A stretch of DNA of 64,000 nucleotides from a virus: IMG/VR virus record IMGVR_UViG_3300032046_000016, positions 1 through 64,000 of that record. The stretch is one strand, 5' to 3'. Positions 1 to 64,000 of the stretch are shown here, one piece after another. The notes beneath the pieces are model-generated. The model was given only the letters and a program-made list of their open reading frames with translations, was not told the origin of the DNA and did not search any database. The stretch's first letter is position 1. Every line of letters starts with the position of its first letter. Both the position numbers and the translations under genes were made by a program.

Positions 1-15
1 CGGGCGGCGAACTCG

Positions 16-45
16 TTGACAGGGGGCCAACCGCAAGGCTACAAT
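16..45 (+). promoter_or_regulatory. sigma70-type promoter for the tRNA gene
   Basis: TTGACA (16-21), 18-nt spacer, TACAAT (40-45), about 30 nt upstream of the tRNA. Confidence 0.7.
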
Positions 46-77
46 CAACCTGGCCCGATGGGCTCCAGACTGTGGGC

Positions 78-154
78 GGCCCCGTGGTGTAGCGGTCTAA
101 CATGCCACCCTGTCACGGTGGAGATCGGGGGTTCGAATCCCCTCGGGGTCGCCA
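78..154 (+). tRNA. tRNA-Asp (GTC); probable prophage integration site
   Basis: Acceptor stem GGCCCCG/CGGGGTC, anticodon stem CCACC/GGTGG with loop CTGTCAC, T-loop GTTCGAATC, encoded 3' CCA. Confidence 0.97.
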
Positions 155-246
155 ACTATGACAACCCGCGACGAGATTTGGGGGGACGGTCGGAGCGTCG
201 CACGCTCCTCGGCGGGAGTATTATCGTACACCCCTGCCGTGCACTG

Positions 247-459
247 TCAAGCGGTTGGGGACCTCTGGCACGACCCGTTTTCGTCGACCTTCTCTATGGC
301 AGATCGCAGCTCGCGGGCGAGTATGCCCTGCGGTTCTACGGACTCCACCCATCGAAGGACGCACCTGGCTTCTGGCAGAGGCAGCTTGAGTTCTCCGACC
401 GTAACGACTGGCGACGAGAGAAGAGCCCGGTCCTGGGGCGTGAGATCGGGCGGTTGCAT
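247..459 (-). CDS. small hypothetical protein
   Basis: ORF MQPPDLTPQ... downstream of a TTGACA-16-TATGAT promoter (553-580, minus). Confidence 0.4.
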   Translation of the reverse strand: MQPPDLTPQDRALLSSPVVTVGELKLPLPEARCVLRWVESVEPQGILARELRSAIEKVDENGSCQRSPTA

Positions 460-593
460 GGCTACCACCCAGCCAGTATGCCTTCTTCGAGATGAACGGT
501 AATGGTAGAGCTCATCTCTCTCCCTCTTTGAAGAAGGGCACATCCGGCCGCGATCATACATCGCTTCAGAGAATTGTCAAGCCCGTTCCTGCG

Positions 594-1559
594 CTAAGCC
601 GGTCGTCTGGATCGTTCGATAGGCAAGGGCAGGCGGTCCACGGGGTTATGCTTCCGCTGGGCCTCCAGAGCCCGACTGCGCGCCGCGTACTCCAGGTACG
701 GTAGCGTCGTCTCCAGCTTCGAATGCCCAAACAAGATCTGCAGGTCCAGGACGTTCCCGCCATCCTCAATGAAGACCCGGGCAAACGTGTGACGCCAGCG
801 GTGAACGTTGGCTGACCGGATGTCGGCGCGCTGAGCGATGGCCCGGTTCGCATCCCACAGGCTGTGGCGGTGCAAGGCACGCCCGTCTTCACCAGGAAAG
901 ACCCAGCCTGTTTCGATCCCGGCCGAGTCAAGGTAGCGACGCAGGGCCGAGATCGCGCGCCAGCTCGGGGCCGACACGTGCTTCTTCCGCCCTTTGCCCC
1001 TGCAGGTGAGCTGGCCGACCTTCCAATCAATATCGCTCACCTTAAGTCGGCGCACCTCGCTGGCTCGCCAGCCGGTAGAGAGCAGCACGTAGAACAGCGC
1101 CTCGTCTCGCAGCGTCCTGATGGCGCCGAAGAAGCGCCCTACCTCGTCGTCGGTGTACGGTCGCACGGGGTCGACCTGTGACCGCGCGATCTTGAGCCCT
1201 TCGAGCGGATTGCTCGGTCGGATACCCCGGCTCACCAGGAACGCGAAGAGCACCTTGAGGTTCACCAGGCGGTTGCGAACCGTGGCGGTGGCCCTTCCTT
1301 GCTTGGTGAACCATTCGGCGAAGCGGGCGAGATCGTTAGTGGAGGCTACAAGCGGCTCGACGCTGGCGCCCTCGCAAAACCGCTCGAAGACGTTGGCGGC
1401 AGCGAGCGCGTTCTCTACGGTATCGGGGCTCCTCCCGACCAGGATCAGGTAGAGTCGGTAGTCATCCTTGACGCTCTGCCAGGTGTGGCCGATTGTCTCG
1501 GAACCTCCGGCGGGGTGCCAAGGCCAATGCCAAGGCCGTGTCTCCGACATGATGTGCAC
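594..1559 (-). CDS. tyrosine recombinase / phage integrase
   Basis: Catalytic motifs STGWRASE (R), GKGRK (K), HRWRH (HxxR), LFGHSKLETTLPY (H, Y); N-terminal SAM-like domain. Confidence 0.93.
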   Translation of the reverse strand: MHIMSETRPWHWPWHPAGGSETIGHTWQSVKDDYRLYLILVGRSPDTVENALAAANVFERFCEGASVEPLVASTNDLARFAEWFTKQGRATATVRNRLVNLKVLFAFLVSRGIRPSNPLEGLKIARSQVDPVRPYTDDEVGRFFGAIRTLRDEALFYVLLSTGWRASEVRRLKVSDIDWKVGQLTCRGKGRKKHVSAPSWRAISALRRYLDSAGIETGWVFPGEDGRALHRHSLWDANRAIAQRADIRSANVHRWRHTFARVFIEDGGNVLDLQILFGHSKLETTLPYLEYAARSRALEAQRKHNPVDRLPLPIERSRRPA

Positions 1560-1626
1560 ACGTGGTTTGCTGTACCATCATAGTATCGGAGTAACGGCGG
1601 GGAAACTGAAGCCACGCGGGAACAGG

Positions 1627-2763
1627 CTAGATCAGTGGTTCTTGCCTGATAGCGCGGGCAACGATCGCGGCGTAAGCGGCGCCAGCAGCGTCGGGTTTGG
1701 CAACGTCGGCCACGGTCTTCAGCCCTGCAGCTCGTAGGGCGTCGCGGCGACTGACGAGACCAAAGTCCTCGTGACAGGCACGGAAGAAGGCGTCGGCGGT
1801 GCGAATCGTGGCGGGGTCTCGCGGCTCGAAGGGAGGCGCCTCCTCAGCAGGACGCACCTGGGAATCGGCTGGATCGGCGACCGGAATTGGCTTCTCCCCC
1901 GCGTCACCATCGCGCGCCTGCGGGCCAAGCTCGGCGGGCAGGTCGCCCGACTGCGGCTCGGCCACCTCGGCTTCAGCCTCAGCCGCGACCTCCTCGGCCT
2001 CGCCAGGCTCCGGCTCCTTGGGCGGCGGCAGGAGAAGCTGGGCGGTCGTGCCTTGCTGGCGCGCTTCCAGGAGCTGGACGATAGTCGCATCGGGCGTGAC
2101 CTGCGGCCGGCTGACCTTGAACTTCTTCCCCAACGACTGCACCTGGACCTCTTCGCGGATCAGGTCCAGGAAGAACGGCACCCAGGCGATGCTGCCCAGG
2201 GCGTGAACGACGGCGTCCAGGACGCTCAGGATGCGCTCCATGGCCACCGGCGAGCCGAGGTTACACTGCCAGACGCCCAGCCCGGGCAGTTGCGGGATCA
2301 TGAATTGGAGGAACATGATCGCCTTGCACTGCCCGGCGGCGAACTCCGGGCACTCAGGTCCGCCAGGACAGGTGATCGGCCTCTGCGTGACCTCCTTGGT
2401 CGAGGCGTCGGCCATGGCGCCCGTGGCCGTATCGACCAGGCGCAGCGCCTGGAGCCCGTCGCCTCGGCAGACGGCCCCCCTGGTCTGCGTGTACGCCCGG
2501 AAGCCGCACACCGCCGCCTCGTCGGGGAACTCGGTGGGGAAGACGATCCGCAGGCGCTTGGGCTTGACGCCAACGATCTCCTTGATGTCGGCGAGCAGGA
2601 GCTCTCGCTCCTGCTCGTCGCGTGTCTCTGGGTCAAAGATGAAGTACTCGGTCGCCCGCGGCACGCCGTTTACCCGGACGCCCAGGCGAACGTGCCCTAG
2701 TCGCGGTAGCCGCTGCGCCCTCTGGAAGCGATGAATGCGCCGCCCGACCCCATCAGGAACCAT
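1627..2763 (-). CDS. Gp3-like / recombination directionality factor-like protein
   Basis: RLPRLGHVRLG...PRATEYF, VCRGDG and C..C..CK motifs resembling the Gp3-like family; acidic low-complexity tail. Confidence 0.6.
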   Translation of the reverse strand: MVPDGVGRRIHRFQRAQRLPRLGHVRLGVRVNGVPRATEYFIFDPETRDEQERELLLADIKEIVGVKPKRLRIVFPTEFPDEAAVCGFRAYTQTRGAVCRGDGLQALRLVDTATGAMADASTKEVTQRPITCPGGPECPEFAAGQCKAIMFLQFMIPQLPGLGVWQCNLGSPVAMERILSVLDAVVHALGSIAWVPFFLDLIREEVQVQSLGKKFKVSRPQVTPDATIVQLLEARQQGTTAQLLLPPPKEPEPGEAEEVAAEAEAEVAEPQSGDLPAELGPQARDGDAGEKPIPVADPADSQVRPAEEAPPFEPRDPATIRTADAFFRACHEDFGLVSRRDALRAAGLKTVADVAKPDAAGAAYAAIVARAIRQEPLI

Positions 2764-2772
2764 TCAACTTAC

Positions 2773-2994
2773 CTACCCCCGCGCCACCACTTTCGGAGGT
2801 CCGTACTCTACTGAGAGGCCAAGCCGTGTGAGCCAGCGCGAGATCACGCTCGGCCACACCTCCAGTTCCTCGGCGGCGCCTCGAACGCTTCCCTTCTCCA
2901 TGATGAGTCGGGGGAGCAACTTCTCCATGGGCTCACCGCGCTCTATCTCGATGAGCTTCATGCGGTCCGTCTTGCCATCGGCACTTGGTGCCAC
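2773..2994 (-). CDS. small HTH DNA-binding protein
   Basis: SVRGAAEELEVWPSVISRWL helix-turn-helix; RBS AAAGGAGG and GTG start at 2994. Confidence 0.7.
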   Translation of the reverse strand: MAPSADGKTDRMKLIEIERGEPMEKLLPRLIMEKGSVRGAAEELEVWPSVISRWLTRLGLSVEYGPPKVVARG

Positions 2995-3016
2995 GGCGTG
3001 CCTCCTTTCGTGGTTT

Positions 3017-3045
3017 AGTGTACCAGATAGGTTCACCGTTGTCAA
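3017..3045 (-). promoter_or_regulatory. sigma70-type promoter for the HTH-RDF-int operon
   Basis: TTGACA-17-TACACT with TG extension. Confidence 0.75.
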
Positions 3046-3193
3046 GAAGCCACGTGTACCGGGGTCGGGCGACGCGACTCGCTCGCTATATCCTACATGA
3101 CTCGCTGTCTGTGTACACCCAAGGAACACCCTACATCGTGAGCGATGGCACCCTATTAGAGCCATCCCAAAGCCTGGATCGGCAAGCTGGATC

Positions 3194-3250
3194 GTCCAGA
3201 CGTCTGGACAATCGCGCTGGTCGCCGCTAATCCCGTCCAGACTTCTGGAC
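3194..3250. repeat. two 16-bp palindromes GTCCAGACGTCTGGAC (parS-like)
   Basis: Perfect copy at 3194-3209, one-mismatch copy at 3235-3250; further perfect copies at 24410-24425 and 42563-42578. Confidence 0.85.
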
Positions 3251-3281
3251 GGATGTCGGCCACCAGCCGACTCTCTCGTCT

Positions 3282-4535
3282 TTATCGGACGGGGATAGGG
3301 GCCTCTGCAGGCCACCAGCGGAGGCAACCGACCGTCTTCGTCTTGAGCCGGAGAGGATAGCGGGCCCGGCAGGTGCCGGCGTCGTCCAGCTTCACGGTGA
3401 TGGTCCCGTGACCGCCCTCTCGCATGGTCACCTGGCCGGCGTAGCCATCGTTCGATCCGTCAGGCGTCCCGCCGTCGAAGAGCGCTACGCCGGCGGTATC
3501 ACCCCCGCCAGCCGAGCCGAGGAACAGCTCGATCTCCACCCACTTGGCCTCGGGCGGCAGGCCGAAGTCGCTCCGCATCTGCCAGACGGCGTCCTTGATG
3601 CCGTTCTCATACGGACCGGGCTCCAGGATTCGGTCGGTGAACCAGATGGCCACGGCGTTGTGTCGATATCCTGCGCCTCCCATTTCGTCGTCCTCCTGGT
3701 CGAACGTGACGTCGCCAACGGCGCGCCACATCTCCTCGGTCATGTACTCCCAGACCCACCAGAGAGCGCCCTGCCCTCCCAGCTTGCCCCCGCCCGACAG
3801 CTCCTTCCAGGTCCGCGCCCAGGTGCGGATCTCGTCGCCCGTGACCGCATGAGCGGCGTTCATCGGGGCAGGGATGGCGTCGCCGGCGGGCACGATGGGG
3901 ACCTCCACCAGCCCATGCTGCAGGAAGTCGTCGTAGCAGACCCGGGCAGCATGGCTAGCGCGGTCCGGCCGGTAGTACTGAGTGCCGGCCGGGTACATCG
4001 AGCCGTGGTAGTCCTGGGGGAACGCGGCCGCGACATGGCGGTGGAAGGCATCGTACACGTCCATGCGGTGATAGGACGGCTGCGCCAGCGGGCACCAGTA
4101 GTGTGGCTTGCCCGGCGCGCCTTGCTCGATGCGTCGGCAGTACGCCTCGGCAATTTCGCCGGCTCGGTCGTCAAGGGATTCGAACTCGCCCTCGACGTCG
4201 CTCATGTAGCCGGTGGCGCCCAACACAGTCAGGGCGCGGATAGCCTGGGTAGCCTCGGCCTCCCAGCCCAGCTTCTGGTCGTCGTAAATCACACCCGCCC
4301 GACCGTAGACGAACTGCCAGAGCCAGACGTCCACGCCGTTGCGCAGGAGCTCCTGGACGATCCATTTCCCTCGCTCCTCACTCCAGAATGGCCCGAAGGG
4401 ATGGCCACCATCCGCCGACTTCAGGACTACGCCCCGCACGCCGTACTCGCAGCACTTCGCAGCGATGCGCTGCGCATTGCCGCCCTCTGTCAGTGCCCAA
4501 TTCCAGATGAAGACGCGCTTACCCTGGTGGCTCAC
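3282..4535 (-). CDS. putative endolysin (GH25-like TIM-barrel glycoside hydrolase plus C-terminal domain)
   Basis: GVVLKSADG, WLWQFVYG and YMSDVEGEFE (DxE) motifs; adjacent to holin. Confidence 0.65.
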   Translation of the reverse strand: MSHQGKRVFIWNWALTEGGNAQRIAAKCCEYGVRGVVLKSADGGHPFGPFWSEERGKWIVQELLRNGVDVWLWQFVYGRAGVIYDDQKLGWEAEATQAIRALTVLGATGYMSDVEGEFESLDDRAGEIAEAYCRRIEQGAPGKPHYWCPLAQPSYHRMDVYDAFHRHVAAAFPQDYHGSMYPAGTQYYRPDRASHAARVCYDDFLQHGLVEVPIVPAGDAIPAPMNAAHAVTGDEIRTWARTWKELSGGGKLGGQGALWWVWEYMTEEMWRAVGDVTFDQEDDEMGGAGYRHNAVAIWFTDRILEPGPYENGIKDAVWQMRSDFGLPPEAKWVEIELFLGSAGGGDTAGVALFDGGTPDGSNDGYAGQVTMREGGHGTITVKLDDAGTCRARYPLRLKTKTVGCLRWWPAEAPIPVR

Positions 4536-4848
4536 TGGTCCCTCCTGTGTCTTGAGCTGGCAGCGCCCTCTCCCGCAGATTCTTCGTCGCGCTGTAGATT
4601 CCAGACGCCGCCATTCCGGTAACGACCCCTCGGAGACCCGCCGCGATCCAGCCGACGTCGGACACGGCAGCGTCGGGCAGAGCGGCGTTGACAGCCAGGC
4701 TCCAGGCCACGCCCATGGCGATGGCGATCAGCGGCCACCAGCGGCTGTCAGGAACGAACGGCTTTATGACCTGCAGCAGGGCGGCGATGATGGGAGCCGC
4801 GGCCAGCCCCGTGACCAGGACATCGTCAAGTCCTGAGGCGGGTGTCAT
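4519..4848 (-). CDS. holin
   Basis: Three hydrophobic segments, VIK..VP.RWWPLIAI and G..TGMAASGIYS holin-type motif. Confidence 0.8.
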   Translation of the reverse strand: MTPASGLDDVLVTGLAAAPIIAALLQVIKPFVPDSRWWPLIAIAMGVAWSLAVNAALPDAAVSDVGWIAAGLRGVVTGMAASGIYSATKNLRERALPAQDTGGTSEPPG

Positions 4849-5321
4849 GTCGGCTCTCCCTCCTTCTTCTCTCCGTCCTTCTCCACCACCCCGATCTTCG
4901 CTTGCTTGCCCAGCTCATCCACTACGCGTTGCAGTTCGTCGGCCCAATGCTCCAACATCAAATCGTTTTGGCGTTGGCCCTCGGTAGCGCCCTCAACGAG
5001 GAGCTGGAGCTGTACCCGGTGGGCCGCCGCCTTCGACCGGTCGAGGAGCTCGTTCAACTGTCTGATCTCGTCGGATGTCAGGTCCTCAACCTCGGGCGCC
5101 TCTGCAAGAGCCTGCCGATGCCGCGTGGTGAGGGCTGTCTGGGAGTGCGCGTCAGTGTACGCCTTGAGGAAAAGCGTGCTGAGGGTCTTCTTTTCGTCCT
5201 CTAGCCGCGCCTTCTTGATGTCGGGATCAATCTTCTCAATCAGATCGCGGTAGCGCTGTTCGCCGCTCGGTGCAGCAGCCATGGCTTTAGCCAGCCTCCT
5301 TCGCTGTGCTCGGTTGCCCAT
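4845..5321 (-). CDS. hypothetical coiled-coil protein
   Basis: ORF translationally coupled between tail fibre and holin. Confidence 0.6.
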   Translation of the reverse strand: MGNRAQRRRLAKAMAAAPSGEQRYRDLIEKIDPDIKKARLEDEKKTLSTLFLKAYTDAHSQTALTTRHRQALAEAPEVEDLTSDEIRQLNELLDRSKAAAHRVQLQLLVEGATEGQRQNDLMLEHWADELQRVVDELGKQAKIGVVEKDGEKKEGEPT

Positions 5322-5337
5322 CGGGGTACAGTGTACT

Positions 5338-7548
5338 CTACGGGGACAAGTTGGCAAGAGTCACCTGGGTCTCAACAGCCCCAATCTTGCCCCGCACGCG
5401 CAGCTCGTCGGCACCCGCCCCGTCCGAGTAGAAGTACAGCAGCGCCTCGCCGTCCACGTAGGCGGGGTCAGCGGCCACGGACGCCAGCCGCGTGTGCTGG
5501 ATGATCTTGAGCGTCGTGCCGACACGCAGCGCGCCTGCGATGTCAGCGATGAACCCAGCCGTGATCGCCGCGTCAGCACCCACGAATAGTCGAGCGGCGT
5601 TCAGATCGCCAGCAGTCACGTTAGTCGGGGCGGTGACGGCACCGACTCGCGCGTAGCGAGCCACTCTCAATGCGTCATCGGTGGCGAGCACGTTGCCGTC
5701 GGCGTGGCGGTAGAGGTTGGTGTCCCTCCCGGAGCCCCAGGCGATGACGTTCCGGCTCGCCGTGTCAGACGACAGCCACAACGCCGCCGTGTTCATCCCC
5801 TCAATGCGTATACCCACATTCAGCGTCGTAGCTACGATGCAGTTCACCAGGTAGATGCCGTAGTAGTTAGCAACCACCCCGGGGCCCGCGCCCAGTGCAG
5901 GACCATCGATGTGGATACCCTGCACCTCGCCTGTGACCTGCGCGACCGATCCACCTACGAAACTGCTCGGATGAACATACAACCCATAGCAGGTTCCCAC
6001 GTTTCCGGCGCCTAGACTAATGAAGTTAGAGAGTTGTCCGGCCCACAGGTTCGCCATCGTGCCGGAGCCGGAGTGCTGCACGAGCGCGTCCAGGCCCACG
6101 AGGTATCCAGTGAAGTTCTGGACATTACCTGGCCGCGACTCGGCGAACACCCGCTGACCGACGTAGGTCGCAGAAGACGCCCCGCTCGGGTTGGCGTCCA
6201 CGAGGCTCTGCAGCTCGTAGAAGGAACCTGCGGTGATGGTCGGAATGTGGAAGATGCTCAGGCCCCTCAGCGGGTTTATCGTCCTGCTCGCGGGGTCATT
6301 CGTGACCAGCAGGTTACCGAAGACAAGGGCACCGCCCTCTACGTCAAGAGCAGCCGTGGCTTCGATGGCAGTATTCGCACCAATAACTGCCCGCAACGCC
6401 GTTAGGTCGCCGGCAGTCGTGTTGACCGGAGCCAACCAACTGTCTCCGATGCGCGCCCATGCACCGACATTCAACTTCCCGTTGGCACCGACGATCCGAG
6501 TCCATCCAACGATTTGAGCTGCGTAGTTAGTAACCCCGATGGTCGGTTCCTCAACGATGAGCCCCCAGGCGTTCGTGATCGTGCCCGTGCCGACCTTTAT
6601 CTGTGCCGCCAGGTAACAACTGTACGTATCAGGAACCGTCTCCCCCGCGTCTACCTGAATGCGACCGCCGCCTGCCAGAGCCGTCGCACTTTGGCCGTTC
6701 GCCGGATACAAGGTGGCGCTGGCCCAATTCATCCCGTGGGCTGGATTCCCGCTTGCGTGACCATCGATGGTGCCCACGTACTCGAAGCCGATGTAGGCAT
6801 GAGGTTGCGTGCAAGCTCCCAGGCGCAACGGCCCACCAAACGACGCTCCGAGACCAAGGGGCCAGATCGCAAACTGGGCGACGGCATCCGCGTAAGCCCG
6901 AAGCGTGTTCCTGTAGGCGTCCAGGTGCCAGGTGGTCGCCCACGCGCCCGCGCTGTGGAAGTCGATCTGCCCGCCTTCGTCTACGGCATCCTGGGCGGCC
7001 ATGATGAGAACTGGGGCGCTGCCATCGACCCCGATCTTGACATCGCCGAGGAAGGTAGGCCCATGGTGCCCCGTCAGGTAGGACCGCCGGTCCGCGACGC
7101 TCGTCACCACGCCGCCGGCCGTGACCACCTCCGCCAGGGGAACGCAGTTGGCGGGGAAGCCGGTCGTGTTCTTGGCGACCACTCCGAGGTTGTTGACGAA
7201 GACATAGTTCGTCGCCGAGTCGGTAAGCGCGATGCTGCCCGCTGCGACCAGCGTGTACGTCTCGTCGACCCGGACCGAGCCCTCCTCGTAGGAGGCGTTC
7301 AGCCCGGCGCCAGCCGTGACCCTCAAGCTCTTGGTGTGCTTCGATCCGTAGAGGACGTGGACCGAAGTCTCGGGGATGATCGGAGGACCGCCGCCGTTTC
7401 CATCCCCACTCTCGGCACCGGAGCCGGTGCTGCCGTAGACCAACACCCTCCCGTCGGTGACACGGGTCAGCATCGCCTCCAGGTGATCGACGCGCGCCAT
7501 CGCCAGGGAGACGGAGTTAGCCAGGCCGTACCCTTGGGTGCGCCTCAT
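5338..7548 (-). CDS. tail fibre / receptor-binding protein
   Basis: Gly/Ala/Thr-rich beta-rich sequence, internal duplicated motif (ARIG..APVNTTAGDL / ARVG..APTNVTAGDL), located after the tail-tip gene. Confidence 0.75.
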   Translation of the reverse strand: MRRTQGYGLANSVSLAMARVDHLEAMLTRVTDGRVLVYGSTGSGAESGDGNGGGPPIIPETSVHVLYGSKHTKSLRVTAGAGLNASYEEGSVRVDETYTLVAAGSIALTDSATNYVFVNNLGVVAKNTTGFPANCVPLAEVVTAGGVVTSVADRRSYLTGHHGPTFLGDVKIGVDGSAPVLIMAAQDAVDEGGQIDFHSAGAWATTWHLDAYRNTLRAYADAVAQFAIWPLGLGASFGGPLRLGACTQPHAYIGFEYVGTIDGHASGNPAHGMNWASATLYPANGQSATALAGGGRIQVDAGETVPDTYSCYLAAQIKVGTGTITNAWGLIVEEPTIGVTNYAAQIVGWTRIVGANGKLNVGAWARIGDSWLAPVNTTAGDLTALRAVIGANTAIEATAALDVEGGALVFGNLLVTNDPASRTINPLRGLSIFHIPTITAGSFYELQSLVDANPSGASSATYVGQRVFAESRPGNVQNFTGYLVGLDALVQHSGSGTMANLWAGQLSNFISLGAGNVGTCYGLYVHPSSFVGGSVAQVTGEVQGIHIDGPALGAGPGVVANYYGIYLVNCIVATTLNVGIRIEGMNTAALWLSSDTASRNVIAWGSGRDTNLYRHADGNVLATDDALRVARYARVGAVTAPTNVTAGDLNAARLFVGADAAITAGFIADIAGALRVGTTLKIIQHTRLASVAADPAYVDGEALLYFYSDGAGADELRVRGKIGAVETQVTLANLSP

Positions 7549-10500
7549 GTCAGCTTCACCGCCAGGGCGCCTTGTGGCCACCAGCCGATCACCCCGATCT
7601 TGGTCTTCCAGTCGTACTCCATGACCGTCCAACTGGCCTCCAGGTCCGCCTTAGCCGCCGTCGCTGGCTTCATCCTTGCCACTGGTGCAGGATACGGGCT
7701 ATCCCCGAAGGATGAGTAGAAGATGAACAGCCGCTCGCCGTCTGGATTATATGCCAGGGCGTGCTTAGTCTCCTCGGTGTTGAGCCAGATTGCCTCCCAC
7801 GCCTCTCCGTTGTTGCTAGACCGGATCAGGCAGAGGTCGTCTTGGCCGTCCGACTGGTTATAAGTCAGCAGAAACGCCCACATGCCGCACCGAATGAAGT
7901 TCTGCGCATGGAGGGTATCAGCCGGGGCCTCATGCTTTTGAGTCCAACTGACGCTGAAATCATCTGACACGCTGATGCGCACCTTCTGGTGATGCGTCAG
8001 GATCAATCGGTTGTTCTGCCCCCAGAGCACCCAGAGGTCGGCCACATCCGCCCCCCAGTTGCTAGGGATGTGCTGCTCAACGAAGTTGCCTCCCCCGTCA
8101 AGCGTCAACACACAATGGTTGTCCACCACCGACACCCCCCTGACCGCCGCGACTTGAAGCGCGTTGTTGGGGTTGACCGAGATCGAGTTGAAGGGCACGA
8201 GGTTGGAGCCGCTTCGGTGGTAGCGCTGCGTCCACGTCCCAAACTCGCCCGTGGGACTGCTCCAAATGTAGAGGTCTGTGGCGTAATCAGTGCCAGCGTC
8301 GCCCCTGGTACACGCCCAGAAGGTTCCGTCCGGCCCTCGCGTGAATGCCGAGCAGTAATCAAGTACCGGCGTAAACGTCAGCCCGAAGTCCACGCTCCGC
8401 ATGAGGGAACCGTGAGCCAGCGAGTTGCCCTCATTTTGGAAGAAGAGCACCTGGCCGTGCCACTGCAAGCGCCAGGCGTCGTCTCCAATGTCCTGCTTGA
8501 TGATCTCCCACGAAGTCCCCGCCAGCTTACACAAGTTCTTGTGACCACTCGCCATTCCCACAATGAGCCATATCTCGTCCGGTTCCTGGCTTGCCTCCGC
8601 ACTCTGGGCGACGAAGCTTATCATTCGCCCGATAGCGCCACCTGGCCAGGTCGAAATGCCGGCCGCCGGCCGCAGGAACCCAGCCGTGTTCCCCTTGTCG
8701 GTCGTCTTCCAGATACCCTCGATGCTCGCCCCGAAGAAGAGGTTCGGGTGCCCCTGCACGTTCATGGCGTGCCACGGCTTGTTCGCGGCCGTGCCCGGTA
8801 AGACCCAGGCCGTCGTATTCTGCGTCGGCAGCGCGCCGCTCGGTACCACGGACCCGAGGTCGTCCCACTGGTTGACGGCGCCGACGGTCGCCATCAATAG
8901 CTCGCTGCCAGCCGTGCGGCCGTAGACCTTGTAGCCTGTGGCGCCCACCACGCTAACCCAGCTCACGCGTACGCCCGCCGGTCCAACGAGAACGATAGTC
9001 GTGTTCGGTGAGGCGAGCGTCTGGCCGAGATCGTTGATGGCGCTCACCCGATACGAGTAGGTCCCCGACGCCAGGCTGCCCGCGATGGGTGCCAGCGTGG
9101 GCGCTGTCGGCGTGGACAGACGGGCACGGCTCGTCGTCCAGTTCACGCCGTCCGTCGAGACCCACATCTCCTTCGTGTCGAAGGCGGCCAGGAAGTCGCC
9201 AGCCGTGCCCATCTGACCGATCGCGCCCCCATTCGGACAGATCAGGCGGCCCTGCCTGAGACCTGCATCCAGCCCCACGGCGTTCTGCCAGACGACTGGC
9301 CAGGCGTACAGGTCGGCGGCATACATGATGGCCGGCTCACGCGTGCCCTTGAAGATAATCGCCAGCTCGGGGAAGACGTTAGCGGCAGCCTCGGCCACCG
9401 AATCCCCGGCGGCGCTCGGCGTAAAACTGCTCATGTCGGGACAGTGCCAATCGTTGGCGTTGTCTATCCAGTTCCATTGGATCAGGGTGCCCGGCAGGTC
9501 GGCCCGGCCGCCGAAGACGAAGACCACCGGCGGGCCCGGGGGCGTGGCGATGCGGTTCAGCGGGTAGGTGCCGCCGAAGTCGTGGTAGAGCTCCCACGTG
9601 CCGCCGGCGCCGCCGATGGAGCGGTACAGGCGCCCATTCTGCGTACAGGCCCAGACCACGTTCTGCTGGTTACTGTCCCACCAGAGGTGATTGATGGGCG
9701 ACCCGGCGGGCTCGGTGTAGACCAGGGTCGGCGAGGTCGCCAGCCGGTCGATGCTGCGGTATATCTTGCCGCTGTCCGTCCCGAACAGGAGCACTCCCAG
9801 ATCGTCGGGCCCGCCGTACTCGGCGGCGGCCGTCGAGATGAGGTTGCCGCTCAACGGTCCCTGGTCGGTCCAGGTCCAGCCGCCATCGGGCGTGAACGTG
9901 GCCCGATTGTAGATAGCCGCGGAGATCGTCGGCACGAACATGTCACCAGACGCGCCAGGGCCGATGTTCACCGTCTGGCTGATGCTTCCCTTCAGCCCGT
10001 CGTTATCGGTCACCTCCAGAGTGATCGTGACGTCGGCCTTCACAGCAGGGTCGTACACGAAGTTGACCGTGTTCAGGTCCGCGCCTTGCTGGAGGTTCGG
10101 CGGCACGTAGTCGTCGGTCCACTTGTAGTCAACGATGGTGCCGTCGAGGTCCTGCGAGGTGCTGAGGCACGTCACCAGGACCTGCAGGGTGGTGCCGATC
10201 AGCTCCTTCTCCATCTTCACGATGAAGTCGGCCAGCGGCATCAGCTTGATCGTCGTGCCCGACTGGTCGCCGCCCATGAGCTGCAGCTCCGTGTCGCACG
10301 TGCCCGCCTCGGCGTCGTAGACGTGCCGGTAGCTCTTGACGAACCAGCGCCCCACCTTCCCCGTGATGTTCGGGTCGGTGATCCCGATGGTCTGGCAGAG
10401 CCGGATGTCGGGGTCGAGCGGCACTCTGAACGGGATCGACTCCAGGATGCGGTGCTGCTTGTCCAAGAGGCGGACGGCCACGGCCGTGGCCTTCGGGACG

Positions 10501-11294
10501 TCCTGAAGGAGCTCCGAGCGGTAGTTCATCGAGTAGAGCTCGGGGTCGCCGGCGACCAGGTCGTTCGAGTCCGTAACCGCCGGCTGGCCCTTGATCTGGA
10601 TCGGCTTCGCGTTGCCCTCGGAGTCGAACCCGTCGAGGACGGCACCGGAGACGTAGACCTTCTTCTTCACCTGGTCAACGTCCTCGTCCGAGCTGATGTC
10701 GAGCACCCAGGGCGGCGAGCCGCTGGTCGTGTAGGTTCGGAAGGCCGTCGGTGCCGGAGCCGCCAGGAGCTTCCGGATCACGAGGGCGCCGGAAGGGAGC
10801 TCGAACATCCTGTGCCCGTCGACCTCGATGATCGCCTGTATCGCCTCTCCGGGGTTGGCCAGGTCAAGCAGCACCGGCTTCACCGTGCCGATCGTCCACG
10901 CCTCCATGTCGATGACGCGCTCGGTCACGCCAACGTCGTCCAGGATCTCCTCCACCGCTGCTTGAGCGCTCACGTTGGCGAAGACCCAGGCGGCTGTCTT
11001 GAACGGCTGCCACAGACGCTGAGTCTTCCCGACGCATTGGAGCACGTACTGCCCGAGTGCCGGCCGCCGGCGCTTCACCTCGCCGGTAAAGAGCCGGCTA
11101 GCGAATTCGACCTGGACGCTGTCGCCGCGTCCGATCCAACTGGGGAGGACGCCGGCCACCGTGATGTCAGCGGTAGGTACAGGGGAGTCGATGTCGTTGG
11201 CTACGACGGCACCGATCACGTTGGGCAGCGTGATACCCTTCACCCTTGCAACGGGCGTCACGCTGCGCGTGGCTTCCATGACCGAGTAGACCAT
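7545..11294 (-). CDS. tail-tip / hub protein with PKD, beta-propeller (BNR) and FN3-like domains
   Basis: N-terminal hub-like region, PKD motif (DLDGTIVDYKW...TLEVTDNDG), many SxDxGxTW Asp-box repeats. Confidence 0.8.
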   Translation of the reverse strand: MVYSVMEATRSVTPVARVKGITLPNVIGAVVANDIDSPVPTADITVAGVLPSWIGRGDSVQVEFASRLFTGEVKRRRPALGQYVLQCVGKTQRLWQPFKTAAWVFANVSAQAAVEEILDDVGVTERVIDMEAWTIGTVKPVLLDLANPGEAIQAIIEVDGHRMFELPSGALVIRKLLAAPAPTAFRTYTTSGSPPWVLDISSDEDVDQVKKKVYVSGAVLDGFDSEGNAKPIQIKGQPAVTDSNDLVAGDPELYSMNYRSELLQDVPKATAVAVRLLDKQHRILESIPFRVPLDPDIRLCQTIGITDPNITGKVGRWFVKSYRHVYDAEAGTCDTELQLMGGDQSGTTIKLMPLADFIVKMEKELIGTTLQVLVTCLSTSQDLDGTIVDYKWTDDYVPPNLQQGADLNTVNFVYDPAVKADVTITLEVTDNDGLKGSISQTVNIGPGASGDMFVPTISAAIYNRATFTPDGGWTWTDQGPLSGNLISTAAAEYGGPDDLGVLLFGTDSGKIYRSIDRLATSPTLVYTEPAGSPINHLWWDSNQQNVVWACTQNGRLYRSIGGAGGTWELYHDFGGTYPLNRIATPPGPPVVFVFGGRADLPGTLIQWNWIDNANDWHCPDMSSFTPSAAGDSVAEAAANVFPELAIIFKGTREPAIMYAADLYAWPVVWQNAVGLDAGLRQGRLICPNGGAIGQMGTAGDFLAAFDTKEMWVSTDGVNWTTSRARLSTPTAPTLAPIAGSLASGTYSYRVSAINDLGQTLASPNTTIVLVGPAGVRVSWVSVVGATGYKVYGRTAGSELLMATVGAVNQWDDLGSVVPSGALPTQNTTAWVLPGTAANKPWHAMNVQGHPNLFFGASIEGIWKTTDKGNTAGFLRPAAGISTWPGGAIGRMISFVAQSAEASQEPDEIWLIVGMASGHKNLCKLAGTSWEIIKQDIGDDAWRLQWHGQVLFFQNEGNSLAHGSLMRSVDFGLTFTPVLDYCSAFTRGPDGTFWACTRGDAGTDYATDLYIWSSPTGEFGTWTQRYHRSGSNLVPFNSISVNPNNALQVAAVRGVSVVDNHCVLTLDGGGNFVEQHIPSNWGADVADLWVLWGQNNRLILTHHQKVRISVSDDFSVSWTQKHEAPADTLHAQNFIRCGMWAFLLTYNQSDGQDDLCLIRSSNNGEAWEAIWLNTEETKHALAYNPDGERLFIFYSSFGDSPYPAPVARMKPATAAKADLEASWTVMEYDWKTKIGVIGWWPQGALAVKLT

Positions 11295-11297
11295 GGC

Positions 11298-11654
11298 TCA
11301 CCTGGCGATGAAGGTCATCGTGTAGCGGTACATCAGCCCGGGCAGGACCTCCTTAAAGTCCTGCTCCTGGATGCGCGCCGATTGGCTCTGTCCCTCGCCA
11401 TCAACGAGGTTGCCGATCGTCTTGTTGTTAAAGAAGGTCCGCATCTGGTTGCGGAACGCCTGGGTGCAATCGCCCTCGATCGTGCGCCGGCGGCTGGTGA
11501 AACCGAAGTCGGTGATCACGTCCGTGTCGCTGTTGATCGGCTGATGGATCACGCTCTTCAGCGCCCTGTTCCATTCCCCGGCGCCCTGGCGACCGCTAGG
11601 CTGACACTCGACTGGAAAGGTGTACCCGGCGAAGGCCCACAACAGCGCCACCAT
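11298..11654 (-). CDS. distal tail protein-like
   Basis: Small gene between tape measure and tail-tip genes. Confidence 0.6.
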   Translation of the reverse strand: MVALLWAFAGYTFPVECQPSGRQGAGEWNRALKSVIHQPINSDTDVITDFGFTSRRRTIEGDCTQAFRNQMRTFFNNKTIGNLVDGEGQSQSARIQEQDFKEVLPGLMYRYTMTFIAR

Positions 11655-11655
11655 C

Positions 11656-14600
11656 TCACACCCTCGGAATCCCCGCGCCCTGCACGGTCAGCGGACTGGC
11701 AATACCAGCGGTGGCGGCGATCTCGTCGAGGTGGCGCTCCACCGCCCTCAGCAACTGAGCCTTGGCCTCCCGCCAGTCCTGAGCAGCCTGGATATTGATC
11801 TCGAAGGACGGCGCGAGATTGATCCCGCGACCGCGTCCCAGATTCTCCAGGAGTCGGGCGGTCTGCGCCGCCGGCACCACCGTCGTGCCTGTGGGCATGG
11901 CGGCGATCTCCGGGCCCTTCTCACCCAGCAACGCCACGCCCCCTGGCCAGCGGCGGATTCCCTGCTGCAGGCCCGGCACTCCTGGTATGTCGAAGCCAGG
12001 CGTGATGTCGGGGAGGGGGATGCTCTTGAGCCCATCGACGAAGCCCTGCATGGCGTCCTTGCCCGCCTGGAGCAGCTTGACAGGGAGCTCCTTCAGGGCG
12101 TCGATGATCCGGCCCGGCCATTCGGTGAACGCCGTAACCACGTCGTCGAGGATGGTCGTGACGCCAATCTTGAGTCCATCGAAGGCGGTCGAGACCCAAT
12201 TCCAGGGCAGGAGCATACTCAACAGGGAGGCGACGTTGGCGAACCAGTTACCGATGGCTCCCGTGGCGCCCTTCCCGAGTAGGGCGTCGAGGATGTCGGC
12301 GATGCCCTGCTTGAACCCTTCCCAGGCCCCCTTTATCCACTCCCACGGCAGCACACCGCTGAACATCGACGCGAGCTGACCGATCCAGCCGACGACGGTT
12401 CCCACCACGAGCTGCAGCAGCCCACCGATCTGACCGGGCAGCGCCAGGAATTCCTTCAACACCGACCGGATCGTAAGCGGCATGCCCTGAGTGACGGCCT
12501 GCGGGATGTAGACCGTAAACAGGTCGAGGAAGAACTGCGGCATCCCCATCAGGATCTGGAGCACCTGGCCTGGCAAGGCGGCCAGCTCGCCGAGGATCGC
12601 CCGGGCCACGGCGCCGAGCACTCCAGGAATCTGGCTGACGAAGCCCATCACCTGCTCACGGAACTTCACCAGCAGCAGGGGCGGAAAGAGGGCGATGGCG
12701 ATCCACTGCGCGATGTCGGCAATCGGAAGCTGAGACAGCAGGTCCCGGAACACGCCGCCGAGCCTGGCAAGGAAGCCGCCTACCTGCTCCCGGAAACGAA
12801 TCAGCAAGAGCGTGGGCAGGAGAGGCGGAAAGAGGATCGACGCGATGGCGATGGCGAAGAGCGCCGCCGCGCGCCCGAGGAAGCGGCCCACGCGGGCCGG
12901 ATCGGACAGGAAGTCGCGGATGGCCCCGAAGACCTTCTGGAAGAACTTGGCTATCGGCTCGCGGAACTTATAGATCAGGAAGCCAGCCAGGATCGCAGCG
13001 ACGATGATGCCCGCGATGATCAAGACGGGCGCGCTGATAACGCCGGCAACGGCGGCACCCACCGCGGCGAGCATGCTGCCGATGGACCCCGCTATGGCCG
13101 ATACGTTGACACCGGCCCCCAGCGCCACACCGAGCCCGCCCACGATTCCACCAGCCAGGTTCAGCCCCAGCTTCTGGCCTATCCCCTCCGGGCTGACCTT
13201 GGGCTTCGCCTCGATACCGACCTTCTGCAGGATGTCCTGGACCTTCGGGCCGAAGTCCTCGATCAGCTTCTCACCGCCGCGGCGGACGAACTGCGTGATG
13301 TTCTGGGTCATGTCGACGAGCCCGCTGATCAGGGACGCGCCGGCGCGCACGATGGTCTGCGTGATCTTGACGCTCTTGCTTACCATCCCGGCCGCCGCCG
13401 ACACGAAGTCCTTGACGGTCGAGGCGACACCGGCCGCGGCCTTGATGGGGAAGGTCACGAATTGCGTGGCCATGGACGCGATCCCGCCAACGAACGAGGC
13501 GACCGTATTGAACGCCAGCACCCCGATGAAGGTCAGGATAGCTCCCGACACCAGCGGCAGCACGTCCCTGCCCAGGAACTCCAGCCGGTTGCCAGCCCGC
13601 TCCAAGGGCAGCTCGAAGCCGGTGAACCGGTCAATCAGCCGGCCGATGTCCTGGGCCAGCGGCCGGGCGAAGTCGAGCAGGGCCCGCACTTGCCGGACGA
13701 TCTCGGCCAGGACGAGAGCGGCCACCTTCACCGGCCCGGGCAGATCGGCGAAGAAATCGTTCAGCTCATCGCCGGTCTTCAGGAAGGTGCGGAGCCACTG
13801 CACGAGCGTCTTCGTCACCGAAGCGGCCAGTTTCAGCGGCGGTCCTATCGCCTTACCGGCCCGGTCCAGATTCTTGGCCAGGGAAGTGGCGAACCGCTCT
13901 ACCGTCTTCGCCACGCCTTCGCTCCCAAGCAGCTCGTTCAGAGACTCAAGGCCCTTCTTGCCCAGGTCGAAGAACGGCTTCAGGGCGGTCGCCGACAGAA
14001 TCTTGATCGTGTCGCTGAAGGTCGAGGTCAGGCCAGCCCAAGTGCCGGCCTGTTTCGCCATGGCCCCGCCAAACTTGCCCATGTCATTCGTGAACACGGT
14101 CCACAGCTCATCACCGCTGGCTCCAGCAGCGGTGAGCTTATCGATCTCGTTGCGTGCCTGGGGCGAGAGGACGGCCAGCTCCTGGAGGCGGGTCGCGGCT
14201 TCACCGATGGGCCGGCCGGATTGCAGGGCGGCGTAGAGTCGGCCCGTCCAGAAGGCGATCTCGTTGATGTCGGTGCTGGTGGCCGCCGCGGCGTCGCCCA
14301 CCATGGTCAGGTTCTGCATGGTGTCGAGGGCGTCACCGCCGAAGGTACGCATCATGCGGGACGCCTCGATTACGGGCTCCGTCTCGAACGGGGTCTTCTT
14401 GGCAAAGACGAAGAGGTCCTCGACGTGCTTCTTCGCCTCGTCGGCGTTGCCCATCAGGGTCTCGAACTGGAGGGTCGAGGTCTCCAGGGTGGCGTTCATC
14501 CCGAACACCGACCCCTTGACCATGTCGAAGATGCCGCCCAGGCCCTGTACGGCCTGCTGCATACCAAAGAAGCCGACGCCGCCAGCCAGCCCGGCCTTGA

Positions 14601-14709
14601 TCGCGCTGCCCAGGCCAAGCGTCTTCTGCTTGGCCCGGTCGATGTCCTTCTGAAGGCCGCTGGTATCGCCCTTGATCTGAACGATGGCGTCGCCGAGCGG
14701 AATAGCCAC
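11656..14709 (-). CDS. tape measure protein
   Basis: 1017 aa, Ala/Gly/Leu-rich helical, FAKKTPFE tape-measure motif, central hydrophobic segments. Confidence 0.93.
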   Translation of the reverse strand: MAIPLGDAIVQIKGDTSGLQKDIDRAKQKTLGLGSAIKAGLAGGVGFFGMQQAVQGLGGIFDMVKGSVFGMNATLETSTLQFETLMGNADEAKKHVEDLFVFAKKTPFETEPVIEASRMMRTFGGDALDTMQNLTMVGDAAAATSTDINEIAFWTGRLYAALQSGRPIGEAATRLQELAVLSPQARNEIDKLTAAGASGDELWTVFTNDMGKFGGAMAKQAGTWAGLTSTFSDTIKILSATALKPFFDLGKKGLESLNELLGSEGVAKTVERFATSLAKNLDRAGKAIGPPLKLAASVTKTLVQWLRTFLKTGDELNDFFADLPGPVKVAALVLAEIVRQVRALLDFARPLAQDIGRLIDRFTGFELPLERAGNRLEFLGRDVLPLVSGAILTFIGVLAFNTVASFVGGIASMATQFVTFPIKAAAGVASTVKDFVSAAAGMVSKSVKITQTIVRAGASLISGLVDMTQNITQFVRRGGEKLIEDFGPKVQDILQKVGIEAKPKVSPEGIGQKLGLNLAGGIVGGLGVALGAGVNVSAIAGSIGSMLAAVGAAVAGVISAPVLIIAGIIVAAILAGFLIYKFREPIAKFFQKVFGAIRDFLSDPARVGRFLGRAAALFAIAIASILFPPLLPTLLLIRFREQVGGFLARLGGVFRDLLSQLPIADIAQWIAIALFPPLLLVKFREQVMGFVSQIPGVLGAVARAILGELAALPGQVLQILMGMPQFFLDLFTVYIPQAVTQGMPLTIRSVLKEFLALPGQIGGLLQLVVGTVVGWIGQLASMFSGVLPWEWIKGAWEGFKQGIADILDALLGKGATGAIGNWFANVASLLSMLLPWNWVSTAFDGLKIGVTTILDDVVTAFTEWPGRIIDALKELPVKLLQAGKDAMQGFVDGLKSIPLPDITPGFDIPGVPGLQQGIRRWPGGVALLGEKGPEIAAMPTGTTVVPAAQTARLLENLGRGRGINLAPSFEINIQAAQDWREAKAQLLRAVERHLDEIAATAGIASPLTVQGAGIPRV

Positions 14710-14713
14710 AGCT

Positions 14714-14872
14714 CTAACCTCGCGGCCCCTTGCCGCCTAACGCTCTAGCCATCAGGTCGATGATCCAGTCCTGGCCTTTCGGCGAGAAGCGGATCACTGC
14801 CGAAAGGTCGCTGCTCCAGCCTGGCCCCGACTGCTTGAAGCCTGGTGGGGGCGTGAGCGGGATCTCGAGCAC
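14714..14872 (-). CDS. 52-aa hypothetical protein (below ORF-track cutoff)
   Basis: GGAG RBS and GTG start; exactly fills the gap between chaperone and tape measure genes. Confidence 0.4.
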   Translation of the reverse strand: MLEIPLTPPPGFKQSGPGWSSDLSAVIRFSPKGQDWIIDLMARALGGKGPRG

Positions 14873-14881
14873 AGCTCACTC

Positions 14882-15507
14882 CTACTTAACCTGAATCCCG
14901 GCCGCCATGAGGCTCTGCGCCGTGTCGAGCGTGACAGGCGCCGGCGACCAGCCTCTGATGGCCATGTCGAGCTGCTTGGCGACACGATCGGGACGTGCGG
15001 CGTGGAAGATTCCCAACTGCACACGCTCCTCAAAGGCGCGGAGCTGGGGGATGCGCCGATAGTAGGCCCATAACAGCCGGGCCGGCATACCCAGGAGCTG
15101 ATCCGGCGCCAGCCCATAGAACCGGGTCAGGTGCGCGAAGACCAGCTCTAGCTCTACTGGGCCACTGGGCCTCGGCCGTTCCTCCGCGCTCTCCGCCGCC
15201 GCGCTGCCCGGTTCGTCTGAAAAGGGGACAGGTGGGCGATCAGCGCCCCGATCTGCTCGGGCGACAGTTTGCGCCACACCTTCCTGTCCACATCAGGCAG
15301 AATCGTCGTCATGAACTCGGCGAAGTCGACCACGGCCTTCGTGAGCTCCTCGGGCGTCTCTGCCTGCTGTGCCCGGTCAGCGAGAGCGAAGAGGTCAGCG
15401 GCCTCCAGAACGGTCAGCTCTGGGAGCTCGTAGACCTCTTCGCCCAGCTTCACCTTCTTGACGCGCGCCTGAATCGCGCCAAGATCGAGAACCTTTTCCT
15501 CAGCCAC
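14882..15507 (-). CDS. tail assembly chaperones G (15154-15507) and GT via -1 frameshift
   Basis: Slippery C CCT TTT (15220-15226) links ...HLSPF to the -1 frame PFSDEPG...; canonical position upstream of tape measure. Confidence 0.85.
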
Positions 15508-15539
15508 CAGCGTACCTCCTGCCCTTCTCGGGCTGCGAA

Positions 15540-15887
15540 CTATGTCCTGACGACGGCGATCGACACCGTGCCAACGATGGAGGCGAACGTCAGGCTCACC
15601 TTCCCTTCGTTAGGCGCGGTCGTCTGATTGAACTCGGCGGCCGGCAGGGCATAGATCATGTGCTCCTCGCTGGCCGCGATAGCCACGACCTTGTCGCCCG
15701 TCCGCTGGTGGGAGCAGGGCACGCTCACAACCGTCACGGTCACGCTCGACGCGGCGGCGGCCTTGATGACAGCGATCTCGCGGCCGCTGTTGTTGAAGTA
15801 CATGCCGTCAGGGTTCAGGGCCTCGAAGGTGATCTTCTTGGCCCCCTTCTTCGTCAGGTCCTGCACGGTTATCGTTGTGGCAGACAA
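15540..15887 (-). CDS. putative virion structural protein
   Basis: Beta-rich 115 aa in tail operon with GGAGG RBS. Confidence 0.55.
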   Translation of the reverse strand: MSATTITVQDLTKKGAKKITFEALNPDGMYFNNSGREIAVIKAAAASSVTVTVVSVPCSHQRTGDKVVAIAASEEHMIYALPAAEFNQTTAPNEGKVSLTFASIVGTVSIAVVRT

Positions 15888-15948
15888 TGTTCACCTCCGA
15901 CCTCGATGCGCCACCTCCGGCGTAGGCATCCTTGGGCCAACCCAAGGA

Positions 15949-16539
15949 TTACGGGCCCGTCTCGTTGGCCGTCTTGCGGACGATCAGCCCCAGCTCCTGC
16001 CCGGCCTCGCTGGACTGGAGAAGCGCCTTGAACTCGGCAGGAATGGCCATCTCCTCGCCCTTGCGCATCGCCAGCGTAATCTCCACGGTGCTCACGCCAC
16101 GCCACATGTTGGCCCGCATGTAGAAGCCGTTGTGGTCGAGGCCCTCGACCGCGACAGCCTTCTCGGTCGGACACGCCACGGCCGCAGCCACCTTGAACGT
16201 GTCCTTGCCGATCTGTCCGGCTCCCGGCGCCTGGGTCTGCACGCTGCCAAGGCCGTACAGGGCCGGCATGTTCGTGAGTATGATCTCGTCCAGGCTGGCC
16301 CGGAAGATGAACGTGGTCCCCGTCACCTGCACGAGGACGGCGGCGGTGAACTGGTCGGGGATCACCTCGTAGATGTCCTTGCCGAGGACGATCTGCAGGC
16401 CCTCCTTCAGCCACCCTAGTTTGGTCCAGGGCGCCTCGAATGCCTCGTCGTCGCCCGGCATCGGCGTGCCTACCGGCGCGAGCCAGACGTCGGCCGGCGC
16501 GATGAAGATGTTGGCCTCGTCGTTGACAGGCATAGTCAC
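15949..16539 (-). CDS. major tail tube protein
   Basis: ADVWLAPVGT..P...WTKLGWL..G motif typical of siphovirus tail tubes; position. Confidence 0.8.
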   Translation of the reverse strand: MTMPVNDEANIFIAPADVWLAPVGTPMPGDDEAFEAPWTKLGWLKEGLQIVLGKDIYEVIPDQFTAAVLVQVTGTTFIFRASLDEIILTNMPALYGLGSVQTQAPGAGQIGKDTFKVAAAVACPTEKAVAVEGLDHNGFYMRANMWRGVSTVEITLAMRKGEEMAIPAEFKALLQSSEAGQELGLIVRKTANETGP

Positions 16540-16838
16540 ACTCCTCCCGTCTCGGATGGCGGCTCGGCCTCCGTCGCGGGTGCCGCCTCGCCTTCAGCGG
16601 GGCCGGCCTGCCCTTGATCGGGCGGCTGGGCCTGAGCTATGGGCGCACCTTCCGTCTCCTCGGGCTCTGGCACGTGAACGACGAAGCGGTGCCCCGGATA
16701 CGTGAGCAACTCCAGGGCCTGTTCCTCTTCCAGCTCGTGGACCTGGCCCTGGGTGAAGTGCAGTCCCCATCCGGTGATGAACTCGTCGGAGGGGCCGTCG
16801 TAACGGATCGGCTGCGGAGGCTTCCTTCTTGGGCTCAT
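16536..16838 (-). CDS. hypothetical protein
   Basis: Coupled ORF in tail operon. Confidence 0.55.
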   Translation of the reverse strand: MSPRRKPPQPIRYDGPSDEFITGWGLHFTQGQVHELEEEQALELLTYPGHRFVVHVPEPEETEGAPIAQAQPPDQGQAGPAEGEAAPATEAEPPSETGGV

Positions 16839-17257
16839 GCAACAACCCCCAGCTTCAATAGGCAGCGGTAGTACACCAACTGCCCCTCAACGGCTCGCCA
16901 GACGGGATCGTCGGCGTAGTCGGGTATCACGAACGGACCGCTGTCATGGATCGCGCCCAGGAAGCCCGGAGCACGCTCGGCGTAGGCGCCGTTCACCTGA
17001 AGCTCCAGCCTCAGGATCTCCACCAGCTCTTGAGCCACCAGGAGCGTACCGCCAAGGCAGCGGAAGCCGATTCTCATCCAGTGCATCGGCGCCTGCTCTT
17101 CCATGGGCCCCGGCTCCGGTGCGAACCAGATGCAGGGCACCTGATCGACGCCGCCCTCCATCTTCCCGGCGAAGACCCGCTGGCCGACCACACCGGTCAG
17201 GTCGCCGCTGCCCAGCAGATAGTCGCGGACGATGTGCATCGGGTCCTTGAAGGTCAT
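16835..17257 (-). CDS. tail terminator-like protein
   Basis: L...VG.RVF motif; position before tail tube gene. Confidence 0.65.
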   Translation of the reverse strand: MTFKDPMHIVRDYLLGSGDLTGVVGQRVFAGKMEGGVDQVPCIWFAPEPGPMEEQAPMHWMRIGFRCLGGTLLVAQELVEILRLELQVNGAYAERAPGFLGAIHDSGPFVIPDYADDPVWRAVEGQLVYYRCLLKLGVVA

Positions 17258-17649
17258 CGCCGCCGCACCCCCAGATGCTCGCCGATGCGCGACGTCTCGT
17301 AGTCAAACGCGGGCCGGAGGAAGGGCCGGCCGTGCATGAACTTGGTGCCCATCTCCACGTAGCCCCCGTACCCGCACTCCGCCTCCATGCCGCTGGCGAC
17401 CACCACGACGGGCCCCTTGCCACCGCCGGCGAACCTGCCCTGAAAGCTACGCAGCATCGCGTCAGTCCCCACGCGGTAGCCGATCGAGAACCGGAGCCGG
17501 CCGGTCCGCACCGGCGCCCTCGCCTTCGCCCCGTCGCGCACGGCCCGGCCGAAGCTGTGCAGCCCGGCCTCGACCTGGTGCAGGGTCGTGGAGTAGGCCA
17601 TCTGGCCCCTCCAGTTCAGCTTCACGCGGCAATCGAATCCGCGAGCCAC
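17254..17649 (-). CDS. HK97 gp10-like tail completion protein
   Basis: APVRTGRLRFSI, YVEMGT, RPFLRPA motifs. Confidence 0.85.
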   Translation of the reverse strand: MARGFDCRVKLNWRGQMAYSTTLHQVEAGLHSFGRAVRDGAKARAPVRTGRLRFSIGYRVGTDAMLRSFQGRFAGGGKGPVVVVASGMEAECGYGGYVEMGTKFMHGRPFLRPAFDYETSRIGEHLGVRRR

Positions 17650-18005
17650 TAGCCTCCTCCTGAACGAGTCCGGCGCAGGTCGACCTCCAGGTGGTGGTCG
17701 ATACCGCCGGCGTCGATGACGCCGGTCACCTGATACTCGACGCCGTCCACCGTCACGCGGTCCGCCTCCAGGACGTCCGTCCCGGCCTTCAGAAACAGGC
17801 GGTAGTCGGCGGCCGTGATGTCCCCCGACTGCGCCATCCGTTCCTTGGCTGACAAGGGCTGGAGCCAGCAGGGAACGTCGCTGCCCCATTCCTGCCAGTC
17901 GGCGATTAGGTGGCCGTTGGCGTCATGCGTGCTGCCTACGTTGCGCACGACGGTGCACGTCTGACCCAGCAGGGACTCGTAGAAGGCGGTCGGCAGGCTT
18001 ACCAT
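17649..18005 (-). CDS. head closure (SPP1 gp16-like) protein
   Basis: DRVTVDGVEYQV motif; position. Confidence 0.75.
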   Translation of the reverse strand: MVSLPTAFYESLLGQTCTVVRNVGSTHDANGHLIADWQEWGSDVPCWLQPLSAKERMAQSGDITAADYRLFLKAGTDVLEADRVTVDGVEYQVTGVIDAGGIDHHLEVDLRRTRSGGG

Positions 18006-18604
18006 GTCGGTGCCGCCTTGAAGCCGCCCAACTTGGCCTTGCCAGGGCCGAGCATCGACTTCATGATGTCGACCAGCTCCGAGTGCAGCTTCGCCTGCGC
18101 CTGGTTGGTCACGGACACCTGGCCCACGCTATAGCTGACCCCGCCCGTGCCCACCAGTCCCGCCTTGGCAGCCCGGGCGATGTGGGCGACCATCTGCGTC
18201 GCACAGGCCTCCACCCGCGGCGCGACGGTCTTCTCGTACGTGTACTGCACCTCGACGTTCTGGACGCCAGCCGGAAAGACCATCGGGGGCAGGTTGGACT
18301 GCACGACGTAGGGCAGCGACGACAGCATTCGGACATAGCCCTCGTTGCCGTAGAGCTTGTAGGCGTTGGCGTCCAGGGCAACGCCCGACACCTTCACGCT
18401 CGTCAGGGCCGTCACCGGACGGTACTTCAGGAACACCACGTCCCTGTCCTTGCCGTCCAGGGTCTCGGTCACGTCAGCCGTACCGAACGGCGTGCCGAGG
18501 CGGTTCTCAATCAGGTCCTGCACCCAGGCGATCCAGTCGTCCTGGATCTCCGCCTGGGCGAGGCCGGTCAGCGCGGCCACCTTCGCCTTATCTGTAACGG
18601 CCAT
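17999..18604 (-). CDS. head-tail adaptor (gp6/gp15-like)
   Basis: ETLDG, L.YRPV, FPAGVQNVEVQYT motifs. Confidence 0.75.
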   Translation of the reverse strand: MAVTDKAKVAALTGLAQAEIQDDWIAWVQDLIENRLGTPFGTADVTETLDGKDRDVVFLKYRPVTALTSVKVSGVALDANAYKLYGNEGYVRMLSSLPYVVQSNLPPMVFPAGVQNVEVQYTYEKTVAPRVEACATQMVAHIARAAKAGLVGTGGVSYSVGQVSVTNQAQAKLHSELVDIMKSMLGPGKAKLGGFKAAPTW

Positions 18605-18610
18605 CGTCGC

Positions 18611-18925
18611 TCAGCTATAGCAGACCGTCAGGTCCACCGCCCCGCTGCACAGCACCCTGATGCCATCCTTGAACGACAGCCCGATGGGGATGGCGGGGTA
18701 GCTCAGGGCGGCCGGCACGACGACGACCGTCACGATGGGATCGCCGTCGGCGTCGCCGTCTCGCAGGGTGACGGTCCGGTCGGCGGCCGGCACCGCTTCA
18801 ACCAGAATGCGGTGCACGACCCCGCCCTTCTCCTTCACCTGCGTGGTGGCGCCAGCGGCCACCCTCTTGGACTGCCCGGAGAGAGCGCCGTACTGCAGGT
18901 CGGGAAGCGTCAACGGTTCCATCAA
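18611..18925 (-). CDS. small structural / decoration-like protein
   Basis: Beta-rich, G..F..GI motif, in head operon. Confidence 0.5.
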   Translation of the reverse strand: MMEPLTLPDLQYGALSGQSKRVAAGATTQVKEKGGVVHRILVEAVPAADRTVTLRDGDADGDPIVTVVVVPAALSYPAIPIGLSFKDGIRVLCSGAVDLTVCYS

Positions 18926-19014
18926 GACCTCCCGCGCCTAGTGCTGGGCGGAGACGCCGCTGGTGGCCGAGGAAAACGACCCCGCCCAGCAGCTTGAGGC
19001 GCCAAGCGTTACCG

Positions 19015-19731
19015 CTACTCGACCGCCACCACCACGATCACGTCCGTGGCCGCGATGTGCGTGGCGCCGTTCGTAGCCACCTTGATGCGGTTCGGGCCGG
19101 TCTGCACCGTGGCCCGGTCCGTGACCGCCTTCTCGCCGCCGTTGGCGTCGCGCACCACCCACGTCCAGCTCGACGGAGCGAACGGGAGCGGTATGTGCGC
19201 CTCGACCAACGTGCCCTCCTCGGTGGTCACGGTATGGCTGACGACGACGGTCTGCTTGACCGCCGCGTCAGCGCCGCCGACCAGGTTCTCGACCGTTGCC
19301 GGCTGGGCACCGCCGACCCGCGCCACCGCCACGTTCCCGGCTGCGCCAACAGCCAGCGCGAAGATGAAGACCGTGGCGGTACTGACGATGGCCGCGTAGT
19401 ACGGCCCGCCAGCGTTTCGCTGGTCGCCGTTGATGGCGGCGGCAAGGTTAGTGGCTGAGGCGCCCTGGTTCGCGCCCGCACCCCAGATGCCCTTCGGATT
19501 GTCCTGGGTGCCACGGGTGTACGTCACCGTGCCCACGGTAACGCTCGTGCAGTCGCCCTGGGCCGCGAAGTTCACCAGGCCGACGGACTTGCGGCCCGGG
19601 TCCTCGAGCGACACCACGATGTCGTCGAGGAACTCCTGCAAGTCGGGGATCAGCGGCTGGCCACCGCCGCCGTAACCGTACTGCTCGACCATCGCCGCCA
19701 CGCGAGCGGCGGTAAGCTTCTGTCCTGTCAT
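19015..19731 (-). CDS. putative head decoration / structural protein
   Basis: Directly downstream of MCP, Ala/Val/Thr-rich. Confidence 0.5.
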   Translation of the reverse strand: MTGQKLTAARVAAMVEQYGYGGGGQPLIPDLQEFLDDIVVSLEDPGRKSVGLVNFAAQGDCTSVTVGTVTYTRGTQDNPKGIWGAGANQGASATNLAAAINGDQRNAGGPYYAAIVSTATVFIFALAVGAAGNVAVARVGGAQPATVENLVGGADAAVKQTVVVSHTVTTEEGTLVEAHIPLPFAPSSWTWVVRDANGGEKAVTDRATVQTGPNRIKVATNGATHIAATDVIVVVAVE

Positions 19732-19842
19732 GGCTCCTCACTTTCCCGTCGGAAGGGGCGGGCGACCGCCTACCCGCCAGCAGCGGTCGCCGGCCCTCTT
19801 CCCGCGGAGGGAGTTATCCCTTTCGTTCCGCTCGACCAGCCG

Positions 19843-21198
19843 CTACGCCACGCTCACGCGGCGAGCGTTCGCGTGCAGCTTCTCCCACGGAATCTGGAGC
19901 GCCACCAGGCAGCGCATCAAGAAGTCGTACGTCCCGCGGGTGATCGCCAGCGGAATGTAGGCCATGAAGTTCGCCTGGGGCTGCCCCAACGGGTCGAGCA
20001 TGCCGACCAGCGATGCCCCGCGAGCCGGATTGCGATTGATCAGGAAGATCACCTCATCGCCGGCGTCGAGCGGCTTCTGGTTGGCGGCGTGCGGAGGCGC
20101 CGTGTACCCGCCGGTGTCGTCGAACGTGACCACCCGCGCCAACGGGTTGCCGTCCGCGTCGTAGGTGTTGGCGGGAATGACCGCCAGCAGCGTCTCCGTG
20201 CCGCTGGCCGTGCCCCGGAACACCTTGTAGAGGATGGCATCCGCGTCGTCGTCCCACGTGAGGCGGATGGTCTTGTTCGGGTTGGCGGTCGTGGCGTCGT
20301 CCTCGACCGCGGCCACCTGCTCGCCCCTCTGCGTGACCGACGCCACGCGATAGAAGAACTGCGTCGCGTCGGGCAGCGTGCCGCCGGCGACGGCTGCGGC
20401 GGAGAGGTTCCCCGGCTTCGCCACGCCGGTCGGCTTCACGTAGCTCGTTTCCAGAATGACCACGCCGCGATATGTTGACATGCGCATTCCGCCCTCGAAC
20501 TCCACGTCGGGCGTCTCCCGGCGGGCGAGGGTCTGAAGGCCGCTCACCTTCGAGTGCATGCCGATGCTCATCATGAACATCAGCGGGTCCTTCGCCGTGC
20601 CCCTGTACGGCGTGGCCGCGTCGATCAGCTCGTCCAGGACGCTGAGCGCGACGACCCCGTTCACGTCGAAGACGTTGGTCTGGGACAGGCGGTCGAACCC
20701 GTTGTACTGGTACGGGTCGCCGGACGCCGCGCCACCACCCGAGACGTCCTTCTCACCCGTGCTCCCGGAGGCGCCCCAGATGGTGCAGAACTCCAGCATC
20801 TCGCTGATGCTCTCCACGCCGGCGCCCTGCTCCAGGAGCAGAGAGTCGAAGAACTTCTTGCTCGCGCCCATCTGGAAGCCCGAAACCGAGCCCCAGTAGT
20901 CGTCGATCTTCAGGGTGACGGTGGGGCGATCGAAGGTCGACGCGCCAGGGCTGGTCTCCTTCGCCAGCTCGCCCTCGAAACGGGCCTGCTGACGCGCCGT
21001 GCGCCGCACGATCTCGTGCACCCGGGCCGTGGCCTGCGTCCTCTCAAGCAGGGCTACCAGCGGATTCTGGCTCAGAAGGTCCTCCACGAGGACCTTCTCC
21101 AGGTCTTCCGCCTGGAGAGCGGCACCAGAGCCGGAAGCCGCCGTCAGCGCCTTGATGAGCTCGCTGGTGGCCCCTTGAACCTGCGCGCTGGGGGGCAT
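19843..21198 (-). CDS. major capsid protein with inserted FN3/Ig-like domain
   Basis: KALT...ALQAEDLE N-arm, FEGE, YNGFDRL, YRGVVIL motifs; follows scaffold; strong RBS. Confidence 0.88.
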   Translation of the reverse strand: MPPSAQVQGATSELIKALTAASGSGAALQAEDLEKVLVEDLLSQNPLVALLERTQATARVHEIVRRTARQQARFEGELAKETSPGASTFDRPTVTLKIDDYWGSVSGFQMGASKKFFDSLLLEQGAGVESISEMLEFCTIWGASGSTGEKDVSGGGAASGDPYQYNGFDRLSQTNVFDVNGVVALSVLDELIDAATPYRGTAKDPLMFMMSIGMHSKVSGLQTLARRETPDVEFEGGMRMSTYRGVVILETSYVKPTGVAKPGNLSAAAVAGGTLPDATQFFYRVASVTQRGEQVAAVEDDATTANPNKTIRLTWDDDADAILYKVFRGTASGTETLLAVIPANTYDADGNPLARVVTFDDTGGYTAPPHAANQKPLDAGDEVIFLINRNPARGASLVGMLDPLGQPQANFMAYIPLAITRGTYDFLMRCLVALQIPWEKLHANARRVSVA

Positions 21199-21277
21199 GA
21201 TTCATACCTCCTTCAACCGAAACCGCCACGCAGAACGATCCGGTCGCTATCGTCCGTCTGCAGGTAGGTTCGGAGCG

Positions 21278-22828
21278 CTACTCGACCCGCACCCCGAACA
21301 TGATGCGGTTCAGCGCGCCCAGCCTCTCACGCGGGGGCAGGGCGTCCAAGCGCTTGCGCAGGGCGGTCTCGGCCTCGCTACCCTCGGCCTCCGAGCCCTC
21401 CCCTTCGGGAGGGCTACCGCCGAGGCTCTTGTAGACCGGCCGGCGGGCCTTCGCAATCTCGCTACGGACGACCTTCGCCACGTCCACGAGGGTGAGCGGC
21501 GCGTCTCCGTTCTGACCAGTGTCACCAGCCGCGGCGGCGGGAGCCTTCTCCCCGGCATCCTTGGGCACCAGGCCGGTCCCCTTCGCCACGTCCACGATGG
21601 CGCCCTGAAGGTCCTGCACCCAGGCAACCAGCTCCTTCATGGCGTCGCGGATGCCCGTCGCGTCGACAGCGCCATCGGCGCGCTTCTCCACGGCGGGAGC
21701 CGGCGTACCGTCGCCATCGGCCTTCTGGGTAGAGCCCTCCTCGAGCAGGGCGAGCATGGCCTTCACGCCCTCCTCGATCTTGTCCATGGCGCTCTTGATC
21801 TCGATCTGGGACTGCTTCGAGAAGCGGGCTCCCCGCTTCTCGATGTCGCCCAGCGTGAGACCGCTCATGGCGACGACGGCTTCCAGAGCCCGCTTCGAGG
21901 TGTCGGTCAGCTCCTCGCTGCCGGCCGCCTTCTCCGGCTTGTAGACGGTGGCCGCGTTCTCGAAGGCGGCCAGCCACCTGGAGTTGAAGTCGCCCAGCGC
22001 CTTCTTCATGAGGTTGCCGCGCTCGTCCGTCTTGACCTCCGCGGCCTTCAGGATATTGAGCGAGACCTGGTGCAGAGCGTCGCTCAGCCGCCAGAACTGG
22101 CTCGTCGCCTCCTGGCCAGCGATCAGCCCGGCGAAGTCGGTCTGCTTCGCCACGCCACCAGCCGGCGCCTCGGCCGCAGCCTTCTGGACCGCGGCTCCCT
22201 CACCAGCCGGCGCGCCCTCACCAGCCGGCGCTCCCTCACCGGTCGGCGCGCCCTCAGCGGCCGGAGCGGCAGCGGGAGCGCCCTCGCCGGCCGGAGCGCC
22301 CTCAGCACCCTTGGCCGCTTCGCCCTCGCCCTCGCCCTCACCTTCGCCGTCGCCACCCTTCTTGGTGGGCTCCGGATAGCCGTACTTCGGCTTCTCCTTC
22401 GGCTTCTTCGCCTTGCCCGCGATGGCGGCGCGCAGCGCCTTAACCGCCTCCTGGAGGGGAGCCGGCAGGGAGTCGAAGACCTTGTCGAGCTGCTCGACAG
22501 CAGCCTTCACGGCCTTCACCTCGTCGTCCCCGAGGTCGCCGGCGGCCTTGCTCACCAGCACATCGAGGGCATTGGTGATCTCCACGGCCGCTTCCTTGCT
22601 TAGCTGGTCACCCTCGACCAGCACCGCCAACCCGCGGCCAATGGAGGCGACCTGGCCAGCCAGGTCCTTGGGGTCGGTGTCCAAGTCCGACATTCTCGCG
22701 CCTCCTTCTTGTCTGCGCTTCACGACCCACCAGTCCTCACCCAGGGCTGGCACGTCTACTAGGTCCACCCCACTGACGTGGAGATCGACCAGCTCTCCGA
22801 CTTCATCGGGCTTCTTCGCGTCAGGCAT
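21278..22828 (-). CDS. capsid scaffolding protein (N-terminal protease-like VDLVDVPA strand)
   Basis: Acidic helical protein with APAGEG repeats upstream of MCP. Confidence 0.7.
   Translation of the reverse strand: MPDAKKPDEVGELVDLHVSGVDLVDVPALGEDWWVVKRRQEGGARMSDLDTDPKDLAGQVASIGRGLAVLVEGDQLSKEAAVEITNALDVLVSKAAGDLGDDEVKAVKAAVEQLDKVFDSLPAPLQEAVKALRAAIAGKAKKPKEKPKYGYPEPTKKGGDGEGEGEGEGEAAKGAEGAPAGEGAPAAAPAAEGAPTGEGAPAGEGAPAGEGAAVQKAAAEAPAGGVAKQTDFAGLIAGQEATSQFWRLSDALHQVSLNILKAAEVKTDERGNLMKKALGDFNSRWLAAFENAATVYKPEKAAGSEELTDTSKRALEAVVAMSGLTLGDIEKRGARFSKQSQIEIKSAMDKIEEGVKAMLALLEEGSTQKADGDGTPAPAVEKRADGAVDATGIRDAMKELVAWVQDLQGAIVDVAKGTGLVPKDAGEKAPAAAAGDTGQNGDAPLTLVDVAKVVRSEIAKARRPVYKSLGGSPPEGEGSEAEGSEAETALRKRLDALPPRERLGALNRIMFGVRVE
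22196..22350. repeat. coding low-complexity tandem repeats (GEGEGE / APAGEG)
   Basis: About 18-nt imperfect repeats within the scaffold gene. Confidence 0.75.
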
Positions 22829-22836
22829 ATCCGCTC

Positions 22837-23214
22837 CTAACGCTTCTTGCGCTTGCCGTTGTTCTCGACGAGCGCCACATGGACCTCATGTATGCTGGCG
22901 GCAATCTCTCGCAGGGCCGGCATCTCGGCATCGGAGTGCGCCTTCAGCGCCGCGATGAGCTCGGTATGCTGCACTTCTGTTGCCTCCAGCCTTCTCAACA
23001 GCTCGGTGATGAACGCCTCTCTGATCTCGGCCTGGCGCCTGGCCTCCGCCATCTGTTCCTTGACGAACTCCTCGAACGCCAGGCGCTGGCGTTCTGTGAC
23101 GACCTGATTGTTGCGCACCACCCACGTGAACACCCCCGCGAGCACCAGGGCGGAGAGGAGCGTGCCGCCTTCCTTCAGCGCCTCGTACCCGAAATCGAGC
23201 ATGACCAATGTCAC
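22837..23214 (-). CDS. membrane-anchored coiled-coil protein (BhlA/holin-like architecture)
   Basis: One N-terminal TM segment followed by a coiled coil. Confidence 0.5.
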   Translation of the reverse strand: MTLVMLDFGYEALKEGGTLLSALVLAGVFTWVVRNNQVVTERQRLAFEEFVKEQMAEARRQAEIREAFITELLRRLEATEVQHTELIAALKAHSDAEMPALREIAASIHEVHVALVENNGKRKKR

Positions 23215-26200
23215 TTGATCTCGGACCGCTTTCTGGGTATGCGGCGCGCCCGGCCCTCAATGCTGAACCCGGTCCGCTCACCCTTCTTCACGCGCTCCCA
23301 CTCGCGCGGATCGTTCACTCGCACGCCCATGATCCAGGTGCCCTTGACTACCTTATGCAGCTTGCCATCGGTTCCCTCCAGCTCGAAGTCTGTCGGTGCC
23401 AGGTAGCTCTCGACGACCCGGAGCCTCGGGTCGTCGTACACGTGCATAACGCCGATCTGCTGGAAGCGCTCCATAAAGCCGTGCGCCGCCTTGCGGATCT
23501 CCTCGGCCTTGACCACCTCGTCCTGGAGGTCGATGTACGGCCACGGCTTGAGCACGGGCCCGTAGACCAGGTGCTCCTCCTCGACCGCCTTGATGATCAG
23601 CATCTTCAGGACGATGCGGCTCTCGACGGCCTTCGCCTTCAGATCGACGAGCTTCGGCTTCTCCCCAGGCTTTGCCCACACCAGCCAGTGATCCCCGCGC
23701 TTCCGCCTCTCGTCTGCCACCTCGTCGAGCGTCTTCGTATCGGCGACTGGCGTTTCATCCTCAGGCCACTGAGCCAGCCAGAAGCGCTCGCCGGTGGGTC
23801 GGGGGACGGAGCTGATCACCAGCCGGCCCTTCATGTCGCCCTTCTCGTCCTTCAAGAAGAGCTCGAAGCTGTGGCGGTGCCACACGCCCATGTCCCAGGT
23901 GCCGTAGGCGACGGCGAACAGCATGCCGTAGGTCTTGGAGCTGGCGCCGGCCTCGCCAGGCTTGAAGACGGCGGGCTTGCCTCGCCCGACCTTCAGCCAC
24001 TCGACGGGCGGCGGGCCGTACCAGGTGCATTGGAAGCTGGGCGCGTGGTCGGCGGCGAGGAACTCGTCGGTCCCGTCGTCGTCGGTGTCCGGCTTGAAGA
24101 TGACGGGGTGAAACATGAGCTTGGGGCTGAACTGGCAGCGCAGGTCGCCGTGGTAGCGGTAGCCGGCCTTGCGCAGGTCGGCCTCGCTCTTGCCGGCGTC
24201 CTCTTCCTTGATGCCCATGTAGTGGTGGTGATAGACGAACTGGCCCGTGCCGCTGGGCGGCCACATTCTCTGCCAGTCGGTCTCCCAGAGGCGCAGGAAG
24301 CGCTCACCCCGCGACTCGCCCTCGCCCTGCTTCAGGAGGTGGATCAGCCCGATGTCGGGGACCTCGAGCAGCTCGAAGTCGGCGTCGGCGATCTCCGGGC
24401 AGGTCACTTGTCCAGACGTCTGGACTTTCTGCTTGGGCTCCTGGAGGACGTGGGCCCGGCGGGCGATATCGACCGCTTGGTTCGCGTAGTAGGCGTCCTT
24501 CCGGCTGATGTCCCGGTCGATCACGGTCGGCACGACCCAGTACAGGATCGGCTTCCCGTCCTTATCGGGACCGCTCACCAGCTCCTGGACCTGGACGGTC
24601 AGGACGGCGCCCAGGGGATAGGTGCCGTTGTCGCTGACGCCGCCGACGTCGATGTACTCCCGGCCGTCGTACTCCTGGAGGTTCGTGTAGCTGTCGCGTC
24701 CGTGGAGCAGCCCGCAGGTGTAGGTCTTCGAGCCGCCGGCGTTGTCCTTGCTGTCGATCACCGTCACCTTCAGCTCGGTGACGTGCTTCACCTTCGACCA
24801 CTCGTTCGTCGACCCGCCGATGCCATAGGGACCGTCGAGGGTCTTCACCATGGCGCCCTCGGACATGGCGACGGCGCTCGCCTTGAGGATCGCCGCGTTC
24901 ATCTGCGCGCGGTCGTGAACGATGGTGGTGCTGGTGATAGCGAAGGCGGCCTTCCCCTTCAGGTTCTTGGCGTAGAACTCCTCCAGGGCGGTGCGCCGCT
25001 CGGTCCACGGCTTCTCGTGCAGGTCCTCTTCCCGGTAGGGCAGGTCGAAGACGGTCAGCACGACGGTGGCGCCGGCCAGGTCGGGCTCGTCGGCCAGGAG
25101 CGGGTCGAGCTCGGTGCGAGGCAGCCGCTTGCCATCCCGTACCATGCCCATATCGCAGTCGAGAATGTAGTCGCCAGGGATGGCGAGCAGCATCTTCGCC
25201 AGGTCGGGGAAGACCTTGGCCCGGTCGCGGATATTCTCGAAGGCGATCTCGACGCGGCCGCCCGCCTTCTGCACCACCGTACGGTAGCCGTTGAACTTCA
25301 CCTCGACGTCGAGGCCGCCGGCGATGCGGTCCTTTGCCCAGTGATCCCAGAGCTCCGAGCTGGACAGGAACTCCGTGTACTCGGCGACCGCCGGCTTGGG
25401 CGGTATCCACTTGCCGAAGGGCTTCAGGGCGACCTTCTCCAGGTCTTCGGCCTGCAGCGCCATCCCAGAGGGCGAGTCGGCGGTCAGCGCCTTCGTCGTG
25501 GGCTTCACGGCCCGGAGGCGCCCGCGGACGTGAACCGTCTCCCAAAGGCCCGGCTCCTCGAACGTCTCCTCCTCAAGGTCCAGGATCTCGAACTCGGCAG
25601 TAGTGCCAGCCTCCTCCCGGAGCTTGGGGTCGGCGTAGAACTGGAAGCTCAGCTTGTTCCAGTAGCTCTTGTGGGTCGGGTCGGCGAAGGCGCCCTCGCC
25701 CTGCGTGCTCGGTACCTCGAAGGCCAGGACGCCGCCGGACTTCAGCACCCGCCAGATCTCGCCCATGATGGCGACCTGGTCCTCCAGGTGCTCCAGGAAG
25801 TGCCAGGCCCGTACCTCGTCCACGCTGCCGTCGGGCCAGGGGATGCCCTGGCTCAGGTCGTGGACGACGTCCGGCTTGACGTCGGCCCGGGCGTCGATAT
25901 TCACGTAGCCGTCCAGCTTCTCCTTCCCGCAGCCCAGGTTCAGGCGCACGGGCCCAGCCTTCTTCAGCGTGACCACCGCGCGCTCTTCCACGGGACGCAG
26001 CACCAGGTCGTACAGGGGAACGTAGTCGGAGTGGGGGCCGGAGGCGCTGAACACGTGATGCAGCTCGGGCTTGCCGCTCTTGCCTGGGTCAACCTCCTTC
26101 CGCATCAGGATGGTCAACCCTTCTATCAGGCCGGCGTTGTGGTCGCACGCCTCAAGCCGGTAAAGCAGGTCTACGTCTCCGGGCTTCGAGCCGTTGCCGC

Positions 26201-26534
26201 CGGCCTTGATCGCCAGGACCTCGTCGGCCGACTGCACCGCCGAGCCGACTATGCTCACGAAGTGAGGGACGACCAGGACGGGATCGGTCAGCCGCTTCAG
26301 CACGCTGTCGTGCTTCATGCCCCGCTTGTCCATCTCGGCGACGATCCCAGCGTGGAGGGCGCGGCAGCGCTTCTGGCTCAGCGGCTTCTCGTGGACAAGG
26401 ACCTCGTTGCCCTTCTTCAGCTCGGCCCACCAGATATGCGTCAGGCGGTGGTCAGCGACAAGCCCGCCATCCGATACCTTCGACGGGTCGAACGTGTCGA
26501 TGTCCTTGATCTTGGCGATGTCCACAGCATTCAT
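23211..26534 (-). CDS. polyprotein: NTase-like + SAM methyltransferase + ATP-dependent DNA ligase + LigD-PE-like + XkdF-type prohead protease
   Basis: VSIVGS...GDVDL; LNLGCG...HFLEHL...EIWRVLK; EVKFNGYR, VFDL, EGAMVK, WSKVK; FVYHHH...HGDLR; VYGPVL.P...DLQDE...VVESY...GTW...TGFSIEG. Start could be 26573. Confidence 0.85.
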   Translation of the reverse strand: MNAVDIAKIKDIDTFDPSKVSDGGLVADHRLTHIWWAELKKGNEVLVHEKPLSQKRCRALHAGIVAEMDKRGMKHDSVLKRLTDPVLVVPHFVSIVGSAVQSADEVLAIKAGGNGSKPGDVDLLYRLEACDHNAGLIEGLTILMRKEVDPGKSGKPELHHVFSASGPHSDYVPLYDLVLRPVEERAVVTLKKAGPVRLNLGCGKEKLDGYVNIDARADVKPDVVHDLSQGIPWPDGSVDEVRAWHFLEHLEDQVAIMGEIWRVLKSGGVLAFEVPSTQGEGAFADPTHKSYWNKLSFQFYADPKLREEAGTTAEFEILDLEEETFEEPGLWETVHVRGRLRAVKPTTKALTADSPSGMALQAEDLEKVALKPFGKWIPPKPAVAEYTEFLSSSELWDHWAKDRIAGGLDVEVKFNGYRTVVQKAGGRVEIAFENIRDRAKVFPDLAKMLLAIPGDYILDCDMGMVRDGKRLPRTELDPLLADEPDLAGATVVLTVFDLPYREEDLHEKPWTERRTALEEFYAKNLKGKAAFAITSTTIVHDRAQMNAAILKASAVAMSEGAMVKTLDGPYGIGGSTNEWSKVKHVTELKVTVIDSKDNAGGSKTYTCGLLHGRDSYTNLQEYDGREYIDVGGVSDNGTYPLGAVLTVQVQELVSGPDKDGKPILYWVVPTVIDRDISRKDAYYANQAVDIARRAHVLQEPKQKVQTSGQVTCPEIADADFELLEVPDIGLIHLLKQGEGESRGERFLRLWETDWQRMWPPSGTGQFVYHHHYMGIKEEDAGKSEADLRKAGYRYHGDLRCQFSPKLMFHPVIFKPDTDDDGTDEFLAADHAPSFQCTWYGPPPVEWLKVGRGKPAVFKPGEAGASSKTYGMLFAVAYGTWDMGVWHRHSFELFLKDEKGDMKGRLVISSVPRPTGERFWLAQWPEDETPVADTKTLDEVADERRKRGDHWLVWAKPGEKPKLVDLKAKAVESRIVLKMLIIKAVEEEHLVYGPVLKPWPYIDLQDEVVKAEEIRKAAHGFMERFQQIGVMHVYDDPRLRVVESYLAPTDFELEGTDGKLHKVVKGTWIMGVRVNDPREWERVKKGERTGFSIEGRARRIPRKRSEIK

Positions 26535-26542
26535 GACGACAA

Positions 26543-26569
26543 AGACCCCACCGAAAGACGGTGGGGTCT
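26543..26569 (-). terminator. strong hairpin (terminator or attenuator) immediately upstream of polyprotein ATG
   Basis: 11-bp stem AGACCCCACCG/CGGTGGGGTCT, 5-nt loop, short T run. Confidence 0.55.
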
Positions 26570-26616
26570 CCAAGGGACCTCTTCGTTAAGTGCTGGGGAT
26601 CAGATTCAGCGCCAGG

Positions 26617-27707
26617 TCATTGCAGGCGGGCGGCCGTCCTGTTGATCTCGGCTACCAGCTCGTCAAGGGGCACCTCCCAGTAGTGCCAGGCCCCGTGGTG
26701 CTTCTGGCGCATTCGCACCACGATCACGTCACGTCTAAGGCATACCATAAACCAGGGCGCTCCGCAAGCACAATACTGAGCGCGCTCGGCACCCTCTGCC
26801 GGCGGCGTCTCATGGGCCTGCAGCTCCCGCGTCATTGTCAACGATAGGATTCCTGCCCTACCGCTGCCCGCGCGGCCCGGCGTACCTCGCCGACTTCCCG
26901 GGCCGTCAGGCCCCATTCCTGGAGCTGCTCGTCGGACACGCCGTCAAGCTGCTCCCTGGTCAAGGTTGTCAGGCCACCGCCCAGCTCCACCACGTCGCCC
27001 TTCCAGCAGTCCATCAGGCGCTGCCGCAGGCGGGGCCGGATGCCCATCTCTTCCAGAAACGACGTGTCGTCCCGCCGGCTGACGGGATACGTCTTGACGA
27101 TCTTCGCAGCGCTACCATCAGGCACGGCTGGCCTCCTCTGCCGGTTCTCTACCGCCACCGCCGCTCTCACCCTTCTCAAGGCGCGGGCCCCAATCCTCCG
27201 CGCGCTCTTCGACAGGCACGGCCATGAGCACGCGGCAGCGAAGGCAGGGCACCACGTAGAAGGTCGATGGCTCCCCCGCCGTCGGGCCGAAGTCCAGCAG
27301 ATGGAACTCCGACTCGCCCTCGACCTGGACGCTATGCAGGTTCGGCCGGTGGCCGATCAGGACGCACAGCAAGCGCTTAAACAGATTCATGGCCTCGCTC
27401 CCTCTGCGGCCAGCTCCTCGGGCTCGTCGGCGGTGACGTGCAGGGCGGCGGCCGGCAGTGGTGGAAGCATCTGGACGTCAGCCGCCTCTGCGGGCGCGGC
27501 ATGGAGCATCACCGCCGTCATGGCGTCGATCTGCGGGTTCCGGGCGCCATCGAGCAGACCGAGCAACGTCATGCCCGTGACGGTCCAGCCGGACGGCCAG
27601 CAGCCGCGGATGATGCGCTCTGCCGCCTCCGCGTCGTGGACGATGAAGGGTGCCTCCGCCACGACACTACCGTCCTGGTCGAGAACCTTGAGCACATGCA
27701 GCTCCAC
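26617..27707 (-). other. cluster of four small hypothetical ORFs (26617-26835, 26838-27179, 27118-27390, 27387-27707)
   Basis: Overlapping coupled ORFs, some with CxxC motifs, behind their own promoter. Confidence 0.5.
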
Positions 27708-27734
27708 GCTTCACCTCCGACAACTATCGCGCAG

Positions 27735-27796
27735 ATGATAACACAACGACTAAGCCCGTCAATCGACCTTGACAGCACGGACAGGCGTGCTACACT
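27735..27796. promoter_or_regulatory. back-to-back divergent promoters
   Basis: Minus: TTGACG-16-TATCAT (27735-27762); plus: TTGACA-16-TACACT (27769-27796). Confidence 0.6.
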
Positions 27797-27799
27797 CAA

Positions 27800-27868
27800 G
27801 GTGCCCCTAAACAGGTGCCCTCCTGTGACGGAGCACAAGAGCGTCGGCGCCAGCCGGCGTTCTTGATG
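27800..27868 (+). ncRNA. candidate small RNA
   Basis: Plus-strand promoter with no credible ORF, ends in hairpin CAAGAGCGTCGG/CCGGCGTTCTTG, carries GGTGCCCTCCTGT. Confidence 0.3.
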
Positions 27869-27870
27869 TC

Positions 27871-28887
27871 TCAGGCAGAGCGCCTCTGGCCGCTCCAAGG
27901 AACCTCCGGGCGGTCCCAGGCACAAGGATCGGCAGCGGCCTTTCGCAGCAGCTTGCCCACGCCAACCCAGCAGCGACGCGAGAACGGCGACACCCTGCAG
28001 CGGCAGCGTGGGTGTAGGGGAGGATGATCGTGGCCGCTCGGAAACATGCCCCCGAAATGGGCGCTGGGAGGCGACGGCGCCAGGAGGCCGGACCGGAGAG
28101 GCACCGCGCCGGCCGCCTCGTTGTCCCGGCAGCGTGAGCAGGCGCCAAACTGGCAGATCCACTCGACGTACTCCACGCCGTTCTGCTGGAAGGTCATCAG
28201 GCGGCCGATCTGCCGCGTGCGCTTCAGCTCGGTCCTGGCGATCAGCTCGGCGCGGTCCCGGTTCTGAACGATCTTGTCTATCTGGCCAGTCATGCGCTCC
28301 GGCCCGAAGTTGCCGGACAACCCGCGGAGGATGGAGTTGGCGATGGAGCGGCGGGTCTGCTCACGGATTCCCTTGATGCTGGAGCCCACGGTCAGCGACA
28401 GCATGCGCCGGATCGCTGGGTCGCGGAGAACGAAGCGCTCGGGCGGGAAGCCCTCGCCCTTCGGGCCCGCCTTCTTGACGTCCTGAGCGGTGTAGCCCAG
28501 CTCGGTCAGGGCGTCGGCGCCGCCCCGCTGGAAGCCCAGGATCGCGTCCAGCGCCAGGACCGTTCCCATCTTGGCCCACAGACGCTGCGCCTCCTCGCTA
28601 TCGTCCCAGGCTGCCAGCAGCCCCTCGATGCGGCTGCGCGTCGAGTTGGGCGACAGGCGCACCCATTCCTCGACCGGCATCGAACGGCGCAGCTCCGCGA
28701 ACAGGCGGAGGACACCGAGGCCGGCCTTTACCTCGTGGGGCTCAATCAGGTCGCGGGGTTTCGGGCGTGTGGGGAGCGGAAGACGGTAGCGTTGCTGGGG
28801 CGTCGCCGCCTTGAGGATGTCAGTCGCCGGAGGGCTGAGAGTCGTGGTCCTGTGCCTCCCTTCGGCGATAGCCGTTACGCTCTCCAA
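27871..28887 (-). CDS. MuF / SPP1 gp7-like head morphogenesis protein
   Basis: RAELIARTE, C..C and PPLHPRCRC motifs. Confidence 0.9.
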   Translation of the reverse strand: MESVTAIAEGRHRTTTLSPPATDILKAATPQQRYRLPLPTRPKPRDLIEPHEVKAGLGVLRLFAELRRSMPVEEWVRLSPNSTRSRIEGLLAAWDDSEEAQRLWAKMGTVLALDAILGFQRGGADALTELGYTAQDVKKAGPKGEGFPPERFVLRDPAIRRMLSLTVGSSIKGIREQTRRSIANSILRGLSGNFGPERMTGQIDKIVQNRDRAELIARTELKRTRQIGRLMTFQQNGVEYVEWICQFGACSRCRDNEAAGAVPLRSGLLAPSPPSAHFGGMFPSGHDHPPLHPRCRCRVSPFSRRCWVGVGKLLRKAAADPCAWDRPEVPWSGQRRSA

Positions 28888-29122
28888 TCGCCGCCATCAG
28901 CGCCTGCAGGAGAAGGTCCCAAGGTCCGAGGCGCCGGCGCGGAAAGCCGGTTACCCGGCCGTGGCGCCAGGCCACACGCGGTCGCCGCCGCTTCGACAGG
29001 AACACCACGTAGTTGCCCATCGTCGGGCTTCCCGTGCAGTCGTTGGCGATCAGCGCCGTCCCCAGGTGCTCCCGCGGGGCGGCGCCGGCCGCAGGCACGG
29101 ACTCGACCGTCACCCTCAACAT
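28820..29122 (-). CDS. hypothetical protein
   Basis: Coupled ORF (I.ND.TG...GNY.V...V.GFPR). Confidence 0.55.
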   Translation of the reverse strand: MLRVTVESVPAAGAAPREHLGTALIANDCTGSPTMGNYVVFLSKRRRPRVAWRHGRVTGFPRRRLGPWDLLLQALMAAIGERNGYRRREAQDHDSQPSGD

Positions 29123-29268
29123 ACCGCCACCGCCTCGGGAGACCGGTTCCTCTTTATCTGTTGCAGGAGAAGCCGTAGCGCGCATTGCAGGCACACGTAC
29201 TCTTCCTCAAGAGGGTCGAAGTGCAGATCGCCGCCGCACTTCGGGCAGGCCTTCAGTACGAGCCTCAC
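29116..29268 (-). CDS. small zinc-ribbon protein
   Basis: CPKCGGDL...CLQC; GTG start overlaps portal stop. Confidence 0.6.
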   Translation of the reverse strand: MRLVLKACPKCGGDLHFDPLEEEYVCLQCALRLLLQQIKRNRSPEAVAVC

Positions 29269-30908
29269 ACCGCTAGCTGAAACAGCTCCTGCAGGTCCGC
29301 GCTCGCCGCCTTCTTCGTAGCCGCATCCACGCCGGCGTCCCGGAGGTCCTGGATCACGCTGTCGAAGTACCAGCGGATCTCGCCCTCGGTGTCCAGCTCC
29401 TGCATCGCCTTCTCGACCGCCACCTTCAGCGGGTCGGGAACCTGCGAGCTCAGGAACTTGCGCCGGCGGCCCCGCTCGCAGTCCTTGAGCGCGGCCCTCT
29501 TCCAGCGCCGCATCTCGTCCAGGACAGGCTGAGCGGCGTCGGCCTTCTGCGCCTTGCCTGCGCCCTCGGGCTGCACGAAGAGCGGAGTGGCCGCCTCGCC
29601 AGCCGGCACGAGGCCCTGATTCATCAGGAACGTATCGCCGCCCTCGTAGGGCTCCATGCCGCGCTTGGCGCGCCACTCGTTGCGGGTCTGCAGGCCGGAG
29701 CCGACCGCGCTCACGCCGACCGCCACCTCGTCGCTTTCCTTGGCGAAGTCCGGAACCTTGAACTGGATGCGCCAGCCCTTGATGCCCTTCCGCCAGAGGC
29801 GCCACATGTTCAGCGTCGTCTGCACGATCTCCTGCATGGGCTTGGCTTCCATCCAGTACAGGATCTGCTCCAGGCCCTCCAGGTTCGCGCGGTTGACGTC
29901 CTCGACCATGCCAAGCACGCCCGCCGATGCGCCCACGACGGACAGCATCTCGTTGCGGCTGAACGTCCGGCCCTTCAGGTACTCCGAGTCGCGGCCCGGA
30001 CCTGGACCGCTCACGAAGCTCTTGTAGTCGACGCCACCCTTCACGACAACGGCGTCGCGGTTGGCGTTCTCGACCCCCGCATACCAGGCCTCGATCTTAG
30101 CCTCCAGCGCTGCGAAATCGTCGTCCTCGATGTCCTCGGGCGCTGCCCACATGCCTGGTGGGGTGCGCTGATTGCGGAACGAGTTCTTGTTCCACGCCTG
30201 GGCGTACAGATCGGTGATAGCGGCGATGCGCAGCGACTCCAGGTCGGAGGCGGTCCACCGTCCCTCGATGTCGGGCACCTGGAAGTTCAGCACCTCGTCG
30301 ATGGCAAACTCGGCGGCTTTGCCCTCGAAGTACTGGATGTACGCCTTCTCCAGGTTGGGGAAGTAGCCCTTGGCGTCCACCATCGGCACCACCCGCCCCG
30401 GCATGACCACGAAGTCGATCTCGTCGCCGAAGCCGTTCTTGACGATCTCCCACGAGCAGAGGTTAAAGAGCTTCAGCCGGGCGAACGTCAGCCAGAGCTT
30501 GTGCACGGTGAGCTGCCACTGGCGGACGTTAATCACGGGCCCCTGGAGGTCGGGGTTAAAGAAGGTCCGCAGGTAGGCGCCAGCGTCGGGGTCGGGGTCT
30601 TCACCCTCTTCCAGCTCGTCGCGGGCCTCGACGATCTCCAGCGGCTGCGCCACGCAGATCAGGGCGATGCGCCGAATGGCGGCGCGCACCCAGGGTAGCG
30701 ACCGCCACAGGGCGACGAGCTCGAAGTGGCTGATCTGGGCGCTGCCCTCATACATGGCAGCCATCCCAGCGCCAAGCCCGTACAGGAAAGGTGGCCGCAT
30801 GAAGCTGCGCGGCTGCGGCGCGGACTTCGGCGATGGCGTCGCCGCCTTAATGACGCGCCGCTCGTGGCCAGGAGGAAGCCAGAGCTCAACCTCAGTCCCT
30901 GTCGTCAT
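29265..30908 (-). CDS. portal protein
   Basis: HK97-type portal motifs (WVRAAI, FRNQRTPPG, EDVNRAN, TRNEWRAKRGMEPYEGGD). Confidence 0.92.
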   Translation of the reverse strand: MTTGTEVELWLPPGHERRVIKAATPSPKSAPQPRSFMRPPFLYGLGAGMAAMYEGSAQISHFELVALWRSLPWVRAAIRRIALICVAQPLEIVEARDELEEGEDPDPDAGAYLRTFFNPDLQGPVINVRQWQLTVHKLWLTFARLKLFNLCSWEIVKNGFGDEIDFVVMPGRVVPMVDAKGYFPNLEKAYIQYFEGKAAEFAIDEVLNFQVPDIEGRWTASDLESLRIAAITDLYAQAWNKNSFRNQRTPPGMWAAPEDIEDDDFAALEAKIEAWYAGVENANRDAVVVKGGVDYKSFVSGPGPGRDSEYLKGRTFSRNEMLSVVGASAGVLGMVEDVNRANLEGLEQILYWMEAKPMQEIVQTTLNMWRLWRKGIKGWRIQFKVPDFAKESDEVAVGVSAVGSGLQTRNEWRAKRGMEPYEGGDTFLMNQGLVPAGEAATPLFVQPEGAGKAQKADAAQPVLDEMRRWKRAALKDCERGRRRKFLSSQVPDPLKVAVEKAMQELDTEGEIRWYFDSVIQDLRDAGVDAATKKAASADLQELFQLAV

Positions 30909-31053
30909 CTCTTGCTCCTTCGGCGGGCACTAACCGAGCCAGGGAGGATCACGGCGGAGGCGACGCTCTTCCGCGCCTGCTTCCTCGCCTGATGCTTAGC
31001 TATCTCATTCGCCCTGTGCGCGGACGCGGCCCTGCGCTTCCTGGCGTTATGGC

Positions 31054-31287
31054 TCACCCGCCGCCACCGTTCCGCTTTCCCTGTTGCTGTGCCTTCTCAG
31101 CGACCTCGGCCGCCAGCCGGCGATAGGTCGGTCGGGCGGCCACGACGTCCTGGCAGTGGCGCAGGGAGAACATGAAGTGAACCGGATCGCTCGGGGATTG
31201 CTGGGGCAGTTGGGAGAAGGCGGTCCAGGCGGCCGTTAGGTGCTCAAGAAGTGCCTTCTCAGCGTCGGTCAGGCCAGTCTCGCTCAC
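31054..31287 (-). CDS. hypothetical protein
   Basis: Coupled to terminase stop. Confidence 0.5.
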   Translation of the reverse strand: MSETGLTDAEKALLEHLTAAWTAFSQLPQQSPSDPVHFMFSLRHCQDVVAARPTYRRLAAEVAEKAQQQGKRNGGGG

Positions 31288-32867
31288 CTTTTCCCTCCCA
31301 AGACCCGGAACTCGGCCTCAGCGGGGAACCCCTTATCTACCCCCACACAGCCGTATGATACAGCATCACAACCGTGATCGGGATTGCTTCCGGCAACATT
31401 CTCCGCAGGCTGCTCGCCGTAGGTCCCATCGGGAAGCTGTACCCTGTGCCACACCTCCATCTCTTCGGCCAGGCCCGGCACTCTCGGGTGCACCTTGAAC
31501 CGGCGGTAACCGCTGTTGTCGCGGACGAAGCGCCGATAGACCGACACGCGATCGAGGATTCTCACCGGCTTGCTGAGGTCCCGGACCCGGCAGCGCTTTC
31601 GGATACGGTAGGCCGTCTCGGGTGAGCTGGGGTCGCCGTAGGAGACCCGCGGCTTCCTGTACGGGCCCCGCCGCTCGCCGCTGCGCGGGTCGCGGCAGAA
31701 GAAGCGTTCCTCCTTCTCGAGCGAGCCGTCGTGCACGTAGTCGAGGACCTCGTCGATGTCGTGCTGGGTGACGTAGACGCCGTCGAACACGTGGACGTCG
31801 CCGTTCTTGCAGAACTGGCACCAGTAGAGGACAAACGGGTCGGTGAAGCCGTAGTCCCAGCACCAGAACGTGGGGCCGGCCTCCGCGTCGTACTCGGCCT
31901 CCTCCGTCACGTTGCCGTCGGGCAGGACCGACCAGTTGGGCACCACCAGCCCCTGCCGCGACCCTCTTCGCACAAGGTACTGGACGATCCAGGTCTCCTC
32001 GTCAACCTCCTGGTGCCTGTGCAGGATATCTTCAAGCCTCAGGTGCCCACGGCTGTTTCGAACCCGGCCGCCGCACTCGCTCGGCTCGCGCCACAACGGG
32101 CAGCTCGGCGGCTCCAGGACAATCCCCCGCTTCACCCTCTCGGCGTCCTCACACATCGGGCAGGGCCGCATCGCCTCGTACACACACCAGCGGTAGACCC
32201 GGCGCCCACGCGCCGGCGCCTCATTGATGATCCGCTGCATCGTCCCGTGGACGGTCCGCAGGGCGCTCGTGATGATCTCCTGGAGCGGCACCTCGTCGCT
32301 GCTCAAGGGCATCCCCAGGAACTGCTGATAGACGTCCCACGGGCAGAAGTCGGCCTCGTCCAGCAGGCCGCGCTGCGGGTGCGGGCCCGACACACCGGTT
32401 ATGGTCCCGGGCAGGATCGCCACGAACGAGCCGTTGCGATACGTCGTCTTCCTCATCGTCGGCAGGGTCAGCGGGTCGCGGCGGAACGGCTTCATCTGGA
32501 AGTACTCAAGCAGATAGCCGTAGCCGAGCTGCGCCTGAGCCAGGATCGAGCCAACGTGGTTCGTCCCGCAGCGTTCGCGGAACCGGCTGTTCAGGTGGTC
32601 GAGGATCGACAGGTTCCTGGTCTTGCCGCCACCGCGCGGGCCCACGACGGCCGCGGATCGGAAGCGGTCGAAGATGGCGTCGGCCATGAAGTCGAGGGGC
32701 GCGACGTGGTCCTCGCAGACGGCCGCGTAGTCGATGTCAAACCCGAGGTGCTGGCTGACGTAGTGGAAGAGGTGCTCTCTATTCCTCGGCCGGATCTCGG
32801 GCAGGTGGTGCAGCCAGTCTGGGGGCCGACCGCCCTGTGCGGTTCTCGTAGAGGGCGCGGTAGGCAA
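31284..32867 (-). CDS. terminase large subunit (start uncertain)
   Basis: Walker A GPRGGGKT, Walker B LLDEAD, nuclease WDYGFTDP and DHGCDAVSY. Confidence 0.92.
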   Translation of the reverse strand: MPTAPSTRTAQGGRPPDWLHHLPEIRPRNREHLFHYVSQHLGFDIDYAAVCEDHVAPLDFMADAIFDRFRSAAVVGPRGGGKTRNLSILDHLNSRFRERCGTNHVGSILAQAQLGYGYLLEYFQMKPFRRDPLTLPTMRKTTYRNGSFVAILPGTITGVSGPHPQRGLLDEADFCPWDVYQQFLGMPLSSDEVPLQEIITSALRTVHGTMQRIINEAPARGRRVYRWCVYEAMRPCPMCEDAERVKRGIVLEPPSCPLWREPSECGGRVRNSRGHLRLEDILHRHQEVDEETWIVQYLVRRGSRQGLVVPNWSVLPDGNVTEEAEYDAEAGPTFWCWDYGFTDPFVLYWCQFCKNGDVHVFDGVYVTQHDIDEVLDYVHDGSLEKEERFFCRDPRSGERRGPYRKPRVSYGDPSSPETAYRIRKRCRVRDLSKPVRILDRVSVYRRFVRDNSGYRRFKVHPRVPGLAEEMEVWHRVQLPDGTYGEQPAENVAGSNPDHGCDAVSYGCVGVDKGFPAEAEFRVLGGKR

Positions 32868-33438
32868 CCAGCACCTCTTCCTCGACCTCAGGGGTGGCGC
32901 CAGTCCCAACGAAGACGTTGGTCTGGCTCTGCAGGAAGGTCGGCGGGACCGGGCGCGACGGGTACATTCCCACGTCCTGCCCGATCTCCCATATCTTACC
33001 AAGGACGGTGACCAGGGTTCGCGTGGCGCCGTCTATCTCTTCCATCAAGAAGCCCCCGCGCGCCCCTTCTTCCACCTCCATCGCCCGACCTATCCGGTCG
33101 ATCAAGGACGGCACCAGGCCGCTCAGCACTTCGAGGACGTTGATCTTGACGTCGATGCCGGCGAGCTTCTTCTGGATGAAGCTCTCGGGCAGCATCGCCG
33201 CGTCCGGAACGTGGGCCTCTCGGTAACGCTGGATGCAGCTTCGCCCTGGAATGGCGGCGAGCAGGTCGGGATAGTCGGCGTAGAGCGTGCGCAGGTAGCG
33301 TTCGACGCTGCCCGGCGACCAGCGCGACTGCAGCAGGTCAACGATGTCGTCGCAGAAGGGCGACGCCTCGACGCGGGACACGTGCCGCCCGCCCAACCGC
33401 TGCGGAGCTTTAACGGGTTCTTCGGGGTTCTCTCTCAT
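32779..33438 (-). CDS. probable terminase small subunit
   Basis: Helical protein with HTH-like N-terminus directly upstream of TerL. Confidence 0.6.
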   Translation of the reverse strand: MRENPEEPVKAPQRLGGRHVSRVEASPFCDDIVDLLQSRWSPGSVERYLRTLYADYPDLLAAIPGRSCIQRYREAHVPDAAMLPESFIQKKLAGIDVKINVLEVLSGLVPSLIDRIGRAMEVEEGARGGFLMEEIDGATRTLVTVLGKIWEIGQDVGMYPSRPVPPTFLQSQTNVFVGTGATPEVEEEVLVAYRALYENRTGRSAPRLAAPPARDPAEE

Positions 33439-34172
33439 GCCGCCCCCTTCAGCGGCGCGTAGACCTCCAGCAGCTCGTTCAGACGCTCGTTGATGTCCAC
33501 GCCAGCGCGCTCGCACTCCTCGGCGATGCGCGTGAGGTTCTTCATCGTACGCTCGCTCGCCCTCACCATCAAGTGCGTCCGGCCAGCGTACTTGAACACG
33601 ATGAAGCCCCAGTGCAACTGCTGGCCGTGCTCGGCCGTGATCTGCTTCAGCACCGACGCCAGGTCCTCGACGGTGGTGATTTCCCTCTTCGTCGCATCGA
33701 GCCGCTTGCGGATCTCGGGCGCAAGCTTGGCGCGCACGTCCCGAAACAGGCGCTTGAATTCGCTGTCCTCAGTAACGGCCATCAGCCGCCGTGTGGCGTC
33801 GGGCCCGTACTTGTTCGACAGCTCGAGAAAGACCCTGGTGAAGCCGACTCCGCTCATGCGCCCCTTCAGCATGTTGTCGCGGACCGTCTCGAACTTCCGC
33901 TTGTCCTCGTCGTAGTCGGCGAAGACGATGCAGGGAAGCTCCGGCATCTCCAGGAGCTTGGCGGCGCGCCAGCGATGCTCGCCAGCGATGATCTGGTATC
34001 TCCCGTCCGGCGTCGGCGCCACGCGCAGGGGCATCGTGAAGCCGTCCGCCTTGATGCTCTCCACCAGGGCGGCGAACGCGGCGTCGCTCTCCACGTTCGG
34101 GTTCCACTCGACCGGGTCCAGGAGGTCGACGGCGATCCTCTGCGGCTCCCGGATAGGAGGCGGTTTAGCCAT
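33435..34172 (-). CDS. ParB/Srx N-terminal domain protein
   Basis: WNPN...LVESIK.DGF..P...IIAGEHRWRAAK. Confidence 0.85.
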   Translation of the reverse strand: MAKPPPIREPQRIAVDLLDPVEWNPNVESDAAFAALVESIKADGFTMPLRVAPTPDGRYQIIAGEHRWRAAKLLEMPELPCIVFADYDEDKRKFETVRDNMLKGRMSGVGFTRVFLELSNKYGPDATRRLMAVTEDSEFKRLFRDVRAKLAPEIRKRLDATKREITTVEDLASVLKQITAEHGQQLHWGFIVFKYAGRTHLMVRASERTMKNLTRIAEECERAGVDINERLNELLEVYAPLKGAA

Positions 34173-34359
34173 CGGCAGGCGGCTCCAGCAATTCGTTGCG
34201 CTTCGCCCGCGGATCGTAGCGTTCCAGGGCCTCATCCACCAGGCGCCGGAGCGCCTCCGTGCGGTTCGTTTCCCAATCGACGGCCAGGTAGTCGATCATC
34301 TTCACCTGCCTGGTCGGGAGCCAGACATGAACGGCCTTGTCACCTTTACGCGGACTCAT
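34165..34359 (-). CDS. ribbon-helix-helix regulator
   Basis: VHVWLP...IDYLA...NRTEALRRLVDEAL. Confidence 0.7.
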   Translation of the reverse strand: MSPRKGDKAVHVWLPTRQVKMIDYLAVDWETNRTEALRRLVDEALERYDPRAKRNELLEPPADG

Positions 34360-35755
34360 GTTCAGCCTCCATGTAGGACGGCTCGGGCTGCAGGCAGTTG
34401 TCGACGAAGCCCGCCGGCAGCATGTTCTGGGTGAGGCAGGCGAGCATCTGCCCGCGCGAATTGAGCCCTTGTCGGAGTAGATTCGGCCTCATGTGCACAA
34501 GTGCACGGCCTAGGTCGCGGTATGAGCAGGGCGTCCCAACGCCGCGCAGGGCATTCTCCACCAGGTCCTCCGTCGCCTCGAGATCTCGGGCGGCGCGTTC
34601 GCGGGCCCGCTCTCTCCTATCGGCTACCCGGGCCTCCACGATGTCCAGGAGCGCGCCGATATTGGCGGTTCGATCGTAGCGCTCCCTAATCAGGGCCGGC
34701 ACGTGGGCGATGCGCCGCTTCGCCTCATCGTAGTTCTCGGCCACCCATCGCAGCATAGCGGCGCACTCCACGTCGTTCCGGAAGTAGAAGGGGTAGTCGG
34801 GCAGGAACTCGCCCTCGTTCCCCGTCCAGCGGACGAGCACCACGAGCCCGGCGTAGAGCTGCTCGAAGCAGGCGGCCGGAAACAGCTTCAGCGACTGCCA
34901 GTAGATGCTGGCGTGGCAGCGGCTCATGAGCGCCAGGGCGTCCTCCCAGGACAGGTTGGACATGGCGCGCACGACGCGCTGGGCGCCCATCCTCTTGACG
35001 ACGTCGTGCAGCCGCTTCCCTGTGTCAACGTAGGTCACGTAGACATCGGCCTCCCGGCCGCCGGCGACGTACTGGACGTAGTGCCCAACGGCCTTCTCGC
35101 CGCCCTTCGTCGCCGTGAAGCGCCCGCCGAAGTAGAAGCTGAACCGGTCGAACTTCGGGCCCCGCAGTCGGTCCAGCAGGTCGCAGTCGGGACCGATGGG
35201 CAGCACCGTGGTCCGCCGGTCGTAGTCGGCAATCAGGGGAGCTCCGCAGAGCGCCGCCACGACGTCCCGGGCCCGCTCCAGGGAGAAACGGCTCGGCATC
35301 ACGTTCACGTTCAGGGCGTAGCCCAAGGCCCAGGTCGCCAGGTCATCCCGCGACAGCGGCGTGACCTCGTCCGAGTCGAAGAACTTGGCGCTCACGTTCC
35401 AGATGACGACAGGCACCTCGTACATCGCCTTGTTCACGCCCTCCAGGAAGCGGCTCAGCACCAGGCCCTGGACGGGATTGTTCGTCAGCACGGCGTCGAT
35501 GGGATAGGCGAGCGGCTCGCGCCAGCGCTCCCACACCGAGGTCGGTATCAGCGCCTCGGCCTGCCGGCCGATCTTTGGCGTAGGCAGAAGGCGCTCGACG
35601 CGGTCGGTCAGGCCGTCAGCGGTGGCGCTGGGAGTGACGTAGTAGGAGAACCAGCCGCGCTCAGCGGCCAGGCGGACCCAGTCCCGGCTCAGGAGCCAGG
35701 AGCTGTCGGCGCCGAAGTGGCCGGCCTCGTAGACCGGGCAGACCAGGAGCCTCAT
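34346..35755 (-). CDS. GT-B (GT4-like) glycosyltransferase
   Basis: FGGRFTATKG, LMSRCHASIY and KLFPAACFEQLYAG (degenerate EX7E) motifs. Confidence 0.75.
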   Translation of the reverse strand: MRLLVCPVYEAGHFGADSSWLLSRDWVRLAAERGWFSYYVTPSATADGLTDRVERLLPTPKIGRQAEALIPTSVWERWREPLAYPIDAVLTNNPVQGLVLSRFLEGVNKAMYEVPVVIWNVSAKFFDSDEVTPLSRDDLATWALGYALNVNVMPSRFSLERARDVVAALCGAPLIADYDRRTTVLPIGPDCDLLDRLRGPKFDRFSFYFGGRFTATKGGEKAVGHYVQYVAGGREADVYVTYVDTGKRLHDVVKRMGAQRVVRAMSNLSWEDALALMSRCHASIYWQSLKLFPAACFEQLYAGLVVLVRWTGNEGEFLPDYPFYFRNDVECAAMLRWVAENYDEAKRRIAHVPALIRERYDRTANIGALLDIVEARVADRRERARERAARDLEATEDLVENALRGVGTPCSYRDLGRALVHMRPNLLRQGLNSRGQMLACLTQNMLPAGFVDNCLQPEPSYMEAEHESA

Positions 35756-36723
35756 ACCAGGATTTCACCCGCGGCGGCCCTATCGACGTCAGCGGCGAGC
35801 ATCATCTCAATGAGCTCGTCGAAAGAGGTACGCGGCCGCCAGCCAAGCTCCTCGAAGGCGCGCGTGGGGTCGGCGATCAGATTGGCGGTCTCCAGAGGGC
35901 GCTCCCGGGCCTCGTCGTGCTTGACTACCTTCTCGGGGTCGAGGCCCGCCAGGCTGCAGGCCAGCGATACCAGCTCGCCGACCGTTCGACCGACGCCGGT
36001 CCCGATCACCAGGTCCGCCGGCGTGGGCTGCTGGAGCATCAGGTGCACCGCCTCCATGTAGTCGGCGGCGTACCCCCAATCCCGGACGGCCGTCAGCCGG
36101 CCGATGGGCAGGTAGTCGCGGCGGCCGGCCTTAATCTCGGCCAGCCCCTTCGTCACGTGCCTGGTGACGAACTCCGCACCCCGCCAGGGCGACTCGTGGT
36201 TAAAGAGGATGCCCGACACCACGTACATGCCATAGGACCGCCGATAGACGTCGCACATCTGGTGGGCGAACACCTTCGCGCAGGCGTAGGGGCTCACCGG
36301 ATGGAAGGGCGTCGTTTCGCTCTGAGGCGGTGGTGAGTGGCCGAACATCTCAGACGAGCAGGCCTGGTAGACGCGGACCTTGCTCGCCCCCGACTGCCTC
36401 ACCGCTTCCAGCACCCTGACGGGCCCGAGACCGGTCAGCAGCGCCGTCAGCTCGACGTGATCCCAGGAAGCCGGCACGAAGGTCAACGCGGCCAGATTGT
36501 AGATCTCGTCGGGCCCGACCTTCTCAAGGGCGGCGCAGATCGACCACGGGTCGAGTAGGTCGGCGGCCACGAGCTTCATGCCCGGCGCCCGCTGCCGCGC
36601 CAGGGGCTCCCCGTAGCGATCATGGCTGGCCAGCGTACCGAACACCTCGTAGCCCATCTTCTCCAGGTGAACGGCGAGGTACGGCCCGTCCTGGCCGGTG
36701 ATCCCCGTGATCAGCGCGCGCAC
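35752..36723 (-). CDS. gmd: GDP-mannose 4,6-dehydratase
   Basis: ALITGITGQDG, EIYNLAA, SSEMFG, SPYACAK, GILFNHESP.RG.EFVTR, RDWGYA. Confidence 0.95.
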   Translation of the reverse strand: MRALITGITGQDGPYLAVHLEKMGYEVFGTLASHDRYGEPLARQRAPGMKLVAADLLDPWSICAALEKVGPDEIYNLAALTFVPASWDHVELTALLTGLGPVRVLEAVRQSGASKVRVYQACSSEMFGHSPPPQSETTPFHPVSPYACAKVFAHQMCDVYRRSYGMYVVSGILFNHESPWRGAEFVTRHVTKGLAEIKAGRRDYLPIGRLTAVRDWGYAADYMEAVHLMLQQPTPADLVIGTGVGRTVGELVSLACSLAGLDPEKVVKHDEARERPLETANLIADPTRAFEELGWRPRTSFDELIEMMLAADVDRAAAGEILV

Positions 36724-37856
36724 ATTACCCTCTCAAGAGCGTCGGCTACTCTCATCACGTCCCGAGCGGATACGTTCGGGCCGATTGGCAGGCAGATGCC
36801 CGTCTTCCAGATGGAGCTCGCGCAGGGCATAGCGTGCACAACGCCGGCGCCGTGGTCCTTATGGAAGGGGAGGAGGTGCATCGGCGTGAAGGCGGCGATG
36901 GTCTCGATGCCGCGCTCGCTGAGGGCGACCGCGACGTCAGCAGGCTGATGGGCAGACTTCAGCGAGACGCAGAGTCGGTAGTAGACGTGACCACGAACGT
37001 CGACCGGCACGGCGATAGGTAGGTCGCGGAGCGCGGACCTGTAGACCTCGGCTATCCGTTGCCGGTGTGCCACCAGCGACTGCACCCTGCCGATCTGCGG
37101 GATGCCGAAGGCGGCCTGGAGGTTCGACATCTGGCATCCGAAGCCAAGGCCGGCGGCGTCGTAACGGGCCCACTCCCCGACGTGGAGAAACAGATCCCGG
37201 CGGGATCGGACCGCGATCGCCAGCTCCTCGTCGTCCGTTATGACTGCGCCGCCGGCTCCCCCCGTCGTGATGATCTTGTCGCCACGGAAGCTGAAACAAC
37301 CGGCGAGGCCGCTATGCCCGACGAGCCTGCCATCCTCGTACCAGGCGCCGGCCGCCTCGCAAGCGTCCTCGATGATAGGCACCCCGACCTCCTCGCACAC
37401 CTGAAAGACGTCGGGATGCACGGGCGCGCCGTAGACGTGAACGGGCACCACGGCCAGGACGTTCGCCGGCCCCAGCTCGGCCAGCAGCTCGGACAGCCGA
37501 TCGGGAGCCATCCCAAGGCGCTCAGGCTCGGCGTCTACCACCGCCACCTTGCAGCCGGCATGAACCGCCGCGGCGTAGGTCGGGGCGCAGGTGTAGGTTG
37601 CCGTCACGACGATGGAGCCGGATCTGCGCTCGCGCAGAGCATCCAGGACGGTCAGCAGGGCGGCAGTGCCCGAGCTGACAGCCACGCAGTGCTGGGCGTG
37701 GAGGAAGGCTGACCACATGCGCTCGAAGACCTGCACGTAGTCGCCTGGGGAGAGCCACCCGCTATCGAGGCAGGAGAGAACGCTGGACCGCTCGGGTTCG
37801 CCGAACTCGGGCGATGTCAGGGCAAGCGGCGGGGACGGCATTGCCATTTGCGCCAA
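36711..37856 (-). CDS. DegT/DnrJ/EryC1/StrS aminotransferase (perosamine synthase-like)
   Basis: SSGTAAL, PVHVYG, IEDACEA, FSFRGDKIITTG (PLP Lys), MSNLQAAFG. Confidence 0.92.
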   Translation of the reverse strand: MAQMAMPSPPLALTSPEFGEPERSSVLSCLDSGWLSPGDYVQVFERMWSAFLHAQHCVAVSSGTAALLTVLDALRERRSGSIVVTATYTCAPTYAAAVHAGCKVAVVDAEPERLGMAPDRLSELLAELGPANVLAVVPVHVYGAPVHPDVFQVCEEVGVPIIEDACEAAGAWYEDGRLVGHSGLAGCFSFRGDKIITTGGAGGAVITDDEELAIAVRSRRDLFLHVGEWARYDAAGLGFGCQMSNLQAAFGIPQIGRVQSLVAHRQRIAEVYRSALRDLPIAVPVDVRGHVYYRLCVSLKSAHQPADVAVALSERGIETIAAFTPMHLLPFHKDHGAGVVHAMPCASSIWKTGICLPIGPNVSARDVMRVADALERVMCAR

Positions 37857-37889
37857 TGATACTCGAAGGGTCGGGGGCTGAAAAGAGGG

Positions 37890-38642
37890 CTACGGCACTC
37901 GCTGGAACAGAACGGCGGCATACCGCCAGCGGTGCGCTCGCACCAGGCGGGCCAGCACGATGTCGAGGGGCAGAGTGATCGCGAAAGCGAGCGGCGCCAG
38001 CAGGTGGCGGAACAAGGCCCGGTCCAGGACGTTGACGCCCACGCCACGCTCGACCATGAAGCCGTTACTAGCGAACTCGCACACCAGGGGCGCCAGCTCC
38101 ACAGGTTCCTTATACGGCAGGCCCCGTTGCCAGGGCGGTGACGGCGTCTGCAGATTGTCCAGGACGAGGACGCGGTCGGCCAGGCGGCACATCTCGCTCA
38201 CGACCAGGCGCCAATCGTTCGAGAACGGCAGGCTGGTTATCGCCACGGCCAAGTGCGGCCGCACTTCCCGCAGCCAGGGAATCTCGCTCATAGTCTCGGC
38301 ATCGGCGACGGCGAAGTGGCCGAACGGACCGATCTCTCGCTGGTCTCTAACGTCGCGCAGGTGCTTTCTGAGCTGCGACATGCGGTGCGCCGCTCCTGGC
38401 CAGTCTACGGCGTCTATCCCCCACACCTCGCAGTGGAAGCGCCGCGCCATCCACGCGCTCAGTTTGGCGTCGCCGCACCCAACGTCAAGCACGCGCGGCA
38501 GGCCGGGCAAGCGGGGAAAGATGCGCACCAACGCTGCCTTGCGCACCAGGTCGGCGTAGGCGTCCAGCCAGCGATCACGATAGTGACACGGCGACGAATC
38601 ACCTTGCCGGCGGGACCAGAAGGCTCTATCCCGGAGCGGCAT
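37890..38642 (-). CDS. class I SAM-dependent methyltransferase
   Basis: VLDVGCGDA motif I, VWGID. Confidence 0.85.
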   Translation of the reverse strand: MPLRDRAFWSRRQGDSSPCHYRDRWLDAYADLVRKAALVRIFPRLPGLPRVLDVGCGDAKLSAWMARRFHCEVWGIDAVDWPGAAHRMSQLRKHLRDVRDQREIGPFGHFAVADAETMSEIPWLREVRPHLAVAITSLPFSNDWRLVVSEMCRLADRVLVLDNLQTPSPPWQRGLPYKEPVELAPLVCEFASNGFMVERGVGVNVLDRALFRHLLAPLAFAITLPLDIVLARLVRAHRWRYAAVLFQRVP

Positions 38643-39839
38643 GGCCACCTTCTCGGAACACCACGTCAAACGCCCGCTGCAGGTCGAGGCAGCGCCCTTC
38701 CCGGTGAAAGCGCGCCTTGCCGAGTTTCTCGGCGGCCATCACCGCCGCCATGCGACCCTGTTCCTCGCTAAACGGCTCTGCCCCCGACGACATGACGTGC
38801 TGATCCCCGCATGGGCAACTGAGGCGATACAAGACCACCGGCATCGCACCCGGGTCGTCGGGGTGCGCCATCTCCAGATGTCTCTCCGCTCGTCTGAACC
38901 ACTCAAACCGTCGCTCCTCGACTTTGGCGCCCAGGGCGATGGCTGCCCGCTCGAAGGCCAGGCAGTAGGCGTCGATCTCGTCCAGGTCGCGCGCCGGCAT
39001 CGTCAGCACCTGAGGGGGATCACAAGCCGCTCGGACCAAAGCGGCAACGGCGAGTCGGGGAAGGCGTCGCGGCCCTCGCCACACCACTCGAAGATGTAGA
39101 AGGATGCGGGAGCGTACCCGCGCGGCATTGCCAGGCCGCCCCAATAGCTGTGCCCGGGCACCTTGATCGCCAGGAAGCGCCCTCCCTTCGCCACGACCCG
39201 GAAGCGGTTCTTTCCGCTGATCGTGGACATGCCGGTGTCGAGCCAGAGCTGCTCGTCCTCTTCGACCAGTCGTGCTCCGATGATCATGTGCGAACCCCTA
39301 ACAAATGCGCTCTGTAGCCCCTGGAGCGCCTCGTAGCGCCTTCTAAGCAGAACGGCAGGGTGGGTGGTTTGGGGGTTGCTCCTCATGCCTCGCTAGGTCG
39401 GTATCTTGTGGCGCTGGCCCGTAGAGGCCAGGGCAGCGCGCCGAAGGCCCTCGTCGTAGTCACCGTGGCGACCAGGATAACGCCGGCACTTGGCCTCGCC
39501 TACCGCCGCCAGCATCATGCCCAGGACCGCCGGATGCCACGTCTCCATCTCAGACGCTACTGCGCCTATATCCATCCGGTTAAGGTGCTCGTGGGCTTCC
39601 TAAAGGTCATGACCATTCTACAACTCCGACCACCAGGGCGGTGGCCAACTCGTGCCGGCCAGGGCGTAGTCTAACCTCTCAGACGCCCTCTCTGTTCGGC
39701 GACGCGAGGCGCCGGCGCACTCATGCTCGGCTGCGCAGCCGTCGCAGAGAACGTCGCCGCAGACCGGGCAGGTGGCCGCGTTATCAGACATCATGGTGCG
39801 CTGGCAGCTCTGGCAGGTCTCCGTCTGTGGCTCCGTCAT
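38626..39839 (-). other. cluster of small hypothetical ORFs (38626-39000, 39003-39386, 39393-39575, Zn-finger 39618-39839)
   Basis: Closely packed co-oriented ORFs. Confidence 0.5.
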
Positions 39840-40417
39840 ATCGCCTTCAGCCGCGAGGGAGAGCCCTCGTAGCGGTTCGGGCCTCCCCTGTTCTCCAGGT
39901 GGGCCCCGTCTTCAAACCAGTTGGCAAGGTCGCGGCCCATCGCGCGGCCGCGGTTCGTGTGCATGTCGAGGGCGTAGTCGGGAACCTCAGGGTGCCAGCC
40001 CTCGTTCTTCCGCCCCTCGACGTGCAGCTTGAAGTCGTCGACCTCGCGGTTCTTAGTCGCGCGCGCCAGGTACAGGACCGCGAACGCCAGCAGGTCGCCC
40101 TCGACCACGGGCGACTGCTGGAACTTCTTGATCTGCAGGAACGTGGCCCACAGGCTGCCGACCAGGACGGCGGCGTGAGGGTCGGCCATGCCCACGTCCT
40201 CGCAAGCGATGATGCCCAGCCGCTTCCACACGTAGTTGAAGTAGCCGGACTCCATCATCTCCTGCGCCCAGAAGAGCGCCTCTTCCTCATGGCCGCGCCG
40301 GATCTCCTTCTGGAGCGTCGACACGACCTCGTCGAGCTGATAACCCCGCTTCGTCAGGACCGGCCGCGGATTCGGCGGCATCCCTGGAAGTGGGGCCTGG
40401 TCAGTTGGTCTCGCCAT
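39836..40417 (-). CDS. stand-alone MgsA/RarA C-terminal-like domain protein
   Basis: STLQKEIRRG, WKRL.IIACEDVGMADP, VPDYALDMHT; no AAA+ Walker motifs. Confidence 0.8.
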   Translation of the reverse strand: MARPTDQAPLPGMPPNPRPVLTKRGYQLDEVVSTLQKEIRRGHEEEALFWAQEMMESGYFNYVWKRLGIIACEDVGMADPHAAVLVGSLWATFLQIKKFQQSPVVEGDLLAFAVLYLARATKNREVDDFKLHVEGRKNEGWHPEVPDYALDMHTNRGRAMGRDLANWFEDGAHLENRGGPNRYEGSPSRLKAI

Positions 40418-41273
40418 CTCTGCCTCCAATCGTCTGCATCCGGGTGCGTCTCTTCTTCAGGTCTCGCCGCAGGGCGGCGAAGCCGCGGATCACATACCCT
40501 ATCTTCTCGTCAGCCACGTCCAGCTCGTGGGCCAGCGCCTCACCAAGGACGCCCTCACCGGCGGCCTGTGCCTTGTCGAGGGCGGTCACGGCTCGATCGA
40601 GCGCGGCCCGCCAGGCAGCGGCGGCCTTGATCGCCTCCGGCGTGAGCTTGGTCTCGGGAAACATCTGGCCCTGCGTCTCCTCGGCATAGATCACGCCAGC
40701 CATGGCCGCGACCTGGTCGGTGTCCATGGCGGTGGTGGCGAGCTGGCGCGCCGCCCGTAGCTGGCCGTTCAGAGACAACTTCGCCAGATACCAGCCGGCC
40801 GTGGGCGCGAGCTGGCCTCTGGCAATCAGGTGCTGGAGCTCCGGGCGCAGTTGCAGCAGCTCGATGCGCCACGTGACCTGGCTCGGCGGGAGGCCGGCTA
40901 TGATGCCGATATCGCTGGTCGAGAAGCCGCGCTCCTGGAGTGCTGCCAGCGCCTTGGCCTCTTCCATCGGGTTCAGATCCTCGCGGGCCGCGTTCTCGGC
41001 CACCGCCATCACCAGGGCACGGTCGTCATCCGTCTCTGCGACCACGGCCTCGAGGTCGGGCCACTGCAGTTTCTGAGCGGCCCGCCAACGGCGCTCGCCG
41101 GCGACGATCTGATAGCCGCCGTTCACCGGTCTCACGACGATGGGCTGGAGCTGGCCGACCTCCCGCATATTCGCGGCCAGGTCCGCCAGGGCGCCCTCGT
41201 CGAAGGTCTGCCGAGGTTGCGAGCCGTTAGGTCGAAGCTGGTCAAGGGGGATGCGGACGATGAACCGTCCCAC
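40401..41273 (-). CDS. ParB/Spo0J family protein
   Basis: QPRQTFD, GQLQPIVV, IVAGERRWRAA, ENAAREDLNPMEEA plus HTH. Confidence 0.92.
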   Translation of the reverse strand: MGRFIVRIPLDQLRPNGSQPRQTFDEGALADLAANMREVGQLQPIVVRPVNGGYQIVAGERRWRAAQKLQWPDLEAVVAETDDDRALVMAVAENAAREDLNPMEEAKALAALQERGFSTSDIGIIAGLPPSQVTWRIELLQLRPELQHLIARGQLAPTAGWYLAKLSLNGQLRAARQLATTAMDTDQVAAMAGVIYAEETQGQMFPETKLTPEAIKAAAAWRAALDRAVTALDKAQAAGEGVLGEALAHELDVADEKIGYVIRGFAALRRDLKKRRTRMQTIGGRDGETN

Positions 41274-41299
41274 GGTGCCCTCCTGTTGTCCGTGAGTAT

Positions 41300-41328
41300 A
41301 GTGTAGCACCCGACATCGCTGACGGCAA
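41300..41328 (-). promoter_or_regulatory. promoter
   Basis: TTGCCG-17-TACACT with TG extension, then ACAACAGGAGGGCACC-GTG. Confidence 0.6.
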
Positions 41329-41336
41329 ATTACTCG

Positions 41337-43210
41337 TCAGCGAGTGCCTCGGCCAGCCATGTCCCGGCAAAGCGGGCACTTGGCTACGTGGGTCGTGTGG
41401 CTAGCCGTGTAGAAGTGCTCTAGGGCTTGCTGCACCTCGGCCAGAGTGGAGGCCTTGACCGGCCTGCCGTCTCCAGTCGAGATATGGTAGCTGATCCCAT
41501 CATGATCGACCCTGAACATGGCTCCCTTCTCCTATCTGCAGCGCCTCGAACGCTGCCACCGCCTCGGGCTTCAGGTACTCGCGGACGCACGGCCCGCAGA
41601 TCGGCACCGTCCTACGTCCGGCGCGGAGGCCAGCGTAGGCGGCGCCACCGCAGATCGCACAGGGCGAAGGCGCCCGCAGAAGCTCAGCCTTCGGTTTCCC
41701 TGCCATCAGCGCATCCTCTCGTCCCAGCAGCCGTCGCACACGGGCCGGTTGTCGCGGTCCCGGTGGAAGTCCTTGCCGGCAGCCATGCCGCAGATCGAGC
41801 AGGTCACCTGGTGCAGCTCACAGGGCTCCACGAAGGGGCGTCCGCCTATTCTCTCGACCACCTTGCACCCGCACATGGCCTCGGCCAGTACCCTCTCCCC
41901 GGGCTCCTTCTCGAAGAGGTCCACCGGCACGTCCCATATCTCCAGGCAAGTCTCGTTCGTGCAGGCGAGCCGGCCGGGCACTCCAGGCGGGCGAACCTCG
42001 TCGGGTGTGTCGTACAGGTAGTCGCCGAGCTCGCCGTCAATCACCGGAAAGGAGTGGTAGCGTAAGCACGGCTCCATGAACTCCAACGAAGTGCGGCCGC
42101 ACTTCGGGCAACGCAGCCCTTCTAGCCACGGCTTCATCGTCACGCCTCCTCTCGCCGAATGGACCGCGCCACCTCGCGGGGAAACTTGAACGTCTTCCCA
42201 TCCGCTACCCGCTCGGCCAGGATGGGATACGACGGCGCATTCGGATTGATCCCCGTCAACCGGAATCTCTCGCCCCGCCAGGTGAACTCGCGGCCCAGGT
42301 CGCCAGGGTATAAGCCGTATGCCGTCGCGTACCGACCGAAGTCGCGGGCCTCGCGGGTGGCGGCCATACCGTCTTCGTCAATTTCCGCGACCTCTACAGT
42401 GAAGCGAGCGAAGCCGGAGTCAGCGGAAGGGTCGAAGGTCCCGCCAGCTATCCGGGCCCTGACGTTGAACTCCCCCTCCAGCGGCGCCAGGAGCTCCTCG
42501 ACCCGTTTCGAGATCGTCCGCGCCTTAGCCTTGTCCATCGTCCTCGCTTCTCCTTCTTAATCGTCCAGACGTCTGGACATTCCGGCTCACATCTCTTCCA
42601 CCGGCAGCTCGGGATCTACTTGCCAGCTGCCTTCCACAACCTCGCTCTGGCCGGCACCAGGCAGGGCGGTGTCGGAACCGAGGGCGATGGTCTTCGCTTG
42701 CTCCGCGTCCTCGGCATCAACCTCCACAGTGCCCGACATCTGCCAGAGCAGAGGCACCCTAAACGTCGGCATCACGCACCCTCCTAACCGCCGCCGGCCG
42801 CTGCTGCTGCTGCCACGATCAGGACAATGAGCCCCGGCACCAACGCCGCGACGCCCACTCCCAGCATGAACCCGAACCCGATGATGAACGCCCGCCCCAG
42901 CGTCACCTGGAGCTGTATCCCGCGTCTGCCCGCCCCCGTAATCTCCACTGTCCTGCCTCTTTCTCGCTACCGCAGCGGCCACTTCTGGGCAACAAGGACA
43001 ACCCTCGCCTGCCCGGAATCGTTGCCGCTCCTCGTCGGTCATGTCGCCGTGCTCCACGCCGTAGGCGTCCCATGGCTCGCCGCAGCGATTGCACACCAGG
43101 TCGCCATCGAACCGGACCGGGCGACCCAGCTCCCGTGCTCTCTTCCCGGCTTCCACAAGCGTTGTCATTGCTCGGCCTTCTGCCTCGGGGGCGGAACGTC
43201 CTGGTGGCAT
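41337..43210 (-). other. cluster of small hypothetical ORFs, several Cys-rich (41337-41519, 41500-41739, 41706-42143, 42140-42538, 42587-43210)
   Basis: Coupled ORFs with CxxC pairs. Confidence 0.5.
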
Positions 43211-43260
43211 GGGGCAATTTCCGTTCCCGCCCCCAGGCGCAGCGGGCCGAGCGACCCGCC

Positions 43261-44466
43261 TTAGCGCACTCTCACGGGCACCAACTCCTTGGCGCCCAGC
43301 TCCAGAATGACGTTGCCGGCCCGCTCGTATTCGATTCTCCTGTCGTACTCGTCGTCGAAAGCCTTCCCTCGAGCGGTCACCGCCTGCACGAGGCCGTACA
43401 GATTACGGCCTGGATCGACCTCCCTGGTGGGAGCGACGAACTCGTTAAGGATCGCCTCGCGGTCGGCGTCGCTCCAGCCGAACCGCTCTACCACGGCATC
43501 GACCGCCTTCACCGGCTCGTCGATCTTCTCCTCCTGCGCTCCGCGCAGGCGAGCGACCATCTTCTGGAAGCGCTCGCGGTCGAAGCCGGCCTCGATGACG
43601 TCGCGCACCTTGCTCCACGTCGCCTTGGCCTCAAGGGACAGCGTCTCGGTGCTCCAATCGATCAGGCCGTCGCCCTTGCGACTGCCGACGTGAACCTCGG
43701 CTATGCCGGTCTCGCCGACCAGCCGGTTGTCGCAGACGACGCTGAAGACCAGCAGCTCGGCGCGCAGGCTTCCCAGGCCGACCTCGCTGTTGCTGACGAT
43801 GACACCTGGAACGAGGATGTCGTCGCCTCGGCGGTAGTGCCCGCCTAGGTCGCCAGGCGGTGCGGCGTCGCGGCGGACATCGAACCTCTCGCCTCCCACG
43901 TGGCTGGGCTCCAGGACCTCCTGCCAGCCTTGGTGCAGCGCCTGCAGGTAGAAGCGCTCCTCGGTCAGGTCGGCCCTCACGATCTCGGCGCCGACTCGCT
44001 GCACCACATCGATCGCCTGGTAGAAGAGGTCGACGTTGTCGAGGGCTCTGTACCACTCGCTGAGAAAGGCGCGCGCTCTGCCGCCTAGCGTGCGGACCAT
44101 GAAGCGGCGCTCGCCGGACCGCTGCAGCCAGCTATTCACGTTGACGGCCAGGAGCCCAGGAATCTCGGCGGCGCAACGCTGATAGTAAGCCCCAGGAATC
44201 TGCAGCTTCTCGGCTATCTGGCGGTGGGCCACCGGCCCCACGTCAAAGGTGGGCGACGCGCCACCGATCCCGGCGCCCTGGAAGCTCAGCCGCGGCACCA
44301 TTCGCGGAGCCCCTCCGTCTGCCGGCGGCCCTTCCATGGCCACCATCACCAGCTTGTCAGCCAGCACCACGAAGTCCTGCTTCGTGTGGGCCTGCTGATC
44401 CAGCTCCCTGACCAGGTCGGCGATCGCCTCTTTGGTCAGTGCCTTCCTGTGAAACTCGTCGATCAT
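43261..44466 (-). CDS. DUF932-like protein
   Basis: RAFLSEWYRALDN, VSNSEVGLGS, VCDNRL, H.G, YGLVQAVT motifs. Confidence 0.7.
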   Translation of the reverse strand: MIDEFHRKALTKEAIADLVRELDQQAHTKQDFVVLADKLVMVAMEGPPADGGAPRMVPRLSFQGAGIGGASPTFDVGPVAHRQIAEKLQIPGAYYQRCAAEIPGLLAVNVNSWLQRSGERRFMVRTLGGRARAFLSEWYRALDNVDLFYQAIDVVQRVGAEIVRADLTEERFYLQALHQGWQEVLEPSHVGGERFDVRRDAAPPGDLGGHYRRGDDILVPGVIVSNSEVGLGSLRAELLVFSVVCDNRLVGETGIAEVHVGSRKGDGLIDWSTETLSLEAKATWSKVRDVIEAGFDRERFQKMVARLRGAQEEKIDEPVKAVDAVVERFGWSDADREAILNEFVAPTREVDPGRNLYGLVQAVTARGKAFDDEYDRRIEYERAGNVILELGAKELVPVRVR

Positions 44467-44521
44467 GTCACCTTCCTTCCCCAGCCGGTATATCACCGGC
44501 TACTATGCTACCCGCCAATCT

Positions 44522-45382
44522 TTACCGGCCAATCATTCTGACGGGAACGAACTCGCACTCCTCCGGCAACTTGTCATCGCGCAGCCTCAAGAGCTGCGGG
44601 TGCCGAAGGGCGCCACTGGTGGGGCTCTGGCCATACGCCTTGACCACGCCGACCTTGCCGATGTAGGAGGCGAGCTGCTCGGGCGGGCCGGTGATGCCGA
44701 GCGAGCTCACCACGACCAATCGACCGTCAACGTAGAACCCGTAGCGCAGGTTCCGGTAGCCCAGCTTCTTCCGGTCCTCGGAAGTCGGCAGGCCCTCCAT
44801 GTCTACGATCACGACGTCGAACTCCTGGGTTCGCTTCACCTTCAGCCAGTCCCAGGAGCGCTTGCCGGCCTGGTAGGTCGAGGCCCGTCGCTTGAGCATC
44901 ACGCCCTCGATCCCGTTGTTCATGAGGCACTCGGCCTCGTCCAGGTCAGGCACTCCGAGTACCCGCGACGCCTGCACCAGCAGCGGCTGGTTGGCTTCCC
45001 CTACGATCATCTCGACCACTTGCCGGCGCGTGTCGAGGGGCTGGCTCTGCAGGTCGTGGCCTCCAAGCCGCGGCACGTCGAAGACGACATACCGCAGCGC
45101 CCGGCGCCAGTCGCCGCTGGCATACGCGGACGCCTCGCCCACAGGAACCATCTCGCCGTCGAGGATGGTCCCGGCGGGCAGCACCATGGCGTCGAGCCAG
45201 GCGTGCTCGCCGGTGTGCTCCATCCCCGAGCGGGCGTATTGCCTGGGGCGGTCGGCCATCACCCACACGAGGCGAAAGCCGTCGTACTTGACCTCCATCG
45301 TCCAGCTATCGTCGCCCCAGGGAACCCGTGGCGCCTTCTCCGCCTGCTGCGCGAGCATCGGTCGGAGCGGCAGTCCTGTCAT
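44522..45382 (-). CDS. ATP-dependent DNA ligase (LigC/LigD-ligase-like)
   Basis: PMLA, EVKYDGFR, ILDGEM, YVVFDV, EGVMLK, WLKVK, LRHP.L.RLRDDK. Confidence 0.93.
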   Translation of the reverse strand: MTGLPLRPMLAQQAEKAPRVPWGDDSWTMEVKYDGFRLVWVMADRPRQYARSGMEHTGEHAWLDAMVLPAGTILDGEMVPVGEASAYASGDWRRALRYVVFDVPRLGGHDLQSQPLDTRRQVVEMIVGEANQPLLVQASRVLGVPDLDEAECLMNNGIEGVMLKRRASTYQAGKRSWDWLKVKRTQEFDVVIVDMEGLPTSEDRKKLGYRNLRYGFYVDGRLVVVSSLGITGPPEQLASYIGKVGVVKAYGQSPTSGALRHPQLLRLRDDKLPEECEFVPVRMIGR

Positions 45383-46185
45383 GCGGCTTTCGCCTTCGCC
45401 TGTTGGACGCTCGCGGTCAGGACGCTCATCAGGTCGGCCTCGGCCGTCTCTTCCCGAGCAGCCACCTTGGTGGGCATCGGCTGGCCCATCAACTTGGCGT
45501 CGATCAGGGCGGTCAGGGCCTCACGATACTCGTCCTGCAGACCGTCTATCACATCGCCGTCCTGGGACAAGGCGCCAATAAGCTGCTCGGCAAGCTGTGT
45601 CTCCGCATCGCTGACAGCCACTTGCTCGACCAGGGAATCCAGCTCCGCGACGTTCGCCGCCTCGTCCGCCCAAAAGAGCAGGGAGACGGCCAGGAGCCGG
45701 CCTGCGGGCTCCACCACGCATAGGCTTTCCTTGCCCGTGCCGAAGGCCACCTTGCCCAGGCCCAGGAGCTTCGACCGCGCCATGGCGTCTCGGAGCAGGG
45801 CGAAGGGCTTCTGGCCAGCCTTACCGTTCGCTCCGGGCACCGCGAAGTAGGTCTTCTCGCGCCGCCCGATGGGAACTGAGTCGGCAGGGACGAAGGCGGT
45901 GAGATCGAGGCCGGCACCGCTGGCCAGCGGCAGGGCCTCCAGCTCTTCCGGCTCGAACAAGACCATCTGCTCCTTCGAGACCGGATAGCCCTTGATGATT
46001 TCCGTCTTGTCGGTGATCTCGCGGTCACAGGTCCGGCAGACCGTCGCGGAGTTTACTCGCTGGCCGCAGGGGCGGTGCACCATGTGGAACTTGGCGTCGT
46101 TATCGCGACCAGCTCCATACAGCTTCACCGGCACCGTGACCAGCCCAAACGTGATGGGCAGCGACCGCGTCGCTCTCATGGTCAT
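45379..46185 (-). CDS. ku: Ku DNA end-binding protein
   Basis: ITFGLVTVPVKLY, FHMVH..CG.RV, EIIKGY, DEYREAL..LIDAK, DLMSVL.AS. Confidence 0.95.
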   Translation of the reverse strand: MTMRATRSLPITFGLVTVPVKLYGAGRDNDAKFHMVHRPCGQRVNSATVCRTCDREITDKTEIIKGYPVSKEQMVLFEPEELEALPLASGAGLDLTAFVPADSVPIGRREKTYFAVPGANGKAGQKPFALLRDAMARSKLLGLGKVAFGTGKESLCVVEPAGRLLAVSLLFWADEAANVAELDSLVEQVAVSDAETQLAEQLIGALSQDGDVIDGLQDEYREALTALIDAKLMGQPMPTKVAAREETAEADLMSVLTASVQQAKAKAA

Positions 46186-46403
46186 GGCTTACCTCTCGTT
46201 CGATAGGCGACCTTCCTTGTCGATCTCTTCCTCGTGCCGATCAGACAGTCCGCTGGCGCCTCGCTGATTCGGACGGGCAAGCGGCCTGGCACTAGCTGAT
46301 ACGGCTCGACTACCGGACAGCCAGGGCAAGACCGGCACAGACAAACGGGACATGGCGTAGCAGATACAAGCAAACTCGGTGCCCTCCTGTTGTCGTTAAG
46401 TAA

Positions 46404-46432
46404 AGTGTAGCAGAGTGGTACAGCGTCGTCAA
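46404..46432 (-). promoter_or_regulatory. promoter upstream of ku-ligase
   Basis: TTGACG-17-TACACT, then ACAACAGGAGGGCACC. Confidence 0.65.
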
Positions 46433-46449
46433 TAGGTTCGGGAGCGAGC

Positions 46450-48108
46450 CTACTGACTGGTTGCGCCTTTCCTTCTGCTCTTTCCCTTCTTCTCCTTCGC
46501 CGCCTCGACGCTGGCCTGGAGCTGCTCGGCCAGGGTAGGCCCGAACAGCAGCTCCAGGGTGCCGGCCAGACGGTTCGGCATCCATCGCCGGTCATAGGTC
46601 TCGTAGGCGCGATCCAGGTTCCTCACGATCATCAGGGCATGGACGTGGAGCAACGCCTCCTCGCCAAGCGCCTTGAGAGCGTGAATGACCGAGTCGCTCG
46701 TGCCGCCGAAGGGCGGGAGGTTGATCGCCAGCTCCCGCAGGACCTCATCGACGTTGTACTCAAGATGCGCCTCCTGCTTGACCCCATCGCGCCGCACGAG
46801 GAGCGCGGCCAGGAGCAGGAGCCTGTCGCCGGCCAGCCTATCCATCGCCGCCCTAGCGGAGAGCCCCAGCTCGCCCTGCGCCTCCTCGATTTGCTGCTTG
46901 CGGGTCTGATCCTTCACATCCTGGGCGCTGCGGCCCTCCCGCTGCTTCTTCTTCCGGCACTTGGCGTTCATGCAGAGGATCGTGACCCGTCGCTCGCCGC
47001 CATACATGTAGCGCGCCGGCGGCGTGACCAGGAGCGCCCTACCGGGCCCCTTGCCGCACCAGGCGGGACAGGCTCGGCAGCCGTCCTTGTCGGCCACCTG
47101 GGAGATATGGTCATCCCACTTAAGCGCCTCGCCCTTGTCGTCGTAGCTCCCCCGCGACATGCTCACCGGCAGGGATGGGAAGCCCTCGACCTCGCCAACC
47201 TCGACTCGGTATCCGGGCTGGAGACCATGCAGGTCGTAGAAGACGGGGAACGTGTCGTCGACGCCTTGCTTCTTCCCGGGCCCGGCGACGTACTCGGCCA
47301 CCTTCTCGACCATCTCTTCGCGGTGGACGTCCACCACGCTGGCCACGTAGTTGGTCGGGCTCGTGCAGACCGGTCTGCCATCAGGGGCCGTGCCAAGGCA
47401 GCCCTTCTCCGCGCAGATTTCCTTCCAGGCGAACGGCGTCTGATCGTCCAGTCTCACCGTTCGCTGCTCGAAGGCTTGCTCGACCATGCGGCCCACACTC
47501 TCATCGGTCACTTCGCCGGTGGCAGCGGCGATCGACCGAAGGCCATCGGGCACCAGCCCGAGCTGCTTCAGCGGCTCCAGGATAACGGCCTGGGCCGGCG
47601 TGACCGCCCGCTCCCTGAGAGCGACCTGCAGCTCGTCGGAGAGCTGGAGCAACAGCAGCCGCTCGCTGATGTAGCTCCGCGACCGGCCTACGGCCTCGGC
47701 TAGGCGCTTCTGCGTCCAGCCGAGCGTCTCCAGGGCCGTCTGAAACTGCAGCGCCTCCTCCAACGGGTGCAGGGAGGCGCGCTTCAGGTTCTCCGTCAGG
47801 GCCACCCGCAGGGCGTCCCCGTCGTCCACCTCGACCACCTGGACGGCCACCTGCTCCCAGGCCAGGCGTCGAGCCGCCTCAAGGCGACGGTGGCCGCACA
47901 CCACCTGATAGCGCCCATCGATCGGCCGGACCTTGATGGGGTACAGGAGCCCGTCGCGCCGCATGGACTCGACCAGCTCCTCCATCGCCCCCTCGTCGGC
48001 CACGACCCGGCTGGTGTGTGGCGAGGGGTCTATCGCTTCGACGGCCACCAGGCCCTCGAAGGTCGGGGCTGGCAAGGGCCCCATTTCCTCGGTCTTGGCT
48101 TTCGCCAT
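46450..48108 (-). CDS. long ParB family protein with Cys-rich C-terminal extension
   Basis: GLLYPIKV, VVCGHRRLEAA, ENLKRASLHPLEEA, HTH WTQKRLAEAVGRSRSYIS, several CxxC-like motifs. Confidence 0.88.
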   Translation of the reverse strand: MAKAKTEEMGPLPAPTFEGLVAVEAIDPSPHTSRVVADEGAMEELVESMRRDGLLYPIKVRPIDGRYQVVCGHRRLEAARRLAWEQVAVQVVEVDDGDALRVALTENLKRASLHPLEEALQFQTALETLGWTQKRLAEAVGRSRSYISERLLLLQLSDELQVALRERAVTPAQAVILEPLKQLGLVPDGLRSIAAATGEVTDESVGRMVEQAFEQRTVRLDDQTPFAWKEICAEKGCLGTAPDGRPVCTSPTNYVASVVDVHREEMVEKVAEYVAGPGKKQGVDDTFPVFYDLHGLQPGYRVEVGEVEGFPSLPVSMSRGSYDDKGEALKWDDHISQVADKDGCRACPAWCGKGPGRALLVTPPARYMYGGERRVTILCMNAKCRKKKQREGRSAQDVKDQTRKQQIEEAQGELGLSARAAMDRLAGDRLLLLAALLVRRDGVKQEAHLEYNVDEVLRELAINLPPFGGTSDSVIHALKALGEEALLHVHALMIVRNLDRAYETYDRRWMPNRLAGTLELLFGPTLAEQLQASVEAAKEKKGKSRRKGATSQ

Positions 48109-48127
48109 ACTCCTCTCCTTCTGCCCG

Positions 48128-50211
48128 TTACTGGTCGGGCGTCTCTACCGCAGTCACTATGTCCCGCAGGACACCGATGAGCGTATCGGAGCGCTCCCGC
48201 AGGTTCTCCAGCTCGGGACCTTGCCCGCCTTCTTCCTCGTCCCACCACCTAACCTGCTCCTTCGCCCGCTGTAGGACGTGGGACAGCCCGCGGGTCAGGT
48301 CGACGCGGCCGTGGCCAATGCAGGCGGGACACCGCTCCGTCGTCTCCTCATGGACGCCGTACACCGTGAACAGATCGACATCGCTCACCCAGAAGGCCAC
48401 GTGGCCACCCTGGAGCACCAGCTCCACGGCGTCCGCGGCGGCCATCACCGGCTCGGCGTCCTCGCCGAGAGCCGTCACCGCCGACTCAAACGAGATCTCC
48501 TCGCCATCGTCGACGTCGCAGCACTCTCGGAAGTAGGCCAACAGGACGGCCTCCGGGCTCTCGCCCTCGACGTCGTGCTGCGGTTCGTCCCACGTGTCCT
48601 CCAGGTGGGTACACTTGATGTCGATCTCGTACTTGGGCATGGTCAACCTCTCAGTCTGGCAGCGCGGCGAGGTTCACGTGGACCGCAACCCAGGCCAGCG
48701 CATCATCAACATCATCGTGGTCGGTCGAGCAATAGCGACGCTCCGAAGTGCCGGCATTCGCCATCGTCCGGTCGAGCAGCACTTCAACAGCGAGGAAGGA
48801 CGACACATGCAGCTCTGTACCGCCGCGGTAGCCCACGTTGATGCCCAGGGAGCACGAGCCCTCGAACCTCGGCCGGCTATCCTTCAACCAGGCGCCGCCG
48901 GATCGACGATCGCTATTGAACCGGATCTCGACATCCTGGCAGAACTCCCGCTCCAGGAGCCGCGCCGCCTTTAGCACGAGACCGTCCAGCTCGTCAGTCG
49001 CGCCGTTGTAGCCGCCACCGACCACAAAGCCGCCAACGGCTATGCCGCGACTGCGCTCAATCGCCATCGCAACCTCCTCCTTCATCGAACAGACGCGGCT
49101 GGTAGCCGTCCTTGTGCTTCCCGACATCTGCCGCAAACGCACGCATGGCGTCCAGGAGCGGGTGCTGGATGCGGCCTCCCCGAGCCTGCCAGATCTGCCG
49201 GCGGAGCTCGGCCAGCTCGTCCATCTCGCCAGGACGAAGATCGTCCTCGCTCACATCGATGTCAGGCGGGACTTCCATGCCTCGCTTCTTCATCAGCTTC
49301 GAGGCCAGGTGAAGGTAAATCTGGACGTGTTCCGACAGCATCGGCGCCCGCAGGCTCGCCGTGTAGAGGTACACGCATACCTCAGCGTCGCCGACCTCAC
49401 CGTCCAGGCCGGGCTTCAGGATCGAAGCGAGGCCGAGCACCATACGCTCGGCCTCGACCTCCTTCAGCAGCCACTCGGGGATCGTGTCAGCCCAGGCAGC
49501 GGACCCGACCACTAACCTGTTACCGTCTCGCCTCGCCACCACCCACCTAGAGCAACTTCTCGGCGATCGTCTGCGTCAGCTCGTCCAAGAAGACCTCGAT
49601 GGGATTCTCGACCTCGGCGTTCCGCCTGTTGAAGTCGTCCTCGTCGATGCCAAGACCGTGCTCGCTCCACATCCTGTGCGTCTCGCCGATCACCCACGTG
49701 TGAAGCCTCTTCGGGCCCCGCCGCTCGGTGGTTCCCAAGAAGAGGACTCCATGCAGGTCGAACGGGTCGCCTGGCAACTTCCTCTCCTGCCAATGCTGGC
49801 GGACCTTCTCGCTGGGTGTCGTTACATCTACCATCACGGCTCCTATCTTCCGCTGCCCGGCGGCCTCGACGCCGGACCAACCTCGCGGTAGCAGTCCGAG
49901 CAGACCTCCAGGTCGCGGTGAATCCACCTTCTTCGGCAGCGTGGGCACGGCTTCAAGTTAGCCCGCGGAGGCTTGGCGCCCCTCGGAATCCTCTTCCTCT
50001 CAGCGTCACCCTGAAGGACGCTTTCGTTCGTTTCGTCGGTCACTGGTCTAGTCATCTTTCCGCCACAGGTTACGGCGGCTGGCTTGGGGCCGCCCGTTCG
50101 CCGCCTGGTCCGCCCGCGCCTTGTCGTAGGCAGCATTGATGTGTTGCTCGTAGAGGGGCGTCCCGAGAGCGGGGATGATACGGGCCATTCGCTCCCCGTT
50201 CTCGTCCTCAC
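48128..50211 (-). other. cluster of hypothetical ORFs (48128-48646, 48651-49067, 49057-49542, 49547-49948)
   Basis: Closely packed ORFs with RBSs. Confidence 0.55.
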
Positions 50212-50238
50212 TCCAGTGCCAGCGCAATCCTAACTTGG

Positions 50239-50772
50239 TCACTGAAGGTGCTCCTGCGCCCAGGCCGACCGCACAGGGTCGAGGCCGGTCAGCCCCTGCG
50301 GGTCCACCAGGAACCGCGAGCAGGTGTTGGCGAAGTCCTCGATCGGGTTGGCGTTCGACAGGTACGACCAAGGATGGCTCCCCGTCCAGGTCGGCGGCTG
50401 GCCGCTGACCGACGTCGACTTCCAGCCTGTCGTCTCGACGAAGCTCTTGCCTTCGGCCGTCTCGTACCAATCCCGAAGGTCCACGTTGCTGGGCTCGTGC
50501 CCGAGGTCCTCCAGAATCATCTCGTGTTGGTGGGCGTGACAGGCCTCGTGGGCCAGCGTCGACTTGCCCTGGTTTGGGGCCGCGACGATAGTCCGGGTCG
50601 GCGCCCAATAGAAGGTGGCTGGCGCCTTCCCACCATAGGGGCAGGTCCCATCGGGAAGGCACCCGTTCTCGCTGACGTGGATGGTCAGCCCTTCGGGGAG
50701 CGCCAGGCAGCCGGTCAAGAGCACTAGGCTTGCCAGGCAAAAGAGAGCTGCTATACCGAATCTGCGTCCCAT
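50239..50772 (-). CDS. putative lipoprotein zinc metallopeptidase
   Basis: Lipobox LLTGC, HEACH (HExxH), downstream EDFA; own promoter TCGACA-17-TACGAT. Confidence 0.7.
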   Translation of the reverse strand: MGRRFGIAALFCLASLVLLTGCLALPEGLTIHVSENGCLPDGTCPYGGKAPATFYWAPTRTIVAAPNQGKSTLAHEACHAHQHEMILEDLGHEPSNVDLRDWYETAEGKSFVETTGWKSTSVSGQPPTWTGSHPWSYLSNANPIEDFANTCSRFLVDPQGLTGLDPVRSAWAQEHLQ

Positions 50773-50876
50773 TTGTGCGTCCCCGTGTGTTGCTTCCTGA
50801 TATTATCGTAGCACACGGGCACGCTGTTGTCGAGTGGTACGCCGTCCCTAAGGTGAAGGTTTGGTGAAGGTCTCTC

Positions 50877-53374
50877 TCAGCCAACACGCACCCGAAGCCC
50901 CTGGCGACCGGCCTCACTCCTTACCCTGGCTTTGATCTCCGCAAGCTTGACATCCACGTTGACCCGCGCGCCGCGGAGCCCGAACACCTCTCTACCCCAG
51001 AAGCGGCAGGCCCACAGGAGCCGGTTGCCGAGAACGGGCGATCTCACCCAGGTGCCGGCCGTGACGCTGAAGAAGCGGTCACTATCGAGGGCACCCAGGA
51101 CGGCAGCCGCGAATTCTGCGTAGACGTGGGGCTCCCGATAGTGCCCTGGCAGGTTCAGCATCATCAATCCGTGGGCGCCCTTGCGGTACGCGGACACGTA
51201 GATCGTCCGAGCCTCCACGGGCTCTTCCAGCGCCATCTGTCTCGCCAGCTCACGGAACGTCTCCGGGCTCAGGCCCGAGTTGTCCAGGAGCGGGCAGGAG
51301 TGCCCGCTGCCATCTTCACGAAGCACCACGTCCTCGTAGCAGAACGGGCAGATCATCTTCTCTTTCATCGCACGTCAGTCCTCCTCGGCGGTGAGCGACC
51401 AAGCGTCGTGCTGCGGGAGCCGGGCGACCCATTCGCGCGCCACCTGGAAGGTCGGGAAGCGCCCGGGCATGGCGTCGGCCAGGACCGCCGCCAATCCGGT
51501 CGGCCCCTCCCCGAGATACCCCCAGGCGAATCCCAGGAACTTCACCGTCTTGCCGTTCTCGCCCACCAGCTCCACGGCACCCCAGACGTCATCCTCGTAG
51601 GGCCGGCTGCGGGCCATGCGCACAGGACCGAACGCTTCGCGCAGCCGCCACCACTTCGCCTTGCTGAACACCGTGATACCTGGGCGGCTGGCGTCGTCAC
51701 CGTCCCAATCGGGCTGGTTGCCCCTCACCCACTTGTCAGCGTCTCTCAGCTTCATCACCGCCATGATGACGATGCCTTCCCCATGGCAGACGGTACACTG
51801 CACGGCCGGGCCACAGCCCGTGCCCTGGCAGGCCGCGCAATCTTCATCCGCGGGCTGTTGGCCGCCCTGGGTGCAATCGCAAGGCGTCTCGACCTGCCCC
51901 TCGAAGCAATCGGGGCAGTACGCCTCGTCTTTCTCAGCGTTTGGCATTCTCGCCATGGTCAGTCTCCTTCAGGTCAATACGACCCTCTTTGTCATACCGC
52001 AGGATGCTCTCCGTCTTCAGTCCAAGCAGCGGCTCGTCAAGCCAGAGCACGGCGGCAGCGCGAATCTCCAAGTCGCCAGCGGACACCGATTCGCCTGAGC
52101 GCCGGATCTTCCACATCACGAACCGCGATCTTCCATCCTGGTGGCGTGCCGAGAGCAGCAGGACCTCGCGCCGGTTCGGATTCAGCGCCGGCCTCAACTG
52201 GCCGAGCATGTCGTCCAGTGGCAGGTCCGGCAATATCCAGGCCTCCGAGACCTCGATGTACCAGTCGGCTCGGCCAGCATACCGCCGAGCCAGGACCTGT
52301 CTCATTACCTCTCTCTCGGCATTATCTCGATAGACCAGGCCGCCGATTGTCACCTCGCCCCCGTAGAACACCATGACCAGGTGCGTGTGCCGGCCGTCCT
52401 TCGCCAGGATGAGGGGAGCCTGGACCTCAGCGTAGGCCACCAGGCGGTCGAACTCGTCCATCTCAGCTCTCGACGTTCACGTTCTTCTCGCACAGATCCT
52501 GGGCCGCCTGAACGTGGGTCAGGATCGCGTCGAGCGTCTTGTTCCTACGCGGGTGACGCCCCTCATTGCTGTGCCAGTCCTTCTCGTCTCGCACTCGGTC
52601 GTACAGGGCGTCTAGCACGACCCATAGGCTGCTCCACGGTTCAGTCAATTCCGACGGGGCATGGCTGGCAAAGGCGTTCAGCTCGTCGATAGCCGGAACC
52701 CGGCGCTCCACCCGCATCCGACTGGAGCGTTCCTTCGCTTGTCGTTGGAGCTCTTCCCCCACGGCCGCCTGGACGTCAAACGCCCATTTGGCGAGCGGTG
52801 GGGCATCAGGGTCTTCGCTCGTGAGACCTGGGACGAGCTCGTGCTCGTCAACGTATACCTGCACTAGCAATTCGACCTCCTCCCTCAGCCCTTGAACTGA
52901 GGCTCCGTCATGAGCGAGCCGTGGCCGGCCACTGCCTGGCAGCGGTTGGTGGCATGAAGGCCGGTCGTGTAACCGACCGGACAGGTGGGGCTCATGGCCA
53001 CCGTCACCGTGAAGTCGCGGTAGCCGAGGTCTCCAAGCCGCCCGGCAATGAGCTCGGCCGCTCGCCGCTCATCGAGGACGTTGTCATTGATGACGATGGT
53101 GACTTCCATCAGGGTGCCCTCCTTCGGCCTGCCTCATTCAGCGCCGGTCGGCCAGCTCCGGCGGACGGGCCCGCGGCCCGTTTCGGCTTCAGTCGGGGCT
53201 CAGCTCGACGACGAGATCGTTGGCCTGGGTCAGATGCCGACAGGCTTGGCTCAACGTATCCCGTTCGGTGGTGGGCGCCTCCTGGCCACCGTCACACCGC
53301 CTCAGTGCGGTGTTGGCCGCGCGCACCGCCTCGTCTACCGCCTGGGCCAATTGCTCGTAGTCTGTCCGTCTCAT
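50877..53374 (-). other. cluster of hypothetical ORFs (50877-51368, 51375-51956 with CxxCxGxG repeats, 51934-52461, 52463-52870, 52885-53109, 53189-53374)
   Basis: Coupled ORFs with RBSs. Confidence 0.55.
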
Positions 53375-53518
53375 GTGGTGCCCTCCTGTCTTTTCAGGCT
53401 GCCTATTAGTCGCACCTTGGGCAGTGGAGCCAGGGAATCTTGCCGCCGATCATGGCGAGCAGGATCGGTCCACCGCACTTGCCGCATCGTCTCGACTTCA
53501 TGATTGCTCCTTCCGCTC

Positions 53519-53734
53519 TTACGCTAGGACTACCTGGAAGATGGCGGGGAAGCCGGCCGCCCTCATGTGCTTGCAGGCGAACGGCCTCTCTTCCTTCTTG
53601 GCAAAACGCCATGACGGACACGAACAACTCAGCACCCCACTGGCGTGTAGCCGGATCTGATAGACGTCCGGCCGGCCGCTGAAGCTGGCCACCTCTCTGA
53701 GGACTATCGCTTTCGTTCCGTTGCTGCTTACCAC
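53519..53734 (-). CDS. SWIM zinc-finger protein
   Basis: Y.I....LSCSCPSW......CKH; promoter TTGACA-17-TACGCT upstream. Confidence 0.75.
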   Translation of the reverse strand: MVSSNGTKAIVLREVASFSGRPDVYQIRLHASGVLSCSCPSWRFAKKEERPFACKHMRAAGFPAIFQVVLA

Positions 53735-53828
53735 TGCCGTCTCCTTCGGGTTGTGTGTTCCATCTGAGTATAGCGTAGCAGAAGACAACAATGTTGTCAA
53801 TAAATTCGGACAGGAAAAATGGACGAGG

Positions 53829-54666
53829 TTAGTGAAGATTGGGTGAAGGTCGAAGCGGCGGTGGCAGGGCGTCGAGCTCTTCCAGCTCCAGGAAGTCGCC
53901 GCCACAGACGTCGCAGCTCTGCTGGTGCTCGTACCAGGGCTCGAAGGCGCCGCGCCTTAGGTCGAGCTTAGCGGAGTCGACGACGAACCGGAGATAGAGG
54001 TAGTGGCCCTTCCGACAGCGTCTGAAGGCCCTCAGATAGAACCCGCGGAAGAGGTAGTGGGACATTCGCTCAGTACCCTGTAGCCCTCGGTGCTGAGAAC
54101 GTACTGGATCGGCATGGTCCAGTTCGGCGGCGTGATCAGATCCTCGCGCCGCAGCTTCCCTAGGAAGCCGCCGGCGGCGTAGGCCATCGCAATACCTCGG
54201 CTGGAGGCCTGGTTCCCACACTTGTAGACCTTCTTCCAGCATGGACTGTCGGGCCACATGTAGACGGCGAAGACGCCAGGACCGATGGGGCCGTGGTCCC
54301 GGATGATCTCGAGCGCCCGCCGACGCGCGGCGGTTAGCTGTGGCGTTCGCGCAGCCAAGCGGCTGCCTCCAGGCTCGGCCCGGAATAACCCGCCTCGACA
54401 ATGGCGGCGGGGGTCGGGAACGTCTTCGTCTCCCGCTGGCGCATCGAACGCCGGCCGGTAGGACCGTGGGAGGGGATGGCGTGGATCAGCATCACGGGAG
54501 TCTCCTCGTAGGGAACCCCGTCACGCCAGCGCAACTGGACTCTCACGATGCAGCCGAGCGTCTCGCAGGGCAACCCACGGAGCGGATGCTGGTGAGCGGC
54601 GAGCGCCAGCTTGAGGCCATCTTCGAACGATTGAGGCAGGCGGCCCGCGAAGTCGGTGAGTGACAA
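53829..54666 (-). other. three small hypothetical ORFs (one winged-helix-like, 54032-54358)
   Basis: Overlapping coupled ORFs. Confidence 0.45.
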
Positions 54667-54763
54667 AGTATCCCTCCCGTCCCATTTATCCCGCAGACCG
54701 CCTAATAAATGGTACAGGGGCTAGCAACGGCACGGGAACCCGCCGCTAGCCCCCGCCGACGAC

Positions 54764-55786
54764 TCAGCGTCTTCTCGCGTAGAGTATGCCCGTGCCCATG
54801 ACGAACAGCGCCCCGGCAGCCAGCGCGCCGGCCAGCGCCACGTATCGGATAGCCGGCCCACTCTCCTCGGTCAGGGCGGCGCTCTCAAGGACCGGAAGCT
54901 CGGCGATTCCTCCGACGGAGCCACCGGGACTGAGGCTCCGCCAGTAGTTGAAGTTGCCGATAACGCTGCTCTCCACCCTCACTCCGCAGTTGTCGTTCGG
55001 GTAACACGCGGCATCACCGACGCCGCGCGTGTGGACAGCAACAACGTCGGGGCTGGTGCTGGCAGCCGGGTACCAGACAGGAGAACCGCTCTGGCCGCCG
55101 GCCGTGTCGATCTCATAACTGACGATGTGGGGGCTTACATCGGTCACGAGGTCGTCGTCCCACCATTGCTGCTGCGGATGGTCCCCTGGGTATCCGCTGA
55201 TCCGCGACGCTTGACCCACCGCTGCAAGATCGTCAAACCCCAGGAAACCCGAAAGCCCCGCGAAGCCACTGCCTAGGATAACGGCCCCATAGTCGTATTG
55301 GGCATCGCCGCCCAAGACCCAGCCGGCGACGCTCCACAGCGAGTCGGTTGGCTGCACCTGCGCGCCGAAGGGTTCGGCTACACCATCCTTGCCGGGGGCC
55401 ACTCGAACAGTCGCAGCCCACCCACCGAGGTCGCTGTCATACACGCAGTGACCAGCCGTCGCAACGGTCGCGGGGTAAATGAGGAACCCCGTACACTGGC
55501 ATCCGCTCGCGCAAACGCTGCCGGGCTGACCCGTGATCGTCAGGTAGGCGACCCACCGCCAGGGAGCGGCTACGTTGTTACCAGCACCAATGTACGCGCG
55601 GCCGTCCGGCGGAATAACCGACTCCGGGACCGCCACCGGCTGGAGCGCAACGCGCGCGAGACTCGTACCAGGGGTTCCACCCCGAACGGGCGCAGCAGCG
55701 TCGAACGGCTGAGCGTCGAGAGCCCCGCCGCCAGCGCCTACCAGCATGGCCACGCCAAAGGCGAGACCCACTAGGATTCTCTTCAT
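54764..55786 (-). CDS. secreted V8/trypsin-like serine protease with C-terminal membrane anchor
   Basis: Signal peptide, TAGHC, DYG, GQSGSP triad motifs, VGGIAELP plus TM plus RRR tail. Confidence 0.9.
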   Translation of the reverse strand: MKRILVGLAFGVAMLVGAGGGALDAQPFDAAAPVRGGTPGTSLARVALQPVAVPESVIPPDGRAYIGAGNNVAAPWRWVAYLTITGQPGSVCASGCQCTGFLIYPATVATAGHCVYDSDLGGWAATVRVAPGKDGVAEPFGAQVQPTDSLWSVAGWVLGGDAQYDYGAVILGSGFAGLSGFLGFDDLAAVGQASRISGYPGDHPQQQWWDDDLVTDVSPHIVSYEIDTAGGQSGSPVWYPAASTSPDVVAVHTRGVGDAACYPNDNCGVRVESSVIGNFNYWRSLSPGGSVGGIAELPVLESAALTEESGPAIRYVALAGALAAGALFVMGTGILYARRR

Positions 55787-55797
55787 AGACCAGCTCC

Positions 55798-56052
55798 TTA
55801 GGGGCCCTGCTGTGTTTCCGGTTCGGCGATGAATCCGTCAGATCGGTCAGTCGCCATGAACATCGCAAGAGCAGCAACCATCAGGATCGCGAAGACCATG
55901 ATTGCGGATGCTGCCCCAGCAGTGACACCTCTACGCTTGTAGACATAGAGACCTACCAGCAGCGGTGGCACCGCCAGCAAAGCGAGGGGACCAAGGCCGA
56001 TCAGATACATTACCGCCGCCGCTGCCAGCAGACCCAGGATCAAGCCTCTCAT
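55798..56052 (-). CDS. small membrane protein (about 3 TM)
   Basis: Highly hydrophobic 84 aa. Confidence 0.65.
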   Translation of the reverse strand: MRGLILGLLAAAAVMYLIGLGPLALLAVPPLLVGLYVYKRRGVTAGAASAIMVFAILMVAALAMFMATDRSDGFIAEPETQQGP

Positions 56053-56070
56053 CTCGGGATTGCCCCCTTC

Positions 56071-56772
56071 CTAGCCCCCTGTGTACCCGGTGTCACTACC
56101 GTACTGGTTGACGGTGTGCGACACCCAGGGATGCACCTCCTGGAAGCACCAGGAGAAGCAGAGCTTGAACTTGCCCTGCTTCCACACGTAGTACTTGTAC
56201 GGGTAAGACTGCCAGTACTGGACGGCGCCGATCTGCCCGGCGTACTGCCAGCCCAAGGCAACGTTAGAGGGCCACACCCACGACACTGGCGTTCCCGTGA
56301 TTCTGGAGGAATTGTAGCACCAGTAGACCGAGTGATTGAACCTCCAGAGCCGTATGCCCAGCACGTTTCGCGCTTCCCGGTACCGGGTATATGTCCTGCA
56401 GTAGGTGATAGCCGACTCCTTGACCTGACTGGGGGTCGGGGTAGCTTTGACGGCGGGAGCTCTACGCCCCCAGATTGTCGGGCGCGCTAGCTCCTGGCTA
56501 CTAGAACCCGACGCCTGTGCCACAGCCCTCGCTACGTCGCCCGTGAACCCCGCAGGGTTGAACCCCTCGGTCACTATCGACCCTTCGTCGTAGTAGCTGA
56601 TGTTAGGATCGTCGCCACCAGGATCGACGGCCGTGGGGGTAGGCATCGGCGTCGGCGTCGTTCCGCCCCGTATGGGGTCAGTAGGGTCATAAGCCACAAC
56701 CGTTCGGCCGAGCAGAACAACCCCGAGCAGAACGGCGGCGACCAAGACCACGAGCCTGGACTTCATATCCAT
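56071..56772 (-). CDS. secreted hypothetical protein
   Basis: Signal peptide, TP linker, aromatic/Cys-containing beta-rich C-terminal domain. Confidence 0.7.
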   Translation of the reverse strand: MDMKSRLVVLVAAVLLGVVLLGRTVVAYDPTDPIRGGTTPTPMPTPTAVDPGGDDPNISYYDEGSIVTEGFNPAGFTGDVARAVAQASGSSSQELARPTIWGRRAPAVKATPTPSQVKESAITYCRTYTRYREARNVLGIRLWRFNHSVYWCYNSSRITGTPVSWVWPSNVALGWQYAGQIGAVQYWQSYPYKYYVWKQGKFKLCFSWCFQEVHPWVSHTVNQYGSDTGYTGG

Positions 56773-56835
56773 ATCTCCCTTAGGAAAGGCGGGGCTACCC
56801 GGACATTATGCCATATACTTCGCCTCCTTTCTACG

Positions 56836-57435
56836 CTAGTGCGGTGGGAACGGGTTAGCGCACGTGCTGCCCATCCGTCCATACACGTACTGGAGATCGC
56901 AGATGTCGATATCCTCGTCGCCTCCGGGCGGCTCCAGGTCATAGGCGGGGCTGTAGCACAGGAGCCCGAAGACGCACCCGAAGCGGGGCTCGATGATCTG
57001 CCAGTCCAGCACGTCGACCGAACAGTCGCCGTTCAGGTCGCCCTGCAGGTGCGTGGGCGTGGGTCTCGGCGTCGGGGAAGGCGGGGCAATCGTGGGCGTG
57101 GCGGTGGGAGTAGCGATCGCCGTGGGAGTCGCGGTAGGCGACGACGTCCACGTTGGTGAGCTAGTTGCGGTAGGTGATTTCGTCGAGGTAGGGAAGCTCG
57201 TTGCGGTGGCTGAGCTCGTGGCGGTAGGTGTCTTCGTTACCCTCGGCGTCCTCGTGGCGGTAGGCGTCCTAGTCGGTCTAGGTGTGCGCGTGGGAGTCGG
57301 GGAGCGACAGAAGCGCGGGAAGCGCTGGCAGAAGGTCGGACGCGGTGTAGGTGTCGCCCGCGGTGTAGATGCCGCCAGGACCGGCACCGCCATTGGCATG
57401 AGCGCCAGCAGCAGGATCAATACGATACGAGTCAT
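56836..57435 (-). CDS. secreted Thr/Pro-rich protein with dockerin-like domain
   Basis: Signal peptide, TPTAT repeats, GDLNGDCSVDVLD...YDLE...DEDIDICD. Confidence 0.8.
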   Translation of the reverse strand: MTRIVLILLLALMPMAVPVLAASTPRATPTPRPTFCQRFPRFCRSPTPTRTPRPTRTPTATRTPRVTKTPTATSSATATSFPTSTKSPTATSSPTWTSSPTATPTAIATPTATPTIAPPSPTPRPTPTHLQGDLNGDCSVDVLDWQIIEPRFGCVFGLLCYSPAYDLEPPGGDEDIDICDLQYVYGRMGSTCANPFPPH

Positions 57436-57642
57436 TCCCCCGCCCCGATGCCAAGAAGAAGGCCCCGGCAGCCTGACGCTACCGAGGCCATGCTGTAAAC
57501 TCTGTGCAGCCGTTGGCCTGGTCACGCAGGCTGACGGTTAGGGCGCTCGTCGTGGTCACTTCACGGCGGGCGTCCGCCTTCTCCTTGGCAGTATCTTTGT
57601 ACTCGCCCCTTCACACTATGTCAAGGCCTTAGGCCAACGTCA

Positions 57643-59733
57643 TTATCTTCGCGTCACCGATGGTCCATCGGGCCCGGCAGCCACGGTCAAGACGCGCTGG
57701 AAGCTGTCGGCCATCTCCTCGATATGCGTCACGACCAGTACCAGGTCGAAGTCGTCCTGCACCCCGCGGATAGCCTCCAGGAGGCGCTTACGGCCTTCCG
57801 TGTCCTGCGTACCGAACCCCTCGTCGATGGCGAGCAGCGGCATGGCGGCGTCGGCCCGGCGCGCCAGCAGGCGCGCCAGCGCCAGCCGGACGGCGAAGTC
57901 GACGCGGAACTTCTGCCCGCCGCTGCAATTCTCGTACGGTAGCTCGCCGGCCTCGTTCGTCGTCAGGACGTCCAGCGTCTCTATCGGCTGAGCGCCATCC
58001 TTCTTCGAGGCGCGTTGCGTCCTCAGCTCGACCCGGGCTCCCGACCACAGCCGATCCAGCAGCTCGTTCGCCATGCTCTCCAGCTCGGGCAGCGCTCGAT
58101 CCACGAGTAGCGCCTGTACCCCTCGTTTCCCGAACGCGTCGCCGAGCTCCTGATAGTCGGCCTGTTCCTCGGTCTGTGCCGCGACGCGCAGCCTCAATTG
58201 CCGGAGTTGCTCCTCCGCCTCCTGCGCCAGCCTTACCTCTGTCTCCAGCGCAGCAGCCTGGTCGCGGGCAGCCGTGTGCGCTTCCTCGCACTCCCTCTTC
58301 TTGGCATCGGCAGCGGTCAGCCGGTCCTGGAGGCTGCGCCGCGCCCCTTCCAGGTCGCCTATCGCGTCCAGTTGCTCGCGCGCGACACCCAAGATGTTGC
58401 TCGCCGCCAACAGGCCCTTGCGCAGGTCTTCGAGCAACCTCTCCAGGTCGGGAACCTTCGCCGCCGCCTCCCGGGCCGCCTTGACCTGCGCGCGCAGCTC
58501 GGGCACCCCGGACGCCCTTCGCCGCAGGTCCTGCAGAGTGGTGACGAGCCCCTCTTTGGCGGCTATCTGCTGCTCAAGCTCAGAGACGAACTCGGCAGCC
58601 TCGACTTCCCTATCCAGTTGCGAGCCCTGCTCAAACAGCGCCTTCGCTGCCGCCGGCGTCAGGGGCTGCAGGCAGGTCGGGCAAGGCATGTTCTCCTCGC
58701 CCTCGGCGAGCGTCGCCAGGCCCAGGTATCGCTTGGCCTGTTGCTGTTTGGCGTCAACCTCCGCCTGCCAGCGCCCGCGGGCTTCACCGTATCGTTGCCT
58801 GAGCTCAGGGAGATCACGGATCTCCTCCTCCAGAGCGGCGACCTCTTCCTCCACGTTCTCGTTCGGCTCCAGCCTGGCTTCCAGGCCGGGCAGCGCCGCC
58901 GCCTTCTCCTGGAGGTCCGCCAGCTCCTTCTTCTTCTCCTCGCGGTCTGTCTCAAACCTGTCGTACTCGTGCTGATAGACGTCCACCTGGCTGCGCAGCG
59001 CAGACTGCTCGGCGGCCTTCGCCACCGCGTCGGCCAACTGCTGAGCGAGAGCGGACTGAGCCTCGCTCGCGGCGAGCAGCTCGTCGGCGGCCCGGGCAAC
59101 CTCTTCCCTGGCGGTGAGAAGCCGGGCTCGGCAATGGCCCAGCTTGGACGCCTGCGCCTCAAGCGTCTCCTCGGCCCCCCTGGCAGCGGCCAGCTCGGTC
59201 GTCAGGTCGAGGGCGCGCCGGCGGCAGACGTCAGACAGCTCCTGGTAGCGCTCCAATCCCAGGATGGCGGCCAGGACCTCCTGCCGGTGGGCCGGCTGAG
59301 CCTGGGTGAAGACGTCGGCCTTGCCTTGGGCGAAGAACGCCGTGTTCACGAACGTGTCGTAGTCCATCCGGAGCAGGGCGCAGATGAACGCTTCCGTGCT
59401 GGCGATGGACGCGCCGGTGAGGATCTCGCCGCCCGGTCCGAACAGGAGCAGGTAGGACCTCTTCCCGCGAACGCGGCGGCGCTCGACGCGATACTCCTTC
59501 TCCTGCGCCTTGAACGTCACCTCCACGATCATGTCCTCGGCGCCTTGCCGGATCAGCTCGTCGTCGGACCTAGAGCGCGCCTGGCCCCACAGCGCCCACG
59601 TCAGCGCCTCCAGGATGCTAGACTTCCCCGCTCCGTTCGGGCCCACCAGCGCGGCGACGTGCAGATCTCGCAGATCTACCTCGGTGTCCTGGTAAGGCAG
59701 GAAGTTACGCAGTCTCAGTGTCAGCGGTATCAT
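57643..59733 (-). CDS. sbcC: SbcC/Rad50 ATPase
   Basis: GPNGAGKS, FAQG, zinc hook CPTC, SGGQ, IDEGFGTQD, VVTH. Confidence 0.95.
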   Translation of the reverse strand: MIPLTLRLRNFLPYQDTEVDLRDLHVAALVGPNGAGKSSILEALTWALWGQARSRSDDELIRQGAEDMIVEVTFKAQEKEYRVERRRVRGKRSYLLLFGPGGEILTGASIASTEAFICALLRMDYDTFVNTAFFAQGKADVFTQAQPAHRQEVLAAILGLERYQELSDVCRRRALDLTTELAAARGAEETLEAQASKLGHCRARLLTAREEVARAADELLAASEAQSALAQQLADAVAKAAEQSALRSQVDVYQHEYDRFETDREEKKKELADLQEKAAALPGLEARLEPNENVEEEVAALEEEIRDLPELRQRYGEARGRWQAEVDAKQQQAKRYLGLATLAEGEENMPCPTCLQPLTPAAAKALFEQGSQLDREVEAAEFVSELEQQIAAKEGLVTTLQDLRRRASGVPELRAQVKAAREAAAKVPDLERLLEDLRKGLLAASNILGVAREQLDAIGDLEGARRSLQDRLTAADAKKRECEEAHTAARDQAAALETEVRLAQEAEEQLRQLRLRVAAQTEEQADYQELGDAFGKRGVQALLVDRALPELESMANELLDRLWSGARVELRTQRASKKDGAQPIETLDVLTTNEAGELPYENCSGGQKFRVDFAVRLALARLLARRADAAMPLLAIDEGFGTQDTEGRKRLLEAIRGVQDDFDLVLVVTHIEEMADSFQRVLTVAAGPDGPSVTRR

Positions 59734-60920
59734 GGCTCTGCCATCACCGTCTCGGCCCGCCGCAGCAGGCGTTCCCGTCGTTTCGGCTCCTCGACCTTGT
59801 CAGCCAGGTATACCCGCAGGGCGTCCAGCGGCGTCATGCTTTCCACGGCCTCCTCAGTCCGACGTCGGACCTCGCCCTCGAGATCGAGCTTGATGCCCTG
59901 CACCGAGAACGCGGGCGCCAGGGCGCGCTGCAGGGCCGGCATGTCCAACTGACTGGCCACCGAGCGAGGCCCGGACACGATCACCCTCACGATGGCGTCC
60001 TCGATGCCGGCCGTTTCGATGGCGCCCACGACGAAGACGGTAGGCATGTCGCACTCGGCCGGCACCTCAACCTTGACGGTGACGAGCCGCCGGTTCCACA
60101 CCGGAAGCGGCTTCACCTGCACTTTCTGGCTGATAATATCAACCAAAAGCGCCACCTTCTCCTGGCCCTCCTCGCTGAAGTCGACGGACTGCAGGCTGCC
60201 GCTGTACCAGGCGGGCAGTGGGGCGCTCACCTGCTGGCACTCGTGTATGTGGCCTAGGGCGGCGTAGGTGACCCCGGAGAGCGCCAGGTGCAGGGCGCTG
60301 ATGGCAATCTCGTCGCCGACCGACAGGAGCCTCTCGCTGCCGTAGCGGGCCCCGACGATCGGCAGGTGGCCGGCGATGATGCGGACGCCCTCACACTTCT
60401 CGGCCGCCGCCGCCATCATCGCCTTGACGATGCGCTCGGCGACGATCAGCATCGGGTCGCCACGGCCCAGGTCGCCCTCTTCCAGCCATTGGCGCGCGCT
60501 CGGCGCCGGCACACCCAGGATCTCCAACGGGCCGCTATTCGTCTCTACCCGGTACAGGCCCACTCGGTCGATGATCACAAGCGGAAGGCCGGCCGCCTTC
60601 AGCGCGTCGTAGGCGGTGTCCCTGGAGGTCAACCTCAGGGCATCGTGGTTGCCTAAGACCACGACGATCGGGATCGCTTTCTTGTCAGCCAGTCGGCGCA
60701 GCGGCTCCGCGAAGGCTCGCAGCACGATCGGGCTCGGCCGGCGCACCGCGAAGGCGTCGCCGCAGAACACGAACGCGTCAACGCCGTGCAGAACGGCGAG
60801 GTCAGTCGTCTCCTCCCAGGCGCGCACGTAGTCAGCCATGCGCAGGGAGCTGCCATCGGGGGCAAGAGGCGCGTCTGGCGCCAGGTCGAGGTGAAGGTCC
60901 GCACAGTGCAACAGGCGCAT
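59730..60920 (-). CDS. sbcD: SbcD/Mre11 nuclease
   Basis: ADLH, GDAF, GNHD, LGHIH, YSGS metallophosphoesterase motifs; promoter TTGACA-17-TACTCT upstream. Confidence 0.95.
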   Translation of the reverse strand: MRLLHCADLHLDLAPDAPLAPDGSSLRMADYVRAWEETTDLAVLHGVDAFVFCGDAFAVRRPSPIVLRAFAEPLRRLADKKAIPIVVVLGNHDALRLTSRDTAYDALKAAGLPLVIIDRVGLYRVETNSGPLEILGVPAPSARQWLEEGDLGRGDPMLIVAERIVKAMMAAAAEKCEGVRIIAGHLPIVGARYGSERLLSVGDEIAISALHLALSGVTYAALGHIHECQQVSAPLPAWYSGSLQSVDFSEEGQEKVALLVDIISQKVQVKPLPVWNRRLVTVKVEVPAECDMPTVFVVGAIETAGIEDAIVRVIVSGPRSVASQLDMPALQRALAPAFSVQGIKLDLEGEVRRRTEEAVESMTPLDALRVYLADKVEEPKRRERLLRRAETVMAEP

Positions 60921-60970
60921 TCAGATGCCCTCCTATGCTGTGTACAGAGTAGCAGACGGGAACGCAAGTG

Positions 60971-61680
60971 TCAATTGGTACGCCGTGGCGCGAGGCATCC
61001 CTCGGCCTCGGCTGTGGCGGCAAGCCGAACGAACGCAGCCTGCCGAGCGCTGCGCCGCCGTTCTAGCTCGGCCAGGTGAGCCCGCCGGAGCTGGGCACCC
61101 CGTCGCTGAAGATACCGCCGGCCAGTCGGAGAAACGACGTCGGTCGACCAATGATGGCGGCGGGCCCAAGCAACCGCTGGCGGATAGCCTCCCGGCGCCT
61201 CAGTAAAGAGGTGCTGCGGCTTCCCGTAGGTCGGTCCCTCCCACGGCGTCCAATCGTTCATCACACAGGCTGGACGACGTAGCCTAGCCTCCCCGTCCGC
61301 GTGTGAGCCCGGCCCCGCAGCTCATTCTCCACGTACGCGGCCTTGTCACCGTCCAGCTCACCGTCAGCGAAGATCATCCCCTCGGGATCATGGCGGTAGT
61401 CCCATATCCCGCTCAGCGTCTCGAAGCCGTCGGGCGAGCGGGTTACCTCGAGGGCGAGGCCAAGCGGGTGCAGGAGCCGGCGGTTCACCTCCTGGAGATA
61501 CCCCAGGCGCCTGAACTCCTCGACGGGCATCCGATGCCCGGTCCCACCGTCCGCCACATCGGTAGGTGGCTCAAGCCCGACGCAGCGAGAGCACAGGCCG
61601 GGCTTCACCCAGGTACAGCCTCCATCACAGGCGCGGCTGTCCGTACAGCCGCAGACGCGGCATCGCTGCTCGTCAGTCAT
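60971..61680 (-). other. two hypothetical ORFs (60971-61264, 61261-61680)
   Basis: Coupled ORFs; second has CRVCGC..C GYLQEVNR..LHPLGLAL motif. Confidence 0.55.
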
Positions 61681-61783
61681 GTGGTTCTCCTTCCATTTAC
61701 GCTCGACGGGGTCTCGGAACTCCTCGTGGCCAACGGTTCTTACCCGCCACGATGCAACGCGCTATCTGAGCCGCGGAGGCTCT

Positions 61784-62707
61784 TCATCTGCCCTCCATCA
61801 CCGGAAACTCTTCCCAGGCCCTCCCCTGCAGGACGTTGCCGCCCCAGGTCCCGCCCTTCTTGGCCGAACCGCCCCACTGCTTGAAATAGAAGGGCACGTT
61901 GGCGCCCACACACTGATCGCGCAGCGCCAGCACCAATCGCAGCCCTCTCAGGCTCGGCTTGTAGCCGGTGCCGTCGCAGGCCAGGCAGGTCGGCACCGCC
62001 CGCCCGCGTACCTGCATACAGCCACACGGTTGCACCAGGGCGCGATAGATCGGCCCCAGGCTCTCGCCGCCAACGACCACCCAGCCAAGCGTCGGCAGCC
62101 AGGCGCTCAGGTCCACAGCCTCAAGCAGCGGCTCCAGGCACACCCAATACAGCGCCGCCTCGACGCTCAGGAGCTTCGGGATGCGGATCTCCGCGAAGCG
62201 CTGGTTCTCGACCGACACGCCAAGCTGGACATTCGGCAGAGGCCACGTAGGACGGAAGGGGATCGGCGTCTCCAGTACAGGCTGAAGCGCTCGAGAGTTC
62301 AGATACCGGCCGCCGTAGGCGGTGGACTGGCGCCAGACATCGTCAGCGAAGCCTGGACGCGACAGCATCCTCACCATGATCTCCGGGCGCTTGGTCAGGA
62401 GCAGGTACGTGTGCTGAGGCGTCGCGGCCATGACCGCGAAGGTCTGCAGGACGAAGTCTTCCGGCATCTCCTCGTGGAAGAGGTCCGACATCGAGCAGAC
62501 GAACACCCGACGCGGCCGGCGCCATTTGACCGGCTCCATCAGCCGCTCAGGGTGCAGGACCAGGCGCGCCTCGCCACGGACGAAGCGAGGACCGCCCCGG
62601 CGCAGGACGATCCGCTCAGCCCAACAGAAGGCGCAGCCCGGCGACGTCTTCCAACAGTTGTCCGCCAGGTTCAGGGTCTCGTCGGCCCACTCAATACCAG
62701 TCGGCAT
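61784..62707 (-). CDS. DUF5131 / phage Gp37-Gp68 family protein
   Basis: IEWAD, CWKTSPGCAFCWA, VFVCSMSDLFH, LLTKRP, VGGES, FYFKQWG. Confidence 0.9.
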   Translation of the reverse strand: MPTGIEWADETLNLADNCWKTSPGCAFCWAERIVLRRGGPRFVRGEARLVLHPERLMEPVKWRRPRRVFVCSMSDLFHEEMPEDFVLQTFAVMAATPQHTYLLLTKRPEIMVRMLSRPGFADDVWRQSTAYGGRYLNSRALQPVLETPIPFRPTWPLPNVQLGVSVENQRFAEIRIPKLLSVEAALYWVCLEPLLEAVDLSAWLPTLGWVVVGGESLGPIYRALVQPCGCMQVRGRAVPTCLACDGTGYKPSLRGLRLVLALRDQCVGANVPFYFKQWGGSAKKGGTWGGNVLQGRAWEEFPVMEGR

Positions 62708-63667
62708 CACAGGTCTCGCGGGGCCGGATCGCCCATCTTCAGCTCGTGGCCCATTACCGCGTGACCATCGTCGGCGAAGACGAAGCGGACGGCGGCACCA
62801 TCCTTCAGGATCTCTCTGCCGGCGTCGCCTTCCTTGCTCCTCCACGTGAGCTCGATCGCGCCGTGCGACCAGGACAGGGAGAGCTGCAAGGACGGCGTGC
62901 TGGTGATAGGCACCTCAGTCCCGAAGATGTCGATGCGCGCCAGGCGCAGCGGCCTCAGGCACGGCAACAAGCGCCGCATCCACGCCGGCCATTCCCAGCG
63001 CGCGCCGGGGATGCCAAGGCCCTTGTGCACGACCTGTGGCGGATTGTCGGGCGGTCCTTCCATCGCTCACGCTCCCTCGCTCGTGAAGAGTGGCTCCCGC
63101 GGATTGTCAGCTCGGGCCTCCCACTCGACCTTCAGCGGGCGTGGATCAAGACGATCACCGTCGCTGTTGAACACGCCTACCGCGGCGAAGATGGCGTGCA
63201 GGGATTCCAGGTACGCCTTCGCCGCTTCCTGGAGCTTTCTCCGCAGGTCGCCCTCAGGAGCGAGCATGGAGTAGAAAGGCAGCGCGTCGCCACCGACCGC
63301 GCGGTACACCTCCTCCACCAGGTTCGCACCTTCGTACAGTTGCTGCGCGACCCGGTCCGGACTGAAGTTTCGAGGCGGATAAGCGTAGGCCATGTCACGT
63401 CTCCTCTCTCGGGGCTGCGGGAGCGGCGGGTTCGGGGCGGACCTCCCTGGGCTCGAACTCAGGCGGAGGCGGCTCGACGTGTTCAACGTCCTTCGTCCGA
63501 CCCATCGAGTAGGTGATACCCCGCCGCATCACCCACTGTTCATTGCCGGCCCTGCTCCGCTCCTGCCAGGTGGTGCCGGTCACAGCCAACAGGCGGTAAC
63601 CATGCTCCAGATACCAGTTGGCGTAGCGCAAGCGACCCTGCACCACCTCCACTATGTCATCGAACAT
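62707..63667 (-). other. three hypothetical ORFs (62707-63063, 63067-63393, 63395-63667)
   Basis: Coupled ORFs. Confidence 0.55.
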
Positions 63668-63680
63668 GGACGCGCTCCTT

Positions 63681-64000
63681 TCAACTCAGTCCCGCTGGCC
63701 ACAGGATCTCGGCCGCCCTGACCATGCCTCGGCCCGGGTACTCGATGGCGCCCAGGGTTCGCAGGCGGCCCAGGTTGTTAAAGTAGCCACCGCTGGTGGG
63801 CGACACCCCCAACTGGACGGCCAGATCGTCTTTCTGCGCGGCCTCGGGGTACATCTCGATCAAGGCTCTGAGGATGGCACTCTGTGCACGGGGCAGGATT
63901 CGATACCAGGACTCGTGGAGCTCGGCGACGCCAGTGATCGGTTCCACGGGCCCGGCCGCCTCACGGCCGGCGTCGGTCAGGGAGACGTAGCTGGGCTGGG
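63681..64000 (-). CDS. 3' end of a gene with C-terminal winged-helix (possibly HerA/DUF87-type ATPase); truncated by window edge
   Basis: SGGYFNNLGRLRTLGAIEYP wHTH; reading frame open to window edge. Confidence 0.5.
   Translation of the reverse strand, partial: QPSYVSLTDAGREAAGPVEPITGVAELHESWYRILPRAQSAILRALIEMYPEAAQKDDLAVQLGVSPTSGGYFNNLGRLRTLGAIEYPGRGMVRAAEILWPAGLS

Follow-up and report, generated by a model that had tools for sequence, protein, structure and literature searches.

Packaged multi-enzyme chains have already been predicted, as the polyvalent proteins of Iyer, Burroughs, Anand, de Souza and Aravind (2017), which are predicted to enter the virion and to reach the host along with the DNA. 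In these chains an 'assemblin-like' peptidase, always C-terminal, probably processes proteins during virion assembly, and the ADP-ribosyltransferase (ART) counts among the classic injected effector domains (PMC5512222). The same group regards XkdF as a family of peptidases with no relation to the S77 prohead peptidase (PMC7824862). In phage T4, the internal proteins and Alt are loaded via a capsid targeting sequence, cut by the prohead protease gp21 and injected; anti-defence and other proteins enter the scaffolding core, and foreign proteins can be loaded likewise (PMC3012670). A phage Ku is carried by mycobacteriophages Corndog and Omega, according to Pitcher et al. (2006; cited in PMC4351075). 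These phages encode their O-methyltransferase and glycosyltransferases as free-standing genes, and the modification enzymes whose genes lie between those for portal and protease in Corndog were not detected in its virions (PMC4351075).

The locus described here lies in a window of 64,000 nucleotides (positions 1 to 64,000) of the 80.9-kb IMG/VR record IMGVR_UViG_3300032046_000016, which derives from an uncultured sediment phage. Its predicted product is a chain with a capsid-maturation protease as the last domain, joined to a DNA ligase, a DNA-end-cleaning domain and a methyltransferase. As in polyvalent proteins, unrelated catalytic domains share one chain in a head-gene setting together with a processing peptidase, and one relative carries ART, a hub domain of that class. 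By contrast, other hub domains of that class (zincin metallopeptidase, SNF2-methylase, ArdC, MuF fusions) are absent from the present chain; the text of the 2017 paper never mentions DNA ligase, LigD or UDG, mentions uracil once, and proposed no loading route, whereas a route through a scaffold strand is proposed here (PMC5512222). T4 differs as well, its targeting signal being a short N-terminal peptide on small proteins made separately, whereas here cargo and protease form one covalent chain that is predicted to be loaded through a strand on the scaffold protein.

The gene and its setting in the head module

The minus-strand frame from the first TTG (23211..26573) is open for 1120 codons, corresponding to 1120 aa, with a GC3 of 0.91; domains are numbered from this TTG. 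The ATG at 26534 (residue 14) is the likely start, because the homologues P0007 and P0010 begin there. A plus-strand ORF (23208-26645) was rejected as a real gene, its Leu/Ala/Gly/Arg-rich product reflecting the antisense-frame make-up of high-GC DNA. An identical protein is on record.

As initially annotated, a single ORF of ~1100 aa occupies the protease slot between the MuF gene and the scaffold and capsid genes. The full order is portal, MuF, polyprotein, small ORF, scaffold-like protein and capsid protein. The C-terminal XkdF-type protease was likewise borne out by matches to XkdF/Peptidase_S78_2 (PF14550; E 1.1e-29, 103.4 bits against a cut-off of 24) and to the PHROG head maturation protease (5.8e-31). 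Apart from this domain, no recognisable head protease family was found in the 80.9-kb record. A gap of 96-132 codons at the place of the small ORF recurs in three related loci, and profile searches with the scaffold-like protein gave no family match.

The portal-MuF-XkdF-capsid order is common to cultured phages with a plain XkdF-plus-scaffold-tail protein. Lactococcus phage 28201 gp33 and Bacillus phage BMBtp14 gp58 share both this order and the XkdF domain (39-40% identity), which in these proteins is N-terminal and followed by an Ala/Glu/Lys-rich tail of 180-230 aa in one chain. Here, on the other hand, XkdF comes last, after ~990 residues of enzymes, and the scaffold-like part has a gene of its own.

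Table 1. Positions of the head-module genes, the domains of the polyprotein, and the Ku and ligase genes in the window
Feature	Position	Strand	Basis or remarks
Portal protein	29265..30908	minus	family matches
MuF-like head morphogenesis protein, upstream of polyprotein	27871..28887	minus	family matches; position
Polyprotein gene	23211..26534	minus	1107 aa from ATG 26534; ORF open from TTG 26573
N1, conserved helical hairpin (aa 20-92)	26298..26516	minus	AF2 pLDDT 83-92; conserved in relatives
N2, small domain with Pol-beta-type nucleotidyltransferase motif VGS...DVDLLYR (aa 96-200)	25974..26288	minus	motif conservation
Class I SAM methyltransferase, small phage-typical Methyltransf_11 type (aa 206-357)	25503..25958	minus	Pfam 3.7e-08; motifs
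ATP-dependent ligase nucleotidyltransferase domain (aa 385-600)	24774..25421	minus	Pfam, NCBIfam and PDB matches; motifs
OB-type C-terminal ligase domain, predicted (aa 601-712)	24438..24773	minus	always accompanies ligase domain in relatives
LigD 3'-phosphoesterase-fold domain (about aa 776-940)	23754..24248	minus	Foldseek, VIA, hhalign, conservation
XkdF-type head maturation protease domain (aa 993-1112)	23238..23597	minus	Pfam, PHROG
Small ORF, 125 aa, between polyprotein and scaffold-like gene	22837..23214	minus	hydrophobic segment, then charged helical region
Scaffold-like protein, 516 aa	21278..22828	minus	composition: Ala/Gly/Glu-rich, GEGAPA repeats
N-terminal strand motif of scaffold-like protein (aa 8-35)	22724..22807	minus	predicted docking on XkdF domain
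Major capsid protein candidate, 451 aa	19843..21198	minus	weak PHROG major head protein matches; position
Ku homologue	45379..46185	minus	Pfam Ku 4.3e-33 / 2.5e-31
Stand-alone ATP-dependent DNA ligase	44522..45382	minus	Pfam 5.7e-22; canonical motifs KYDG and DGE

Enzyme domains of the chain

The methyltransferase, ligase, phosphoesterase-like and XkdF domains of the initial annotation were all confirmed; of its two N-terminal assignments, the Pol-beta one was borne out for the motif, its fold being tentative, and the DenV one gained no support. For the ligase, DNA_ligase_A_M (PF01068) aligns to aa 421-596 with the motif I lysine (E 3.6e-16; 59.9 bits against a cut-off of 26.2), and NCBIfam and PDB alignments extend to aa 606-646, into the predicted OB-type domain. 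The closest NCBIfam models, TIGR02776 and TIGR02779 for LigD/NHEJ ligases, are matched far under their equivalog cut-offs, and the ligase is LigD-like. Motif I reads KFNG (KxNG) around K426 instead of the canonical KxDG, with Asn in 12 of 13 relatives, and motif III reads LDCDM, without the conserved Glu of the canonical DGE. Motifs IIIa (FD), IV (SEGxxxK) and V (KxK) are conserved in the relatives, as are R431, E572, K577, K594 and K596, and K426 is invariant.

The 3'-phosphoesterase (PE) fold is clear from three comparisons. The top seven Foldseek hits with the PE model are all LigD PE domains; in the VIA structural comparison six PE entries scored Z 8.1-11.0 and the next fold Z 3.1, the best superposition (Z 11.0, rmsd 2.6) aligning 122 of 124 residues; and hhalign gave a probability of 95.9% (E 5.8e-09). 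Among 141 PE representatives sharing at most 50% identity, the site residues H784, H808, D810 and R812 are kept in 139-140. In the hhalign alignment the first three correspond to the metal ligands His42, His48 and Asp50, and R812 to Arg52 (P. aeruginosa numbering, from work of the Shuman laboratory). The replacement of DHPxxY by PPPVEW, noted from the outset, proved correct by hhalign, motif reading and conservation: Pro855 stands in place of His84 and Trp859 in place of Tyr88. The former position is Gln in 105 representatives and His in nine, Pro being rare, and the latter is Trp in 140 of the 141. Pfam LigD_N (PF13298) gave no match at E<=1 in the protein and none at E<=10 in the record.

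The methyltransferase assignment is confirmed by the Methyltransf_11 match at aa 236-285 (34.3 bits against a cut-off of 21.2) and by the SAM motif of GxGxG type, LNLGCG at 212-217, which is conserved along with downstream acidic residues. Its closest Atlas clusters are viral Methyltransf_11 proteins of 140-170 aa.

N2 contains the Pol-beta-superfamily motif hG[GS]x(9-22)DhDh as VGS...DVDLL, with G110, D133, D135 and R139 near-invariant across relatives. Beyond the motif, no similarity appeared with hhalign or AF2/Foldseek, and there was no Pfam match: hhalign against minimal nucleotidyltransferases (NTases) aligned only the motif (26 columns, probability 13.9%), the AF2 model is of low confidence (pLDDT 41-63), and the ESM Atlas gave a lead at 0.89-0.90 only. 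The proposed DenV/Pyr_excise resemblance of the N terminus is unsupported, with no Pfam match at E<=1 in the protein and no Foldseek match for the confident AF2 model of the N1 hairpin.

Comparison with bacterial LigD and Ku reveals shared and divergent traits. Shared are the LigD/NHEJ models as best NCBIfam matches of the ligase, the PE fold with its His/His/Asp/Arg site, and a Ku encoded by the same phage. Bacterial LigD, however, consists of LIG, PE and POL domains, while here a primase-polymerase is absent and an NTase-like domain of ~100 aa is in its place; LigD_N is unmatched, neither His84 nor Tyr88 is retained, the ligase has divergent motifs I and III, and a capsid protease and a methyltransferase are fused into the same chain.

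The start of the stand-alone ligase gene overlaps the Ku stop, and PDB ligase matches of its product include the Mtb LigD ligase domain (1vs0). Ku was absent from the 25 related records searched. In this phage, the Ku and canonical ligase genes, as a pair, point to end joining of a linear genome in the life cycle. Corndog and Omega reportedly use the LigD of their host for genome circularisation and, unlike the phage here, encode neither a ligase nor a PE domain in their head module.

Relatives and variation of the cargo

The fusion design is common in metagenomes, recurring in hundreds of uncultured phages: IMG/VR contains 330 relatives. Its constant core is PE-XkdF (152 cluster representatives at E<=1e-30), which also occurs alone as proteins of 339-405 aa. 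The cargo varies: a Pfam tally of 39 chains yielded XkdF in 36, DNA ligase in 31, UDG in 27 (not in the chain of this phage), Methyltransf_11 in 17 and Dam methylase in four, and more rarely metallo-beta-lactamase (MBL, three), 2H phosphoesterase (two), ART (one) and HK97-type Peptidase_S78 (one). Where present, XkdF ends the chain except in a few loci with C-terminal tails of 140-275 aa, and in most of 25 long related records the gene directly upstream of that chain encodes MuF. Inteins of relatives are located within the ligase, PE and methyltransferase domains. The enzyme domains of the chain appear functional, because the PE fold and site and the ligase residues are kept and inteins sit in these domains of relatives.

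Loading route and function of the fusion

Building enzymes into the virus head is probably the purpose of the fusion. With slightly better than even confidence, we read the gene as encoding a head-assembly polyprotein in which the XkdF protease, at the C-terminal end of a series of DNA-end enzymes, would co-assemble into the head, the enzymes being ejected with the DNA to heal nicks and ends. The packaged payload suggested initially is partly supported, namely by a protease-slot gene with the sole recognisable head protease, by recurrent variable cargo and by a modelled docking on the scaffold-like protein.

In that docking, the complex model of strand motif and XkdF domain scored 0.86 against 0.00 for the best control. 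Of 80 solved complexes 58 attain that mark, as do 2 of 110 mismatched pairs; the runs share at least 66% of their contacts, with a partner pLDDT of at least 48. In 43 of 58 related loci the following gene begins with the strand motif; the motif lies in cis in two, coming after XkdF within one chain in a few relatives (L053, L074). The score may reflect only a split domain. A plausible reading, new here, is that the docking provides the loading route for the chain.

Judging from gene order, the chain would be a late product, synthesised along with portal, MuF, scaffold and capsid protein. XkdF would then bind the N-terminal strand of the scaffold-like protein, so that the entire chain co-assembles in the procapsid, as the complex model and the conserved gene arrangement suggest. 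By the known action of prohead proteases, the protease domain would digest the scaffold and might cut the inter-domain linkers too; the enzymes, by analogy with T4 internal proteins, would remain in the head with the DNA and exit with it at infection. In the new cell, the nicks and ends of the entering genome would be cleaned and sealed, as suggested by the domain set and by UDG in most relatives. We infer that the purpose may be circularisation, or repair of restriction or CRISPR cuts.

Several observations speak against a packaged payload. The tail channel would have to let through either the whole chain of 1107 residues or enzymes of 20-35 kDa in folded form. HK97-type proteases digest themselves and the fragments leave the head; the cargo could leave as fragments in the same way. 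Ligase motifs I and III are non-canonical and the PE domain is without an equivalent of His84. A packaged ligase is not obviously needed, because the phage has its own genome-expressed Ku and canonical ligase.

Alternatively, the enzymes could act in the producer cell as quality control, tethered to the procapsid or released into the cytoplasm, sealing nicks, trimming damaged 3' ends and, in relatives, removing uracil from new DNA during packaging, with no delivery to the next host. The DNA-directed nature of the domains (ligase, PE, and UDG in relatives) and the presumed expression of the gene with the head genes agree with such a role, and in T4 nicks in the DNA are known to interfere with packaging. 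Corndog, with its head-module modification enzymes absent from virions (PMC4351075), offers a precedent. We nevertheless consider this account unlikely: fusion to a shell-internal protease is an odd route to cytoplasmic enzymes, the ART and Dam methylase cargo of relatives better suits delivery, and the predicted scaffold docking would put the chain inside the procapsid.

Rather less probable is that the fusion is mostly a structural relic, in which the enzyme folds would merely fill space or bind DNA inside the head (as an inner body or ejection plug), their catalysis having been lost or being of no consequence. The non-canonical ligase motifs, the Pro at the His84 position, the low-confidence N2 model and the existence of PE-XkdF alone would fit. 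The PE metal-binding His/His/Asp and Arg, however, are kept throughout deeply divergent representatives, the ligase Lys and motifs IV and V are invariant, and the inteins suggest strongly constrained sites.

It is more improbable still that the chain is an RNA repair kit, with ligase, end-healing domain and a Hen1-like ribose methyltransferase mending host tRNAs cut by anticodon nucleases. The methyltransferase does have an HxxEH motif and sugar O-methyltransferases as weak closest neighbours, and a 2H phosphoesterase occurs in a few relatives (2 of 39) and a P-loop kinase in one (P0017). Against this, the ligase is of DNA-ligase/LigD type with an OB-type domain, the UDG and Dam methylase of relatives are DNA enzymes, and no NCBIfam model for Hen1 matched at E<=1.

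An artefact, whether through a chimeric contig that runs separate genes together or through an overlooked stop, deserves almost no credence despite the metagenomic origin of the record and a few relatives split into two overlapping ORFs (L008, L022, L069), given the long open frame and its GC3, contigs from other sediment samples that span the N2-methyltransferase-ligase and OB-PE-XkdF junctions with no indels, and an architecture common to hundreds of relatives from different sources.

Returning to the co-assembled chain, a further-reaching version is tentative and rather doubtful. Two genes may share the protease fold or its docking site, the scaffold contributing an N-terminal strand that completes or clamps XkdF. 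One interaction would then load ~100 kDa of cargo and activate the protease only inside the shell, and the genome would be accompanied by the ligase and phosphoesterase, possibly pre-adenylated, which would mend its nicks or ends in the first seconds of infection. If this reading is true, the locus would represent a virion-borne DNA repair system of tailed phages, with PE-XkdF as its ancient core and UDG, methylases and ART as exchangeable add-ons.

The polyprotein gene and the reality of the fusion

Two long overlapping ORFs, one per strand, are found at the chain locus. The minus-strand ORF (23211..26573; 1120 codons) has a GC3 of 0.91 and encodes a protein of normal composition; the product of the plus-strand ORF is rich in Leu, Ala, Gly and Arg, a composition typical of antisense frames in high-GC DNA. 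The G+C content of the window is 65%, and all of its ORFs passing the GC3 and GC2 filter lie on the minus strand. The minus ORF opens with a TTG at 26573, from which chain residues are counted, following the initial annotation. Translation likely starts at the ATG at 26534 (residue 14): this is where the homologous proteins P0007 and P0010 begin, and the stretch immediately 5' of it is occupied by a hairpin and T run. This hairpin looks like a terminator or attenuator separating the MuF region from the polyprotein; terminator-like hairpins in the region are no more frequent than in shuffled sequence.

The initial annotation named an assembly chimera as one thing that would refute it. In support of a genuine gene, an identical protein is known from a second contig, and the gene is present in four sediment-metagenome runs from different samples. 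Two of the four, neither of them the likely source, contain contigs that span the N2-MT-LIG and OB-PE-XkdF junctions with zero indels. Relatives with the same domain order were found in JGI, NCBI, ENA and Logan data. No RNA run was among the sequencing runs listed for the gene, and in a tblastn search of 50,697 cultured-phage records none covered more than 13% of the chain. The window belongs to an IMG/VR record of 80.9 kb, linear as judged from its ends and estimated by CheckV to be 84% complete.

Features of the chain and of the phage (nucleotide positions unless marked aa)
Feature	Position	Strand	Remark
Methyltransf_11	aa 236-285	-	Pfam 3.7e-08
DNA_ligase_A_M	aa 421-596	-	Pfam 3.6e-16
XkdF/Peptidase_S78_2	aa 993-1112	-	Pfam 1.1e-29
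Capsid-protein candidate	19843-21198	-	seeming beta-rich insert, about residues 280-350 (by eye only)
Hairpin	26541-26573	-	GC-rich, 10-bp stem, then T run; within nominal TTG-started ORF
MuF	27871-28887	-	upstream of chain
Portal	29265-30908	-	upstream of chain
572-aa ORF	31284-33002	-	where large terminase expected; no Pfam or PHROG match
ParB-N protein	33435-34235	-	ParB HTH domain in two of the three
ParB-N protein	40401-41309	-	
ParB-N protein	46450-48108	-	
Sugar-modification cluster	35752-38669	-	GDP-mannose 4,6-dehydratase, DegT-type aminotransferase, methyltransferase; just past head module
Ku-ligase pair	44522-46185	-	Ku and canonical ATP-dependent DNA ligase; phage-borne two-gene end-joining pair
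Ku	45379-46185	-	4.3e-33
SbcC/Rad50-like ATPase (696 aa), then SbcD/Mre11-like metallophosphoesterase (396 aa)	57643-60920	-	
DUF5131 (phage Gp37/Gp68 family) protein	61784-62845	-	strong match, 8.3e-63

Domains of the chain

PHROGs assignments for the chain are in accord with the Pfam matches. The closest NCBIfam models of the ligase domain (LIG) are those of LigD/NHEJ ligase (1.6e-17, far under the equivalog cut-offs). K426, R431, motif IIIa, motif IV (SEGxxxK) and motif V (KxK) are retained; the family as a whole, this ligase included, has KxNG in motif I and no Glu in motif III.

For the phosphoesterase domain (PE), a phmmer search of PDB sequences returned chance matches only, so that the link to LigD required a fold search and a profile-profile comparison; Pfam LigD_N had no match anywhere in the record. 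Residues 740-990 were aligned with ten homologues and folded (pLDDT 77). The best seven Foldseek matches of this model in the PDB are all LigD phosphoesterase domains. With VIA-align, six phosphoesterase entries score Z 8.1-11.0 (best rmsd 2.6 over 122/124 residues), the following fold scoring Z 3.1. Comparison of the PE profile with LigD phosphoesterase domains of three bacterial genomes gives a probability of 95.9% (E 5.8e-09), likewise upholding the LigD-like fold proposed initially. In this comparison, H784, H808, D810 and R812 align to the LigD site (P. aeruginosa numbering) made up of the metal ligands His42, His48 and Asp50 and of Arg52. The DHPxxY motif is not retained, as had been noted on first reading: the His84 position is Pro in the chain and Gln in most relatives, and the Tyr88 position is Trp.

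The N-terminal 192 residues fold poorly in AF2 except for a helical hairpin (N1; model residues 11-70), for which Foldseek found no matching structure. The DenV/Pyr_excise resemblance suggested for this N-terminus finds no support, with neither a Pfam nor a fold match. The claim of a Pol-beta-type nucleotidyltransferase in the next domain (N2) holds for the motif, GS...DxD being near-invariant and in register with minimal nucleotidyltransferases; for the fold, the AF2 model is too uncertain for an assignment. As hhalign aligned the motif alone with two such enzymes (26 columns, 13.9% probability) and the Atlas lead is weak, N2 is called nucleotidyltransferase-like, an unproven assignment.

A constant core with exchangeable cargo

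In IMG/VR, 330 loci encode a relative of the chain; among species-representative genomes, a long form occurs in only two, both MAGs. HMMs cut from our own alignment find the domain order N1-N2-(MT)-LIG-OB-[insert]-PE-XkdF (MT, methyltransferase) throughout the relatives, along with abridged versions as short as N1-N2-PE-XkdF. Since BLAST of the head proteins of this phage against the related loci gave almost no matches, synteny was read from Pfam positions: in most of 25 long records, MuF immediately precedes the frame that bears XkdF.

The initial annotation had called for a survey of XkdF fusions for variable cargo, and such cargo is indeed found. Across 39 chains, Pfam detects XkdF in 36, DNA ligase in 31, UDG in 27, Methyltransf_11 in 17, Dam methylase in 4, metallo-beta-lactamase in 3, 2H phosphoesterase in 2, and ADP-ribosyltransferase and an HK97-type Peptidase_S78 in 1 each. 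The UDG of most relatives is missing from the chain of the window. A full-library search with PE plus XkdF (368 residues) yielded 152 cluster representatives at E≤1e-30, the number rising to 2387 at E≤1e-10. Most top matches span both domains, at the C-terminus of proteins of 339-2038 residues. Among 146 representatives, the commonest architectures are N1-N2-LIG-OB-PE-PRO (24), PE-PRO (24) and N1-N2-PE-PRO (19), PRO being the XkdF protease; that of the window, N1-N2-MT-LIG-OB-PE-PRO, is found in 17. The His/His/Asp/Arg site of PE and Trp859 are conserved in 139-140 of 141 representatives. Since most top matches span both domains, architectures vary and the PE site is near-invariant, PE-XkdF is, judged from sequence, the constant core of the family and the remainder exchangeable cargo.

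Several relatives are interrupted or divided. Intein domains (Hint, LAGLIDADG and HNH among the relatives) lie inside the ligase and PE regions of one locus (L074:4883-12658) and inside the methyltransferase, after its PxHK motif, of the homologous protein P0012. Locus L010 (record G003, 75.9 kb) divides the chain between two genes 6.7 kb apart, the first (P0017) encoding N1-N2-2H phosphoesterase-methyltransferase-P-loop kinase and the second ligase-OB-PE-XkdF. In three further loci (L008, L022 and L069), it is broken up into a pair of ORFs with an overlap of a few codons just ahead of PE, which may reflect a frameshift (programmed or a sequencing error) or a true split.

The ligase following Ku has 286 residues and canonical KYDG and DGE motifs, and the Ku stop overlaps its start. 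Ku was considered as a family-wide partner within a general mechanism and dropped: none of 25 related virus records contains it, 9 of these being at least 90% complete, so that Ku characterises this phage and not the family as a whole. The gene recalls the Ku-like genes of mycobacteriophages Corndog and Omega; these also carry ParB-like genes, and modification enzymes lie between their portal and protease genes (PMC4351075). Likewise, the sugar-modification cluster, which could act on capsid or DNA, recalls the glycosyltransferase and O-methyltransferase genes of the Corndog head module.

Head module and predicted docking on the scaffold-like protein

Downstream of the chain lie a 125-codon ORF, the scaffold-like protein (516 residues, Ala/Gly/Glu-rich), the capsid-protein candidate and a head-tail adaptor. 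As no S78, ClpP or S49 protease was found in the 80.9-kb record, XkdF is its sole recognisable head protease. Cultured Lactococcus and Bacillus phages share the order portal-MuF-XkdF-capsid; their XkdF protein has 349-403 residues, with the domain N-terminal and a scaffold-like tail behind it.

The scaffold-like protein has a good ribosome-binding site and then an N-terminal strand motif, LVDLHVSGVDLVDVPA. In some relatives, a similar VxFVDLVE ends the XkdF chain itself. A small HMM applied to 1.5 kb per locus in 58 related loci located the motif 2-35 codons past the polyprotein stop in 40, 96-132 codons downstream in 3 more, as in the window, and in cis in 2, with no match elsewhere within the 1.5 kb searched. 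It is not universal to XkdF, as two cultured-phage XkdF proteins lack it after the domain.

XkdF (985-1120) modelled in complex with residues 1-70 of the scaffold-like protein scores 0.86, while the best of three controls scores 0.00; this mark is attained by 58/80 solved complexes and 2/110 mismatched pairs. Runs share at least 66% of contacts, with a partner pLDDT of at least 48, and scaffold residues 8-35 are placed against XkdF 1003-1044 and 1098-1119. Because the strand can sit in the same chain in some relatives, this result may reflect a split domain and not an evolved interface. Split domain or not, the XkdF domain and the scaffold-like protein are predicted to associate, the chain docking on the latter. 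Such an association would bring the whole chain into the procapsid along with the scaffold. We infer that the chain is encapsidated and cleaved, and that it is ejected and acts on the incoming genome. The chief alternative to this packaging of the chain is that its enzymes act in the producer cell, on DNA undergoing packaging. A minor rival, a Hen1-like reading of the methyltransferase, is disfavoured by NCBIfam, in which the domain has no Hen1 match.

The idea that multi-enzyme chains ending in a peptidase are packaged dates from a 2017 paper (PMC5512222), whose text makes no mention of DNA ligase, LigD or UDG. Our literature search found no description of the PE-XkdF chain family.

The LigD-phosphoesterase fold of PE, with an almost invariant metal site and without the canonical His/Tyr pair, marks an unstudied branch of the superfamily, and the separate Ku-ligase pair of this phage offers a handle on the identity of the ligase that joins the ends of its genome. 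If the chain is packaged, fusion ahead of a protease that docks on the scaffold would be a simple natural way of loading large foreign proteins, of possible use in engineered phage delivery. Up to now, reports of DNA-repair enzymes inside capsids have mainly concerned giant eukaryotic viruses; if the chain is truly packaged, many uncultured tailed phages would bear their own within the capsid.

Follow-up and report, generated by a model that had tools for sequence, protein, structure and literature searches.

Why would a phage carry a piece of its major capsid protein (MCP) inside another head protein? This question is raised by the window analyzed here, the whole 64,000-nucleotide stretch of viral DNA, in which a large multi-enzyme polyprotein encoded next to the capsid genes contains a near-copy of the start of the MCP N-terminal arm. 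The phage is uncultured and originates from sediment. Residues 361-381 of the polyprotein (KALTADSPSGMALQAEDLEKV, minus strand) match residues 16-36 of the MCP (KALTAASGSGAALQAEDLEKV, minus strand) at 18 of 21 amino acids and 49 of 63 nucleotides, with different codons at exactly seven of the 18 identical residues. Since it is the minus strand that encodes both proteins, a plus-strand translation is meaningless. The likeness ends at the borders of the 21 residues, with none on either flank of the two proteins, and the residues upstream of the Lys were not copied (SELI vs KPTT). The match is beyond chance, with a BLASTP E-value of 2e-5 and a Smith-Waterman score of 79 against a mean of 29 and a maximum of 54 for shuffled sequences (Gumbel p 6e-8); the runner-up among all six-frame ORFs of the window scored 39. 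A repeat search of the window also found the pair independently (as D2). The positions, the identity and the seven differing codons reported in the initial annotation were all reproduced, and its reading of constraint at the protein level agrees with a dN/dS of 0.15 (dN 0.126, dS 0.854). A DNA-level element was rejected: the 18-mer occurs at only those two sites, and the synonymous divergence argues against conservation of the nucleic acid.

The modules of the polyprotein are, in order, a helical N-domain, an NTase-like domain, a SAM methyltransferase, the insert, an ATP-dependent DNA ligase, a LigD-PE-like module assigned by eye, and an XkdF prohead protease (Table 1). The protease domain scored 103.4 bits with PF14550 (Peptidase_S78_2, gathering cut-off 24), and the ligase module matched archaeal and human ligases in Foldseek (E-value 1e-17). 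The strands of the methyltransferase reach residue 355 in the AF2 model, and the HMMER alignments with homologues end at residues 358-364 and resume at 375-382. With a pLDDT below 50 at residues 359-380, the insert lies in the disordered linker between methyltransferase and ligase, and the copy should therefore be accessible. The placement directly before the ligase, as first proposed, is confirmed. Polyprotein homologues form 351 clusters at E-values below 1e-30, and some add UDG, 2H/LigT or metallo-beta-lactamase domains. On the minus strand of the window, the genes follow one another as portal, MuF-like, polyprotein, scaffold, MCP; at locus L156, where the MCP has the same N-arm motif and matches PF17236 (E-value 2.7e-12), the order is portal, polyprotein, protease, MCP. 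Protease-domain similarity did not show the donor lineage of the protease, with 42-49% identity to both groups.

Table 1. Features of the head-gene region discussed in the text, with window coordinates.
Feature	Position	Strand	Basis or remark
Head polyprotein, 1120 aa	23211..26573	-	Pfam, PHROGs, AF2 domain/linker map
Methyltransferase module, ~residues 207-355	25509..25955	-	PF08241 at 236-285; ends just upstream of insert
ATP-dependent DNA ligase module, ~residues 385-712	24438..25421	-	PF01068 at 421-596; begins just after insert
XkdF-type prohead protease domain, residues 993-1112	23238..23597	-	PF14550 E 1.1e-29; phrog_3017 head maturation protease
Embedded MCP N-arm copy	25431..25493	-	Polyprotein 361-381, K + 20-residue insertion relative to all homologues
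Original arm	21091..21153	-	MCP residues 16-36, N-arm start behind 15-residue leader
Scaffolding protein, 516 aa, chimeric	21278..22828	-	Comparison with other scaffolds
Conserved basic helix, scaffold residues 439-470 (..VAKVVRSEIAKARRPVYKS)	21419..21514	-	Sole segment common with L003/L060 scaffolds
KALRA, scaffold residues 130-134	22427..22441	-	Motif scan of the window's six-frame ORFs
MCP (P0006), 451 aa, SU10-type-related	19843..21198	-	PHROG major head protein matches; relatives with PF17236; alignment A1

The same polyprotein is present in three assemblies. Contigs from two further sediment studies match positions 25201-25571 and 25223-25806 without a single difference and show no insert-less joint, which excludes an assembly artefact. 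A 93%-identical variant (X6) gives no evidence on the insert, as its contig ends 67 nt before it. The initial annotation had counted absence of the peptide from homologues against its proposal, and absence is what we observed: the insert is missing from all 165 homologous polyproteins, and a second arm copy is absent at 72 loci encoding related MCPs. These comparisons indicate that the insert is lineage-specific. A metagenome scan with MCP alignment A1 yielded 14 more loci encoding related MCPs, and no second copy was present in the 12 of these where the N-arm could be located. When an N-arm profile was compared with 166 polyproteins, only that of the window (P0005) was significant. No further carrier was found by a metagenome scan with a 180-aa segment around the insert, by a search for shorter proteins with residues 320-460, in genome-contig searches, or in viral-contig searches with a single MCP or with P0097, nor among the members of the polyprotein cluster, which are either identical or fragments without the insert region.

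Confinement to one lineage would fit a neutral relic, namely a functionless fragment of an MCP, perhaps that of a co-infecting relative, inserted illegitimately under the guidance of microhomology (AAGGCGCTG, encoding KAL). The left junction has 9 nt of microhomology, linkers tolerate insertions, and the phage is a mosaic, having a chimeric scaffold as well as a polyprotein and an MCP that differ in their nearest relatives. A diverged MCP allele donated by such a relative could also account for the dS, and for the low dN/dS, with no selection on the copy. However, that dN/dS and the probability of obtaining at most three amino-acid changes from 14 random substitutions (P = 1e-4) speak against a relic, as does the identical sequence in several sediment studies. 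The three altered residues occupy positions that are variable among MCPs too, and the invariant arm residues A17, L18, L28, D32 and L33 are retained. Residues A30, K35 and V36, specific to the lineage of the resident MCP, are present in the copy as well, which also argues against a relic; the nearest MCP relative (P0007, 80% identity) reads ..EDLERA.. in this region. Moreover, random events should pick random genes, and loci L090 and L093 have another, independent copy, again of an MCP N-terminus (see below). We consider a relic unlikely.

Could the insert instead be a pure processing site? It would then duplicate the maturation site of the MCP (..K|ALTA..), and the XkdF protease would sever the methyltransferase from the ligase as the MCP matures, with no docking involved. 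Indeed, the copy starts precisely at K|AL, the linker is disordered, and homologue linkers have V-x-K-(A/G)-L-x-P-F in the corresponding position. Within the six-frame ORFs of the window, KAL[TRS]A is confined to the scaffold, the MCP and the polyprotein (expected 0.15), and at some SU10-type loci L(R/K)KAL(R/S)A ends the C-terminus of the protein encoded upstream of the MCP. Cleavage motifs common to several head proteins are also known, as at the T4 gp21 sites. In phage 80alpha, the capsid protein, the scaffolding protein and ribosomal protein L27 have a common N-terminal motif cut by Prp (PMC5744158).

On the other hand, 20 conserved residues on the P' side are far more than a protease site needs, and the P side was left uncopied. 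Cleavage after a Lys near the N-terminus had been taken as established from Listeria phage A511 Cps; for the family of the window MCP, this found no support. We detected no similarity between the protein and A511 Cps, cleavage is not reported in the SU10 structure paper, and the leader before KAL comprises just 6-8 residues in many family members (MxSELKKAL, MEGLDIEKAL, MSILTKAL). Our literature search yielded nothing on N-terminal processing of SU10-type MCPs, nor on which sites XkdF proteases cut. The window MCP has no Pfam match of its own at an E-value of 0.01 or below, relatives with 36-39% identity carry PF17236, and the only matches in cultured phages are to Leptospira LE3/LE4 (26%). 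The arm motif EL.KAL..G.AL.P.DL.P.L.EELL is kept in 14 homologous proteins and 58 viral loci; since the N-terminal 172 residues have a pLDDT below 50 in the AF2 model (A1), the arm structure is not readable from it. The scaffold KALRA is inherited, with a homologous AVKGALRLL in other scaffolds, and derives from scaffolds of phages whose E-type MCPs look uncleaved, which weakens it as a sign of processing. These points make a mere processing site improbable, and other polyprotein lineages add to them.

Two such lineages appear to have copied their own MCP arm. The L090/L093 polyproteins have a Mu-I-type protease at their N-terminus and, right after it, a copy of the N-terminus of their own lambda-E-type MCP (ITVQTPGIHT, 10/10 identical; BLASTP E-value 1e-4; shuffle p 2e-6 to 6e-8). 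This is an independent parallel in another lineage. The MCP has no removable leader there, so that a copied cleavage site offers no explanation. The second case concerns P0081, P0110 and P0175, which have a common linker motif similar to SU10-type arms, with S, E or N rather than K preceding AL/EL, again at odds with a K|A processing site. The P0081 phage has a PF17236 MCP, the N-terminus of which is the best in-locus match to the motif, unlike the 46 other polyprotein loci, none of which has an SU10-type MCP. The three proteins reached E-values of only 2-9 with the N-arm profile, which is not significant, and the motif was picked post hoc; this third lineage is thus a lead, not proof. We predict an MCP arm of EINKALTSVDAVALIPENL type for P0175 and of ..LTS.SGSALIPEDLD type for P0110. 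The proposed matching of the peptide to the cognate MCP was borne out across families (L090/L093, and P0081 beside its SU10-type MCP) and failed among homologous polyproteins, which lack the insert. Recurrence in three different linkers and with two MCP families argues that the copy is probably a selected head-assembly signal.

Such a signal could also act as a pseudo-substrate or competitor, in which the arm copy would fill the MCP site of the protease (or of the scaffold) in cis until real MCP arms displace it, keeping the protease quiet or timing assembly. Protease and mimic do reside in one polyprotein, and the L090/L093 copy, ~20 residues past the protease domain, is well placed for fold-back. 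In the window polyprotein, however, ~600 residues separate copy and protease domain, and our literature search gave no autoinhibitory precedent for XkdF/S78 proteases. We regard this explanation as very unlikely.

The reading that we favor, tentatively, is that the copy mimics the MCP N-arm and keeps cargo tethered inside the procapsid, and that a cut may occur at K361|A362. A 60-nt piece of the MCP gene (codons 17-36) would have entered the linker in frame, behind a Lys, and purifying selection would then have preserved it. As a short linear mimic, the arm copy would be held by the usual partner of the MCP N-arm during procapsid assembly, and the polyprotein, or its ligase-PE-protease fragment, would thereby be tethered within the shell. 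Because the copy begins at K|AL, the linker may be cut there, perhaps by the polyprotein's own XkdF protease. Binding, its partner, cleavage and polyprotein packaging are what we infer from these comparisons. The best candidate partner would be the basic C-terminal helix of the scaffold, with a neighboring MCP subunit or the protease as alternatives. The scaffold N-half resembles scaffolds from phages with polyprotein homologues, and the C-terminal basic helix those of phages with SU10-type MCPs. Charges are opposite, acidic in the arm segment (AEDLEK) and basic in the conserved helix of the scaffold, so scaffold residues 439-470 may be the partner of the arm. Contact between the scaffold C-terminus and the MCP N-arm is known from P22, SPP1 and phi29, and 80alpha shows it as well (PMC5644958). 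A complex prediction with scaffold residues 380-516 and polyprotein residues 345-400 scored 0.00, which is no answer and speaks neither for nor against binding. Two points weigh against mimicry: no homologue has the insert, so the polyprotein family at large can do without it, and the protease domain must enter the procapsid anyway; and the copy ends at V36, before the invariant arm residues E39, L41, P46 and L47, so that the arm interaction could be imitated only in part.

The arm copy can be set beside known systems for addressing proteins to capsids and for sharing a cleavage motif among head proteins. In T4, the CTS directs internal proteins IPI-III and Alt into the head and is removed by the prohead protease gp21; it is an N-terminal leader of about 10-20 residues, cut off, and unrelated to the gp23 sequence. 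Both peptides are short and would address non-structural cargo to the procapsid interior with a link to the prohead protease, and the T4 cargo, an enzyme delivered with the DNA, can be likened to the window polyprotein, for which packaging is proposed here. Unlike the CTS, the window peptide is internal (361-381 of 1120), copies the MCP arm and would remain attached to the C-terminal fragment, and the protease is of XkdF/S78 type rather than gp21 type with its (L/I)xE-type site. Encapsulin cargo-loading peptides, which are terminal and have their own consensus rather than copying the shell protein, are likewise short linear tags on an enzyme that bind the inside of an HK97-fold shell, as proposed here; the window peptide is internal, copies the MCP arm and has no sequence similarity to them. 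With the 80alpha Prp system, the window has in common one short sequence on the capsid protein and another head protein; proteolysis is the link in 80alpha. There, however, what the proteins have in common is their N-terminal leader (P side), which a host protease removes, whereas the window copy is internal, starts at the presumed P1 Lys, extends over 20 residues on the P' side, and would be served by a phage protease in the same polypeptide. In the 80alpha scaffold/N-arm contact, the C-terminal helix of the scaffold docks on the N-arm at the procapsid stage; the acidic arm and the basic helix of the window would allow a similar contact. To our knowledge, no natural case exists of a non-capsid protein exploiting this contact through an arm copy; the arrangement had been called undescribed, and our literature search found no published description. 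Polyvalent phage proteins, which are large, multi-enzyme, encoded among head genes and, in the proposal of Iyer et al. (2017, PMC5512222), packaged and processed, are similar in joining several unrelated enzymatic domains in one polypeptide (here methyltransferase, ATP-dependent ligase and XkdF protease by Pfam) and in being encoded in the head-morphogenesis block near portal/MuF. The NTase and phosphoesterase modules, and the UDG or 2H domains of homologues, suit this pattern too. The text of that study does not mention XkdF, mentions prohead protease once, and includes no capsid-derived peptide.

How enzymes are loaded into capsids is understood for T4-like phages, through the CTS, and hardly for phages with polyvalent head proteins. 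If the insert is merely a shared cleavage site, it would be the first hint from sequence as to which sites XkdF-type prohead proteases recognize. If it is an arm mimic, it would represent a new and predictable solution, with a loading peptide that could be guessed from any MCP sequence and used in engineering cargo-filled phage or HK97-fold nanocontainers. A broader proposal, which the parallels raise and which we hold to be rather doubtful, is that arm mimicry is a general, convergently evolved address code, in which polyproteins copy the N-arm of their own MCP, whatever its family, to load or anchor enzyme cargo. The cargo may be methyltransferase, ligase and end-healing domains, and the contact may be the usual one of the MCP arm. 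Such a code would make the tag for loading cargo into HK97-fold capsids both portable and predictable. For the phage itself, mimicry would mean that virion-delivered enzymes for DNA modification and repair are deliberately addressed to the head.

The IMG/VR virus contig (80.9 kb, 66% G+C) carries on its minus strand, in this order, the genes for a portal, a MuF-like protein, several small proteins, the polyprotein, a 125-aa ORF, a 516-aa scaffold and the major capsid protein (MCP). Alignment of the polyprotein with 15 homologous polyproteins revealed a 20-residue insertion precisely at the methyltransferase|ligase junction, where the homologues read V-x-K-(A/G)-L-x-P-F..PPKP, and HMMER alignments of 150 representative homologues broke at residues 358-364 and restarted at 375-382. 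In the AlphaFold2 model (mean pLDDT 69), the methyltransferase is confident to residue 355 and the ligase from about residue 385. Since pLDDT is below 50 at residues 359-380, the copy lies in an exposed, disordered linker that ends where the ligase begins, directly before that domain as the initial annotation had placed it. In one relative (L106:9785-12082 and P0035, on the same contig), the methyltransferase is part of a separate protein of 995 aa and the ligase-phosphoesterase-protease part forms its own gene, confirming that the junction is a natural module boundary. In another homologue, P0030, an insertion of about 400 residues interrupts the methyltransferase domain inside its motif after DHK; it begins with Cys and looks intein-like, with a homing-endonuclease core.

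Coordinates of the features discussed (window positions unless a locus is named)
Feature	Position	Strand	Residues	Remark
Embedded copy KALTADSPSGMALQAEDLEKV	25431-25493	minus	361-381 of the 1120-aa ORF (26573..23211)	
MCP N-arm segment KALTAASGSGAALQAEDLEKV	21091-21153	minus	16-36 of the 451-aa ORF (21198..19843)	
Pol-beta-type NTase motif			~110-135 of the polyprotein	read by eye
SAM methyltransferase			236-285 of the polyprotein	Pfam; PHROGs agrees
ATP-dependent DNA ligase			421-596 of the polyprotein	Pfam; PHROGs agrees; Foldseek confirms
LigD-phosphoesterase-like module			~780-930 of the polyprotein	read by eye
XkdF-type prohead protease			993-1112 of the polyprotein, extreme C-terminus	Pfam E 1e-29; PHROGs agrees
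Second polyprotein lineage with copy of its own MCP N-terminus	L090:1805-5338 and 7892-8818; L093:2522-6055			
P0081 polyprotein	L156:2907-6728			SU10-arm-like linker motif
300-aa MCP of the P0081 phage	L156:8002-8901			PF17236 member; start MEGLDIEKALTTADGSGAALIPEKLD

As judged from sequence, the MCP is the 451-aa protein: its PHROG matches are head proteins, and its relatives at 36-39% identity carry PF17236 (SU10_MCP). Few parts of the proteins of this family are as well conserved as the N-arm motif EL.KAL..G.AL.P.DL.P.L.EELL; the MCP N-terminus was uninformative in the structure model. Copy and MCP segment share 18 of 21 amino acids and 49 of 63 nucleotides, and our recount of identical residues differing in codon gave exactly the seven previously reported. 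Plus-strand translations of both segments are meaningless. The resemblance is beyond chance, with a BLASTP E-value of 2e-5 and a local score of 79. In 2000 shuffles the score averaged 29 and never rose above 54 (Gumbel p 6e-8), and the runner-up among six-frame ORFs of the window reached only 39; a repeat search of the window recovered the pair independently. Nine nucleotides (AAGGCGCTG) are common to both genes at the left junction of the insert. The identical polyprotein is present in three assemblies, and contigs from two further sediment studies span the insert site with zero differences from the window, none showing an insert-less joint. A variant about 93% identical to window 25560-25951 was seen in sediment metagenome run X6, differing mainly at third codon positions of the methyltransferase module; the contig breaks off 67 nt before the insert is reached. 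The 125-aa ORF contains TELIAALKAHS, resembling SELIKALTAAS of the MCP (window 22932-22963 and 21132-21163, minus strand; 32 nt, 81%, repeat family D13), but its score is within background and the likeness is probably due to chance.

Copy and MCP segment differ with dN 0.126 and dS 0.854, and the probability of no more than three amino-acid changes from 14 randomly placed substitutions was 1e-4. The three changed residues are at positions also variable among MCPs; A17, L18, L28, D32 and L33, invariant in the family, are all kept. A30, K35 and V36 are common to the copy and the resident MCP, where the closest known MCP (80% identity) reads ..EDLERA... The simplest history would be an intragenomic duplication after the split from that MCP, followed by long purifying selection; a diverged MCP allele donated by a co-infecting relative would give the same dN/dS picture.

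A second N-arm copy was found in none of 58 viral loci with related MCPs, searched 10 kb on each side (best scores 23-51 vs 78 in the window), nor in any of 12 metagenome loci with a locatable N-arm (14 further loci found). The five nearest related-MCP loci encode small XkdF proteins (350-396 aa) and no polyprotein, and BLAST detected no polyprotein domains in the remaining ones. The MCPs of 46 viral loci with polyprotein homologues are of the lambda-E type; neither an SU10-type MCP nor the insert was found there, and the insert was absent from 146 further representative homologues. An N-arm profile built without the window sequence and run on 166 polyproteins matched solely that of the window (P0005; E 1.2e-4), and targeted searches found no other carriers among close relatives. 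The insert is confined to the lineage of the window phage, a single uncultured phage. This lineage-specificity counts against a family-wide loading tag, as the initial annotation had itself allowed should homologues lack the peptide.

The scaffold (window 21278-22828, minus strand) is chimeric, which makes the window phage a mosaic. The scaffold N-half, with the marks KYGYPEPTKK and AVKALRAA, is like scaffolds from phages that have polyprotein homologues and E-type MCPs; likeness to scaffolds of SU10-type-MCP phages is limited to the basic helix at the C-terminus (residues 439-470). This suggests a recombination joint within the gene. Scaffolds directly after an XkdF domain all open with a strand-like (E)VSLV.RPA(N/I)..(F/W)...K (window 22700-22828, minus strand; L003:8950-9100; L075:10168-10300; others), a piece that could complement or bind the protease fold. 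An 18-nt tandem repeat within the scaffold gene, at window 22186-22317 (minus strand), encodes low-complexity (A/E)GAP(A/T)GEG repeats.

Two parallels were found. The L090 polyprotein comprises an N-terminal Mu-I-type protease (PF10123), NTase, methyltransferase and ligase; directly behind the protease, L090 and the related L093 (94% identity) carry an N-terminus copy of their cognate lambda-E-type MCP (PF03864). The L093 copy, ITVQTPGIHT, matches MCP residues 3-12 at 10/10 positions (for the two loci, BLASTP E 1e-4; shuffle p 2e-6 to 6e-8), and this case was the sole outlier in 84 cognate N-terminus comparisons. The second, selected post hoc, is a weak candidate. Between their DenV-like N-domain and ASCH-like domain, the homologous polyproteins P0081, P0110 and P0175 (37-55% identity) have in common the linker motif (E)L..ALTT.SG..LIP.K[IV]D, and this motif resembles SU10-type arms. 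The phage of P0081 (L156/L157; order portal, polyprotein, S78 protease, MCP) has an MCP whose start is the top in-locus match to the motif (47 vs next 29; shuffle p ~0.001; BLASTP E 0.046). The motif rightly predicted an SU10-type MCP, a type absent from the other 46 polyprotein loci. Counting the window, the cases involve three different linkers and MCPs of two families. Random illegitimate recombination would be expected to pick up genes at random rather than the MCP N-terminus time after time, and we consider it unlikely that the insert is a neutral relic.

A maturation cut after the Lys, previously taken as established from A511 Cps, cannot be regarded as established for the window MCP family. 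No similarity of the window MCP to A511 Cps was found, many family members have just 6-8 residues ahead of KAL, and the SU10 structure paper reports no cleavage. A cut would fit the K-(A/G)-L kept at the junction by homologues, the restriction of KAL[TRS]A in the window to scaffold (an inherited instance), MCP and polyprotein, and the L(R/K)KAL(R/S)A that three SU10-type loci have at the C-terminus of their upstream head protein. That the insert is a cleavage site only is nevertheless improbable, as the 20 conserved residues lie on the P' side, the P side is uncopied and P0081-type motifs lack the K. Moreover, the L090 MCP is leaderless, its ORF opening immediately behind a stop codon, so a copied cleavage site does not account for the L090/L093 case.

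Published work has established for procapsids, notably that of 80alpha (PMC5644958), that the scaffold docks its C-terminal helix on the MCP N-arm; in the window phage, the arm segment carries acidic residues and the conserved scaffold helix basic ones. For these reasons we tentatively favour arm mimicry, at somewhat less than even confidence: the copy would tether the polyprotein, or its ligase-phosphoesterase-protease fragment, in the procapsid, possibly with an added cut at K361|A362. A role as pseudo-substrate or competitor appears very unlikely. The initial observation is confirmed, and its interpretation is partly supported.

By analogy, the copy may act as a tag for capsid addressing or processing. 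Its closest known counterparts are the T4 capsid-targeting sequence, the shared Prp motif of 80alpha (PMC5744158) and encapsulin loading peptides. Unlike their defining features, which include a terminal position, the copy is internal, its similarity lies on the P' side and it duplicates the shell protein itself. The polyprotein fits the polyvalent-protein theme, described without protease fusions of this kind and without capsid-derived peptides (PMC5512222). Full-text literature searches turned up no report of a cargo or protease protein that carries an MCP-arm copy, in agreement with the initial annotation. An arm copy in a head polyprotein would be a new form among known addressing or processing tags, and the convergent parallels make it worth experimental work.
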